Virus record (IMG/VR): IMGVR_UViG_3300031565_000168
Span: 1-36,350 of that record
Strand: one strand, 5' to 3'
Source of the DNA: a virus
Length of the DNA: 36,350 nt
A program made the position numbers and the translations under genes. The notes beneath the pieces were generated by a model. The model saw only the letters and a list, made by a program, of their open reading frames with translations, had not been told where the DNA came from and did not search any database. How positions within the stretch are numbered: the first letter of the stretch is position 1; the number at the start of each line of letters is the position of its first letter. Below are positions 1-36,350 of the stretch, one piece after another.

Positions 1-127
1 TGAATTGGGGCGAGCTCGACCAGAAGGGTTTTAATATTGTCGAGTTTGACGACTATGTTTTAGAAGTTGGTTGCGAGCCGGTCGTTCAGCGTATTCCATT
101 CCCGCACCCGCCCCGGAAGAAGATCGT
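1..127. repeat. Terminal overlap, identical to 36224..36350
   Basis: Direct reading: tgaattggggcgagctcgaccagaagg...ccccggaagaagatcgt occurs at both ends. Confidence 0.97.
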
Positions 128-2780
128 CCTCGACTGGCCTTTCGATTTCGATAAGGAGGATCTCGGCTTTGCCGGTTATGATACATGGTTGCAGATCAGA
201 GCGCCAAAAGAAGCGAGGCATACAATTGACCTCAAGTTTATCGAATCAGAAATGAAAGATTATCAAGCCGGTCCCGGGTCTAAGGTTGAGATCGTGACGA
301 TCCCGACGGAGACCGTGAGAGCGGGGCAGATCAGCGAGGCGGTATCTCTCGTTGACAAGCTCAAGGTTTATGCCGAGCTGTCCGGGGAAACTCTCAACGA
401 TAGCACGATCGAGAAAGCCGCCGAACTTGAAACGACCGCTCGCAAGTCTGGTGAGGTCGGCGAAGGATTGCATATCCGGGTACAGAAGCTCGTCCTCCGC
501 GGCGCGATCGGTATCAAGAAGGGGCTCGGTCTCGACGAAATCGAAATCGATCTCGATCAATACGAGCCGGGCCTTATTGCTCTTGTCGGTGTCAATGGTG
601 CCGGCAAAAGTACCCTCATCGAGAACATGCACCCGTACCCGCAGCTGCTCACGCGGACCGGAAAACTCCAGGATCATTTCTGCTTGAGAGATTCCTTCCG
701 GGATCTCTACTTCACTGACGAACGAACAGAGACCGAGTACCGGGCGTTTATGACGATCGACGGCCAGAACAAGAGCGGATCCTGCGAGTATTTTCTGAAC
801 CGGAAAGATAATGGAGAGTGGATCCCTGCATCAAAAGAATTCAACGGCCGGCTGGCTCCATACGCCGCTGAGATCCTGCGCCTGTTCGGCAGTATCGAGC
901 TCTACCTTCGGAGCGCGTTTGTTTCTCAGAAGCAGCCGAAGAATCTTCCCGATCTTTCAGATGCAACGCCTGGTGAGAAAAAAGCTCTATTCCGTGAGCT
1001 CGGGGGTCTTGATTATCTGGAAGTGTATTCAAAGGCAGCAAGCGAGACAGCAAAGGTGCTTGAAAGCGAGCTTACCGGAATCAAGGCGAAGCTTGAGCGA
1101 GAGGATGAGATCAAGGATGCTATAGGCAAAGCGAAAGGGGATCTGAACGCGAAAACCTCCTACCAGGAAGGGACCGAGGACAACCTGGCCCTGATCAAGA
1201 AGAAAGGCGAGGAACTGAAAGCCGATCACGATCGGCTGAAAAAGATCGTTGATAAGAACGAAAAGCTCCGAAGCAAGGGGGAAGATATCCGCTCGCTTCG
1301 TTTCGATGCCGAGGGATCGATACTCAGAATCAATAAATCAATAGACGAATACCGATCCGCCCTCGAGGGCAAGGAGCAGACTGAGAAGCTGATCAAGGAA
1401 TACGAGAATTTCAAAGCAGAGGAGGCGAAACTCAATGAGGAAAAGTCGAAACACGAAGGGGATCGCGCTCGCGGTCTTGCATGTTATAACGAGCTACGGG
1501 ACACCGTCGCAGGACAAGAGCGTGATCTGCGTGATAAAAAGAGCGAGGCGGAAAAGACAGCTCAGGCGGTCGAACGCGAGCGTGATCTCGTCCTGGCCGA
1601 TGCGAATAACCTCGAGAAGGATCTGAAATCTCTCAGAGAAGCACAGTGTCCTTATTTGGACAAAGAATGTCCGGCGAAAGACAATCCATCCTTCCAATTT
1701 GTGATATCCGATAGAGAGGAGACTCTCAAAGAATTGCAGGAAAAAGCCTTTGAACTCGATAAGGATCTCACCGAGAAGAACGAGGCGGTCAAGGCGATAC
1801 AGAAAGTGATCGACGATCTTGTCTGGCCAGAGGAACCGAAAATTGAGGAGTATGACGAGACCGAGCTCTCTATGGTGATCATGAAACTTGACAACTACGA
1901 TATTGTCACTCTCAAAGCAATGCTCGGTACATCTCAGGAAGCGGAGATCCGCATACAGGAAGGCGAGAAGCAGCTCAAGACTCTCGAGACCACGCTGAAT
2001 ACGCTCAATGAACGAGCAGCCGATCTGCTAAATCAGATCGATGAAGAGAGCGAGACTGACTTTACGGATGTCGGTGAGCAGCTCGAAGAGTGCCGGCAGC
2101 AGTACATCGAAACTGACAAGGAACTCACGCGGCTCAACACCGAAATCGAGGGTCTCAAGAAGCAGATCGCGGAGCGGGAAGCAGAGCTCGAGGATCTCAA
2201 GGCGCTCGACGAGGAGCGCAAGGCAAAAGAGATCGATCTCACTGAATGGCAGTATCTACAGCGAGCTTGCGGTCCGAACGGTATCCAGGCTCTTGAGCTC
2301 GACGCTATGGGGCCTGGGATCGCAGAGGTAGCAAACAGTATCCTTGAATCTGCTTATGGATCCCGGTTTCAGATCGAGTTCAGGACGACAAGGATCGGAG
2401 GATCCGGTTCCAAGACAAAGCAGATTGAGGACTTTCTGATCTGGATCCACGACTCGCAGTCCGGTGACGAGCAGCTCCTCGAGACACTGTCCGGAGGTGA
2501 GAGCGTGTGGGTCAAACGAGCGATCTATGATGCTTTTGGGATCATCCGAGCTCGCAAGACCGGGACGCAGTTCCTCACGGTCTACCAGGACGAGGCTGAC
2601 GGAGCGCTGGATCCTGAGGCGCGGACCGCGTATTTCCGTATGCTCGAGAAGGCCCACCAGGAAGCCGGTCGGTATCACAGCATTATCGTCACTCACTCGC
2701 TCGAGGCCCAGGAGATGATCGGGCAGAAGATAGAGATGACGGCTCTCAAGGAGGCGGTACGTGAGCCAGTTACAGCGTAA
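3..2780 (+). CDS. Rad50/SbcC-like SMC-type ATPase part of an ORF already open at the window start (it continues from 35491 through the circular junction)
   Basis: Walker A GVNGAGKST (about 588-614). Roughly 500 aa of heptad-rich coiled coil with a central CPYLDKECP. ABC signature LSGGES, then Walker B/D-loop VYQDEADGALD near the C-terminus. The frame has no stop between position 3 and the TTG at 189 used by the ORF track. Confidence 0.9.
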   Translation, partial: NWGELDQKGFNIVEFDDYVLEVGCEPVVQRIPFPHPPRKKIVLDWPFDFDKEDLGFAGYDTWLQIRAPKEARHTIDLKFIESEMKDYQAGPGSKVEIVTIPTETVRAGQISEAVSLVDKLKVYAELSGETLNDSTIEKAAELETTARKSGEVGEGLHIRVQKLVLRGAIGIKKGLGLDEIEIDLDQYEPGLIALVGVNGAGKSTLIENMHPYPQLLTRTGKLQDHFCLRDSFRDLYFTDERTETEYRAFMTIDGQNKSGSCEYFLNRKDNGEWIPASKEFNGRLAPYAAEILRLFGSIELYLRSAFVSQKQPKNLPDLSDATPGEKKALFRELGGLDYLEVYSKAASETAKVLESELTGIKAKLEREDEIKDAIGKAKGDLNAKTSYQEGTEDNLALIKKKGEELKADHDRLKKIVDKNEKLRSKGEDIRSLRFDAEGSILRINKSIDEYRSALEGKEQTEKLIKEYENFKAEEAKLNEEKSKHEGDRARGLACYNELRDTVAGQERDLRDKKSEAEKTAQAVERERDLVLADANNLEKDLKSLREAQCPYLDKECPAKDNPSFQFVISDREETLKELQEKAFELDKDLTEKNEAVKAIQKVIDDLVWPEEPKIEEYDETELSMVIMKLDNYDIVTLKAMLGTSQEAEIRIQEGEKQLKTLETTLNTLNERAADLLNQIDEESETDFTDVGEQLEECRQQYIETDKELTRLNTEIEGLKKQIAEREAELEDLKALDEERKAKEIDLTEWQYLQRACGPNGIQALELDAMGPGIAEVANSILESAYGSRFQIEFRTTRIGGSGSKTKQIEDFLIWIHDSQSGDEQLLETLSGGESVWVKRAIYDAFGIIRARKTGTQFLTVYQDEADGALDPEARTAYFRMLEKAHQEAGRYHSIIVTHSLEAQEMIGQKIEMTALKEAVREPVTA

Positions 2781-2849
2781 CACCCCGGCGTTGCCGGATA
2801 ACAATATTCCATTTTAGAAAGGAGTCTCTCTGTTCGTACAGGGTCATGA

Positions 2850-2877
2850 CCCCGGAAGTACCTCAAGACTTCCGGGG
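2850..2877 (+). terminator. Perfect 10-bp-stem hairpin downstream of the ATPase gene (no T-tract)
   Basis: ccccggaagt-acctcaag-acttccgggg. A smaller ccggc-gtt-gccgg hairpin lies at about 2784-2796. Confidence 0.35.
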
Positions 2878-2889
2878 ACTATTACAGGA

Positions 2890-2994
2890 GTCCACGGTGG
2901 CGGGAAAGGTGCCCCGTTAACCCGTGAGAGTGCCTACGGCTGATCCCCGTGACGACAAATGACTCCGCGCAGGTTCGAATCCTGCCCGTGGACA
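2890..2994 (+). ncRNA. tRNA-like element: canonical T-arm plus a 7-8 bp acceptor stem, but too long and lacking a clean anticodon arm
   Basis: T-arm gcagg-ttcgaat-cctgc (2969-2985). The 3' strand ccgtggac (2986-2993) pairs perfectly with gtccacgg (2890-2897). D-like stem cggg/cccg with a GG-containing loop. The only 7-nt-loop hairpin (2935-2951, loop ctgatcc) has a pyrimidine at position 37. Confidence 0.45.
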
Positions 2995-3008
2995 AGAGGG
3001 AGGGGAGT

Positions 3009-3173
3009 GTGGCAAAAAGCCTATCTATGAGCTTTAGCGTAAGCGAAGAAGAACGAAAAATAATCACAGAATACACGAAAAATAAGCACCTTCGCAAACC
3101 GAGCGAATTGATCAGGTTAGCCCTTTTTGGCTATATGCGTAAATATCCCCTAAAAATGAAGAAACAGGAATAA
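3009..3173 (+). CDS. Ribbon-helix-helix (CopG/Arc-like) DNA-binding protein
   Basis: MSFSVSEEERKIITEYTK..PSELIRLALFGYM fits a beta-strand/helix/helix pattern. A GTG at 3009 lies behind gggagggg; an ATG at 3027 is an alternative start. The 2949 start in the track would overlap the tRNA-like element. Confidence 0.65.
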   Translation: MAKSLSMSFSVSEEERKIITEYTKNKHLRKPSELIRLALFGYMRKYPLKMKKQE

Positions 3174-3175
3174 AT

Positions 3176-3529
3176 ATGAATGATGAGATTTGTTATTATT
3201 GTGGTATGCCAGGAAATCAAATTGATCACGTCATACCAAGAATAATATTAAAAAGTATAAATGAGACCAATGTTCATATACATGATAACCGAATCGAGAT
3301 AGTTCCTTGTTGCCATGAATGTAATGTTTTATTGGGGGCATCCTTTCAAAGTACACTTGCAGAAAGAAAACATTATTTGAAGGTAAGATTAAAATACAAA
3401 TATCGTAGTTTATTAAAAATACCCGAATGGATAAAAGCAGAAATAGATGTTTTAGGATATACCTTAAAGCAAGATTTATTGGATACTTTAAATAAAAAAG
3501 AATTGCTATTACTGCGCTTAAAATGGTGA
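3176..3529 (+). CDS. HNH endonuclease (free-standing, homing-type)
   Basis: CYYCG..NQIDHVIPR...CCHECNVLLG gives Cys pairs plus the DH...N...H pattern. The gene is markedly AT-rich relative to its flanks. Confidence 0.8.
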   Translation: MNDEICYYCGMPGNQIDHVIPRIILKSINETNVHIHDNRIEIVPCCHECNVLLGASFQSTLAERKHYLKVRLKYKYRSLLKIPEWIKAEIDVLGYTLKQDLLDTLNKKELLLLRLKW

Positions 3530-3716
3530 GTTTTCATAACTATACGAAATTCAAAGAAAAAGCCGTACAGCGTCACGCCCTAATAGCCTAGAGGCATTTT
3601 AATACGGGTCAGTGACCCAAAACGACATACTGGACCGGTCTGAGGTTCCTTCTCTGCAGGAACAGGTCGCCTGCGGGACCTCCTTTTCCTCGGGCCGGTC
3701 GATTTAAGGAGACGTA

Positions 3717-4370
3717 ATGGCGAGACCTCAAAAATATACTGCGGATTATTTCCCACATTTCGCTCATAACGGAAAGACGATGTTTATCATCGAGGAGAGG
3801 TTCGGAAACGATGGATACGCTTTTTGGTTCAAACTTTTGGAGCTTCTGTGCTCTACGGAGGGGCATTGTTACGATTGTGATTCCGTGGAGAATTGGGGGT
3901 TTCTGACGTCGAAAACTCACGTCAGCGAGGTTTCCGCCACGGAAATACTTTGTACTCTTTCCAAACTTGGAGCGATTGACAGCGATTTATGGGCCGAAAA
4001 AAAGATATGGTCGCAACATTTAGTTGACAATCTTGTGCCATTATACAGTAAAAGGACGTCGAAACCCCCCTGTAAGCCAGTTACCGGGGAGAAAACCGAG
4101 TTTCCGACGTCGGAAAACCACAAAGGAAGTAGAGGAAGTAGAGGAAGTATAGGAAGTAAAGTAAAGGAAGTAGAGGAAACTCAGGAAGACAAACCCCTTT
4201 CTTCTTCAAACCCTCAAAAACCCGAAACCCTGCAGGATATTGATAACGAGCATCTTCGTCTCAAGAGGCTTCATGCTGAAGCTGAATATTACAAGATACA
4301 CGACGAGAAGGCATACTTGAAACTATTGAAGCAGCACCCGGAGTTCGAGGAGGAGGTTCCGTGGTCATAG
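3717..4370 (+). CDS. Replisome organizer / replication initiation protein (DUF4373, Lin1244-like N-terminal domain)
   Basis: The N-terminus YTADYFPHFAHNGKTMFIIEERFGNDGYAFWFKLLELL matches my recollection of the DUF4373 signature. The gene contains iterons and palindromes. SD aaggag lies upstream. Confidence 0.7.
   Translation: MARPQKYTADYFPHFAHNGKTMFIIEERFGNDGYAFWFKLLELLCSTEGHCYDCDSVENWGFLTSKTHVSEVSATEILCTLSKLGAIDSDLWAEKKIWSQHLVDNLVPLYSKRTSKPPCKPVTGEKTEFPTSENHKGSRGSRGSIGSKVKEVEETQEDKPLSSSNPQKPETLQDIDNEHLRLKRLHAEAEYYKIHDEKAYLKLLKQHPEFEEEVPWS
4125..4192. repeat. Tandem 9-bp iterons GGAAGTAGA (about 7 units, degenerating) inside the replisome-organizer gene; candidate origin
   Basis: ggaagtaga ggaagtaga ggaagtata ggaagtaaa gtaaa ggaagtaga ggaaactca ggaagacaa, immediately after the perfect 16-bp palindrome tttccgacgtcggaaa (4101-4116). 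Confidence 0.6.
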
Positions 4371-4407
4371 ATATTGCACTCCATAAAAAGCACGAAGGAG
4401 AAGGAAG

Positions 4408-4590
4408 ATGAGTAAAAGTAAACACCTACTTTGGATGCTTTTGGGTATGGCGGCATGGGTGGAGGATATGAGAGAGGGGCTATTTAAACCAGAGTCATCT
4501 TTTAAGAGGGGATTTCGACAACACTACAAGAACACACACAATAATAAGCGGAGCGGTGTGACTAAAAGAAAACATGGTAAATATGAATAA
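4408..4590 (+). CDS. Small basic hypothetical protein
   Basis: ORF with SD gaaggagaaggaag directly upstream. Confidence 0.6.
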   Translation: MSKSKHLLWMLLGMAAWVEDMREGLFKPESSFKRGFRQHYKNTHNNKRSGVTKRKHGKYE

Positions 4591-4613
4591 TCCTTGAATG
4601 AAGGAGAGAGAAG

Positions 4614-4718
4614 ATGAACAAGAGATTTGATATTAGATTGCCTCTAATATGGTGGACAATCGGTTTTATTATTGGATTAACGGCCGGAATGATAATTGGC
4701 TGTAAATGGGGGTGGTGA
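4614..4718 (+). CDS. 34-aa single-pass membrane micro-protein
   Basis: Hand translation gives MNKRFDIRLPLIWWTIGFIIGLTAGMIIGCKWGW. SD aaggagagag lies 4 nt upstream. Its stop overlaps the next ATG (TGATG). Too short to appear in the ORF track. Confidence 0.5.
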   Translation: MNKRFDIRLPLIWWTIGFIIGLTAGMIIGCKWGW

Positions 4719-4975
4719 TGAAAGAGCAAGAATATCAATCAATGAGTGAGTGGTTAAAAGATGATGCCGTTAAACTTGATTTACCCTCAGAAGAAATCAT
4801 ACAAGCATTGTGTGAAGAAATCGAGAGAAAGAACAACACCATCGAGAAGCAGAACGAGAAGTTTAAACGCATTGAAGAAATTACGCATTATGCCGGAGAC
4901 AGTGCTTGTTTGTTTAAAGCGAATGAGATTGCACAAGAAGCACTCAAACTCACAGAGGAGCAATCACATGGATGA
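4718..4975 (+). CDS. Hypothetical acidic helical protein
   Basis: ORF track 4706..4975. The ATG at 4718 is coupled to the upstream stop. Confidence 0.65.
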   Translation: MKEQEYQSMSEWLKDDAVKLDLPSEEIIQALCEEIERKNNTIEKQNEKFKRIEEITHYAGDSACLFKANEIAQEALKLTEEQSHG

Positions 4976-5405
4976 ACTAAAACCGTATAACTTATGTCAA
5001 AGTCACTCAGCCTTGGTGAAAATAAATCAGTTTCGCGGACATCGTGTAGAATGTATGAGATGCCATTTATCTACAAGTTATTATGATACCGAAGAACAAG
5101 CAATCAAGGCATGGAACACACGCAAGGAGGAGCCAAGTCATGAAGAAGGAGGGAAGATGAGTAAATATACAGAGATAAAAGAGGATTACGGTATAGCGAA
5201 GGATTTTATGGAAAACCCCGAAAACTGTCACTTTGTATCGGAGGGAGATATAAGAAATTCAAATAGGCTCGAAACCCTCATTGACATCATCGAGAAGTAT
5301 CGGGCCTTTATTATCAGGAGTCGTCCATATTGTGATTTTCATTTAGTCGGATACGATGACCTTGAACAAGAGTATATAGACATTCTCAAACTCACAGAGG
5401 AGTAG
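4968..5405 (+). CDS. Lar-family-like (restriction alleviation) N-domain fused to an unknown C-domain
   Basis: MDELKPYNLCQSH...VECMRC...TEEQAIKAWNTR resembles the Lar family consensus (ELKPCPFCG...C..C...eeAi.aWNrR), with the first Cys pair degenerate. The ATG at 4968 overlaps the previous stop (ATGGATGA). Confidence 0.6.
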   Translation: MDELKPYNLCQSHSALVKINQFRGHRVECMRCHLSTSYYDTEEQAIKAWNTRKEEPSHEEGGKMSKYTEIKEDYGIAKDFMENPENCHFVSEGDIRNSNRLETLIDIIEKYRAFIIRSRPYCDFHLVGYDDLEQEYIDILKLTEE

Positions 5406-5409
5406 GGAG

Positions 5410-5610
5410 ATGATTAAGATCAAGGATCTTCAGGAGACAGATATCGGAAGATGGGTAATATATAAAACCGAGTTTGAAAACCAGAGGGGAAGAATCAAAA
5501 GCTGGAATGATAAATGGATATTCATTGTCTATAACTGCGCTGGCGAATGGGATAGATACCAAGATTATACAGCTGCCGCAACAAAACCAGAAGATTTAAT
5601 ATGGGAGTAA
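5410..5610 (+). CDS. Hypothetical protein
   Basis: ORF with SD gaggag upstream, tightly packed in the operon. Confidence 0.65.
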   Translation: MIKIKDLQETDIGRWVIYKTEFENQRGRIKSWNDKWIFIVYNCAGEWDRYQDYTAAATKPEDLIWE

Positions 5611-5613
5611 GAC

Positions 5614-6057
5614 GTGATAGTTCTCTCGATTGATCCAGCCTGGGCGAAGGAGATGGCTTATGCCGTTTTCAGAGACGGGCAGCTCTGTTTCTATGACAAG
5701 TTCAGGACTACGAAAGAGCTCTGCGTCACGAATGCCGATGTCGTCGTCACCGAGAATCCATATCTCGGCGGGGACGCAAAGAAATACTCCTCTCGTGGAC
5801 ATATCGATACTTTCAAGAAGCTATGCTTCGCCGTCGGCATGGTCTCAGTTATAGCTGCGGCTCTGGAAGCAGAGTTTGTACTCGTCCGGCCGCTCGACTG
5901 GAAAACATTCTACTCGTTGACAATCAAGACGCCGGCGAATATCCAGGAGACGATACGGGCTCAACTCACCGGTGGGATCCAGGGCGAGGATATTCAGGAT
6001 GCAATCCTCATCGGCAGGTACTATATAGATCACGTACTCGTGGAGGCGAGAGGGTAA
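5614..6057 (+). CDS. RuvC-like Holliday junction resolvase
   Basis: IVLSIDPAW (catalytic Asp region) and VVVTENPY (Glu) with RuvC-fold spacing. GTG start. Confidence 0.65.
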   Translation: MIVLSIDPAWAKEMAYAVFRDGQLCFYDKFRTTKELCVTNADVVVTENPYLGGDAKKYSSRGHIDTFKKLCFAVGMVSVIAAALEAEFVLVRPLDWKTFYSLTIKTPANIQETIRAQLTGGIQGEDIQDAILIGRYYIDHVLVEARG

Positions 6058-6058
6058 T

Positions 6059-6271
6059 ATGTTAAAGCAATTTATTAAACAGTTATTTTGTCGACATCGG
6101 TGGGAGATCTTCTGGCCCTTCTGGCCGACGATAGGATTTTACATCGAGGAATGTGTGTACTGTAAAAAGCTACGAATAGCATACCGCAAACTGCCTGGGC
6201 ATATTAATTGTAGATGTGCTGTTATTCCAGTCGAAGATGAGGAGGATGAAGGATGTCAAAAAATGAATTAA
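6059..6271 (+). CDS. Cys-rich small protein (zinc-ribbon-like)
   Basis: CRHRW...CVYCKK...INCRC. Confidence 0.6.
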   Translation: MLKQFIKQLFCRHRWEIFWPFWPTIGFYIEECVYCKKLRIAYRKLPGHINCRCAVIPVEDEEDEGCQKMN

Positions 6272-6444
6272 ATATAAAATTAATACCAGGCCAATATTTC
6301 ATTTTAACTCGAATTAATGCCTGTTATAACTGTAAGTGTAAATATCTTGGCGACAGATCTTATGATTGTTATTTGAAATTCATAGAACTTGATTCTGAGG
6401 GCAAATGTAAAAGTTATGAAGAGAAAAAGAAACGATCCCTATAA
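6253..6444 (+). CDS. Cys-rich small hypothetical protein
   Basis: SD gaggaggatgaagg upstream; AT-rich. Confidence 0.55.
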   Translation: MSKNELNIKLIPGQYFILTRINACYNCKCKYLGDRSYDCYLKFIELDSEGKCKSYEEKKKRSL

Positions 6445-6480
6445 AGATACTTCGATAAACGGGAGGTAGGGCGGGTAAAG

Positions 6481-6588
6481 GTGAAAGAGCAATATAACTT
6501 TTGGGAAGGAATGATAGCGGGTTTTGCTATCGGGATGCTTGTCGTTTCTATAATAGTTTTTGTAATAATAAATAATTTAATTAAGTAG
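6481..6588 (+). CDS. Possible 35-aa membrane micro-protein
   Basis: Hand translation gives VKEQYNFWEGMIAGFAIGMLVVSIIVFVIINNLIK. The start is uncertain (GTG 6481 or ATG 6511). Confidence 0.35.
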   Translation: MKEQYNFWEGMIAGFAIGMLVVSIIVFVIINNLIK

Positions 6589-6600
6589 GGAGGGGAACAA

Positions 6601-6801
6601 ATGATTACTTACTCAACGAAATATAACCTGCGGAACTGTCCGCGCTGTGGGCATAGTGTAATGATGTGCCTGGGGGTATATCTTGATTTTTATTGTCCCC
6701 ATTGCCAAACCGGATACGCCGTTCGTGCCGTGGGAAAGAAGAATCGAATAAAGCTCTGGAACAAAATATGGAATCATCGTTGTAAGGGGGGAAACGATTA
6801 A
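6601..6801 (+). CDS. Zinc-ribbon protein, weakly Lar-like
   Basis: CPRCGH...YCPHCQTGYA...KLWNKIWNHR. Strong SD gggagggg upstream. Confidence 0.65.
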   Translation: MITYSTKYNLRNCPRCGHSVMMCLGVYLDFYCPHCQTGYAVRAVGKKNRIKLWNKIWNHRCKGGND

Positions 6802-6834
6802 TGTGCAAACATTCTCGGATGTGGGAGGGGAACA

Positions 6835-7182
6835 TTGATACAAGAAGCTGACGGTTTTTTAATCACGCTGTTGAGCGGTTGCAAGCTGTTCGTCGAGAAC
6901 AAGCACTATCTGGAAGACGCCGACGGCAACATTACTTTCAAGGGGAATCATGCTATTGAGATCGCACTGATCCAAAGGAAGCCGGGTGCACAGTTAGAAT
7001 GCCTTGCGTCGAAGGTGCATGAGACCCCGCTCAAGATTACGTGGTCCAAGATTTACAAGACCGCGATCGCGAGCATGGAGAAGATCGACGAGAGAAGTTT
7101 TCTCTATGAGACGATCCTCAAGGCGCGGTCGAATATCATCATCCCGAAAGGGGTGAACATCAGGAAATCTCAGACGGTATGA
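6835..7182 (+). CDS. Hypothetical protein (TTG start)
   Basis: SD gggagggg lies 5 nt before the TTG. Confidence 0.6.
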   Translation: MIQEADGFLITLLSGCKLFVENKHYLEDADGNITFKGNHAIEIALIQRKPGAQLECLASKVHETPLKITWSKIYKTAIASMEKIDERSFLYETILKARSNIIIPKGVNIRKSQTV

Positions 7183-7239
7183 GGAGACAGGGAAAAGTAA
7201 TATCTTATGATTCGTAAAAAAATAATGGGGAGGAAACAA

Positions 7240-7467
7240 ATGATTAGACTCGGAAACAAAGTCAAGGATAACATCACGGGTTTTGCAGGAATAGCAGTTG
7301 CACGAGCTGAATATCTGAACGGATGTATAAGCGTACAAGTACAATCTATAAAGCTGAAAGATGGATTGCCAATTGAAGCCGAATGGTTTGACGAGCAGAG
7401 ATTGACAGATACAAGCGGAGCGACAGCGGGAGGGCCACAGGATCGGCCCCCGGAAATACATCCCTAA
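7240..7467 (+). CDS. Conserved phage hypothetical protein
   Basis: ATG at 7240 behind ggggagga. The motif GNKVKDNITGFAGIAVARAEYLNGC recurs in phage proteins as far as I recall. Confidence 0.65.
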   Translation: MIRLGNKVKDNITGFAGIAVARAEYLNGCISVQVQSIKLKDGLPIEAEWFDEQRLTDTSGATAGGPQDRPPEIHP

Positions 7468-7494
7468 TGTCAAAATGAGAAGATCGGAAATAAC

Positions 7495-7686
7495 ATGACA
7501 GCCGACTCAGACGATCACAATATAGCGAAGCACTTTCTCGAAGAAGAGATAAAAATCAAGTGTCTTGAATTAGCTGATCATTTCGAGGATTACGATATTG
7601 TCGAATTCTATATTCACGTCCACAAATCGAAAAAAGATGTGAAGATTCATCCGAAGCTCATAGAGACCGAGAAAAAAAGTTCTTGA
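7495..7686 (+). CDS. Small acidic hypothetical protein
   Basis: Last ORF of the early block; rich in Asp/Glu. Confidence 0.55.
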   Translation: MTADSDDHNIAKHFLEEEIKIKCLELADHFEDYDIVEFYIHVHKSKKDVKIHPKLIETEKKSS

Positions 7687-7711
7687 CTTTTATTTTGATA
7701 TATGTCATTTT
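7683..7711 (+). promoter_or_regulatory. Sigma70-like extended -10 promoter (TTGACT - 17 nt - TGtCATTTT)
   Basis: ttgacttttattttgatatatgtcatttt shares 22 of 29 positions with the promoter-like sequence at 32309. Confidence 0.5.
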
Positions 7712-7780
7712 GAGGCACATCTGAGTATTTCGATCTTTAATTTTTTAATTCTCTGAGGCGCGGACCGCCGACACGCAGTC

Positions 7781-7847
7781 GACCCGTGCTGAGGAGGATG
7801 TCTCACAGATTCGCGTGAGTTGTCCTCTTCGGTGCGGGTCTTTTTTT
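7781..7847 (+). terminator. Long composite hairpin plus T7 tract: rho-independent terminator just upstream of the terminase operon
   Basis: gacccg..gaggagga..ctcac-agattcgc-gtgag..tcctcttc..cgggtc followed by ttttttt. Confidence 0.75.
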
Positions 7848-7863
7848 GTGCTCGGGGAGGGAC

Positions 7864-8325
7864 ATGCAAGAAACCGTTGTTTCGAAAGAGAAACATCCAG
7901 GTGGATCTCCTACAAAATATAACCCTCTATGGCATCCTCAGCTCGTCTTCTGGATGGCAAGAGACGGTCTCACCGACAAAGAAATAGCGAAAAGGCTCGG
8001 TGTCTGTAAACGAACCGTTGATACATGGAAGAATCTATATCCCGAATTCAAGGTAGCCATCAAAGAAGGTAAAAAGCAACCGGATGATCTTGTCGAGGCT
8101 AAACTGTTTCAACGTGCGACCGGGTACTCTTATCCGGAAGACAAGATAATGCAGTATGAAGGTGAGCCGGTTATTGTGCAGACAATCAGACACATTCCTC
8201 CGGACGTAGTAGCACAGATCTTCTGGCTAAAGAATCGCCGGCCGGATCAGTGGCGCGATCGGCATCAAATAGATTTCACCAACAAGCTTGATGAAATGAT
8301 CGAATCCTTTCGAGGGATAAAGTAG
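7864..8325 (+). CDS. terS: Terminase small subunit
   Basis: GGSPTKYNP...LTDKEIAKRLGVCKRTVDTWKNLYPEF...IPPDVVAQIFWLKNRRPDQWRD (HTH plus typical TerS tail). ATG at 7864 behind ggggaggg. Confidence 0.8.
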   Translation: MQETVVSKEKHPGGSPTKYNPLWHPQLVFWMARDGLTDKEIAKRLGVCKRTVDTWKNLYPEFKVAIKEGKKQPDDLVEAKLFQRATGYSYPEDKIMQYEGEPVIVQTIRHIPPDVVAQIFWLKNRRPDQWRDRHQIDFTNKLDEMIESFRGIK

Positions 8326-8328
8326 CGT

Positions 8329-9579
8329 GTGGATTATACAGCGAAGCAACTTGAGATCATACGGTATGAGAATAGAGAACGGCCTCTTATAACGATTTGT
8401 GAGGGCGCGGTACGGTCCGGCAAGACCGTAGTCGACATTGATCTTTTCAATATCCTGATAGCCGAACAGCGCAATCTGAGACATGACTTCATCATCTCCG
8501 GCCATACAATCGGATCGATCGAGCGGAACGTCTTCACCGAATGGGAGAAACGGTGGGGGATCAGAATCAAGCTCGATCAGCATAACCGATTTGATTTGTA
8601 CGGTAACAAGGTCAACTGTTTCGGAGCTGATAAGTCAGACAGTTATCAGCACATGACAGGAATGACCGGATATGGCTGGTATGCCAACGAGGTCACGTTA
8701 CAGCACCGGAACACGATCATTGAGGCTTTTAACCGTTGCAGTGGCGAAGGTACGCGGATCCTTTGGGACACAAACCCGGATTATCCTGAGCACTTTGTCA
8801 AGACGGACTATATCGCCAAATCGGGAGAACGGCTCTCAAGTAATCGGATCCGGATCAAGTCCTGGCACTTTCAGCTCGAGGACAATACGTTCCTCGGACC
8901 GGAGTATATCGAGAATATCAAAGCCACGACTCCGCTGGGGATGTGGTACAACCGGCGAATCAAAGGGGAATGGGTTGCAGCCGAAGGCATTGTTTACGAG
9001 GGCTGGGATCCGGATGTTCATGTTATCGATCCTTTTGAGATCCCGGCAAGCTGGTCTCGAGTACGGGGTATCGACTGGGGCTTTGTCAATCCATTCGTCT
9101 GTCTGTGGGGTGCGCTTGATCCGGACGGACGGCTTTACATTTATGATGAATACTATCAGACGAACACGCTGATCCGGGATCATGCGAAAGAGCTCTACAA
9201 ACGAGCGAATTATAAAGACAAGCAGGACCGGATACAGAAACGAAAATACTTGTGGACTATCGCTGATCATGACGCTCAGGATAACGCGGAGCTCCGGGCT
9301 TTCGGGATCCAGACGAAGCCGGCGCAGAAAGACGTACTTACCGGGATTCAGAAAGTCGCTGAGCGGCTCATTGTTCGGCTGGATGGAAAGCCTCGGATTA
9401 TGATCTTTCGGACTTGTCCGAATCTGAGACGCGAGACAGGAAATTACCGCTGGCTGGAACAGAAGGACGGGAAGCCAATGAAAGAGGAGCCATTGAAAGT
9501 AGACGATCACGGTCCGGATACTTTGAGATACATGATCATGCAGCTCGACCATGAAAAACCACACGGGATCCATGTATGA
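8329..9579 (+). CDS. terL: Terminase large subunit
   Basis: Walker A GAVRSGKT, an ATPase-then-nuclease layout, and a position between TerS and the portal. Confidence 0.9.
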   Translation: MDYTAKQLEIIRYENRERPLITICEGAVRSGKTVVDIDLFNILIAEQRNLRHDFIISGHTIGSIERNVFTEWEKRWGIRIKLDQHNRFDLYGNKVNCFGADKSDSYQHMTGMTGYGWYANEVTLQHRNTIIEAFNRCSGEGTRILWDTNPDYPEHFVKTDYIAKSGERLSSNRIRIKSWHFQLEDNTFLGPEYIENIKATTPLGMWYNRRIKGEWVAAEGIVYEGWDPDVHVIDPFEIPASWSRVRGIDWGFVNPFVCLWGALDPDGRLYIYDEYYQTNTLIRDHAKELYKRANYKDKQDRIQKRKYLWTIADHDAQDNAELRAFGIQTKPAQKDVLTGIQKVAERLIVRLDGKPRIMIFRTCPNLRRETGNYRWLEQKDGKPMKEEPLKVDDHGPDTLRYMIMQLDHEKPHGIHV

Positions 9580-11693
9580 AATTACGAGAACGGATCAACA
9601 ACTTTTTCGATATTGCAGACGGGAAAAGAGAGATTATGAAACAAGAGAAAGGGATCGGTGCTGGCTTTCAGCAGTTCACAACGGTACTCCCTCCCGGAGA
9701 TACCTTCCTGCATTATCTGAGCCTGGCAAGTGATGAGGATAATCCGCAGTATATCCGGATCCGGGATCCCTACATAGATAATTCTTGGGTATATGCCGCA
9801 ATTCAGGTCATGGCTCAGAACATGGCCCAGGTCCCGTTTAAACTTTACAACGGCGAAAACGAGATAGAGAAGCCGGCAGGACAGTATGCCTGGCTATGGA
9901 AGCTCTTTAATAACGTCGGACCATACATGAATCGGTATGCGCTGATAGAAAGTATCCCTCTATGGTTATCGATGCGGGGTGAGTGTTTCTGGTGGCTGAT
10001 ACGAGAGAATGTGACTGGGAAGATCCCGTCACGTATCCGGATACTCGAACCGGAATATCTGAGAGAGAATGTCCGGGATGGCGAGGTGGTCCAGTGGACA
10101 TATCAAGCTCCGGATAAATCGAAGATCCCCATTGACCCGAAAGATATCATACAATTCAAATATTACAATCCATATAACCGCTTCCGGGGACTCTCCCCTC
10201 TGACAGCGACCCTCCTGGGTCTGCATATCGATTACTCTGCAGCAGCACTTAATTATTACTTCTTCAACAACAATGCCGCAATGGGCGGATTTATAACCAC
10301 CAAATCCGAAACAATCACAGATCCAGAGAAGGATGCTCTTGAACTCCGTATTGCGAAAAGGCACAGAGGCCTGAGTAAGACGGGGCTTATGGGAGTGCTG
10401 TCTCATGGATCGTATTTCACGCCGGTAACTATAGCTCAGAAAGACATGGAATATATCGCTCAGCGCAAATGGAGCCGGGCTGAAGTTTTTGCAGTGCTCG
10501 GTGTGAATCCTGCTCTTTGTGGGATCCTTGAGGATGCAAGTATCAAGAGTAATGTACGAGAACAGAAGAAAGCACTTTTTGAAAACAATCTCATTCCTAA
10601 AATGTGTCTGACCGAGGACGTGTTGAGAACAGAGTTCTTTGAACGTGAGAAGCTGATCGGCTTGTCGGGGAAGTTCGATCTGGAACAGGTCGAGGCCCTC
10701 CGCGAGGGTATGGCTGAGAAACTCAAGCAGGCAATGATTCTCTCGAAATTAGGTTTCACAAGGAACGAGATCAATAAACGATTTGAACTCGGTTTCGAGG
10801 ATGTGCCCTGGGGTAATGTGTGGTGGACTCTCGGTAATATGATGCCGGTCGGGGACGACGGATCCCAGGCTCTGCAAAGACAACAGCAACTGCCGGCACA
10901 ACAGGCTTCAGTTAAGCTCCTGCCGGAAGTAAGTCATGAATATGTGAAAATGACGCAGATCTGGAAAGCCGTGATACGGCTCGGCGAACCTGTCGAAAAG
11001 GAAATGGCCGCGAAACTGATGGACTACTTTTACAACCTGCGTTCCGAGGTCCTGGAAAATATCTTACAGCGCCAGGGATATAAAAGCGTAAAGGCCGCCG
11101 CGATCGAGGATGATTTGATCTTTGACATATCAGCCGCTACGGAACTCTTACGGAAAAATATCTTTCCCTATGTGGAACAGGCCTATGAGCTCGGTATTGA
11201 GACGCTTGCTTCCGGGGACATTGCATACGGCCTGACTAATCCGAGAGCGATGTCGGCTCTCGCAAAACGGGCGAAGGATCTCGAAGAAATCAACGTGACA
11301 GTCGCAAAGCAACTCAAGTCAGAATTCAAACCTATACTCGAGCGCGGCATCGAGGAGGGGCTTTCTTACGACGAGATCGCCGGGGATCTCGCTAATAGCG
11401 CACGCAATACTTTTAATAATGCCCGGGGTCGGGCAAAGACTATCGCTCGAACCGAAGTAAACGGGGCAATGAGTCAGGCTCGCTATGATCTAATGCAGGA
11501 GATCGATACTCCTAAACATAAATGGGTAAGCGCGAGAGATGGTAATGTCAGGCCTTCTCATTATGCCATTGATGGACAGATCGTTGCAGTAGGCAAGAGG
11601 TTTTCGAATGGACTGGAATATCCGCACGATATAAGCGGCGACCCATCGGAAACTATTAATTGCCGCTGTATTACAGTACCGGTGGAGGATTAA
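9576..11693 (+). CDS. Portal protein fused to a MuF / SPP1 gp7-like head morphogenesis domain
   Basis: 705 aa directly after TerL. The C-terminus GRAKTIARTEVNGAMS...VRPSHYAIDGQIV...INCRCI is a MuF-type motif set. Confidence 0.85.
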   Translation: MKLRERINNFFDIADGKREIMKQEKGIGAGFQQFTTVLPPGDTFLHYLSLASDEDNPQYIRIRDPYIDNSWVYAAIQVMAQNMAQVPFKLYNGENEIEKPAGQYAWLWKLFNNVGPYMNRYALIESIPLWLSMRGECFWWLIRENVTGKIPSRIRILEPEYLRENVRDGEVVQWTYQAPDKSKIPIDPKDIIQFKYYNPYNRFRGLSPLTATLLGLHIDYSAAALNYYFFNNNAAMGGFITTKSETITDPEKDALELRIAKRHRGLSKTGLMGVLSHGSYFTPVTIAQKDMEYIAQRKWSRAEVFAVLGVNPALCGILEDASIKSNVREQKKALFENNLIPKMCLTEDVLRTEFFEREKLIGLSGKFDLEQVEALREGMAEKLKQAMILSKLGFTRNEINKRFELGFEDVPWGNVWWTLGNMMPVGDDGSQALQRQQQLPAQQASVKLLPEVSHEYVKMTQIWKAVIRLGEPVEKEMAAKLMDYFYNLRSEVLENILQRQGYKSVKAAAIEDDLIFDISAATELLRKNIFPYVEQAYELGIETLASGDIAYGLTNPRAMSALAKRAKDLEEINVTVAKQLKSEFKPILERGIEEGLSYDEIAGDLANSARNTFNNARGRAKTIARTEVNGAMSQARYDLMQEIDTPKHKWVSARDGNVRPSHYAIDGQIVAVGKRFSNGLEYPHDISGDPSETINCRCITVPVED

Positions 11694-11696
11694 AAA

Positions 11697-12740
11697 ATGA
11701 AATTAGAGAAAGCAATTTTGAATTGTGAAATAAAGAAGACCGGAGAGAACGAATATGAATTCATCATGTCGGATGAGATCATCGACCGGGACAATGAGGT
11801 AATACTCGTTGACGGCTGGGATACTAAGAATTTCAAGAAGAACAATATCCTCATGTGGGGACATCTGCATAATATTCCAGGGATCGGGGTCGTCGGGGCC
11901 ACAGTAAAAGAAGACGGTAAATTCAAAGCGAAACGAGTTCGATTCGCCTCACCCGGAATCTACGAGCTCGCTGATGTCGTGCATGGCCTAGTCGATGATG
12001 AGGTGTTAAAAGCGGTCTCGGTCGGGTACATACCAAAGGAGCGTGAGTATCCGTCTCAGGATGATGACGATAAAGCTGGCAAGAAAAAGAAGAAGCCGAG
12101 AGTCATCACGACAAAAGCCGAACTATATGAACTCAGTATTGTAAATGTCGGTGCGAATCCGGACGCACTCCGAGCAGTAAAGTCAGCAGAAGAGGAAGCG
12201 GCAAAGGATTTTATCGGTGATGAAAAGCAGTTTCTCCAAGAAGAGAAGGGCGAGGATTTCGATGTCGAAGAGAATCCCTATCCGAATGAGCACGCCTGCC
12301 GACTCCGGGATCCTGGCGATTTTGACAAGGATACCTTCAAACGATATACCCGCGATCATGAAGGCAAAGAATATGATATCATCGCCGGAAAGCTCAAAGG
12401 CAAAACCAAAATGACTGAGCAGGCGTATCGGTACAAGAAGAAAACATGGAAGGCCTCGGAAGCAAAGAAGCATTGCAAATCACATGATGGCACTTTTGAG
12501 GCTGCAAGTGAAGATACAATTTCTACAGAGGAGAGTGATCTCTTAACGGAGATGAAAAACACTCTGAATAACCTCTGTGAAAAAATTGATCACATGGAAA
12601 CGCTTTTACAGAAAGAGCAGAAACCGGGAAAGTATGAGGGGCTCCTGGCAGGGACCAAACAGGTCGACAAACCTGCAGAAAAACAGCAGCTACCACTACA
12701 CGGACCGGCAACACTCGGAAAATTCATACACAAGGAGTAA
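11697..12740 (+). CDS. HK97-family prohead serine protease with a C-terminal scaffold-like extension
   Basis: MWGHLH...AVSVGYIP...ELYELSIVNVGANPDA (S78-like). The C-terminal half carries YPNEHACRLRDPGDF and charged helices. Confidence 0.8.
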   Translation: MKLEKAILNCEIKKTGENEYEFIMSDEIIDRDNEVILVDGWDTKNFKKNNILMWGHLHNIPGIGVVGATVKEDGKFKAKRVRFASPGIYELADVVHGLVDDEVLKAVSVGYIPKEREYPSQDDDDKAGKKKKKPRVITTKAELYELSIVNVGANPDALRAVKSAEEEAAKDFIGDEKQFLQEEKGEDFDVEENPYPNEHACRLRDPGDFDKDTFKRYTRDHEGKEYDIIAGKLKGKTKMTEQAYRYKKKTWKASEAKKHCKSHDGTFEAASEDTISTEESDLLTEMKNTLNNLCEKIDHMETLLQKEQKPGKYEGLLAGTKQVDKPAEKQQLPLHGPATLGKFIHKE

Positions 12741-12745
12741 ACAAG

Positions 12746-14017
12746 ATGCCTAAAAACATTCTTGAAATGATAGAAGGGATGCGTTCGAAAGGAGAGGAAG
12801 CCACAACTGAGGATCTCTGGGGTGTCGTCGAACAGATGCAGAAGAACACCGACGATTACCAGACCAAAAAAGAGGCTGAAGTCGAGGCACTCAATAAGAC
12901 CATCAGCTCGATCATGGAAGCGTCAGTGAAAGAACCGGATGAGGAAGTGAATCTCACCCCGGAACAGAAGAGCGGTAAGTTCCTCATGGCTGCTTCCAAT
13001 GGCGACATGAATAGTATCGAGAAGTATGGCGGACGGTTCTCCGGAAAGGGTGATCCCTGGGACGACAAGTCAGATTGGAACAAGTTTATAGGTATGACCG
13101 AAGCCCAGGAGAAGGCAGCTCTCGGGACTGTGCTCCGAGGAGATGCGACGACAGGATCTTATCTCGTTCCTTCGGAGTGGTATACCGAGGTAATGAGAAT
13201 CGCGACTCAGGCGAGCCAGATGATGGGGAAAGTGACAGATATCCCTATGACAGCTCGGACGATGTATTTGCCTGCTGGCGGAACAGGAATAACCCTTGCA
13301 TGGCCGGCTGATGAGACACAAGCAAAGATCGAAAACAGTCCGACATTCGAGCAGGAGATACTCACTGCGAAGACGTGTGCAGGCTGGATAACCTGGACGG
13401 AAGAGCTGGAAGAGGACAGCATCATCAATCTCGTGTCGTATTTTCAGACGCTCTACGGCGAGGCCTGGGGAGGCGAGTTTGATAAGCAGGTGCTATATTC
13501 AAACACTGCCCCCTTCGTCGGTATCGCCTATGACGCTGGATGCTCTATCCGGAACATGGGGGCCGGTAAGACCTCGTTTGCAAACGTCACATTCGATGAC
13601 CTGATCGACATGGAGAACGATATCTCCACTGCCGGCGGAGAGAATGCGCTCAACAGATCCATGTATATCATGAGCCGGTATGTCTTCAACGTGCTTCGCA
13701 AACTGAAAGACGATGACGGTGAGCCGATCTACCAGAAACCGGCGGACGGTGTTCCGGCCACAATTTACAGCCGGCCGTATGTCATCAGCGACCAGATGCC
13801 GGGTAGCACCCTGGATGCAGCCGACACTCCTTTCCTGATTCTCGGAAACCCGAAATTTGTAGCTCATGGCGAGAGGGTTGGAATGGAGTTCAAGATTTAC
13901 CGCGACACGGTTCGTAACATCGATTATGACCAGATCTTTCTCCGGTTCAGGGTCCGACAGGCTTTCATCGTTGCGGTCGAAGAGGCTTTCTCAGTTCTCG
14001 AAACTGCAGCGAGTTAA
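12746..14017 (+). CDS. Major capsid protein (HK97 fold family)
   Basis: Position after the protease, size of 423 aa, an N-terminal delta-like helical region, and TGSYLVPSEW-type motifs. Confidence 0.85.
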   Translation: MPKNILEMIEGMRSKGEEATTEDLWGVVEQMQKNTDDYQTKKEAEVEALNKTISSIMEASVKEPDEEVNLTPEQKSGKFLMAASNGDMNSIEKYGGRFSGKGDPWDDKSDWNKFIGMTEAQEKAALGTVLRGDATTGSYLVPSEWYTEVMRIATQASQMMGKVTDIPMTARTMYLPAGGTGITLAWPADETQAKIENSPTFEQEILTAKTCAGWITWTEELEEDSIINLVSYFQTLYGEAWGGEFDKQVLYSNTAPFVGIAYDAGCSIRNMGAGKTSFANVTFDDLIDMENDISTAGGENALNRSMYIMSRYVFNVLRKLKDDDGEPIYQKPADGVPATIYSRPYVISDQMPGSTLDAADTPFLILGNPKFVAHGERVGMEFKIYRDTVRNIDYDQIFLRFRVRQAFIVAVEEAFSVLETAAS

Positions 14018-14023
14018 ATAATG

Positions 14024-14065
14024 AGCGTTCGTTGAACGCAGAGTTGAGGGGGTCGCAAGGCCCCC
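14024..14065 (+). terminator. Two hairpins after the capsid gene (second has a 7-bp stem with GCAA tetraloop); terminator or mRNA stabilizer
   Basis: gcgttc-gtt-gaacgc and gggggtc-gcaa-ggccccc. No clear T-tract. Confidence 0.35.
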
Positions 14066-14099
14066 GATACTACTCCATTAAGAATAGAGAGGTGTAAAA

Positions 14100-14696
14100 A
14101 TGTTTGTACGAGCTTATGCAAGCGGATTTGTAGTAAAGGATTATCACACAGAGACCGCCGATACAGTCATCGATGAGGAAATCCCGGGAAGAGACGGACA
14201 AAGACTGGCGCTGGTATCACTGAATTATCTGGCCGCAGCTACCGCGCACACATTGTCAGTCCTGCATTGTGGAAGTGTGGCCGGATCAAGAAACAGCGCC
14301 TCTGCTGCTGCTGCCGCCGCACAGAAGGTGTTAAACGTGACGACTGCACCGACAGGTCCGGACGGCGCTGCCGCTGCTACACCTGATATCATTGCATACC
14401 AGGTGGACACTGGAGCGTGGGAGTTTAACCTGGTCGCAACGATACTTGTCAATGCAATAACTCTCACAACCAATATCGCTGTTCCGGTATTGTCCGGAGC
14501 AAAGGTGAGGATATTCGGGGTCGTCGGTGATGGGTACTGTTTCAATACTCATCTTACGGCGGGCGTTGTGACCAACTTTGACAATACGCTGTTGGCACTC
14601 GCACCGCACATGGGAGATCCGTTGTATACGACCATCGACAATGCTACCAATGCTGGCTTTCAGAACAACATGGTGTTCGCATACATCAACAAGTAA
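14100..14696 (+). CDS. Ala-rich virion-module protein of unknown function (decoration or cement candidate by position)
   Basis: SD agaggtg upstream; lies immediately after the major capsid protein. I recognise no motif. Confidence 0.7.
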   Translation: MFVRAYASGFVVKDYHTETADTVIDEEIPGRDGQRLALVSLNYLAAATAHTLSVLHCGSVAGSRNSASAAAAAAQKVLNVTTAPTGPDGAAAATPDIIAYQVDTGAWEFNLVATILVNAITLTTNIAVPVLSGAKVRIFGVVGDGYCFNTHLTAGVVTNFDNTLLALAPHMGDPLYTTIDNATNAGFQNNMVFAYINK

Positions 14697-14697
14697 A

Positions 14698-14991
14698 ATG
14701 TGCAGACACGGCGACCAGGTAAAAGTTGTAATTAATGGACGGGAATGGATGATCGATCGATGTCTCGTTCCTATGGTAAAGGCTCTGAACAAAGCCGGCA
14801 TAAAAACTGCGTCCTGCTGTTGTGGACACGGGGAACATGACGGTTATATCCTGACCTATTACGAGGAAGAGTATCGTTTGATCATCCTCCCGCCATCGGG
14901 CAAGGAATCGCTGAACAGATTTGAAGCCGAATTTCGGCAGATGTCTGAACAGAATCAGATCATTACTGAATCCGGAGGGAATAAAAAATGA
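14698..14991 (+). CDS. Cys-rich hypothetical protein (C..IDRC...SCCCGHGEHDG)
   Basis: The internal ATG at 14698 lies one base after the previous stop. The upstream part of the track ORF overlaps 14100..14696 and is unlikely to be coding. Confidence 0.6.
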   Translation: MCRHGDQVKVVINGREWMIDRCLVPMVKALNKAGIKTASCCCGHGEHDGYILTYYEEEYRLIILPPSGKESLNRFEAEFRQMSEQNQIITESGGNKK

Positions 14992-15170
14992 ACCTGATAG
15001 AGCAAGCACAGAAGATCAATACCGAGGCCGATCAGAAGAAGTTCTTCGTCGACGTCGCGGCCGCAGTCGAGGGGCTGAAGAAGAAGCCAATGGGAATATC
15101 ACAACGGCCCATAGTCAAACAGGCGAAGGGTGTCAAGGACAAGATGGTCCGGAACACGGAGACGAAGTAA
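14988..15170 (+). CDS. Small hypothetical head-module protein
   Basis: ATGA-type overlap with the upstream gene. Confidence 0.55.
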   Translation: MNLIEQAQKINTEADQKKFFVDVAAAVEGLKKKPMGISQRPIVKQAKGVKDKMVRNTETK

Positions 15171-16124
15171 ATGGGATTCCATCCGTCGATCGACACAGTA
15201 AACGCATTAGTTACCCTGGACGATGCGAAGGCTTTTCTAGGCGTATCATCGAGAGAGGCAACAAAAGAGATAACAACGATAACCTGCGAGGCCGATGGAG
15301 CCGGATCATTGAATAATACATATTGGCTACTCTATTCGGTGGCTACCGATTATTACGTTTGGTATGACGTAAACCTTGCAGGCGTTGATCCTGCGATAAC
15401 TGGAAAAACCGGAATAAAAGTATCTATTGCTACGGATGCGACTGCCGCTCAAGTTGCGACTGCTACGGCTGCGGCCATTAATGCATTAAGTGATTTCTTG
15501 GCCGGGGCTGTTGTCGCAGTAGTGACGGTCACGAATGCCGCTACCGGCGATGTTGATGATGCGATCGACGGGGATACGGGCTGGACAAATGCCTGGGTTA
15601 CTACACAACAAGGGGTAGACATAAAATATACATTGAACTTCTATATCAACAATGCGAGCTGGTTCTGTAACAACTATACTCACAGGCTCCTTTTATCAAG
15701 ATCATTGACAGAATACTATAGCGGAGACGGGATGAATTCATTGCTGGTCAATAACTATCCGATCACGGCAATAACTCATGTCTATGATGATCTTGCCCGA
15801 GCATACGGAGCCGGTACTGAGATCACCCTTACTGATCTAGTCTATTTACCTGAGGGACTGGCCTATAAGATCGTATACGATGGCGGAGTATTTACCAAGG
15901 GTATCAAGAATCTCAAGGTTGAATATACGGCCGGCTATGCTACGGTCCCCTGGGATTTGCAGGAAGCGGCACTCGAGCTCTGCGCGTTCTACTGGGATAA
16001 TTTCGAGAACAAGCTTTTCGGTAAGGTGGCGATGAGCATGGCTGACGGAAGTATACGACTCGCGACGACCGGGATCCCCAAAAGTGTATTGACCGTGCTC
16101 GAACACTACAGAAAGAAGTGGTAA
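15171..16124 (+). CDS. Head-tail connector (gp6-like adaptor) carrying a roughly 117-aa inserted domain
   Basis: N-terminus VTLDDAKAFLGV is typical of gp6-like connectors. Residues 32-148 are homologous to an insert in the tail tube protein. Confidence 0.7.
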   Translation: MGFHPSIDTVNALVTLDDAKAFLGVSSREATKEITTITCEADGAGSLNNTYWLLYSVATDYYVWYDVNLAGVDPAITGKTGIKVSIATDATAAQVATATAAAINALSDFLAGAVVAVVTVTNAATGDVDDAIDGDTGWTNAWVTTQQGVDIKYTLNFYINNASWFCNNYTHRLLLSRSLTEYYSGDGMNSLLVNNYPITAITHVYDDLARAYGAGTEITLTDLVYLPEGLAYKIVYDGGVFTKGIKNLKVEYTAGYATVPWDLQEAALELCAFYWDNFENKLFGKVAMSMADGSIRLATTGIPKSVLTVLEHYRKKW

Positions 16125-16556
16125 ATGGGAATAGAGGTTCGGCTGGACTACAAAGAGGTCAGGAAGATGCTCAAGGCGATCGGTAAAGAACTACCCCGGT
16201 TCCTTATAAAGCCTCTGTATCGCGCAGCAGATTTTATCAGGGGAGTATCGCAGGAACATTATTTGAGAGGTCCCCGACCTGATCGACTTGCGGTTGTGAG
16301 TAGTCGCCTTTTCGGAAGTCTTCGAGCCGAAGCGAAAGTCACCGGAAAGGGCGCGATAGGTATAGTCAAGGCCAATGCTCACAGCGATCAGGGTTTTGAC
16401 TATCCAGCTTATTGGGAAACAGACGGATCGGCTCACGGGGGACCAAGACCTTTTTTGAAGCCAGCACGAGATGAACATCCGGATGAATGGATGAGGGTTT
16501 TTAATAAAGCCTTTGAGGAGCGATTTAACGCATGGCAAAAAGGGAAGCAATTCTAG
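16125..16556 (+). CDS. HK97 gp10-like neck / tail-attachment protein
   Basis: GGPRPFLKPARDEH motif and its position. Confidence 0.6.
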   Translation: MGIEVRLDYKEVRKMLKAIGKELPRFLIKPLYRAADFIRGVSQEHYLRGPRPDRLAVVSSRLFGSLRAEAKVTGKGAIGIVKANAHSDQGFDYPAYWETDGSAHGGPRPFLKPARDEHPDEWMRVFNKAFEERFNAWQKGKQF

Positions 16557-16975
16557 TCAATACGGTAACGACGCTCGGAAATATTACTGTTCCAGGCGGA
16601 TACAACAACAATATCGGGCTCGTTACCAGGGAACCGAAAGATTGGGTAAATCTCAAACCTTCCGAATTGCCAGCGGCATGGGCGTTATGGGCTCCGGATG
16701 TGAGAGAGTCGAAAGACGTGCAGGGACATAATATCCTCAGCACATTGACGCTCAGGATCCGGGGCATAGTATATGCAAAGACAGCCCTAGAAACCGAGCT
16801 TAATAAGTTCACCGAGGACGTGGAAAAGGCGATGATGGTAGATGAAACAAGGGGCGGTAATGCCATGTATACGAATCCGGGAACGGTAACTCCTTTTAGA
16901 GGTCCGACACAATATCATTTAATTTTCGATTTTGATTTCGAGGTCAAATATCAATACCTGAGGGGAAGTCCGTAA
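16532..16975 (+). CDS. Neck / tail-completion protein (position-based)
   Basis: ORF between the gp10-like gene and the major tail gene. Confidence 0.55.
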   Translation: MAKREAILVNTVTTLGNITVPGGYNNNIGLVTREPKDWVNLKPSELPAAWALWAPDVRESKDVQGHNILSTLTLRIRGIVYAKTALETELNKFTEDVEKAMMVDETRGGNAMYTNPGTVTPFRGPTQYHLIFDFDFEVKYQYLRGSP

Positions 16976-17003
16976 TAAGCAAACTATTTTTGAGGTGATA
17001 AAA

Positions 17004-17264
17004 ATGGGACACAAAGTTATTCCGCTTGAATCCTGGGTCACTCCGAATCATGCTGTCGCAAAAGAAGATGATATTGACAAGACAGAAATCCTTGTACCTG
17101 ATGACGAATATGAGTGGCTCAAGAAACGAGAGAAAGAGCTAGGCCGGAAGATTTTCAAGGACGTTTCCGAGCCTGCAAAAAAACCTAAGAAGGGCTTGAT
17201 TCAAAAAGGCGGTTCTATGAGACCGGCCCCGGTCCTTCCAAAACTAAAACGAGAGGAGGATTGA
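17004..17264 (+). CDS. Hypothetical Lys-rich protein
   Basis: ATG at 17004 behind tgaggtga. Confidence 0.55.
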   Translation: MGHKVIPLESWVTPNHAVAKEDDIDKTEILVPDDEYEWLKKREKELGRKIFKDVSEPAKKPKKGLIQKGGSMRPAPVLPKLKREED

Positions 17265-17265
17265 T

Positions 17266-18612
17266 ATGGGAATCTATACAGGATCAGGTGCAGCAATCGC
17301 CGAGTACGCCCTAGAGACGGCATACGGAGATGAGACGGTTTTTGATGTAGCACTTGAACTCGTCGAAGAGGGTATGAAGGAAAATACGGAACCCCTAAGA
17401 TCCCCCATTCCTATGGGGAGTCGGGCTCATGCAACGTATCACCAGGGATCGAAGGAAGCCGGAGGACCTATGAAGATCATCGCGAATCCCGACAATCTCC
17501 CCAAAATACTTTACGCGATACTCGGCATAGAAGGGAACGCAACCCAGGTTGAGGGAGCGACAGCAGAGGTCACGGAGATCACCTGCGAGGCCGATACTGA
17601 CGGAAGTTTGAGCGGTGAGTATATCACGTTCAATGCGCCAGCGTTACCATTTTATGCTTGGTTTGATGTAGACGACAGAGGGTCGATTGATCCGGATCTA
17701 TCGGGTAAGACCGGGATCGCCGTTGGAATCACAGCAGGTGATGCAGCGGCGGATGTAGCGGCGGCAATGGAAACTGCAATCCATGCGAATGCTAATTTCA
17801 CGGCTGGTTCGGCGGCGGCGAAGGTAACGATCACGAATGTTGCCAATGGAACTGTGCTGGAAGCGACGAACGGAAATACGGGTTGGGGAACAGCTCCAAA
17901 TGTCACAACAGATGGATCGGGCGGGTTAGCCTACGATCACCATTTCACACCCGTAGCTGCCGGCGGAGATCTTCCGAGCCTTCATGTCGGGATCGACAAA
18001 ACCGGATCCCAGTATTCTTATCCAGGCGTCGTAATCAACACGGCAACCTTCGAGTTCACAAAGGGGGACTATCTGTATGTAACCCTTGAGACACTCGCGC
18101 AGAAAGAGAAAGATGATCAGGATAATCTGCAAGGAATCGCTCTCAGTACAAAGCTTCCGTATATCGGCGATTACGTGAGTCTCGAAGTCGGGGGAGGTGC
18201 AGTGGCTTACGGGATCTCAGGAAGCCTGACGATCAACAACTTTCTCGATGAGGAAGGATCGAAACGATGGACGGGGACCCGTTATCGAGCGGAACCGAGG
18301 CCTCAGACCTTCATGGTGACGGCGAATATTGAGATCGAGTGGGAAGCTGGAAGTGATGCTCTCCGGGATGCTATCCGGGACAATAGTGATCAGCATATCG
18401 ATTTCGTTATCACACACGAAACAGCGATCGAGGGTGATCATTACTACACAACGACAATCCATATTCCGACGGCGAAGATCATCGGTGATCTTCCGGTGCT
18501 CAGTACCCGAGATCGGATCCCGTTCTCATTAGTAGTTGAGGGCATATACAATGCAACGAATCTCATGAAGATTACGCATCGGGATGGTTTGGCGGCAAAA
18601 TGGAGCGCATAG
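17266..18612 (+). CDS. Major tail (tube) protein with a roughly 120-aa inserted domain
   Basis: Largest ORF directly before the G/GT chaperones and tape measure. Residues 100-219 are homologous to the connector insert. Confidence 0.75.
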   Translation: MGIYTGSGAAIAEYALETAYGDETVFDVALELVEEGMKENTEPLRSPIPMGSRAHATYHQGSKEAGGPMKIIANPDNLPKILYAILGIEGNATQVEGATAEVTEITCEADTDGSLSGEYITFNAPALPFYAWFDVDDRGSIDPDLSGKTGIAVGITAGDAAADVAAAMETAIHANANFTAGSAAAKVTITNVANGTVLEATNGNTGWGTAPNVTTDGSGGLAYDHHFTPVAAGGDLPSLHVGIDKTGSQYSYPGVVINTATFEFTKGDYLYVTLETLAQKEKDDQDNLQGIALSTKLPYIGDYVSLEVGGGAVAYGISGSLTINNFLDEEGSKRWTGTRYRAEPRPQTFMVTANIEIEWEAGSDALRDAIRDNSDQHIDFVITHETAIEGDHYYTTTIHIPTAKIIGDLPVLSTRDRIPFSLVVEGIYNATNLMKITHRDGLAAKWSA

Positions 18613-18635
18613 TTCTAAAAAACAAGAGGTAAAAC

Positions 18636-19046
18636 ATGAAAATTAAAGCAGGGAATTTTCGCTCTACTAGAAGAACGAAAGAGGTCGACATCTCTGAATT
18701 TGTTGATCCGAAAGTGGTAGAGCAGTTCGGCGGGAAGGTTCTTATTGAGCTGAAAAAACTCAAGACACAAGAGCGGGATGATAATACCGGGATCCTATCA
18801 AGGTATGCAGACTTCGATAAGACGACCCGAAAGGGTCAATTCACGGATCCTAAATGGGTCCATGAAAGCCGAGTCCAGATGTTACTCGTTGGAGTAAACA
18901 AAGATCGGACAGATTTCCCGTTCGAGACTTGGGACGAGAAATTTCTTGAAGAAATAGACGAGTCCTGTCCGGAACTCATCGAATATCTCAGTGACGAACT
19001 GGACGAGCTCAACCGCCCTTTGCCGCCGAAGAACTCGAAGAAATAG
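18636..19046 (+). CDS. Tail assembly chaperone (gpG-like)
   Basis: Acidic helical 136-aa protein immediately before the tape measure. A slippery site lies near its 3' end. Confidence 0.75.
   Translation: MKIKAGNFRSTRRTKEVDISEFVDPKVVEQFGGKVLIELKKLKTQERDDNTGILSRYADFDKTTRKGQFTDPKWVHESRVQMLLVGVNKDRTDFPFETWDEKFLEEIDESCPELIEYLSDELDELNRPLPPKNSKK
19016..19022 (+). promoter_or_regulatory. Candidate -1 programmed frameshift heptamer C_CCT_TTG
   Basis: X_XXY_YYZ in the G frame. The -1 frame is open from 18995 to 19324. Confidence 0.6.
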
Positions 19047-19324
19047 TCAGTTCAACCAGACGATCTTTTCGAGGTCATCCTCCAGCAACCCCTGAGGCAT
19101 ATCGGGCAATGATGAAATGGGGGTCATATATTGAGATGTTCGATGTACTTCGAGATGCAAACGGAGACTTTCGGCACTATCCGGAGAGCGGAGGATATTA
19201 CGATCAGGATGCTGGCATAATGAACATTTTACAGGTAATCCGACAGGAGTTTAAAAATATAAAACGTCAACGAGAGAAGGAATGGGAGCAAAAGCAAAGA
19301 TCTTCATCACTGCCGAGGATCTGA
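19022..19324 (+). CDS. Frameshift extension giving the gpGT-like chaperone (with 18636..19022)
   Basis: The -1 frame has no stop from 18995. The track ORF 19109..19324 is its distal part and lacks a convincing SD of its own. Confidence 0.6.
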   Translation, partial: AAEELEEIVSSTRRSFRGHPPATPEAYRAMMKWGSYIEMFDVLRDANGDFRHYPESGGYYDQDAGIMNILQVIRQEFKNIKRQREKEWEQKQRSSSLPRI

Positions 19325-21291
19325 CCGGTCCCGGATTGAAGAAGGTCCAACAATCATTTCAAAAAGTAGGCTCACAACTCTCGAGTATAGGGAGAAAGAT
19401 GAGCCTATTTATTACAGCTCCCCTTGCGATACTCGGTGGTGTAGCTCTAAAAGCAGCTGCGGATTTTGAGAAACAACAGGTTGCTTTTGAGACAATGCTC
19501 GGAAGTGCTGAGAAAGCTGGAAATCTCCTGAAAGATATTATAGATTTCAGTGCAAAGACCCCATTCAAACTCCCCGGATTGCAGGATGCAGCAGCCCGAC
19601 TTCTTGGATTCGGAATCGAAGGAGAAAAAGTTGTAAATACTCTGAACATGCTCGGTAATGCGGCCCAAGGCGATCAGGCTCGCCTTGATCGTTTGACTCT
19701 TGCATTCGGTAAACTTCGGGCAAAGGGCAAGGCTACTCTCGAGGAGCTGAATATGTTCCTCGAGGCCGGAGTCCCGATCCTCGACGAGCTCTCCCGTATG
19801 TATGGCGTAACGACTCAGGATATGTTTGAAATGATCAGTAAAGGAAAAATCGGGTTTGAAGATGTAAACAAAGCATTAACTAATCTAACGACCGGGACAG
19901 GAATGTTCGCCGGGATGCTTGAGAAGCAAAGCAAAACTCTAAGTGGTCTGTTCTCTACGATTCTCGATAATCTAAAACTCCTCGGTATGGAAATAATGCA
20001 GACTATCTTACCGGCGATTAAAGAATTTGCAACAAAGGCATTGAAACTTATAGAAAGACTTCGCGGTATGAATGAACGTACAAAAAAACTCATTGTTATA
20101 GTGGCAGGATTAACGGCAGTCGTAGGACCGCTCATGATAGCATTGGGAGGTTTGGTTACTATGCTAAACTTTTTAGCAGCGGCAGGTGGTCCGGTTATGT
20201 GGGTCATTGCGGCTATAGGGCTATTAGTAACAGCGGGGATCCTGCTATATACCCATTGGGAAAAGGTCAGTAGATTTCTCGAGCAAATCTGGGTAAATAT
20301 CGCAACAACTGCACAACAGATTTTTCAAGCTGTTAAAATCGCTGTATTGCAACCTCTAATCGATATTTTAAATGGGTTACGTTTTATAAGAGAACTCTTC
20401 GGAGGAGAAGCGACCAAGATAATAAATGCAATACAGACTCTTACAAATGCACAAGTTGAATCTGCAATCACAATAAAAGAATTGGGAGACAGAAGAAGAG
20501 AAGCGAATAAAACAGCCAAAGCATTACGGGAGGAGGAGAAAAAACTCGCTGAAGTACAGGCTGAAATGAACGAAGTATTGATTACTGCGCCATCTCTAGT
20601 AGAAGATTATACTGCCAAAATAGACGATCTTACCGAAGCCGAGGAGGAGCTTCTACATAACATTAATCATACGAGCGAAAGGCTACACGCTGCTGATAAT
20701 GCAATGTGGGAGGCATCTCTAACGACAGATAAATATGCCGAGGCCATGCAACGGCTTGGAGATGAAGCGAGGCGGCTGAATACGAAGTTACCTGAAATCA
20801 CTGATAATACAGAAAGGCTGAAAGAAGAAGTTCTTGAAACGGCCGACGTGATGGAGAAGACCTGGGGCCGATCCTGGGAGATCATGGGAGATCAGACAAA
20901 AAGCGGAGCAGATAAAATCAAAGAAATTATGAAGAATATGTTTGTCTACTTTCTTGAAGCAGAGGCAAAAAAACTACTCGTACTGGCTGCAGAAGCTTTT
21001 GCAGCTTTTAATATAATCGGTGGTACGGGATTCATGGCAGCAGCCGCCCTCGCCTATGGCGCAATCGGTTTTATACAATCACTTGCCCAGGGTGGTATCA
21101 CAACAGATGAGACGCTTGCACACTTGCACCCGAACGAAGCAGTAATACCCCTTGATAGTCCCCAGGGGCGCCGGATCATGGGTCCGACGATCAACGTTTA
21201 CAATTACATCTCCGGGAGCGTACAGACAGAGAAGGATCTCGCGGAGACGATAGCCGAAGAGATCGGTCGACAGGGGTATTCGGTAACATGA
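19282..21291 (+). CDS. Tail tape measure protein
   Basis: FSAKTPFKLPGLQDAAARLLGFG...LTLAFGKLRAKGKATLEELNMFLEAGVP (TP901-type core), a hydrophobic central segment and coiled coils. Confidence 0.9.
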   Translation: MGAKAKIFITAEDLTGPGLKKVQQSFQKVGSQLSSIGRKMSLFITAPLAILGGVALKAAADFEKQQVAFETMLGSAEKAGNLLKDIIDFSAKTPFKLPGLQDAAARLLGFGIEGEKVVNTLNMLGNAAQGDQARLDRLTLAFGKLRAKGKATLEELNMFLEAGVPILDELSRMYGVTTQDMFEMISKGKIGFEDVNKALTNLTTGTGMFAGMLEKQSKTLSGLFSTILDNLKLLGMEIMQTILPAIKEFATKALKLIERLRGMNERTKKLIVIVAGLTAVVGPLMIALGGLVTMLNFLAAAGGPVMWVIAAIGLLVTAGILLYTHWEKVSRFLEQIWVNIATTAQQIFQAVKIAVLQPLIDILNGLRFIRELFGGEATKIINAIQTLTNAQVESAITIKELGDRRREANKTAKALREEEKKLAEVQAEMNEVLITAPSLVEDYTAKIDDLTEAEEELLHNINHTSERLHAADNAMWEASLTTDKYAEAMQRLGDEARRLNTKLPEITDNTERLKEEVLETADVMEKTWGRSWEIMGDQTKSGADKIKEIMKNMFVYFLEAEAKKLLVLAAEAFAAFNIIGGTGFMAAAALAYGAIGFIQSLAQGGITTDETLAHLHPNEAVIPLDSPQGRRIMGPTINVYNYISGSVQTEKDLAETIAEEIGRQGYSVT

Positions 21292-23399
21292 GCCTTTTAC
21301 ACATATCAGACGCTTTTAAGACTTACCTCAAAGAGCCTGCAGGTGATAAGAAGTATCTCGCCTATGTTGATTTCCGACAACAGCTCTATCCTCCACAGAC
21401 CGGACATGGATTAACCTTTCACCCCTTCCCCGACAACAAGATCGACCGGGGGCATTGCGAAGCTACTACCGAGCCAATGGCGAATGATGAGACGGTCGCT
21501 ATCACGACTAATGCGACATGGGTTCGGACCTCCGCACAGCATTATCGGGGAAATTATTCATGGCTAATGACGAAGACCTCCGCGAGCGGCGCGGGTGACG
21601 CTCTTGTATACCTTGTCGATGGCACGGTCACGACGGATCTCCACGGATTCGAAGCCGGTAAAAAATATCGTTATAGTCTCAGGGCCCGGACCTCGGATCA
21701 TGTAAATTACCGGTTCCAGGTATATGAATATTCCGGGGGGGCATGGAACGAGCTCGTAAGCGATGCACTCACAGCCTCAGATGCATGGGAAGAGGTCAAC
21801 GGAACTTTTGAACTTGAGCCGAATACAACGGGTATTTATATTCGGAACTATATAACAAGCGTGGCGTCCATTGCCGAAACCGCCAATGTAGACGAGATCA
21901 AGATCGACGAAGAGAATCAAACCGGCTCCCATGTCGGATACTTCGGCAGCCTTGCGACAGATCCTCATCCGCAATGGTGTCTCGATCTTCCTGATTATTT
22001 CACCTTCTGGATTCGATGCAAACCATATTTTCCTTACGATACAGCCGATACACAAGCTTTATTTAGTTGGTATATCTCGGCGACGATCAAATTGTATCTG
22101 GCTTATGCTCCGACGGCAGATAAGTTTTACATCATGTGGGAGGACGATGGGGCTGTTGCGGGATTAGGCAGTCAACGGTACGACGACGGCTCGACATACA
22201 GCGATTTAAACCAATGGATTGATATTGTAGGCGTTGTTGATCTTCGCGTGGGGGGACGGACAACGGGATCATCCCTCTGGACGGATTGGGTCAGGCGTGC
22301 TGATACGTGGAGTGTAAACCATGATCTAAAGACGAGCAATTTTCCGTTACTCAATATTGGACATTATCATTCGGGCTGGGAATGGAACGGCGAGATCGCA
22401 TTCTTTAAAATATGGCCGAATACAATTGTATCCGATGCCGATATCGGTGCACACTTCCGTACCGTTAAAGACGAGGAGATATATTTCCCATTCAACGGTC
22501 ATGGGGTCGGACATACTCGCTGTAATGTATCTGATAAAGTTTTGAACATGAATCTTGAGCTCACGAAGAAATCGAGAGCCGATGCATGGATTGCAAACTG
22601 TGGCGGATTAAATCTTGACAATCATGATGGTATTTTCTCAGACGATCAGTACGCCGCCTTCGACGCGAGCCTTGAACAGTACAACGGTACGGCGGCCCAG
22701 GCATATATGCAGCAGCGCTGCGGAATCGAGATTGAGGCACTGTACGAAGCCGAAGTAGCGGTCGAACCCTTTTTCACCGGACGGATTGACGACAAAGGAT
22801 TCGCTCGCAAATCTGATGCCGGGAAGTCTCGCGTCAATCTTGGATTCACCGATATCATCGATGAGATGCAGAATGTCGGGATTGAGAAATCGGTCTATTA
22901 CGAAGATTATAAATTCTGTGATCCTAATAATGAATCACAATCTCTCGTACATCTATTTGCACGGTTGGCGACGGCACCGAAAGTATTTAATTTTGCGAGT
23001 AATTCGAGTTTTGAGAATGCCGCGATCGGGAACAGTTGGGCGAATACGGATCTTTCGTCCTTGACCAGACAGGCGGGCGGTCTATTCGGGACATACCTGG
23101 GCCGGATGGCCTATGACGCTGTCGCCGGTGGTACTCAGGATGCTCACGCGACTATTATGTTTGACGAAGAAACAAAGTTGAATGTCGGAGAAAAGTTTAC
23201 CTTTTCGATCTATTTGAAAAGCACGGTAGCCTGTAGCTGTAAAATCAGCATCGATGAAAATGATTCAGTCGGAATGAATGATAGTACCGAAGCAAATTAC
23301 GCACTCGTCGGGGGCGAGGGCTGGATACCTTTTTCTGTTACTCATGAAATAACTGATCCGGATTCGGATCGGCTAATCATACGTGTTGAGATGGATTGA
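21288..23399 (+). CDS. Distal tail / receptor-binding protein with two CBM4_9-like (carbohydrate-binding module) domains and a LamG (ConA-like lectin) domain
   Basis: First gene after the tape measure. The lectin-fold calls are by eye: aa 55-200 and 590-703 look CBM-like, aa 240-395 look LamG-like. Confidence 0.7.
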   Translation: MSLLHISDAFKTYLKEPAGDKKYLAYVDFRQQLYPPQTGHGLTFHPFPDNKIDRGHCEATTEPMANDETVAITTNATWVRTSAQHYRGNYSWLMTKTSASGAGDALVYLVDGTVTTDLHGFEAGKKYRYSLRARTSDHVNYRFQVYEYSGGAWNELVSDALTASDAWEEVNGTFELEPNTTGIYIRNYITSVASIAETANVDEIKIDEENQTGSHVGYFGSLATDPHPQWCLDLPDYFTFWIRCKPYFPYDTADTQALFSWYISATIKLYLAYAPTADKFYIMWEDDGAVAGLGSQRYDDGSTYSDLNQWIDIVGVVDLRVGGRTTGSSLWTDWVRRADTWSVNHDLKTSNFPLLNIGHYHSGWEWNGEIAFFKIWPNTIVSDADIGAHFRTVKDEEIYFPFNGHGVGHTRCNVSDKVLNMNLELTKKSRADAWIANCGGLNLDNHDGIFSDDQYAAFDASLEQYNGTAAQAYMQQRCGIEIEALYEAEVAVEPFFTGRIDDKGFARKSDAGKSRVNLGFTDIIDEMQNVGIEKSVYYEDYKFCDPNNESQSLVHLFARLATAPKVFNFASNSSFENAAIGNSWANTDLSSLTRQAGGLFGTYLGRMAYDAVAGGTQDAHATIMFDEETKLNVGEKFTFSIYLKSTVACSCKISIDENDSVGMNDSTEANYALVGGEGWIPFSVTHEITDPDSDRLIIRVEMD

Positions 23400-23431
23400 T
23401 GAATAGAAATATCTTTTCATGGAGGTAACAA

Positions 23432-23536
23432 ATGAGTGCAAGAAAGAAGATGGGTATTTCCCTATTCATAATAGGGGCAGCGGCCATTGTCGGGGGAGTT
23501 TTGGCTATTAAATTCCCCGCTGATCCGGTATGGTAG
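23432..23536 (+). CDS. 34-aa membrane micro-protein
   Basis: Hand translation gives MSARKKMGISLFIIGAAAIVGGVLAIKFPADPVW. SD ggaggt lies 5 nt upstream. Confidence 0.5.
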   Translation: MSARKKMGISLFIIGAAAIVGGVLAIKFPADPVW

Positions 23537-23795
23537 ACAACGGCAATACCGTTTATCGGGATTATAGCGGAGTTCTTCGGCTTCAAGTTTGTTTATCCCG
23601 ATGTTGACTGAAATCCAGGGGGAGGATAAAACCTTCCCCACTATTAGGGAAATAAGAACATGAAGAGGGTTTTATCTATTGAGTGCGAAGGCATTATTGA
23701 TGTCCATGTACGAGAGGTTCGTGGCGGTAGAATACATTTTAAATTAAATCTTAACGAATATCAATGGAAACTATTGAAAGAGGAGGTAAAGAAAT

Positions 23796-24215
23796 ATGAA
23801 AAAAAGAAAAAAACTATTCCTGTATAGTATCATTTTTGTAATGCTGATCGGGGGAATTTGTTTTGCGCAACAACTTTTTGAAACATACTACGGAGATCAT
23901 CCTACTATAACATGGGATCCTGTAGCGGAACCTGCAAATGGTACACAAACCTACGTTATATGGATGACAGATAGAAATGGATGGGAAACAATAGTAGGCG
24001 AAACGGTCCTTCCTCCATACACTCTTGACGTGACCATGTATTCTACCGAGGTCTTTCCGGGGGTACAGACGAAGATAGTTCTTGATAACGGTACTGAGCT
24101 TCCGAGTGAAATAATCTGGTCGTATGATGGCAGGGTGGAGTATGTTCCTGTCCCTTTCGTCTTATTGCGGGGTGCACAAGCTGTGAAAAACTTTAAAATA
24201 TTTCAGGATGATTAA
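23796..24215 (+). CDS. Secreted or membrane-anchored beta-rich protein (signal peptide)
   Basis: N-terminus MKKRKKLFLYSIIFVMLIGGICFA-QQ. SD gaggaggt upstream. Confidence 0.7.
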   Translation: MKKRKKLFLYSIIFVMLIGGICFAQQLFETYYGDHPTITWDPVAEPANGTQTYVIWMTDRNGWETIVGETVLPPYTLDVTMYSTEVFPGVQTKIVLDNGTELPSEIIWSYDGRVEYVPVPFVLLRGAQAVKNFKIFQDD

Positions 24216-24242
24216 TGCACTAGGGAGATTTAGGAGACAGTA

Positions 24243-24974
24243 ATGGGTATTCCTGTTATTGAAAGCGTTGAACCAGCTACAACCGGTGGAACTGAATCTA
24301 CCGATCTTGTTTTCGCTTCTGCCCCAAGTGGCCTTGCCGCTGGTGATCTTATCCTGATTATTGGAATGTGCGAGCAACAAAATACAGATGAATGGCAAGC
24401 ATTAACAGGTTATACGGCGATTGTACTTGGCAATAATGCAAATGATGCTCATTTACGATTTTACTGGCGTATAACTACAGGTGATGCCAACGATGGTTTC
24501 CCCAACTTGACACCAACTACAAGTTACCCAACTTTTAAGGTTGGGTGGGCGTGTAGGATTTCCGGTGTTAATACATCAGACCCAATAAATCAAACGGGAA
24601 CAGCAGAGATTGGCAGCGGACCCGACATAGAAGTTGATGCGTTAACGACCGATGCGATTAATTGTCTGGCGATATTTGGTATTGCTATAGATGGTTCTGA
24701 TGTTACACCGGTATCTATCAGTGGCGGAACTGGATGGTCGATGTATGGCAATTTAGAAGACCCCGCCGATAATGCTGACGGTGTCGGTGGAGCTTTTGGA
24801 ACGAAAGAGGTTCCATCCATAGGTAGTACGGGTACGGTAACACTCACGTGGGATGCTGATGGTTTTCAGGCAGTACAACTTGCGATTGAGGGTGCAGCGG
24901 ACGGCGGTGGAATATCAATGCCGCTTGTAATGTTACAGCACGATCATTTTGGGGGAGGAAAAATAAATGGGTAG
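24243..24974 (+). CDS. Tail fiber-module protein, unknown function
   Basis: ORF with SD aggag upstream; Gly/Thr-rich and beta-like. Confidence 0.7.
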   Translation: MGIPVIESVEPATTGGTESTDLVFASAPSGLAAGDLILIIGMCEQQNTDEWQALTGYTAIVLGNNANDAHLRFYWRITTGDANDGFPNLTPTTSYPTFKVGWACRISGVNTSDPINQTGTAEIGSGPDIEVDALTTDAINCLAIFGIAIDGSDVTPVSISGGTGWSMYGNLEDPADNADGVGGAFGTKEVPSIGSTGTVTLTWDADGFQAVQLAIEGAADGGGISMPLVMLQHDHFGGGKING

Positions 24975-25845
24975 GCCAATAAAAAAGGGATCAACGGATC
25001 AATCGACTGTTATCCGTATTATAGATTCTACAGACGGTACGCCCGAGAATGGCGTTGAGCATGATACGGATGGTATTGATTTGTGGTATCGGAGAGAGGG
25101 GGCGACTAAAACGAGTATTACTGAAGCCGCTCTTGCCGCTCTTGATTCTGCACATTCGGACGGTGGTATAGAACTCATCGGAGATGGATATTATCGTCTT
25201 GATCTACCCGATGCGGCCTGGGCCGCTGCCTCCGATGGTGTCGCTATTGGCGGAACGTTGACCGGCATGATAGTCATAGGAAATTACCATGCACTTGTCG
25301 ACTACGATCCCTATGATGCTGTAAGAATGGGGATGACGGCACTGCCGAATGCCGCTGCCAATGCTGCGGGGGGCTTACCCATCAGTGCCGGTGGCGGACT
25401 TGCTCTCGATACGATTTTAGGTCGAATCACCGCTAATGTTGCCCTGGCCTCTATATGTACGGATGCAAGACTAGCAGAACTTGCGGCGGCGAACATCCCT
25501 GCGGACGTGGATACATTGAAAGCAAGAATTACCGCCCTCCTGCCGACTAAGGCGGAGATGGATGCCGCTCACGCCTTGCTCGCTACGCCCGCACAGGTCA
25601 AAACACAGGCCGTTGCCGCTTTGAATACTGATACATATGCTGAACCCGGTCAAGAAGCTCCCACCGCAACGACTACGCTCGTCGACAAGATCGGTTATCT
25701 CTTTAAATATCTGAGAAACAAAATCACTAATGATGGTACAGACATCAAGGTGTATAACGATGCTGGCGCGGTGGTCGACCAGAAGTCTCCGGTCAGTGAG
25801 GCGGCCGGTACTGTAACTCGTGGAGAATTTATCAGTGGGCCATAA
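24967..25845 (+). CDS. Tail fiber-like protein with an Ala-rich central coiled region
   Basis: ORF overlapping the upstream stop, within the tail module. Confidence 0.7.
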   Translation: MGRPIKKGSTDQSTVIRIIDSTDGTPENGVEHDTDGIDLWYRREGATKTSITEAALAALDSAHSDGGIELIGDGYYRLDLPDAAWAAASDGVAIGGTLTGMIVIGNYHALVDYDPYDAVRMGMTALPNAAANAAGGLPISAGGGLALDTILGRITANVALASICTDARLAELAAANIPADVDTLKARITALLPTKAEMDAAHALLATPAQVKTQAVAALNTDTYAEPGQEAPTATTTLVDKIGYLFKYLRNKITNDGTDIKVYNDAGAVVDQKSPVSEAAGTVTRGEFISGP

Positions 25846-25855
25846 GGAATAAACC

Positions 25856-28111
25856 GTGGCGATAGATACAAACAATAAAAAGCTTGCCTTAATAACGTAT
25901 CATCAGCCGTGGAATACCCCTATACCAATATCGGTTGATGGATTAGGGCAGGACGACAAACAACATCTATTGTGGGAATATCCTGGGCTCCTGTGGTCAG
26001 CAATGGCAGGATATGATCTCGACATTGACGGAGCGATGCTGCTCAAATCCGACGAGCCGTATCATTGGTTCATTCTCAATGCCGACGATGGAGCCGCCGG
26101 CGTTTACGATGCCGACGATGCGATCGCAAACGATCGATTTGATACATACGATAAATGCGGATTCGACACGATCGAGAGTGCGTTGATTCATCCCTGGGCG
26201 GTAGCGTATAGTGATAAACCGGTATGGGGCAAGCTTGAGGATCTTGCGGAGGCTATACTTGCTCGATCGATGGGCGTCGATTGGTCGGGGGCTTTTCGAT
26301 ACCGGTCACGATACGAAGAAGAGGATGGCGAAGATCCGAGTGCGATTGAAGATATCACAGATAGTGACGTTCCCGATATATCATCGAACATCGAGAGGGC
26401 GACACATAATCATATCGTCATTCATGGGGCGCTTATCGAAAAAATGACGACCCGAAAATTGATGTGGTCAGCACACGGCTCTTCTCTTGGAGCTTACAAT
26501 AAGGGAGAAGCTATCATTATTGCAGATGGCGCATATTGGCCCGATCCCGATACATACGGTCCCTATTTGGCAAAATTCAAAACAGGTCCGATAGAGGGCC
26601 CGGGACGATATCATCTTACATGGCTACAGGATATCGATGAGCACACAATGATTGGGGCTAAGACCGTTACTAAGGTTATGAATGCGACAGATACCACCGG
26701 AACAGAAGATCTAGATAGTGATTTTACACAAATCATATTTAATGTCCTGCCGAGCGGTGTAGAAATTAAATATAGAAATGATGCTGGCAAGATTATATAT
26801 CTATGGTGCTATGGGATTTATGGATTGCCAGTCTATAAGGTTGGAGGCAAAGGGGCTGTCAATTCTGGATTCGTCCATGATTATTTCAAAGACGTAAGCG
26901 ATATCCGAAAGAATGGAGAGAAAACCCTCACTATTGCAAACGATTTTCTCATCGGCAAAACACAGATAGAGAAGGTCGCCGAATATCATTGGAGAGAGCG
27001 CCAAGCAAGACATCAGTATCGTCAATCTCTACAGGGCAATAGACTTTATCTGCTGCCCGGTGAATGGGTCAATGTCGATGTCGGCAGCGCGGGATACCAT
27101 GAATATCTTGATTACAAGGGCGAGTTTCGAGAAATACATTGGTCGTGGGATGCGAAGGGTACTGAGCGAACAGATGTGATTATCGATGAGCAAGAAAGCA
27201 ACTGGAAAGCACAAAGCAATTATTCTGCACGATTCGAAGAATATGGACATCCTTATAAAGAGCCGGACGCGCAGAACCAGGCGATCGTAGTAGCCGCAAG
27301 CGATAGTGCTGATATTGCAAACTTTTATTGTGACGGTACGAGTGACGAGGAGGAGATCAATGCCGCAATCGATTATCTCGCCGCTCTCGGGGGCGGGACG
27401 GTACAGTTGACAATCGGGACATTTTATATCGATGGCAAGATCGTTATGAAAAGTAATGTTCAATTAGTGGGACATGGCCATAATACAATAATCGAAAGGA
27501 ATTGTAATACTTATGGAATAGACGCCGTGGGGGGTGCCGGAACTGAATTAACCGGGATTGTCTTAAGGGATTTCAAAATCACGAGAAATGCTGCTGATAC
27601 GAATCTTTTTTCCCTGGTTCATTTTAGTTATGTCAACAACTCAACAATAGAACATTTGTTAGTAGAAAATGCAGCTTATCATGGCATACGTGCCGTTCTC
27701 AGTGATAATAATAAAATAATCAACTGCATTATAGATACCACCATAGATCAGGATGGTCTTTATTTAACGGGTACAAATAATATAGTTACCGCTAACGTTG
27801 TTGGTGGGGCCGATGACATAGGAATACACATACTGGGAAATGAAAATAATATATCTAATAATCAAGTGAGCGGTTCCGGCGGTCATAATATTATTTGTGG
27901 TGGCAATGATTGCATAATTAAAGGGAACGTAGCACGGGATGGAAGCGCCGACGGTATATATCTAAACAATTCATCGAGAAATATTATTACGAGTAATCAG
28001 TGTTTTGGAAACACTGTAAACGGGATACATATAATGGGGACCTCCGCTCATAATGATCTGGCTAATAATACGTGTTATAACAACGGAGGAAGGGGTATTT
28101 ACATTGAGTGA
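25856..28111 (+). CDS. Tailspike with a right-handed parallel beta-helix (depolymerase-like)
   Basis: C-terminal third has repeated N-x-I-x-x-N / G-I-x-I coils (NIISNNQVSGSGGHNIICGG, IIKGNVARDG, NIITSNQCFGN, GIHIMG, GIYIE). GTG start. Confidence 0.8.
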   Translation: MAIDTNNKKLALITYHQPWNTPIPISVDGLGQDDKQHLLWEYPGLLWSAMAGYDLDIDGAMLLKSDEPYHWFILNADDGAAGVYDADDAIANDRFDTYDKCGFDTIESALIHPWAVAYSDKPVWGKLEDLAEAILARSMGVDWSGAFRYRSRYEEEDGEDPSAIEDITDSDVPDISSNIERATHNHIVIHGALIEKMTTRKLMWSAHGSSLGAYNKGEAIIIADGAYWPDPDTYGPYLAKFKTGPIEGPGRYHLTWLQDIDEHTMIGAKTVTKVMNATDTTGTEDLDSDFTQIIFNVLPSGVEIKYRNDAGKIIYLWCYGIYGLPVYKVGGKGAVNSGFVHDYFKDVSDIRKNGEKTLTIANDFLIGKTQIEKVAEYHWRERQARHQYRQSLQGNRLYLLPGEWVNVDVGSAGYHEYLDYKGEFREIHWSWDAKGTERTDVIIDEQESNWKAQSNYSARFEEYGHPYKEPDAQNQAIVVAASDSADIANFYCDGTSDEEEINAAIDYLAALGGGTVQLTIGTFYIDGKIVMKSNVQLVGHGHNTIIERNCNTYGIDAVGGAGTELTGIVLRDFKITRNAADTNLFSLVHFSYVNNSTIEHLLVENAAYHGIRAVLSDNNKIINCIIDTTIDQDGLYLTGTNNIVTANVVGGADDIGIHILGNENNISNNQVSGSGGHNIICGGNDCIIKGNVARDGSADGIYLNNSSRNIITSNQCFGNTVNGIHIMGTSAHNDLANNTCYNNGGRGIYIE

Positions 28112-28514
28112 CAAGAACATTATAGGCGCGAACAAATGTACCGGAAACACGGTTGAGGACATTACCGATGGCGGTACAGACACAATATTCGTTGCCAAAA
28201 TCCAGACGCTTACATACACGGGAAACGGGGCGATTTCATACCACATTGATACAACTATTCATCCGATATATGTACGAATATGGAACCGAGAAACCGTAGA
28301 TGGGAACCCCGTATATATTTGTGAGACTACAAATACCATTGTTGATGACCATGCAAGTGGCGCAGCTATTAGAATACAGAACGTAGCAGTCGAAATGCGT
28401 ATCAATATGATTATCTCGCTTGAAGCTGATGGATTTACGGTTGATGACGGTGGGGCGGATGAACACCCGAACAAAAGCGGACAAGTATATAATGTTTTTG
28501 TTTTGGGCTATTAA
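28104..28514 (+). CDS. Tailspike C-terminal module in the +1 frame (separate TTG-initiated ORF or frameshift continuation)
   Basis: It begins SDKNIIGANKCTGNT, continuing the beta-helix coil pattern. It then has YTGNG...IYVRIWNRE...DGFTV...NKSGQVY, a jelly-roll-type fiber domain. GGAGGAAGGGG lies 8 nt before the TTG at 28104. Confidence 0.6.
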   Translation: MSDKNIIGANKCTGNTVEDITDGGTDTIFVAKIQTLTYTGNGAISYHIDTTIHPIYVRIWNRETVDGNPVYICETTNTIVDDHASGAAIRIQNVAVEMRINMIISLEADGFTVDDGGADEHPNKSGQVYNVFVLGY

Positions 28515-29051
28515 ATGACTGAATCGCAGATCTACACATTCGACAACCTCGGAGCCGAGGAGCTCGACCACTACAAGGGGAAGAGGATCTTCGAGCGGCA
28601 CGAACTCATAAGCTATCCGTTCGTCCGGCACTTCGACGACATGGCGAGCGATGGCAAGGTGATATATAGAGATTTGCATCCTGCGATATTGATCCATGAT
28701 TTCAATAACTACGAACATGGGAAAGGGAGTGCTCATTATGGCGACCCGGACGGAGGTGAATGCGTTGCATGCGATTTCCGCTGGCGCGGACTCTCATTGT
28801 ACGAGGGATTGATGCTCGCGTTCAAATGGCAGTTTGCAGGAATATTCATTTATCCCTTTGCTCGAACGCCCTTTATTCATGCCGACTGGAAGACATGGAA
28901 TCGCCCGGAAGGAATCGTAACATTCGGTTATCGGGACAAGGATGGGGGAATGGTAACGTGTAATACTGATTTTCCGGCAGTACTGCAGGTGTTCGATTTA
29001 TTGCCAGAGATGATGAATAATAACGGAGATCCTCGGAATGGAGCGGATTGA
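28515..29051 (+). CDS. Peptidase M15-like endolysin
   Basis: SAHYG....VACDF and GIFIYPFARTPFIHADW resemble the H..G.A.D / fvHvD zinc-peptidase motifs. It precedes membrane proteins. Confidence 0.55.
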   Translation: MTESQIYTFDNLGAEELDHYKGKRIFERHELISYPFVRHFDDMASDGKVIYRDLHPAILIHDFNNYEHGKGSAHYGDPDGGECVACDFRWRGLSLYEGLMLAFKWQFAGIFIYPFARTPFIHADWKTWNRPEGIVTFGYRDKDGGMVTCNTDFPAVLQVFDLLPEMMNNNGDPRNGAD

Positions 29052-29512
29052 TGGCTGACCTCATTAAAGAAATAAGTAACCGTGCAGAGCAGGCATTGAA
29101 CATCGCCGATCAAGCGGTAATAGATAAAGACAAACTAAACGAATTAAAGTTTAATCTACATCAGATTATTGCAACATCGATGCTTACAGGCAAGGGTTCC
29201 TCGATCACGAAGATAACGATATGTAGTCTCATCTCATTCGTCGTTGTCACAGTCATGCTCAAATGGTTACTCGGTCAAGGACTTGGCGATGATGGATTAC
29301 AGGTATTAACGCTTATTACCCCGCTTATCGGTATGCTGACGGGAGCATACGCAGCGGGGAAGACGATACAGAAAGTAACGGCGACTAAAAACGATAGTCA
29401 AACGGCTGCAGGAGGTAATTACAAAACGCGATCCCCTAAATCATATCAGCCTACATACAAGCAGACTAGGCGACCATCAGATACTATACGGGATCATCCA
29501 GGAGGGCGGTAA
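29051..29512 (+). CDS. Holin-like membrane protein
   Basis: Two hydrophobic segments (ITICSLISFVVVTVMLKWLL; VLTLITPLIGMLTGAYAAG) and a basic tail. TGATG coupling to the endolysin gene. Confidence 0.55.
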   Translation: MADLIKEISNRAEQALNIADQAVIDKDKLNELKFNLHQIIATSMLTGKGSSITKITICSLISFVVVTVMLKWLLGQGLGDDGLQVLTLITPLIGMLTGAYAAGKTIQKVTATKNDSQTAAGGNYKTRSPKSYQPTYKQTRRPSDTIRDHPGGR

Positions 29513-29516
29513 TAGT

Positions 29517-29867
29517 ATGCCAAACTTAAATCATAATACGCGATACGATGAAATATGCAAACCCAAATTCAAAAGACTAGAAAATGCTTTGGTTGCCTTC
29601 AAAAACAAAATTGGAGAGTTTGAAAAAAAGCTAGAAAAATTTGAGGATATGCTAAAAGATTATACTATAAATCAAGTTCTGGATGAAGGAATGGAGGCTA
29701 CCATGTCATCACTTAAAGAATCATTAAAAGGTCATATTGACGAGCATAAGGAATATCTGAAAGAAAAGAGACAGGGCAAACGAAAGTTCTGGATGACATT
29801 ATCAACTGGAATTATAACAGGTCTAATCATAACCCTATCAACTATTGTATTAATGAAAGTGCTGTAA
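29517..29867 (+). CDS. Coiled-coil protein with a C-terminal TM anchor (lysis accessory or spanin-like candidate)
   Basis: C-terminus FWMTLSTGIITGLIITLSTIVLMKVL. Confidence 0.5.
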   Translation: MPNLNHNTRYDEICKPKFKRLENALVAFKNKIGEFEKKLEKFEDMLKDYTINQVLDEGMEATMSSLKESLKGHIDEHKEYLKEKRQGKRKFWMTLSTGIITGLIITLSTIVLMKVL

Positions 29868-30145
29868 TCTAATGTCCTGCTCCGCCTGTTTCGACGATCT
29901 CCCCGCTAAAATCATTATAAATCTCGCTAAAATAAGACCGTCTCAAATGTACCACACAATATATCAAAATACCTTTAATTGCTGGACATTGTGGTAGTTA
30001 GCGGACACGGCGGATATACCGGGAGGATAGTAATTAATACCATACAATATTGCTGTATTTTGATGATGTCTTTATATATATGGAGTTACGTTATTTTTCA
30101 GACTCTTCGCTAAACTCTCCGCTAAAAATAGCGAAATAAAAAAGA
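29868..30145. other. Candidate attP region with four CTCyyCGCTAAA(A) repeats
   Basis: Noncoding AT-rich gap at the 3' side of the integrase operon. cgctaaa occurs at 29904, 29925, 30108 and 30120, all in the same orientation. Confidence 0.45.
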
Positions 30146-30367
30146 TCAAACATCTTTACTTTTTCCCGCATCACGATTAAAAATTTCTGAATATTTTACC
30201 CCTTCTTCTTGTATTATATTGGACGGAGCTTCAATAGTAACATCGGGTTCATCTATTATATTTATATCTTCTTTACAGATGATGAATCCCCGCAAGCAAG
30301 GAGGGTATATAATCGTATATTCCCCCATGCCATATTCTTCGAATTCAATGTCTATTGTGCCTTTCAT
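30146..30367 (-). CDS. Hypothetical AT-rich protein co-transcribed with the integrase
   Basis: ATGA-type overlap with the integrase stop. Confidence 0.55.
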   Translation of the reverse strand: MKGTIDIEFEEYGMGEYTIIYPPCLRGFIICKEDINIIDEPDVTIEAPSNIIQEEGVKYSEIFNRDAGKSKDV

Positions 30368-31470
30368 TTAATCCGCCTTTCTTTAAAAATCTGAATACCC
30401 TTCATTTCCTTCGCAATTCTATCGACAGTGTATCCGTATTCGCCATCGTAGTCAAGCGTCATTTTAAGGTCACTGTGCCCCATAATCCGCATGATATCGC
30501 GGGTCTTAAATCCGAGGTCGTGCATGTGAGTTGAGAAGAAATGTCGAAATGAATGAAGCGTATAGTGGGGGAGTTTGAGATTGATGAGAAGTGGGGATAA
30601 TACCGTATCCGTCCAGGAGCGAGCATTGAGAGGACGGCCCATTTTGCCAGGGAATAGCCATAGAGAATGTATACGCTCTGCGAGCCATATCTCGAGGTAT
30701 TCGGCGAGCTCCGGAAGTACCGGAACAACGCGAACGCTCTTGCGAGACTTCGGAGACGTGATCCGGCCGGCGTGATATTGCTGTATTATGTGAATGCGAT
30801 CGGATTCGACGTGTTCTTTCTGAAGACCGAATATCTCAGCACGGCGTAAACCGGCGAGAGCAGCCAGCCCGACGATAGCCCGTCCCTGGGGATCGAGGTT
30901 GCGGAGGACGATTTCAACATGCTCGATCGGTGGCTGCAATGTCCGCGTCGGGATCCGTTCCGGGAGTTCGACGGCAGCGGCCGGATTGACGTAGATCATC
31001 CGCTGTTTGACCGCGTAATCGAGAGCCTGCCGGATCTTCATTATTGCTTCCCGGACATAGTTCTGAGAATGATTGTCGAGGAGATTGTCGAGGAGATTGT
31101 CGATCATCTCCGGGGTGATCTTGTGGATAGGGAGATCGCAGTATTGATTGAGTGCCGACCGGACGAGGCTTGAAGTCGTCTCACAAGTCGACTGCTTGAT
31201 CTTTCCGAGTCGGACCCGGCGCTGGAGGTGCTCACAATATACGGTCACAAAATCGCTGATAGTATCTGTAGTCTTCGGAACGAGCTCACCTCGCTTGATC
31301 CTTTCAGTGAGTTTATCGTGGAGAGACCGTGCCTCGGCAACAGTCGGACAGATCGAGGTGGTGTGCAGCTTTTTCGTGCGGGGATTCCAGGCCGCGCCAT
31401 AATATCGCGTCACGGTTCCTCGCCTGGTTTTATAGATGCGCTTGTAGATTCCTTTCGGAAGTCGGGGCAA
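30364..31470 (-). CDS. int: Tyrosine recombinase (phage integrase)
   Basis: GLRRAEI (box I Arg), LHSFRHFF (H-x-x-R), GHSDLKMTLDY (catalytic Tyr region). Confidence 0.9.
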   Translation of the reverse strand: MPRLPKGIYKRIYKTRRGTVTRYYGAAWNPRTKKLHTTSICPTVAEARSLHDKLTERIKRGELVPKTTDTISDFVTVYCEHLQRRVRLGKIKQSTCETTSSLVRSALNQYCDLPIHKITPEMIDNLLDNLLDNHSQNYVREAIMKIRQALDYAVKQRMIYVNPAAAVELPERIPTRTLQPPIEHVEIVLRNLDPQGRAIVGLAALAGLRRAEIFGLQKEHVESDRIHIIQQYHAGRITSPKSRKSVRVVPVLPELAEYLEIWLAERIHSLWLFPGKMGRPLNARSWTDTVLSPLLINLKLPHYTLHSFRHFFSTHMHDLGFKTRDIMRIMGHSDLKMTLDYDGEYGYTVDRIAKEMKGIQIFKERRIK

Positions 31471-31482
31471 TCGTTAATCCAT

Positions 31483-31791
31483 TTAAAAGGGATATTGAAA
31501 ACAGGGGTCACCGACCGGATGAGAAAATGTCATTACAAACTTCATACCATCAGGATATCGATATGTGACTGTATAACTACACCAATGCTCGTCACAATCA
31601 GGTCCCGCACAGCTAACAAGATCAATATCTTCAGGTGATATTCCCTCATCGCTTGCTAAAACTTCTCGCCATTTTTGAATTACATCACCGAGAGAAAGAC
31701 ATTCCTTTTCTTGTGTGGGTAGATGGACAAATTGACAGGAGGAGATTAACATCAAGATTGATGCAGCAAGTGCAATAATAGCGTACTTCAT
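31483..31791 (-). CDS. Lipoprotein (lysogeny-module moron)
   Basis: MKYAIIALAASILMLISSC: signal peptide with lipobox I-S-S-C. SD ggagg upstream. Confidence 0.7.
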   Translation of the reverse strand: MKYAIIALAASILMLISSCQFVHLPTQEKECLSLGDVIQKWREVLASDEGISPEDIDLVSCAGPDCDEHWCSYTVTYRYPDGMKFVMTFSHPVGDPCFQYPF

Positions 31792-31918
31792 TTTATACCT
31801 CCGTCAAAAAAATATTTCCAATCGAATCCTCTTTAAGCAGAATTCTTGACTATGCTACCAAAAAAAATAATCAGGCAATCATCCCGGCAGTAGTAGCTCC
31901 ATTTGTCGGCAACTTTTT

Positions 31919-32206
31919 TCATGGTTGCTGCCCCGGGTTTGGAGATCCTCTGGCACGTTTATTTTCAGGCAATTCTTCATTGAATGATTCATTTTCTAAA
32001 TAATCTATTCTGATATTTTTCCACAGGATATTAGGTGTAATGCCTAAAGCTTCGCAGATTTTGCATGCTATATCGAAATTTGGCATTCGACTATATTTTT
32101 CAATATAGGATAAGTTTGTTTGTCCAATGCCTGATTCTCTTGATAAATCCCCTTGTAACCAATTCTTTTTTTCCCTTAATAATCTTATGAAATCTCCAAT
32201 TTTCAA
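31919..32206 (-). CDS. XRE-family HTH repressor (CI-like)
   Basis: IRLLREKKNWLQGDLSRESGIGQTNLSYIEKY; divergent from the early operon. Confidence 0.8.
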   Translation of the reverse strand: MKIGDFIRLLREKKNWLQGDLSRESGIGQTNLSYIEKYSRMPNFDIACKICEALGITPNILWKNIRIDYLENESFNEELPENKRARGSPNPGQQP

Positions 32207-32284
32207 TGTTATTCACGACCTCTCTTTCTCCCTCCCAATTACAAATAAGAATATAACATTTAGCATAAAATAATCAATAAGTTT

Positions 32285-32341
32285 TTCTAAATATTTTAGA
32301 AATAAACCTTGACTTCTCTTTTAGAATATGTCATTGTATAA
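32285..32341. promoter_or_regulatory. Genetic-switch region: 17-bp operator palindrome plus early-right promoter
   Basis: ttctaaa-tat-tttagaa (32285-32301). TTGACT (32309) - 17 nt - TGtCATTGT with a tttagaa half-site in the spacer. Confidence 0.55.
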
Positions 32342-32554
32342 ATGATAAATGCTATATGGGGATTGAAAATGACCAAGAAATCCAATAAAACATCAAAGTT
32401 CATCAGGGAATACGGTCTGACCCTTATCGAGCTGGCGGAAAAATATAGGGCAAATAAAAGCTATCTTTGGATCCTTCATCAGCGCGGCGATCTACACGAG
32501 TTTATCGACGAGCAAGAAAGTAAGGAACCCGCCCCCGTAGGGGCTGGGGAATAA
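32342..32554 (+). CDS. Cro-like small HTH regulator
   Basis: YGLTLIELAEKYRANKSYLWILHQRG. The start is ambiguous (ATG 32342, possibly leaderless, or ATG 32369). Confidence 0.6.
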   Translation: MINAIWGLKMTKKSNKTSKFIREYGLTLIELAEKYRANKSYLWILHQRGDLHEFIDEQESKEPAPVGAGE

Positions 32555-32565
32555 AAGGAGGAAGT

Positions 32566-33225
32566 ATGATACAGGAACATGCTAAGGAAATATTTGATTT
32601 AGTACCGCGCGATAGGCTTGATATCATGCCCGTTGAGGAGCTCGTCAAATGGGCAATAGTGGGTCAAGGTTCGGTAACATGGCATCGTGCAAAGTTTAAT
32701 ATGATGGTCAAGTTGGGAGTAAGTGAGGAAGAAAAAAAGAATCTACTCTTCAGTGGACAAAACGTCGGCAAGCTTCTTCTTGATCTTGAGGCAAGAATCG
32801 GAGAGCTATACAAAGAAACGCCATCTTTGCAGGGACAAAGACCAGACTATCCTCTTCGTTCCACAGGGGAACGAAGAACCAAAGAAGAGATATTTGGCTC
32901 TCGAAAAAGGGGTTTACAAGCTCAAGCTATTTCAAATCATCCCGAAGCCGTTGCCGAAATCATCAAGGAGGCAGAAGAGAACGAGGACATTCCCACCAAG
33001 ACGGCTGTATTGAATAAGATCAAACTTCGTAAATATGAAGAAAAACACGAACGCGAACTCGGAATTCCTGATATCAATAAAGTCGCAAATAGCATTTCAG
33101 ATAAACTCACCGATTGCTACACCAAGCTTGTAGAGGTGTGGCCTTACAAAGAAAAAATAGGCATCACGACCCGTCAATTTATCAAGCAGACCATAGAAAA
33201 ACTTTCAGATCTAATGGAGGGATAG
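32566..33225 (+). CDS. Hypothetical early protein
   Basis: SD aaggagga upstream. I recognise no motif securely. Confidence 0.7.
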   Translation: MIQEHAKEIFDLVPRDRLDIMPVEELVKWAIVGQGSVTWHRAKFNMMVKLGVSEEEKKNLLFSGQNVGKLLLDLEARIGELYKETPSLQGQRPDYPLRSTGERRTKEEIFGSRKRGLQAQAISNHPEAVAEIIKEAEENEDIPTKTAVLNKIKLRKYEEKHERELGIPDINKVANSISDKLTDCYTKLVEVWPYKEKIGITTRQFIKQTIEKLSDLMEG

Positions 33226-33654
33226 ATGAAAGAGTTCTATACGATGGCTTATAATCATTTTACCGATGAGGATGGCAATTATCTCCGGGGATATCATAAA
33301 TGTTATTCACCGGAAGATATGATTCGTGAAATGCGTTTGCAATGGAATGGTGATCGTTCTGAACGAATATATAAGGCAGCACAACAGGCACTCTGTTTCT
33401 TCTGCAATCAAGTCAATCAGGACGGCGGGATCGCAGGTGGGGTGAGTTGTAAACCTACTTACTATTTCATTGCTTCTAATGAATATGAAGAGCGTATGAT
33501 CTTCTGTAATCGGCGAAACAATATGATCGGACGCCTCAAGAATAAACTCCTTCAAGGTCGCAATTTCATCGCATTAGATAAAGGTATCAAGCTAATAAGA
33601 GAGATGCGTTTAATCGAATCTCCCAAATCCGATAAGGAGGCCTTCCATGAATAA
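33226..33654 (+). CDS. Hypothetical early protein
   Basis: Start abuts the previous stop. Confidence 0.65.
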   Translation: MKEFYTMAYNHFTDEDGNYLRGYHKCYSPEDMIREMRLQWNGDRSERIYKAAQQALCFFCNQVNQDGGIAGGVSCKPTYYFIASNEYEERMIFCNRRNNMIGRLKNKLLQGRNFIALDKGIKLIREMRLIESPKSDKEAFHE

Positions 33655-34069
33655 GGGAGCAACGATCTGCCTGGTCGTGACTATTCTCATCATGCTGTTC
33701 ATCCTCTTTATGGTCTTCTGTCCTCCGAAAGCTGCAAACGCGGAGGGTTTCCACGGTAATATGAAGGTTGGTTTCACACCCCAAACTGAGGCCGTTGTTC
33801 TCGATCTCAACATTAGCTTTGAGGTATGGAGAGTAACACTGTACGCCGGAGTAGACGCTATTGCAGGTAAAGAAGCATACAATGTTATTGTAGCGAAAAC
33901 CCTACTGAAGAGGACATTTAAGGGAGGCTGTATCTTTGACATTACCGAAAACTTTTATGCGCAGGTTAATCATAGTTATACCGAGCACGTGTACGGAGAG
34001 TTGTTTCGTATCTTTGACCCTCTGAATATAGGCCATCGAACAGATTTATCTGTAGGCTACAAATGGTAG
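33647..34069 (+). CDS. Small outer-membrane beta-barrel-like protein (Lom/Ail/OmpX-like by architecture)
   Basis: Hydrophobic N-terminus ending AANA, alternating beta-strand-like segments, and C-terminus LSVGYKW (aromatic terminal residue). Confidence 0.5.
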   Translation: MNKGATICLVVTILIMLFILFMVFCPPKAANAEGFHGNMKVGFTPQTEAVVLDLNISFEVWRVTLYAGVDAIAGKEAYNVIVAKTLLKRTFKGGCIFDITENFYAQVNHSYTEHVYGELFRIFDPLNIGHRTDLSVGYKW

Positions 34070-34096
34070 GAGGGATTAGATGGTAGGGGTAAAGTT

Positions 34097-34282
34097 TTGA
34101 CCGAGAGCATATTTCTCACGCCTGAAGAAGTAGCGAGTCGCTGGAAATGCGATGAGCGCACTGTTCGCCGGTACTGTTCCGACAAAACACTCAAAGCTCA
34201 TTTTATCGCCGGGAAATGGCGGATCCCGACGTATGCACTCCAGGAGTATGAGGAGAGAGTATGCAACATCGAAAGGAGGTGA
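34097..34282 (+). CDS. Excisionase-family / MerR-like HTH protein
   Basis: LTPEEVASRWKCDERTVRRYCSDKTLKAHFIAGKWRIPTYALQEY. TTG start behind agggg. Confidence 0.6.
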   Translation: MTESIFLTPEEVASRWKCDERTVRRYCSDKTLKAHFIAGKWRIPTYALQEYEERVCNIERR

Positions 34283-34305
34283 ACACTTGATAAATAGAAG
34301 TACTT

Positions 34306-34343
34306 AAAGGGGAAACAGTGCTGTACAGCACATTTTCTCCTTT
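34306..34343 (+). terminator. Long hairpin centred on the palindrome gtgctgtacagcac
   Basis: aaaggggaaaca-gtgctgtacagcac-attttctccttt. A second ggggcg...cgcccc hairpin follows at 34349-34371. Confidence 0.4.
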
Positions 34344-34399
34344 GTCCGGGGGCGGTCCTCGTGATCGCCCCTTGGTAATAACATACAAGGAGAAAAGCA

Positions 34400-35494
34400 A
34401 TGGCAAAGGAGACAAAGAGTACCTTACCGGCGGTTGTTCAAACCGCCATTGATTTACAAAAAATTGATCTTGCAAATGTGAATCTATTTTTACCCACACA
34501 GACTTTCGGACAAGTCATTGGTGAATATGACAAGGTAGTCATTGAGGTTGTGAATGTCGATCCTGATCCGAAAGCCGGAGATGTCTATGAGATAGCAACG
34601 GGTAAGTTTGCACTCAGCAAACGTCCTCTCGAAATGATGGCATCGGCACTCGGTATCGTATGGGACCCAGTGACGACCGGTATCGTCGAGTCAACGAATC
34701 GAAAGTCAAGGGCGAAAGCCACCGGCGCTATGAGAAAGCCGAATGGGGAATGGATACCGACTACTGAGGAAAAGTCAGTCGATCTCGAAGCTATCGAAGA
34801 AGAACAACGTATCAAGCAAGAGGATTATGCAGACAAGGGGAAACTCATCGGATGGAACGGTAACAAGCCAATTCATGAGTCGTGGGATAAACACGGGGGA
34901 GAACCGGCAAAGCTGGCGCATATCGAACGCGAGATCAGAAAGGCGCTCCTGCCGTATCGGAAGTTCAAGGATGAGAGAGCCAATACCGGAGCGAAAGAAC
35001 GTGTCATCAAGTTTTTCCTCGCATTGAAAAGTACGTATACCAAAGAAGAGCTTTCGAAACCGATAGCCTTCCCCCGGATCGTCACTGATACATCTAAGCT
35101 GCTCGCCAATCCCGCAACAAGTCAAAGAGCAATTGAACAAATGTCCGGCGCTGTCAAATCAATTTTCGGCAGAGATACAGCGCAGACGGTCTCAAAGCAG
35201 CTTGAAGCACCACAGTATGAGGTCGCAAAAAACGGCGAAGAAGCAAAAGAGGAAGAGTCTGTTCCCTGGGATGCTGAGCCTAAGGAGACGGAGGAGGAGA
35301 AGCAGCTCCGAGAAATGATCGAGAATCTCCAGATCCGCCGGAAGAAGTACGACGAGAAGCTCTCGGAGAAGGCGAAGGCTGAAATCGATGGAGTGCTTGC
35401 GAAGGAAAACCCCGATCAGAAAACGATCAGTGGTCTCGTAGCAAAGCTCGACACTTGGGAGGAATTGGCACTAGCAAAGGGGGTGATCTCATGA
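34400..35494 (+). CDS. Recombination-module protein of unknown family (ssDNA-binding or annealing candidate by context only)
   Basis: SD aaggag upstream. ATGA-coupled to the nuclease-ATPase ORF. Charged C-terminal coiled region. Confidence 0.8.
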   Translation: MAKETKSTLPAVVQTAIDLQKIDLANVNLFLPTQTFGQVIGEYDKVVIEVVNVDPDPKAGDVYEIATGKFALSKRPLEMMASALGIVWDPVTTGIVESTNRKSRAKATGAMRKPNGEWIPTTEEKSVDLEAIEEEQRIKQEDYADKGKLIGWNGNKPIHESWDKHGGEPAKLAHIEREIRKALLPYRKFKDERANTGAKERVIKFFLALKSTYTKEELSKPIAFPRIVTDTSKLLANPATSQRAIEQMSGAVKSIFGRDTAQTVSKQLEAPQYEVAKNGEEAKEEESVPWDAEPKETEEEKQLREMIENLQIRRKKYDEKLSEKAKAEIDGVLAKENPDQKTISGLVAKLDTWEELALAKGVIS

Positions 35495-36350
35495 AACCCT
35501 TAAAAATCTATCATACTGGAGACGGTCACTGTTCCCGTGAGAACCAGGAGCCTTTCTTCAAGAGCATGGATCGTCTCATAAAGACGGCGAACTCTGACGA
35601 GGCTCCAGACCTTATTGTGATTGCGGGGGATCTCTTCGATAGAGCGGTCAACGATACAGAGGTCTCCGGTTTTCCTCGGTTGATACGCCGGCTCAAGTGT
35701 CTCATGGATATCGCTCCGGTTGTCGCAGTGCGAGGCACGCCGACTCACGATCTATCTGGATGCTATGAGGTATTTCAGGAGATTGATGCAAAGCATGAGT
35801 TTTGTCTGCTTGAGCCTTCCGTGTCATATTTTCTTACTCCAGATGAGAGGATAGAAGAAAATAATGATTTCGGAGGAAATCTCTTGATCCTCGGCCTCCC
35901 GGAGCCGTCGAAAGAGCATTTCCTCAAGGATAAGCGGCTCGGCAAGGCAGAAGCGGACGAGCTAATAAATCAGGGGATCCGGGAAATGCTCCTCGGCATG
36001 GGAGCAATAAGAAAACAGTATCCCGAGATCCCCTGTCTGTTTGTTGGACACATCGAAGTAAGAGATACCCCAACGTGTACCGGTCACATTATACAGGGTG
36101 GGATCAAAATAGGCAAGGATGATCTCGCGCTCGTCGGAGCCGATTACTACGCGCTCGGGCATATTCACCTCGGGCAGCAGATCGGGGACATGCCGGCGTA
36201 TTATTGCGGATCGATGTTTCCAGTGAATTGGGGCGAGCTCGACCAGAAGGGTTTTAATATTGTCGAGTTTGACGACTATGTTTTAGAAGTTGGTTGCGAG
36301 CCGGTCGTTCAGCGTATTCCATTCCCGCACCCGCCCCGGAAGAAGATCGT
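35491..36350 (+). CDS. SbcD/Mre11-like metallophosphoesterase nuclease, N-terminal part of the ORF that runs off the window end and continues at position 3
   Basis: YHTGDGH (motif I), IAGDLFD (motif II), VRGTPTHD, GHIEV, ALGHIH. No stop occurs before the window end. Confidence 0.85.
   Translation, partial: MKPLKIYHTGDGHCSRENQEPFFKSMDRLIKTANSDEAPDLIVIAGDLFDRAVNDTEVSGFPRLIRRLKCLMDIAPVVAVRGTPTHDLSGCYEVFQEIDAKHEFCLLEPSVSYFLTPDERIEENNDFGGNLLILGLPEPSKEHFLKDKRLGKAEADELINQGIREMLLGMGAIRKQYPEIPCLFVGHIEVRDTPTCTGHIIQGGIKIGKDDLALVGADYYALGHIHLGQQIGDMPAYYCGSMFPVNWGELDQKGFNIVEFDDYVLEVGCEPVVQRIPFPHPPRKKI
36224..36350. repeat. Terminal overlap, identical to 1..127
   Basis: Direct reading. Confidence 0.97.

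What the first reader, a model, noticed from the sequence alone, without database searches (positions are those of the whole stretch)
2890..2994. Atypical 105-nt tRNA-like element with a canonical T-arm and an 8-bp acceptor helix but no normal anticodon arm
GCAGG-TTCGAAT-CCTGC is a textbook T-arm. It is followed directly by CCGTGGAC, which pairs perfectly with GTCCACGG 95 nt upstream, and a D-like stem with a GG loop follows the 5' strand.

About 71 nt lie between the acceptor 5' strand and the T-stem, against about 43 in a normal tRNA. The interior contains three CCGTG copies (2922, 2947, 2986) and two complementary pentamers, CACGG (2894-2898, inside the acceptor 5' strand) and TACGG (2935-2939). 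These allow mutually exclusive helices.

The 8/5 acceptor/T geometry and a D-stem that can extend to 6 bp resemble tRNA-Sec, but there is no UCA anticodon. The only 7-nt loop would give GAU with C37.

Possible identities are a degenerate or novel phage tRNA-like RNA, a Y-RNA or tRNA mimic, a tRNA-derived recombination site, or an operator array for the RHH gene that starts 15 nt downstream.
Basis: seen in the sequence. Interest (0 to 1): 0.6.

Follow-up and report, generated by a model that had tools for sequence, protein, structure and literature searches.

The report
Anticodon-less tRNA-shaped phage RNA gene
A temperate phage carries, in the middle of its early operon, a 105-base gene that keeps the top half of a tRNA but has no working anticodon arm. 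A sister phage has the same tRNA frame around a completely different middle, so this is most likely a non-decoding tRNA look-alike or a decaying one, not a new kind of tRNA.

Summary
Window 2890-2994 (+) has a perfect 8-bp acceptor helix that abuts a textbook T-arm, and 71 nt lie between them without a usable anticodon arm.

- **Detectors:** ARAGORN and Rfam call nothing at their thresholds. The best match is tRNA-Sec at 24 bits against a cut-off of 47.
- **Sister phage:** Two metagenome contigs (L057, L069) are 84-94% identical to this phage and have the same gene order. They carry a 111-nt allele at the same locus.
- **What is shared:** The 109-nt upstream leader, the first 14 nt and the last 30 nt are 97-100% identical. 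The middle (61 vs 67 nt) cannot be aligned.
- **The sister allele:** It has a leucine-type D-arm and just reaches Rfam's tRNA cut-off (29.6 bits, cut-off 29).
- **The middles:** Neither folds better than shuffled sequence. The window's D-like arm arises by chance in 12-20% of shuffles.
- **Ruled against:** Its 3' 22-mer is in no GTDB species genome and the integrase lies about 8.7 kb away. The repeats differ in the sister phage, and the phage encodes no Ro60.

Best reading: a tRNA-derived, non-decoding RNA whose intact acceptor/T helix probably lets RNase P and RNase Z cut it out of the operon transcript. A functionless relic is nearly as likely.

Earlier notes of this scan describe similar leucine-tRNA-shaped phage RNAs on other DNA.

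The parts
2783..2889 (+). Conserved non-coding leader between the Mre11-Rad50 fusion gene (stop codon at 2778-2780) and the element
   Evidence: It is 96.8% identical to L057 7470-7593. Only 6477-6599 and the terminal-repeat stretch 1-127 score higher; the large flanking genes are 84-94% identical. No sigma-70-like promoter was found in 2500-3700.
2850..2877 (+). Perfect 10-bp hairpin (CCCCGGAAGT / ACTTCCGGGG, 8-nt loop) that ends 12 nt before the element and has no U-tract
   Evidence: Inverted repeat I1. Fold -19.3 kcal/mol, z -2.4. Identical in L057.
2890..2897 (+). Acceptor 5' strand, GTCCACGG
   Evidence: Pairs perfectly with 2986-2993. Identical in L057 and L069.
2901..2916 (+). D-like arm: CGGG/CCCG stem with an 8-nt loop that contains GG
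   Evidence: Seen in the MFE and cmscan alignments. Not significant: 12-20% of shuffled interiors give such an arm. Its 3' strand lies inside the swapped segment.
2904..2964 (+). Swapped interior: 61 nt with no alignable counterpart in the sister phage (67 nt there)
   Evidence: Alignment A3 and the blastn breakpoints. No other copy in the window or in the loci held at that point (L001-L081). Its 19-mer is absent from IMG/VR.
2935..2951 (+). Only hairpin with a 7-nt loop: UACGG-CUGAUCC-CCGUG (GAU, C37, C38), at the tip of an irregular 12-bp arm
   Evidence: MFE and centroid structures. The interior alone folds no better than shuffles (z 0.09).
2969..2985 (+). T-arm GCAGG-TTCGAAT-CCTGC
   Evidence: In L057 the stem is GUAGG/CCUGC, so C-G becomes U-G and the pair is kept.
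2986..2994 (+). Acceptor 3' strand CCGTGGAC plus an unpaired A; no encoded CCA
   Evidence: Identical in L057.
2995..3173 (+). Shine-Dalgarno stretch (GAGGGAGGGGAG) and the 54-aa RHH-like gene (GTG 3009), directly downstream
   Evidence: ORF list. Weak, sub-threshold DUF6290/NikA-like RHH matches. The same SD block follows the element in L057 but there it heads a DNA methyltransferase gene.

Best explanation
**What it is**
The element is a tRNA-derived gene that no longer reads codons. It is a mosaic allele of a tRNA-shaped gene that sits at the same place in a sister phage.

**Shown**
- The acceptor helix (8 bp) and the T-arm (5 bp) are intact. They are identical in both phages, bar one C/U change in the T-stem that keeps the pair.
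- The middle 61-67 nt are unrelated between the two phages.
- The middles are not detectably structured.
- Neither middle has a canonical anticodon arm.
- The sister allele has a leucine-type D-arm.

**Inferred**
- The element lies inside the long early operon. It has no promoter-like site nearby and no terminator of its own.
- The acceptor/T coaxial helix is the part that RNase P, RNase Z and the CCA-adding enzyme recognise.
- So the RNA is probably cut out of the polycistronic transcript as a species of about 105 nt.
- The cut would leave the upstream Mre11-Rad50 mRNA ending 12 nt after a strong hairpin.
- The downstream mRNA would then begin at the ribosome-binding site of the RHH/replication genes.
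- The excised RNA would be a non-decoding stable tRNA look-alike, like T4 RNAC/RNAD or T5 RNA1. Any role of its own is unknown.
For: **tRNA frame**
- The frame is confirmed in the sequence.

**No decoding tRNA called**
- ARAGORN with default settings finds nothing, and Rfam gives nothing at gathering scores.
- Relaxed ARAGORN gives two mutually inconsistent intron-bearing solutions, Gly-CCC and His-GUG.

**Sister phage L057/L069**
- It shares gene order and 84-94% nucleotide identity with the window.
- The alignment shows a conserved leader and frame around a swapped interior.
- Its allele scores 29.6 bits on Rfam tRNA RF00005 (cut-off 29), and only through the acceptor, D and T arms.
- Its D-arm GCGGAAUUGGCAGACGC matches the class II leucine-type D-arm seen in L068, L043 and T5 RNA1.

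**Setting in the operon**
- No promoter-like site lies in 2500-3700, and no terminator lies between the element and the next gene.
- A conserved hairpin sits just upstream.

**Precedent**
- T4 and T5 records annotate tRNA-like or tRNA-cluster stable RNAs of unknown function.
- Two papers state that the roles of T4 RNAC and RNAD are unknown (PMC3014915, PMC9697503).
Against: - Only two independent alleles exist (L057 and L069 are identical here), so no covariation test is possible.
- The conserved frame lies in a stretch that is 97% identical anyway, so its identity does not prove selection.
- The window's D-like arm is no better than chance. The elbow that RNase P and other tRNA enzymes recognise may therefore be defective.
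- In a 232-nt context the MFE fold does not keep the acceptor helix.
- No expression data exist.
- None of 39 loci of more distant relatives of the neighbouring gene, plus one HNH-relative locus, carries the element. Nor do the five whole viral records searched. So it is not a conserved part of this phage group.
Confidence: 0.5

Rival explanations
1. It is a dead relic. A leucine-type tRNA-like gene, as in the sister phage, had its middle overwritten by a short recombination event. The acceptor and T-arm survive only because they lie outside the replaced tract. The RNA has no function.
For: - The interior is no more structured than shuffles, and the D-like arm is at chance level.
- Scores are below every detector threshold.
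- The region is a mosaic hot spot. The window has an HNH gene that L057 lacks, and L057 has a methyltransferase gene and a 1-kb insert that the window lacks.
- The element is absent from all more distant relatives examined.
Against: - A 61-for-67-nt replacement with both ends inside a 105-nt gene most simply needs a donor with the same tRNA frame. That implies other genes of this build exist.
- Even the better-formed sister allele lacks a canonical anticodon arm (C33, a G.A mismatch, a 38-nt variable region). So loss of decoding appears to predate the swap.
- The T-stem difference keeps its pair (C-G versus U-G).
Confidence: 0.3
2. It is a tRNA-frame carrier. The frame serves only as a processing and stability scaffold, and the variable middle is the active part, for example a decoy or a short trans-acting RNA. 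That would explain why sister phages carry different middles.
For: - Identical frame and unrelated interiors in near-identical phages.
- Earlier, unchecked notes of this scan describe many phage RNAs with a leucine-tRNA frame and diverse inserts.
- T5 RNA1 is a leucine-type-frame stable RNA with an insert.
Against: - Complementarity of either interior to the window, or to the part of the sister phage held as L057, is not above shuffled controls.
- The interiors have no significant fold.
- No second copy of either interior was found in IMG/VR.
Confidence: 0.12
3. It is a DNA-level site. Either it is an attachment site derived from a host tRNA 3' end, or the CCCGTG repeats are operators for the adjacent RHH protein.
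For: - The phage is temperate and has a tyrosine integrase.
- Three CCCGTG copies fall within 70 nt.
- The RHH gene starts 15 nt downstream.
Against: - Both acceptor strands and a D-like arm are present, not only a 3' part.
- The integrase is about 8.7 kb away around the circle.
- The 22-mer GGTTCGAATCCTGCCCGTGGAC is in none of the 185,579 GTDB species genomes.
- In L057 the 89%-identical RHH gene is separated from the element by a methyltransferase gene. The interior repeats differ there too (two CCCGTG copies, 20 nt apart).
- No promoter-like site is present for an operator to act on.
Confidence: 0.05
4. It is a working tRNA of unusual build that decodes through the CUGAUCC loop (GAU, isoleucine) or through another loop.
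For: - The loop has C32 and U33, and a 5-bp stem closes it.
- The unpaired A after the helix suits several synthetases (my knowledge of tRNA identity rules).
- Earlier, unchecked notes of this scan describe phage Ile tRNAs with an extra GAU hairpin.
Against: - Positions 37 and 38 are C and C.
- The arm is 12 bp long with a 3/10-nt internal loop, so the loop would sit far from where an anticodon lies.
- The acceptor/T helix has 13 bp, as in tRNA-Sec. From textbook knowledge, EF-Tu binds tRNA-Sec poorly.
- There is no UAU hairpin, so the element does not fit the two-arm Ile family.
- The sister allele has a different loop (CCUAGAA).
Confidence: 0.03

Closest known systems
Phage T5 RNA1 (NC_005859 30501-30644, annotated 'tRNA-like stable RNA with unknown functions')
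   Same: It is a phage RNA with a tRNA acceptor, a T-arm and a leucine-type D-arm (GCCGGAAUUGGUAGACGG). The sister allele L057 has almost the same D-arm. A non-tRNA insert fills the middle, and its function is unknown.
   Different: T5 RNA1 is 144 nt long and lies in a tRNA cluster of a lytic phage. It shows no sequence relationship to the element: model R1 gives no match at E<=10. The window's own allele has lost the leucine-type D-arm and has an 8-bp acceptor helix.
Phage T4 RNAC and RNAD (species 1 and 2 RNAs, 139 and 119 nt)
   Same: They are small stable phage RNAs made from the tRNA gene cluster, and RNAC ends in a canonical T-arm. Their roles are still unknown (PMC3014915, PMC9697503).
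   Different: They show no sequence similarity to the element. They sit inside a tRNA cluster, whereas this element stands alone between protein-coding genes. They are expressed late, whereas this element lies in the early/replication region.
Bacterial tRNA-Sec (Rfam RF01852)
   Same: It shares the 8-bp acceptor and 5-bp T-stem (a 13-bp branch), and it is the best Rfam match.
   Different: The score is 24.1 bits against a cut-off of 47. The element has no UCA anticodon, no long variable arm and no clean 6-bp D-stem, and the base after the helix is A rather than G.
Allo-tRNAs and the (8/4) tRNA-Ser and tRNA-His of bacteria and phages (Mukai et al., PMC5389517)
   Same: They have a lengthened acceptor stem and occur in phages. 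Some are thought to be regulatory or inactive.
   Different: They keep a 12-bp branch (8/4 or 9/3). They also have an anticodon and, as I recall, a normal anticodon arm; the passages I read do not state the latter. This element has an 8/5 branch and no such arm.
Plant mitochondrial t-elements (PMC1920247)
   Same: They are tRNA-like structures inside transcripts. By that paper's title, they contribute to forming mRNA 5' and 3' ends. This is the mechanism proposed here.
   Different: They belong to organelles, not phages, and they are unrelated in sequence. Processing of the present element has not been tested.

Membership tests
Canonical elongator tRNA (Rfam RF00005) | Detected by tRNA finders at their standard thresholds | tested here: not met
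   ARAGORN with default settings finds none. Rfam gathering scores give none. Only relaxed ARAGORN gives two conflicting intron-bearing solutions. The sister allele just passes, at 29.6 bits against a cut-off of 29.
Canonical elongator tRNA (Rfam RF00005) | 5-bp anticodon stem with a 7-nt loop, U33 and a purine at 37, at the standard distance from the D and T arms | tested here: not met
   The only 7-nt loop is CUGAUCC (C37), at the tip of a 12-bp irregular arm. cmscan skips 48 nt here.
Canonical elongator tRNA (Rfam RF00005) | Acceptor stem flush with a 5-bp T-stem and a TTCRANY loop | tested here: met
   The acceptor stem has 8 bp rather than 7.
tRNA-Sec (RF01852) | 8/5 acceptor/T branch | tested here: met
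tRNA-Sec (RF01852) | UCA anticodon, long variable arm, 6-bp D-stem with a 4-nt loop, score at or above the cut-off | tested here: not met
   The score is 24.1 bits against 47. The D-stem has two mismatches, and the anticodon and variable region are unaligned. There is no UCA in any 7-nt loop.
Allo-tRNA (8/4 or 9/3) | 12-bp acceptor/T branch | tested here: not met
   The branch is 8+5 = 13 bp. The definition is taken from PMC5389517.
tmRNA | tRNA-like ends enclosing a tag reading frame and pseudoknots | tested here: not met
   ARAGORN in tmRNA mode finds nothing and Rfam finds none. The element is only 105 nt long.
Y RNA / YrlA | Rfam match, and a Ro60 (TROVE) gene in the same genome | tested here: not met
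   Rfam gives no match. PF05731 is absent from the complete phage genome, and the control genomes were positive.
attP core derived from a host tRNA 3' end | Identity of the 3' part to a host tRNA gene, and position next to the integrase | tested here: not met
   The 22-mer is absent from GTDB species genomes. The integrase at 30364-31470 is about 8.7 kb away. The host itself is unknown, so absence from representative genomes is not absolute.
Phage tRNA-like stable RNAs (T4 RNAC/RNAD, T5 RNA1) | A tRNA frame (acceptor and T-arm) with a non-tRNA middle, encoded by a phage | tested here: met
   T5 RNA1 was read for comparison.
Phage tRNA-like stable RNAs (T4 RNAC/RNAD, T5 RNA1) | Accumulates as a discrete, processed, stable RNA in infected cells | not testable with these tools
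   No transcript data are available for this uncultured phage.
Leucine-tRNA-shaped non-decoding phage RNAs (earlier notes of this scan, unpublished) | Class II leucine-type D-arm (3-bp stem, AAUUGGYAGA-type loop) | tested here: inconclusive
   Met by the sister allele L057. Not met by the window's allele, whose D-arm 3' half lies in the swapped tract and is at chance level.

The most novel reading that the evidence does not exclude
The tRNA top half is a natural carrier scaffold, and the 61-67-nt middle is an exchangeable cargo. Sister phages have swapped cargo inside the same frame at the same locus. This would be a natural counterpart of the engineered 'tRNA scaffold', used by phages to make short, stable RNAs such as decoys or regulators that differ from strain to strain.
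Probability: 0.12. Interest if true: 0.7.

Novelty: new variant of a known kind. Interest (0 to 1): 0.4.

Why it matters
Phage tRNA look-alikes that cannot decode have been known since T4 and T5, and their function is still unknown. This locus adds a clean natural comparison. Two near-identical phages keep the same acceptor/T frame, the same leader hairpin and the same downstream ribosome-binding site, but carry unrelated middles.

That narrows the question. Either only the top half matters, as a processing signal or tRNA mimic. Or the middle is a strain-specific cargo. Or the gene is decaying. Each of these can be tested with simple RNA assays.

It is also a practical warning for annotation. 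Standard tRNA finders miss the window's element, and once introns are allowed they give mutually conflicting intron-bearing calls for both alleles.

Tried and rejected
**Searches for relatives that found nothing useful**
- Syntenic loci of the neighbouring Mre11-Rad50 gene: 9 in IMG/VR and 30 in GTDB genomes. None has the element by ARAGORN, blastn or covariance model R1.
- Five whole related viral records and three MAGs gave nothing or only ordinary tRNAs.
- RHH and HNH relatives gave no useful locus.
- Exact patterns in IMG/VR gave zero for the 25-mer 3' end, the window's interior 19-mer and the L057 interior 19-mer.
- A degenerate 3'-end pattern hit only an unrelated jumbo-phage tRNA-like stretch.
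- The leader-hairpin pattern hit only unrelated terminators.
- INPHARED phages and PLSDB plasmids matched only the T-arm.

**Readings tested and rejected**
- An intron-bearing tRNA: ARAGORN's Gly-CCC and His-GUG solutions appear only at lowered thresholds, conflict with each other and have poor stems.
- Antisense targets of either interior in the window or in L057 are not above shuffles. A first, heavier script timed out.
- A 25-nt tandem duplication (CCCGTGA...CCCGTGA): only 11 of 25 positions match, counted by eye.
- An inverted interior relative to L057: no, by eye.
- A two-anticodon-arm Ile tRNA (earlier scan notes): there is no UAU hairpin.
- A leader peptide through the hairpin: the ORF is not conserved in its start or end.

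Full report
**Setting**

The window is a complete phage genome and is the only contig of its assembly. It has a 127-bp terminal overlap. IMG/VR classes it as having direct terminal repeats and as 100% complete.

Nearly all long ORFs are on the + strand. A tyrosine integrase lies at 30364-31470 on the - strand.

The element lies between a large gene and a group of small early genes:
- Upstream is the Mre11-Rad50-type ATPase gene, whose ORF ends at 2780. Pfam gives only sub-threshold SMC_N and ABC P-loop matches for it.
- Downstream are a small RHH-like gene (GTG 3009), an HNH endonuclease (3176-3529) and a replication initiator (3717-4370).
- No sigma-70-like promoter was found in 2500-3700, and no terminator lies between the element and the RHH gene.
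- The element is therefore most likely transcribed as part of a long early transcript.

**The observation**

- GTCCACGG (2890-2897) pairs perfectly with CCGTGGAC (2986-2993).
- That 3' strand follows the T-arm GCAGG-TTCGAAT-CCTGC (2969-2985) without a gap.
- An unpaired A follows, and no CCA is encoded.

The exact T-loop block GGTTCGAATCC occurs once in 36 kb.

The rest is weaker:
- RNAfold gives a cloverleaf-like fold of -40.8 kcal/mol. It has a D-like hairpin and a 45-nt irregular arm tipped by UACGG-CUGAUCC-CCGUG. The z-score is only -1.9.
- The interior alone scores z 0.09.
- A D-like arm of this kind arises in 12-20% of shuffled interiors.
- In a 232-nt context the acceptor helix is not part of the MFE fold.

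Detectors do not call it:
- ARAGORN with default settings finds nothing.
- Rfam finds nothing at gathering scores.
- In sensitive mode the only relevant match is tRNA-Sec at 24.1 bits (E 0.013, cut-off 47), and 48 nt in the middle are skipped.
- Relaxed ARAGORN gives Gly-CCC with a 23-nt intron or His-GUG with a 10-nt intron. These two solutions contradict each other and have poor stems.

**Relatives**

More distant relatives lack the element:
- The 39 loci that encode relatives of the neighbouring ATPase gene, plus one HNH-relative locus, do not carry it. Their MAGs are labelled Spirochaetales, Treponema, Acidobacteriota, Planctomycetia, Clostridia and others.
- Five whole related viral records lack it too.
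- The 3' 22-mer is absent from all GTDB species genomes.

One gapped scan of JGI metagenomes returned 40 loci. The pattern was CACGGTGG, then 50-80 nt, then the T-loop, then CCGTG.
- Most hits are ordinary class II tRNAs (Ser, Leu), and some are intron-bearing tRNAs.
- Two hits, L057 and L069, carry the same 8-bp acceptor, the same T-loop and the same final A.

L057 and L069 are a sister phage of the window:
- Nucleotide identity is 84-94%, and the gene order is the same across 10-12 kb.
- L057 and L069 are identical to each other from L057 position 4600 onwards, so they count as one allele.

**The key comparison (breakpoints)**

| Segment | Window | Sister phage |
|---|---|---|
| Leader with the perfect 10-bp hairpin (2850-2877), plus element bases 1-14 | 2783-2903 | 96.8% identical |
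| Middle | 2904-2964 (61 nt) | 67 nt, not alignable |
| Last bases before the T-stem, the T-arm, the acceptor 3' strand and the SD block | from 2965 | identical except two C/U differences |

One of the two C/U differences turns a T-stem C-G pair into U-G, so the pair is kept.

The sister allele is 111 nt long:
- Its D-arm is GCGGAAUUGGCAGACGC, the class II leucine type. L068, L043 and phage T5 RNA1 have the same type.
- It reaches Rfam's tRNA cut-off (29.6 bits against 29), but only through its acceptor, D and T arms.
- Its best anticodon-like hairpin is GAGGG-CCUAGAA-UACUC. That gives UAG, a leucine anticodon, but with C at position 33 and a G.A mismatch in the stem.
- A 38-nt variable region follows (my reading).
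- Its interior also folds no better than shuffles (z -0.10).

Both alleles therefore lack a canonical anticodon arm. The window's allele has also lost the leucine-type D-arm.

**What it is not**

- **An att remnant.** Both acceptor strands are present. The integrase is about 8.7 kb away around the circle. No species genome holds the 3' end.
- **An RHH operator array.** In L057 a DNA methyltransferase gene (phrog_757) lies between the element and the 89%-identical RHH gene. The interior repeats differ as well. The local clustering of CCCGTG is real, with three of the window's 12 copies in 70 nt. One of those copies is simply the acceptor strand.
- **A Y RNA.** Rfam gives no match, and the phage has no Ro60 gene.
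- **A tmRNA**.
- **An antisense RNA against the window or the part of the sister phage held as L057**.

**How the swap probably arose (inference)**

The neighbourhood is a mosaic hot spot:
- The window has an HNH gene that L057 lacks.
- L057 has a methyltransferase gene flanked by a duplicated SD block.
- L057 also has a further insert of about 1 kb before the replication initiator gene.

A 61-for-67-nt replacement with both ends inside a 105-nt gene is most simply a conversion tract. It would have been resolved in the conserved tRNA frame. The donor would then have had the same kind of frame around a different middle.

**How it most likely works (inference)**

- From established knowledge, the acceptor/T coaxial helix is what RNase P, RNase Z and the CCA-adding enzyme recognise.
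- The element lies inside an operon and begins 12 nt after a strong, conserved hairpin that has no U-tract.
- It ends directly at the next gene's ribosome-binding site.
- Excision would leave the upstream mRNA with a hairpin-protected 3' end, and the downstream mRNA would begin at its SD.
- The excised RNA would be a non-decoding tRNA look-alike.

I put about 0.5 on this reading and about 0.3 on the element being a functionless relic. The remainder is spread over three readings: a cargo-carrier, a DNA-level site and an odd decoding tRNA.

**Comparison with what is known**

- **Closest known:** the phage tRNA-like or tRNA-cluster stable RNAs, T5 RNA1 and T4 RNAC/RNAD. T5 RNA1 has a leucine-type frame. 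The roles of RNAC and RNAD are still unknown (PMC3014915, PMC9697503).
- **Sequence relation:** none. Model R1 does not match them.
- **tRNA-Sec and allo-tRNAs (PMC5389517):** the likeness is limited to the lengthened acceptor stem.
- **Earlier notes of this scan:** they describe many 'non-decoding leucine-tRNA-shaped phage RNAs' on other genomes. I treated these as leads.
- **What I checked of those notes:** the T5 and T4 records, and the leucine-type D-arm of the sister allele. I could not test the family claim itself.

**Verdict**

- The element is real and tRNA-derived, and it almost certainly does not decode.
- It is a small and partly degenerate variant of a known but unexplained kind.
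- Its most informative feature is the sharp swap of the middle between sister phages.
- Evidence that it has a function is thin, so I score interest as moderate.

No further alleles could be collected.

Noticed in passing
window 2850-2877: A perfect 10-bp GC-rich hairpin with no U-tract ends 12 nt before the element. The 107-nt leader around it (2783-2889) is 97% identical to the sister phage; the large flanking genes are 84-94% identical.
   Followed up: partly
window 3176-3529; L057 7704-8246 and 8569-9624: There are mosaic insertions around the element. The window's HNH gene is absent from L057. L057 has a DNA methyltransferase (phrog_757) flanked by a duplicated GAGGGAGGGGA ribosome-binding block. 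L057 also has a 251-aa ORF and a 99-aa HNH-like ORF before the replication initiator gene.
   Followed up: partly
L043 4399-4505 and 4528-4768: A 107-nt tRNA-like gene has a leucine-type D-arm, the same T-arm as here and no normal anticodon arm. It lies about 25 nt upstream of a permuted (two-piece) tmRNA (Rfam RF04321, 51.8 bits).
   Followed up: no
L068 946-1035 (-) and L073: A leucine-type tRNA has a palindromic anticodon arm (GUAUG-UUAA-CAUAC). ARAGORN calls it 'tRNA-???' with a two-base anticodon.
   Followed up: no
L041 9950-10036 (-): In the tRNA array of a 479-kb jumbo phage, an 87-nt stretch ends in a canonical T-arm plus CCGTGGAC. ARAGORN does not call it, although it neighbouring tRNAs. 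A second uncalled T-arm with CCA lies just upstream of it.
   Followed up: no
L066, L070, L072: These are tRNA-Thr(GGU)-like genes. L066 has a 14-nt insert after position 37/38. L070 and L072 are about 18 nt longer, with extra inserted sequence. By eye these look like archaeal-type introns.
   Followed up: no
window 6477-6599: This stretch is 98% identical to the sister phage, the highest of the aligned stretches apart from the terminal-repeat stretch 1-127. It appears to encode a hydrophobic peptide of about 39 aa starting at GTG 6481.
   Followed up: no
L057 7224-7460: A 78-aa cysteine-rich ORF lies between the Mre11-Rad50 gene and the conserved leader in the sister phage. It is absent from the window.
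   Followed up: no

Follow-up and report, generated by a model that had tools for sequence, protein, structure and literature searches.

Ig-like accessory domains on phage structural proteins have been described by Fraser et al. 2006, as that work is cited in PMC9230969. Such decorations (Big_2, I-set and FN3, with T5 pb6 as an example) are small, dispensable for assembly and promiscuously added to tube, capsid and fibre proteins; they are common to cellular surface proteins as well and are presumed to provide weak surface adhesion. They are added at the C-terminus of the carrier, by terminal fusion. The gp20 protein of phage Milano has, on its outer side, a "sheath extension domain" (SED) that comprises residues 91 to 203 and joins an inter-subunit disulfide between Cys47 and Cys182 (PMC10811340). 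The outer D2/D3 domains of flagellin, such as Pseudomonas aeruginosa FliC (4nx9), are variable surface inserts between the conserved polymerisation regions at the N- and C-terminal ends. In the tail of P74-26, each tube subunit has two tube domains, and three such subunits make up a pseudo-hexameric ring (PMC10034513).

Here we analyzed a domain of about 120 residues that occurs twice in the window (the whole 36,350-nucleotide stretch of viral DNA under study), once in a head-tail adaptor and once in a tail tube protein, and we conclude with high confidence that it is an insertable surface domain that lacks a family name. Virion decorations that are promiscuous and dispensable, and that cellular surface proteins have as well, were known before. 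The novelty here lies in the fold family, in the way the domain is inserted, in its apparent nesting within itself, and in its presence in flagellar hook and junction proteins as well as in proteins of giant viruses. The domain resembles the Ig-like decorations in its small size, its dispensability for assembly, its promiscuous addition to virion proteins, its occurrence in cellular surface proteins and its presumed adhesive role, but it is an alpha/beta domain with a 13-residue helix (residues 65-77) rather than a beta-sandwich, and it is added by insertion into internal loops, apparently including its own, rather than at the C-terminus. It is like the Milano SED, an external domain of about 110 residues, in that both are inserted in a tail polymer subunit, and it is like the flagellin outer domains in that members of the family take the equivalent place in FlgL/flagellin-like proteins and are also found within FlgE. 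Our literature search on this domain and on nested insertion returned no relevant description.

The two copies and the genes that carry them

The window is a temperate siphovirus-type genome, and its relevant features are as follows.

7846-8325, + strand, small terminase
8329-9579, + strand, large terminase
9576-11693, + strand, portal fused to a Mu-F-like domain
11697-12740, + strand, prohead protease
12746-14017, + strand, HK97-fold capsid protein
14100-14696, + strand, 198-aa ORF without family
15171-16124, + strand, head-tail adaptor (gp6-like/HCP-type, phrog_442), 317 aa, carries copy 1
15255-15620, + strand, domain copy 1, adaptor aa 29-150 (profile HMM iE 2.4e-47)
15258-15383, + strand, three-stranded N-part of copy 1, ITCEADxxGSLNxxYW...YYVWYDV (N-part HMM iE 1.4e-21)
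15282-15296, + strand, 15-nt string ACCTGCGAGGCCGAT, coding for TCEAD, the same in either copy
15384-15620, + strand, C-part of copy 1, beta-alpha-beta-beta...beta, DPAxxGKTGIxV...VTVTN...TGW...QG (C-part HMM iE 1.8e-27)
16125-16556, + strand, Neck1/tail completion protein
16532-16975, + strand, tail terminator
17266-18612, + strand, two-domain tail tube protein (P74-26/T5 pb6-like, PF18906), 448 aa, carries copy 2
17557-17919, + strand, domain copy 2, tube aa 98-218 (profile HMM iE 6.1e-37)
17581-17595, + strand, second occurrence of ACCTGCGAGGCCGAT, identical in both copies
19282-21291, + strand, tape measure
21288-23399, + strand, 703-aa protein with a CBM_4_9 domain at its end
25856-28111, + strand, beta-helix spike
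30364-31470, − strand, integrase

The initial annotation had read the first carrier as a head-tail connector or adaptor and the second as the tube protein, and both assignments hold. The adaptor matches phrog_442 (head-tail adaptor) at 8.6e-19, only over residues 155 to 316. Its PF24163 score (19.1 bits) lies under the cut-off of 27; PF24163 is recorded in nearly all close adaptor homologues, including the relatives that lack the insert, and most of these homologues are 194 to 198 aa long. The gene order, which runs from the major capsid protein through the 198-aa ORF, adaptor, Neck1 and tail terminator to the tube, also fits an adaptor role. The tube protein matches PF18906 (Phage_tube_2) with 58.3 bits against a cut-off of 27 (1.2e-15), and its AlphaFold2 model matches the P74-26 tube (8ed0, E=2.6e-15, TMt 0.63), T5 pb6 and DT57C (E about 1e-9) and SH-Ab15497, while its distant fold matches include solved complexes of DSR2 with tube proteins. 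When 50,697 phage records were searched, blastn gave no DNA match for the region or the module, and tblastn gave none for the module or the tube protein.

The segment encoded by nucleotides 15255 to 15620 is homologous to the one encoded by nucleotides 17557 to 17919. A profile HMM of about 122 positions, built from alignments A3 and A7, covers copy 1 from profile position 2 to 121 and copy 2 from position 3 to 120, so the limits given initially (15264-15614 and 17563-17922) were correct within a few codons. In BLASTP, residues 30-157 of the adaptor pair with residues 98-227 of the tube, in keeping with the alignment that had been proposed; 59 of 130 residues are identical (45%, E=8e-24), and no further significant segment was found between the two proteins. 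A third copy was found neither by tblastn of each excised domain against the window nor by a six-frame profile-HMM scan, which returned only the two copies. Both are rich in Ala (19%) and Thr (14-15%), and both hold the conserved motifs of the family: GSLNxxY(F/W), YYVW, DP, G(K/R)TGI, VT(I/V)TN and T.QG. Each has a single Cys, in TCEAD, for which no partner Cys is evident; this residue is conserved in the subfamily to which both copies belong.

The 15-nt string that had been pointed out as common to the two copies is indeed present in both, and a shared 15-mer was seen in one of 2000 shuffles. The copies as a whole are only 55% identical at the nucleotide level, with the same codon at 23 of 56 aligned identical residues. 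Since the string encodes the conserved TCEAD and the nucleotide identity is this low, there is no sign of a recent duplication or gene conversion, and the string is a by-product of the conserved motif.

Fold and spread of the family

AlphaFold2 modeled the excised copy 1 from a 65-sequence alignment with a pLDDT of 97.8 and a pTM of 0.91. The domain is predicted to be an autonomous, compact alpha/beta unit of about 120 residues, composed of a three-stranded N-part (strands 7-11, 24-28 and 33-40) and a beta-alpha-beta-beta...beta C-part (strand 53-59, helix 65-77, strands 82-87, 90-95 and 115-119). Modeling of the full carriers had been suggested as a check, and in the model of the full-length tube protein (pLDDT 77, and 62-85 across the insert) the elements of copy 1 reappear in the same order and with the expected offsets.

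The domain had been described as unlike any recognised family, and our searches agree: Pfam, NCBIfam and PHROGs offer no name for the large family to which it belongs. When the excised domains were scanned against Pfam-A and NCBIfam, no family matched; the PHROGs matches were weak, and the best of them (phrog_28344, 6e-5) is to a family whose function is not annotated. Single-sequence and profile searches of the PDB returned nothing significant, and the suggested Foldseek comparison of the excised domain with PDB folds returned nothing at E<=1e-3. We looked specifically for an Ig-like or BACON-type fold. The Pfam Ig-like (Big, I-set, fn3, He_PIG) and BACON models gave no match at E<=10; the only weak Pfam match was BigA_beta, under its cut-off (E=0.0077, 16.5 bits), and Fab chains matched the domain model with a probability of at most 0.07 and a TMq below 0.3. 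In BFVD, a Marseillevirus LCMAC101 protein (A0A481YRU0) and an uncultured Caudovirales "Baseplate protein J-like" protein (A0A6J5KUV1) match the domain with TMq 0.87-0.91, 30-37% identity and E values of 1e-11 to 1e-14. They are true family members, uncharacterised, and they extend the spread of the family rather than its function.

Among PDB folds, the closest was that of the Milano tail sheath, with E=0.026, a probability of 0.98, a TMq of 0.50 and an RMSD of 6.3 A. The profile also aligned to residues 120-190 of Milano gp20 through its C-part only (E=0.4), and the sheath family phrog_165 matched at E=0.007 over profile positions 117-182, a stretch that corresponds to gp20 120-190. None of these signals is significant alone and homology is not established, so we treat the Milano SED as a lead to a distant relationship and not as a member; true family members do occur in other tail sheaths. 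The fold match to flagellin 4nx9 was weaker (E=0.38, probability 0.54, TMq 0.46) and had no counterpart in sequence.

A search for the domain and its carriers had been proposed, and it took the analysis well beyond the initial annotation: the domain is very widespread and is found in cellular proteins as well as in phages. An exhaustive HMMER search of 1.84 billion cluster representatives gave 3,486 matches at E<=1e-3, of which 2,015 pass E<=1e-10 and 203 pass E<=1e-30; a word-indexed profile search gave only 5, a figure that reflects the sensitivity of the tool and not rarity. Many of the matched proteins, which reach 5,471 aa, have 2 to 15 matched stretches, and in its arrangement along them the domain appears to nest within itself, giving N^nC^n patterns such as NNCC and NNNCCC, with P0114 and P0053 as examples.

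Among the matches listed, the best 150 of the 3,486, the phage carriers are tail tubes, two head-tail adaptor families, tail sheaths, tail fibres, a collar fibre, a collagen-like tail protein, baseplate J, a T4 gp23-type capsid protein and small proteins of 200-215 aa beside T4-like neck genes. The list also holds an NCLDV-type capsid protein, which was not among the ten candidates scanned with Pfam. The cellular carriers include the flagellar hook protein FlgE (TIGR03506, 303 bits), the hook-associated protein FlgL (TIGR02550, 278 bits) with two copies, an MtrC-like outer-membrane cytochrome, proteins with FG-GAP, Laminin_G_3, He_PIG or Big_1 domains, and adhesin-like giants with up to 15 matched stretches. 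In FlgE, the block spans residues 202-325 of 533 and is flanked by conserved N- and C-terminal segments; we take this to be the position of the outer D2 domain. Across the family, the carriers are subunits of large extracellular assemblies, joined by the adhesin-like giants.

The family is strongly acidic. Over 282 copies the net charge averages -8, and 96% are negative, with Lys and Arg together at 2.7% and Ala, Thr, Val, Gly and Ser together at 58%; the window copies carry net charges of -11 and -14. Such an acidic, Lys/Arg-poor composition is typical of flagellins and S-layer proteins. In thousands of predicted phage, giant-virus and bacterial proteins there is a domain whose fold is predicted with confidence and for which none of the family libraries we consulted has a name; giving it one and solving its structure would annotate a sizeable share of viral "dark matter".

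Insertion sites and exchange of the domain

The view that the segment interrupts both carrier folds is borne out by close homologues, about 75-81% identical to the window proteins in the flanks, that lack just this block of about 120 residues (198-aa adaptors and 325-327-aa tubes). The adaptor accommodates the domain in a loop, the tube protein in a tight turn. In the adaptor, the site lies between the first helix (NALVTLDDAKAFLGV) and the second helix (LNFYINNASWFCN); P0182, an adaptor that lacks the insert, has 81% identity to the window protein in the part common to both, and about 10 residues (SQDDTDSKEK) replace the roughly 120 residues of the insert. In the tube, helix 79-86 of the N-terminal tube domain is followed within a few residues by the turn that holds copy 2. 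The block is present in 16 of 23 tube homologues (446-455 aa) and absent from the other seven (325-327 aa), in which alignment A4 shows a clean gap of 131 columns (104-234) with a three-residue turn remaining. Because a block of about 120 residues takes the place of a three-residue turn, the ends of the domain must presumably be close together, and because close relatives without the domain exist, it lies outside both core folds and is dispensable for assembly. A domain that tolerates the tight turns of very different folds, and apparently its own, is a candidate scaffold for loop display, with which phage tails or flagella might be decorated by design.

The insert has come and gone repeatedly. 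P0012 and P0013, two tubes that lack the insert, have overall identities of 75% and 74% to the window tube and fall within the insert-bearing clade of the core tree, and two others, P0014 and P0019, are sister to the insert-bearing P0011; from these positions, at least three gains or losses of the tube block took place. A tree built from the inserts conflicts with that of the cores, with P0010 and P0024, P0008 and P0017, and P0020 and P0027 grouping by insert, a pattern that points to exchange of cassettes at a fixed site in the tube. The adaptor insert varies as well: in the syntenic relative L003 the tube (451 aa) bears the block and the adaptor (194 aa) does not, and the more distant phage L004 has it in its tube and at a different site, near residue 78, in an adaptor of the PF05135 family. 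The adaptor of L013 is nearly identical to that of L004 and has the same arrangement.

Each window copy is closer to relatives in other genomes than to its genome-mate. The adaptor copy is 70% identical to P0051, 68% to the inserts of PF05135-type adaptors (P0207 and P0031), 57-63% to the tube inserts of other phages and 61% to a FlgE insert of Thermodesulfobacteriota, as against 47% to the tube copy of the same phage. The tube copy is 52-85% identical to other tube copies (63% was also obtained as their mutual likeness), and the adaptor and tube copies of L004 are 57% identical. Because adaptor-type and tube-type copies are each closer across phages, the two copies in the window represent old lineages, an adaptor type and a tube type, that have evolved separately. 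The adaptor type has passed from adaptors of one family to those of another, where it occupies a different site. The high identity of the adaptor copy to a hook-protein copy offers a concrete case in which to study domain exchange between viruses and host motility organelles.

Proposed arrangement and function

We hypothesize that the two copies form an accessory decoration of the virion. The adjoining ends, together with the indel pattern and the topology of the tube fold, suggest that the domain would project from its carrier as a knob. The helix that precedes the insertion site faces outward in tube folds. If the tube assembles into trimeric rings as in P74-26, three knobs would stand on each ring down the tail. 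Adaptor rings of the HK97/SPP1 type are dodecamers, and the ring at the neck of this phage would carry a collar of knobs. Together, the knobs would clothe the virion in an Ala-, Thr- and Ser-rich acidic shell, and they may make weak, multivalent and reversible contacts with envelope or matrix polysaccharide or with other envelope material; secondarily, lateral contacts may stiffen or protect the polymer.

This decoration and adhesion reading draws on the dispensability of the domain, on its long arrays in adhesin-like giants and on the carbohydrate-directed proteins of the tail tip (CBM_4_9 and beta-helix). Neither a lectin-like nor an enzymatic signature was found from which a ligand could be suggested. 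We propose an adhesion-type function tentatively, at slightly less than an even chance, while the explanation as a whole, in which identity, anatomy and function are taken together, is the one that we judge probable.

Alternatively, the domain might be a structural cement, in which the knobs contact one another or neighbouring subunits, within or between rings, so that tail and neck would be stiffened or protected by an outer lattice, by analogy with the outer domains of some flagellar filaments and with the Milano SED. The carriers are polymer subunits throughout, the best structural matches, weak as they are, are external domains of sheaths and flagellin, the SED takes part in the Cys47-Cys182 bridge between subunits (PMC10811340), and the Cys of TCEAD is conserved in the subfamily of the window copies. 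However, the single Cys of each window copy has no evident partner, close relatives assemble without the domain, and its long tandem arrays also occur in adhesin-like giants that are monomeric. We consider cement unlikely as the main role.

The cassette is often gained, lost and swapped, much as in an arms race, and the insert could be a shield that masks surfaces of tube or adaptor monomers from host defence sensors or proteases, or that limits sticking to charged particles. A strongly acidic, Lys/Arg-poor surface would suit such a shield, and tube proteins are known triggers of DSR2, whose solved complexes with tubes are among the distant matches of the tube model. Against this, the case is circumstantial, and the same domain occurs in flagellar proteins and adhesins that have no obvious link to phage defence, and we regard a shield as distinctly improbable.

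The cellular carriers also raise the idea of a homotypic, flagellum-related module: the phage would show the same domain as the FlgE and FlgL of its probable Desulfobacterota hosts, and like-with-like contacts would serve in docking or mimicry. The adaptor copy is, as noted, closer to the FlgE insert than to the phage's own tube copy. The profile of the subfamily nearest to the window copies returned eight genome loci, of which seven are in Desulfobacterota MAGs, and most of these seven encode insert-bearing FlgE or FlgL, but the scan used two narrow peptide patterns from a subfamily alignment, which biases its taxonomy toward close relatives, and the enrichment may be an artefact of the search. 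Moreover, both the Desulfobacterota host and the self-association of the domain are presumed, the phage has conventional candidates for receptor binding in the CBM_4_9 protein and the beta-helix spike, and the domain is present in many non-flagellar proteins. We find this module very improbable, and we give as little credence to its fuller version, in which a horizontally mobile, self-nesting cassette is exchanged between virion proteins and Desulfobacterota flagellar proteins and lets the phage dock on, or pass for, a flagellum.

Finally, that the likeness of the two copies is an artefact of Ala/Thr composition, or stems from a recent duplication or gene conversion within the genome, can practically be dismissed: the composition is biased and the 15-mer is common to both, but the BLASTP E value is already compositionally adjusted, the profile E values range from 1e-37 to 1e-47, the fold is predicted with high confidence, and the low nucleotide identity together with the nearer relatives of each copy in other genomes rules out a recent event.

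A decoration of the virion thus remains the reading that we prefer. Separately, we observed that the adaptor-type copies are 68% identical to one another and 47% to the tube copy of the same phage, which hints at roles specific to the position in the virion; a purely generic decoration does not explain this closer likeness within the adaptor-type and within the tube-type copies.

Turnover of the tube cassette at a single site

The tube protein carries the second window copy of the inserted domain. This protein (17266-18612) is of the fused two-domain type, and its best fold matches were P74-26 and T5 pb6, the tubes of which are built of trimeric, pseudo-hexameric rings (PMC10034513, a study of P74-26). 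The insert is confined to the first of the two tube domains. When the window protein and homologues P0007-P0029 were placed in trees, the tree of the tube core and the tree of the insert were in conflict, and tube forms that lack the insert were dispersed inside the insert-bearing clades. This conflict, together with the scattered insert-less forms, indicates that the tube cassette was lost or gained precisely on repeated occasions, and also swapped, all at one fixed site.

Two-part organization of the domain and its cysteines

The domain divides into an N-part of about 42 residues and a C-part of about 78 residues. Among the carriers examined (the best 150 of 3,486 matches), these parts were found arranged as N^nC^n strings in proteins outside the window, including P0053, P0048, P0061, P0066, P0110, P0037 and P0114. 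The string NNCC was observed 13 times, NNNCCC 9 times, NNNNCCCC twice and NNNNNCCCCC once, and the N- and C-parts were perfectly balanced in 31 of the 58 carriers with adjacent N-parts. The break falls exactly in the GxG|VDP loop, and the equivalent junctions in the window are at 15383/15384 in copy 1 and 17682/17689 in copy 2. As read from the order of the parts, such strings fit a Russian-doll arrangement in which copies would have been inserted into copies.

The window copies contain only the first cysteine, that of the TCEAD motif. Some copies, in carriers P0008, P0051 and P0081 and at the Desulfobacterota locus L007, have a second cysteine in addition to it, in an F.CPAPGAA motif, and two cysteines were present in 26 of 282 domain copies overall. 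An intradomain disulfide could form in these two-cysteine copies.

Flagellar carriers and candidate receptor-binding proteins

In Desulfobacterota MAGs the domain is present in flagellar proteins, as a single copy in FlgE hook proteins and as a pair in FlgL proteins. The FlgE insert of L007 shares 61% identity with the adaptor copy of the phage. These carriers may hint at the phylum to which the host of the phage belongs.

Loci in Desulfobacterota MAGs
L005, 5395-7002
L007, 5380-6981
L008, 5480-7093
L011, 5521-6939

The sole genome match outside Desulfobacterota in the scan, which used two narrow peptide patterns, was L012, where a 780-residue fibre-like protein with copies of the domain (4369-6711) lies on a contig labelled as a Thermoplasmata archaeon; this locus might be proviral or misbinned.

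The two likely receptor-binding proteins of the phage suggest, from their domain content, a polysaccharide receptor.

Genes of the tail region
18636-19046 and 19109-19324, a pair of short ORFs that separate the tube gene from the tape-measure gene, the customary location of a tail assembly chaperone pair
21288-23399, likely receptor-binding protein of 703 residues with a CBM_4_9 carbohydrate-binding domain at its end
25856-28111, likely receptor-binding protein of 751 residues with a right-handed beta-helix

Head region and lifestyle

Genes of the head region
9576-11693, portal (PF04860) with a Mu-F-like, minor head domain (PF04233) joined to its C-terminal end
14100-14696, Ala-rich ORF of 198 residues between the capsid and adaptor genes

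The 198-residue ORF had no Pfam or PHROG match, and no kinship to the inserted domain was detected by tblastn or by a profile-HMM six-frame scan of the window. ORFs of 200 and 240 residues occupy the same position in the syntenic relative L003 and the more distant phage L004, and the product may serve to decorate or cement the head. The portal/Mu-F-like fusion is also present in L003.

The window belongs to a temperate phage or prophage. It further codes for an SbcC-like ATPase, a replication initiator and a Lar-like restriction-alleviation protein, at 189-2780, 3717-4370 and 4761-5405, and, on the minus strand at 30364-31470, for a tyrosine integrase.

Follow-up and report, generated by a model that had tools for sequence, protein, structure and literature searches.

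In this phage an Mre11/SbcD-type nuclease and a Rad50/SbcC-type ATPase are encoded by one continuous open reading frame, and that frame is genuine and not an indel artefact. Such fusions have been known since 2011 and the one described here is a member of a large family. Very probably the gene is a selectively maintained single-chain 'SbcDC fusion', a predicted enzyme that would have arisen when the stop codon between two adjacent genes was lost and that would serve in recombination. A covalently joined Mre11-Rad50 is not exceptional: it is a common solution in the metagenomes of tailed phages, and current understanding of these enzymes is not overturned by it. The features on which our description is based are collected in the table.

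Features of the fused gene and its surroundings (window positions; aa, residues of the fused protein)
Feature	Position	Strand	Basis or remark
Upstream partner gene, 364 aa, phrog_13782 (no annotated function)	34400..35494	+	Stop overlaps the ATG of the fusion
Fused gene, first part (aa 1-287)	35491..36350	+	Mre11/SbcD-type phosphoesterase core; profile searches
Phosphoesterase core, aa 1-250	35491-36240	+	Motifs I-V
Terminal duplication	1..127	.	Identical to 36224-36350; crossed by the fused ORF
Predicted capping domain, aa 254-345, beta-rich	27..302	+	AF2 secondary structure and pLDDT; Foldseek to SbcD 6s6v_A
Three predicted helices, aa 349-394 (349-357, 361-372, 378-394)	312..449	+	AF2
Fusion connector, aa 395-401, GEVGEGL	450..470	+	AF2 map and two-gene relatives
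Rad50/SbcC N-terminal ATPase lobe, aa 402-580	471..1007	+	Motifs, AF2, profile search
Predicted antiparallel coiled coil, aa 582-791 and 807-1001	1011..2270	+	AF2 helices
Apical hook, aa 792-806	1641-1685	+	C794-PYLDKE-C801
C-terminal ATPase lobe, aa 1006-1164	2283..2780	+	Signature S1075-G-G-E, Walker B D1108-E1109

Continuity of the reading frame

The window, by which we mean the whole 36,350-nucleotide stretch that was analysed, begins and ends with the same 127 nucleotides, an exact overlap that marks a circular assembly and a phage genome of 36,223 bp. With the overlap removed, the frame runs from the ATG at 35491 through the junction to the stop codon at 2778-2780, a distance of 3513 nt and 1170 codons with no internal stop. 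It had been proposed from the sequence that the nuclease and the ATPase lie in frame across the ends of the window, and the overlap and the stop-free codons bear this out. A Shine-Dalgarno-like sequence, AGGGGGTGA, lies 7 nt upstream of the start, and the ATG overlaps the stop codon of the preceding gene as ATGA.

The fused frame spans the assembly overlap, and in one relative (L002/P0084) a 1-nt frameshift within a run of C interrupts the frame near aa 280, showing that indels are possible in this region. These two facts might be taken to mean that an indel, or the join made at circularisation, has wrongly merged two genes, but we find this hardly credible. An independently assembled MEGAHIT contig (ENA ERZ27256834 k141_1324853, 13,117 nt, L087) contains the identical, unbroken 1170-aa frame in mid-contig, preceded by the same upstream genes as in the window; more than 110 homologs from JGI, ENA, NCBI and Logan hold a single frame over about 1150 aa; and the boundary between the two ancestral genes (aa 389-401, window 432-470) is well clear of the overlap. 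Chance or a single indel is excluded because the open frame is kept across 38-74% protein identity. The indel that the original prediction had wished to see excluded is therefore absent. The broken relative was also considered as a split version of the gene, and was rejected since its frameshift is probably an error or the mark of a pseudogene.

The two halves and their connector

Profile searches of the PDB matched T. maritima Mre11 (3qg5_C) to aa 2-272 (E 1e-20) and E. coli SbcD (6s6v_A) to aa 2-309 (E 3e-16), and the Pfam Metallophos domain covers aa 4-95. The motifs that had been read from the sequence as DGH, GDLFD, GHIEV and GHIH are present as D11-G-H13, G46-D-L-F-D50, G186-H187-I-E-V and G223-H-I-H226. 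They supply motif I (DxH; D11xH13), motif II (GDxxD; G46D47), motif IV (GH; H187) and motif V (GHxH; G223-H-x-H226) of the Mre11/SbcD family, all with their metal ligands. Among 113 aligned full-length homologs of 38-76% identity, D11, D47, H86, D87, H187 and H226 are invariant and H13 is conserved in at least 90%. Motif III of the family departs from the canonical GNH(D/E): G82-T-P-T-H86-D87 (35734-35751) stands in place of GNHD, so that the His and the Asp are kept while the metal-ligand Asn has become Thr and two residues have been inserted. Relatives have GNNSHD, GNFAHD or GN--HD at this position. The invariance of the motif III His and Asp argues for function, and the loss of the metal-binding Asn may have altered the chemistry of the nuclease.

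The best NCBIfam matches of the fusion are Rad50 and SbcD; TIGR00619 (sbcd) aligns with aa 5-251 at 34.6 bits, below its cut-off of 77.65. Since every NCBIfam match falls under the curated cut-off, the fusion is not an equivalog of cellular SbcCD, and its first half is, to judge from the sequence, a divergent member of the Mre11/SbcD family and not an equivalog.

Residues 402-1164 are predicted to form a Rad50/SbcC protein with all of the ATPase motifs, a coiled coil and a hook. The motifs are divided between the two lobes, with Walker A (G441-x-N-G-x-G-K447-S-T, 588-614) and the Q-loop (Q554) in the first, and the signature, Walker B, the D-loop (D1111) and the H-loop (H1143) in the second. 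In the 113 homologs K447, S1075, D1108 and E1109 are invariant and the other ATPase motif residues, including H1143, are conserved in at least 90%. The long antiparallel coiled coil between the lobes is indicated by AlphaFold2, Foldseek and profile searches alike. Pfam SMC_N matches aa 915-1158 and PHROG_77 (SbcC-like) aa 560-1158; in the PDB profile search E. coli SbcC (6s6v_C) was found at E 2e-16 and the Rad50 hook (1l8d) at profile positions 737-836, and Foldseek found Rad50 (7zr1) at 2e-17. The alignment with plasmid SMC/SbcC genes begins at aa 397-403. The motif search and the homolog alignment, which found both sets of catalytic motifs intact, thus agree with the original prediction of a covalent Mre11/SbcD-Rad50/SbcC fusion. 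The hook is not the CxxC of a zinc hook: it has the form C794-x6-C801, in a part of the AlphaFold2 model where pLDDT is below 50. Most members of the family have a CPxCG hook, and the C-x6-C form is confined to the window protein and about nine relatives.

A linker of about 110 aa (window 130-470) had been proposed between the two enzymes, and this part of the proposal does not survive: the AlphaFold2 model, Foldseek and alignment with two-gene relatives all assign the region to the folded C-terminal part of Mre11. The model has a mean pLDDT of 85 and a pTM of only 0.53, the latter making the placement of the nuclease relative to the ATPase head tentative. Foldseek aligned it with E. coli SbcD (6s6v_A) over 418 alignment columns (the target has 386 residues) at a TM-score of 0.64. 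The capping region aligns with the C-terminal parts of the separate nuclease genes of Leptospira phage LE1 and of L016, L017, L020, L022 and L023, and the region of the three helices, which are predicted to be equivalent to the helix-loop-helix Rad50-binding domain of Mre11, aligns with the end of the nuclease gene in two-gene relatives. Residues 1-400 would therefore make up a complete Mre11/SbcD, with catalytic core, capping domain and helix-loop-helix. In the two-gene relatives the nuclease gene ends at the equivalent of aa 388-397 and the ATPase gene begins at aa 397-408 (L016, L017, L020, L022 and L023 have their gene break at aa 388-408), which leaves a true connector of about 7-12 residues; aa 395-401 correspond to the stop/start overlap of the ancestral gene pair. 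A gap of roughly 28 A has been noted for T. maritima MR (PMC3175470), and in the fusion this connector would be expected to span it.

The same boundary bears on whether the one frame might yield two products, the ATPase being made also, or mainly, from an internal start at ATG 252 or at TTG 468 (aa 401). TTG 468 falls exactly at the canonical N-terminus of Rad50, with GAGGT 10 nt upstream, and split relatives whose ATPases start at aa 264-277 or at about aa 400 suggest that separate ATPase chains are viable in the clade. Against this, GAGGT is accounted for by the codons for Gly-Glu-Val-Gly, and 10 homologous loci have CTT, GGC, GCG, GAA, GCC, TCC or GGG as the codon aligned with aa 401, which means that an internal start is not conserved there. 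ATG 252 (Met329), which had been named as a possible start of the ATPase, is a poor candidate: it has no Shine-Dalgarno sequence and lies within the predicted fold of the capping domain. A scan for a promoter or terminator that would separate two transcripts within the frame gave background-level signals. We consider a separate ATPase product improbable and retain the single chain as the predicted product of the gene.

Fused and split relatives

An Mre11-like N-terminal part and a Rad50-like C-terminal part in one uninterrupted frame are conserved among the relatives of the gene. Nearly all of the 120 best database homologs align with it end to end, and 116 of them are 1037-1197 aa long; more than 110 are full-length single chains (1125-1197 aa, 38-74% identity). 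The lineage comprises hundreds of clusters at 50% identity, mostly from phage-sized contigs and Spirochaete MAGs, and the fusion is a near-universal core gene of the related phage-like contigs of about 36 kb. The single-chain form is found in 118 of the 150 best cluster representatives. Separate ATPase-like relatives also exist: in about 20 proteins, 832-912 aa long, the first residue corresponds to aa 264-277, and a few canonical ATPase relatives begin at about aa 400. Fused relatives and those split near aa 265 or near aa 400 amount to a natural experiment on the covalent connections that are tolerated.

The fusion had been thought unusual, and this holds when it is set against the textbook two-subunit systems. 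It does not hold for the databases, where the single-chain form predominates among the best cluster representatives and so supplies the numerous examples that the original prediction had named as grounds for its rejection, nor for the literature: natural Mre11/Rad50 fusions were published in 2011 by Yoshida, Claverie and Ogata, with examples in Mimivirus (R555), a C. kluyveri plasmid, a Deferribacter megaplasmid, Bacillus phage 0305phi8-36 and others (PMC3175470). The fusion described here resembles those in the order of its parts within one frame, in keeping a region of capping/helix-loop-helix length, in being non-canonical relative to cellular SbcCD, in its association with viruses and mobile elements and in the operon template proposed for its origin (PMC3175470). 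It differs from them in lineage: similarity to the C. kluyveri plasmid fusion is distant and limited to the nuclease core (aa 36-290, 27% identity), and a tblastn comparison of the window fusion with Bacillus phage 0305phi8-36 gave no match. The Spirochaete-type temperate siphovirus host range is also absent from that paper (PMC3175470).

The closest relative in a cultured phage is that of Leptospira phage LE1, with 39% identity over the C lobe. LE1 encodes a metallophosphoesterase (gp75, 387 aa) and an SMC family ATPase (gp74, 779 aa) in the same order as the fusion, colinear with it and joined by an ATGA overlap; together they have 1166 residues to its 1170. LE1 differs in making two polypeptides, in having the canonical motif III GNHD and in having another gene upstream. 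The origin of the fusion would be an adjacent, overlapping nuclease/ATPase pair like that of LE1 which lost its intervening stop, and such a loss would explain why a complete Mre11 is joined so closely to the first strand of Rad50.

With E. coli SbcCD, T. maritima Mre11-Rad50 and T4 gp46/gp47 the fusion has in common the catalytic motifs other than the motif III Asn, the folds of both halves, the coiled coil and the apical Cys hook, and presumably the mechanism of an ATP-dependent end and hairpin nuclease; those enzymes have separate subunits, and the fusion is set apart from them also by its GTPTHD motif III and C-x6-C hook. The coiled-coil arms of the fusion, at about 200 residues, are probably intermediate in length between those of T4 gp46, the shorter, and those of E. 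coli SbcC, the longer. Structural and single-molecule work, for which Mre11 and Rad50 have been joined artificially, could be well served by a predicted natural single chain of 133 kDa with a 1:1 ratio and a moderate coiled coil.

The upstream gene and the proposed role of the fusion

In at least 14 related loci the 364-aa gene immediately precedes the fusion, and its product has 118 homologs. Its AlphaFold2 model (pLDDT 85) was matched by Foldseek most closely to RAD52 in the PDB (E 0.035), and in BFVD to phage RAD52-like, RecT and Erf models (E 3e-3 to 2e-2), all of these matches being weak. Searches of Pfam, PHROG functions, NCBIfam, PADLOC and PDB sequences returned no match, and hhalign with LE1 gp76 was negative. 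We suggest tentatively that the protein is a single-strand annealing protein of the Rad52/RecT/Erf kind; it may be a new branch of that group. The phage itself is temperate and siphovirus-like, with an integrase, a cI-like repressor, terminase, portal and tape measure genes (PHROG and Pfam annotation), and it probably infects a member of the Spirochaetota. The fusion is placed in an early/recombination module, together with the possible annealing protein and with genes for a replication initiator, a Holliday-junction resolvase and an HNH/endonuclease VII-like protein. Near the fusion there is also a Lar-like anti-restriction gene, and a tRNA search found nothing.

By analogy with T. maritima and E. 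coli MR/SbcCD, two chains of the protein would dimerise through their nuclease domains and through ATP-driven engagement of the heads to give the usual M2R2 assembly, in which the 1:1 ratio would be fixed, the coiled coils and apical Cys hook would clamp or tether DNA, and ATP hydrolysis would license the cleavage of ends and hairpins. Ends and breaks in phage DNA might in this way be converted into recombinogenic substrates for recombination-dependent replication or for concatemers, as with T4 gp46/47. It is from the gene neighbourhood and the weak fold match of the neighbouring protein that we infer this role.

A wider reading is possible, although we do not rate it as probable: that the single-chain enzymes form an independently arisen and abundant clade with a remodelled active site, in which the motif III Asn has given way to Thr and hooks of the CxxC and C-x6-C forms are interchangeable. 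The clade would be obligatorily paired with a new Rad52-fold annealing protein, the two genes making a minimal 'end-resection plus annealing' module in temperate phages of Spirochaetes and other anaerobes, and its unit of about 1150 residues could be cut nowhere, near aa 265 or near aa 400. Such variable cuts would show that either partner can carry the capping/helix-loop-helix region of Mre11 as a covalent part. In organisms that are not easily manipulated, recombineering could benefit from a compact two-gene recombination module taken from Spirochaete phages.

The alternative to a part in replication and recombination is that the gene serves the prophage in defence or exclusion, encoding a nuclease of the SMC-like type seen in Lamassu (LmuB), Wadjet (JetC) and MADS. 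It is in keeping with this that the phage is temperate and has the Lar-like gene close by, that Foldseek matches include Lamassu and Wadjet ATPases, and that PADLOC gave matches to mad3 (1e-10), LmuB (6e-8) and JetC (5e-3). These PADLOC matches are weak and partial, however, and cover generic ABC/SMC features, whereas those to Mre11/SbcD and Rad50/SbcC are far stronger; the partners LmuA and LmuC of Lamassu and JetA, JetB and JetD of Wadjet are absent; and the gene, with its near-universal distribution in contigs of this type, is found in the early replication/recombination block and not beside the integrase or at the lysis 'moron' sites. We therefore think a defence function unlikely and prefer a role in recombination. 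Among the neighbouring genes, the only PADLOC matches were HNH-type ones to PDC-M01B.

Continuity and identity of the fused gene

The window begins and ends with the same 127 nt, so the contig is a circular assembly whose length is 36,223 bp. The fused gene runs across the junction of this circle, from an ATG at 35491 to a stop codon at 2778-2780, in 1170 codons (3513 nt); direct reading of the ORF bore out the arithmetic of the original prediction, including the in-frame passage over the junction, and the phosphoesterase motifs that it quoted are found in the sequence. The ATG has a good Shine-Dalgarno-like sequence and shares an ATGA overlap with the stop codon of the upstream gene. An assembly or sequencing artefact is excluded by two independent lines of evidence. 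A separately assembled contig of 13,117 nt (L087) has an identical 1170-aa ORF in its middle part, flanked by the same upstream genes, and homologs span the protein: there are 439 matches in a collection of 5.8 billion proteins, and 116 of the 120 best are 1037-1197 aa long, nearly all covering 99-100% of the query, with identities of 38-74%. L087 is otherwise near-identical to the window but differs in gene content 3' of the fusion, where it has a DUF5131 gene; at this side the window encodes an HNH/endonuclease VII-like protein and a protein with a Lar-like restriction-alleviation domain.

In Pfam the N-terminus matches Metallophos and the C-terminus SMC_N, and a match to PHROG_77 (SbcC-like) spans aa 560-1158. 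A profile of 113 full-length homologs matched T. maritima Mre11 (1e-20) and E. coli SbcD (3e-16) over positions 2-272/309, and its C-terminal part matched E. coli SbcC (2e-16) and the P. furiosus Rad50 hook. The best NCBIfam matches are Rad50 and SbcD, every score lying far under the curated cut-off, so the fusion is a divergent relative rather than an equivalog of cellular SbcCD. All of the ABC-ATPase motifs are invariant or nearly so, as are all of the nuclease metal ligands except the Asn of motif III. That motif reads GTPTHD in place of GNHD, a change of the metal-ligand Asn to Thr with a two-residue insertion; it is invariant in the 113 homologs and occurs throughout the fused clade and in relatives split near aa 265. 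In two-gene relatives that are more distant it reads GNNSHD, GNFAHD or the canonical GNHD, the first two being intermediate forms.

Features of the fused protein and of the phage genome
Feature	Residues (aa)	Window position	Strand	Source or remark
Phosphoesterase core	1-250			AF2
Motif III, GTPTHD	82-87	35734-35751
Capping domain, beta-rich	254-345			AF2
Three helices (helix-loop-helix)	349-394			AF2
Short connector	395-401			AF2
Rad50 N lobe	402-580			AF2
Coiled coil, outgoing arm	582-791			AF2
Hook	792-806	1641-1685		AF2; pLDDT <50 at 796-802
Coiled coil, returning arm	807-1001			AF2
Rad50 C lobe	1006-1164			AF2
HNH/endonuclease VII-like gene		3176-3529		Just downstream of fusion
Lar-like protein		4761-5405		Restriction-alleviation domain
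Integrase		30364-31470	minus
364-aa gene (phrog_13782)		34400-35494	plus	Directly upstream of fusion
Early block, ending with 364-aa gene and fusion				Phage gene annotation
cI-like HTH repressor				Phage gene annotation
Lin1244_N-type replication initiator				Phage gene annotation
Holliday-junction resolvase				Phage gene annotation
Terminase small and large subunits, portal, protease, major capsid protein, tail terminator, tape measure				Phage gene annotation

Connector and translation product

The AlphaFold2 (AF2) model, built on the 113-homolog alignment, has a mean pLDDT of 85.4 and a pTM of 0.53. Foldseek matched it to Rad50 of the C. thermophilum MRN complex (2e-17) and aligned its N-terminal ~400 residues with full-length E. 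coli SbcD (6s6v_A; 418 columns, TM 0.64). Unlike the window, Leptospira phage LE1 has two genes, gp75 (387 aa) and gp74 (779 aa), with an ATGA overlap between them; in BLASTP, aa 37-382 of the fusion align with gp75 35-366 and aa 435-1148 with gp74 26-753. Five more distant loci (L016, L017, L020, L022 and L023) have a nuclease gene whose end corresponds to aa 388-397 and, in a different frame, an ATPase gene whose start corresponds to aa 397-408, while alignments with SbcC/SMC genes of Burkholderia and Cupriavidus plasmids begin at aa 397-403. The two-gene relatives mark the ancestral gene boundary. The region originally taken for a linker of about 110 aa is the normal C-terminal part of Mre11, according to the AF2 map, Foldseek and the two-gene relatives, and together these leave an added connector of only about 7-12 residues, in agreement with the 9-12 residues estimated to be enough, in the T. 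maritima complex, to join the Mre11 C-terminus to the Rad50 N-terminus (PMC3175470).

Separate translation of the ATPase from an internal start would yield two products from this gene. Only five in-frame start codons lie within aa 250-450. TTG 468 (Leu401) has GAGGT 10 nt upstream and the position of a canonical Rad50 start, but the aligned codon is a start codon in none of ten homologous loci. ATG 252 (Met329) lacks a Shine-Dalgarno sequence and falls within the capping domain, and a promoter and terminator scan inside the fused gene gave only background-level signals. Given starts that are not conserved and a scan at background, separate translation is not supported.

Frequency, splits and relation to published fusions

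A full-library HMMER search whose query was only the junction region (aa 246-520) found 949 clusters at 50% identity with E<=1e-3, 492 at <=1e-10 and 120 at <=1e-30. Nuclease core and ATPase N lobe form a single chain in 118 of the 150 best cluster representatives (101 of these being >=1000 aa), and natural fusions were published in 2011 (PMC3175470). The original prediction was right that this is a real Mre11-Rad50 fusion, but its long linker is wrong and the arrangement is not rare.

The other 32 representatives lack the nuclease core, and some 20 of them are proteins of 832-912 aa whose initial Met lies at the equivalent of aa 264-277. Genes of this class (L086 1277-4529; L085; L029 2869-5370) join the capping and helix-loop-helix regions to Rad50. 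In L086 the ATPase gene follows a separate 241-aa Metallophos gene at a distance of 16 nt, a genuine split directly after the catalytic core; in L029, a Treponema MAG locus, no recognisable nuclease gene was found upstream of the ATPase gene. The split positions show that a unit of ~1150 residues exists unsplit, cut at aa ~265, or cut at aa ~400. At L003 147-650 (ENA ERZ27256778 k141_1409494) a free-standing HNH endonuclease gene splits a homolog of the fusion between positions equivalent to aa 259 and aa 273, and a 1506-aa homolog (P0013) carries an intein domain (PF14890); selfish elements evidently target the fused gene.

The hook also varies. In the window it is C-PYLDKE-C (C-x6-C), a form common to about nine others (P0003, P0009, P0012, P0037, P0038, P0040, P0042, P0054 and P0075), and most members have CPxCG. 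When ordered by overall identity, the C-x6-C and CxxC members are mixed, pointing to hook swapping or to repeated change.

Many homologs lie on contigs of 33-38 kb. Full-length fused copies in species-representative genomes come mainly from Treponema and Spirochaetales MAGs (one contig is 843 kb), and fused copies are also present in Planctomycetia, Clostridia and Elusimicrobia MAGs. The only copy in a Treponema sp. chromosome (CP091737; L018 3001-6336) is in three fragments in different frames (aa 2-255, 325-591 and 817-1162) with segments missing, and looks like a decaying prophage copy.

The window fusion adds to an already described class. Yoshida, Claverie and Ogata (Virol J 2011) reported Mimivirus R555 and twelve more natural fusions of Mre11 and Rad50, whose sources were plasmids, bacteria, a Bacillus phage and eukaryotes, found viral metagenomes to be rich in them, and proposed repeated fusion with an operon as template (PMC3175470), a model that the window family fits. 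The C. kluyveri plasmid fusion differs from the window fusion, matching it only over aa 36-290 at 27% identity, and Bacillus phage 0305phi8-36 was not detected as a match; the window family is probably a separate lineage.

Phage context and likely role

The window is the genome of a temperate siphovirus-like phage. The position of the 364-aa gene directly upstream of the fusion is kept in at least 14 related loci. It has no annotation at sequence level; its confident AF2 model (pLDDT 85) was matched by fold to RAD52 in the PDB (E 0.035) and, in BFVD, to phage models of RAD52-like, RecT and Erf proteins (E 3e-3 to 2e-2). These matches are weak but consistent, and the gene may represent a new SSAP family. 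From the kept position and these fold matches we infer, with moderate confidence, a recombination module of an annealing protein plus MR. Such a module would act on ends of, or breaks in, the phage DNA and prepare them for recombination-dependent replication or for concatemer formation, by analogy with the established role of T4 gp46/47. The T4 proteins are also treated in PMC3175470. That the fusion is instead a defence protein is less likely, because PADLOC gave only weak generic matches and defence partner genes are absent.

Among the structural genes, the 705-aa portal protein (9576-11693) has a C-terminal head-morphogenesis domain (SPP1 gp7 / Mu F-like; aa ~575-705) and is thus a portal/minor-head-protein fusion, an architecture shared with PHROG_2662.
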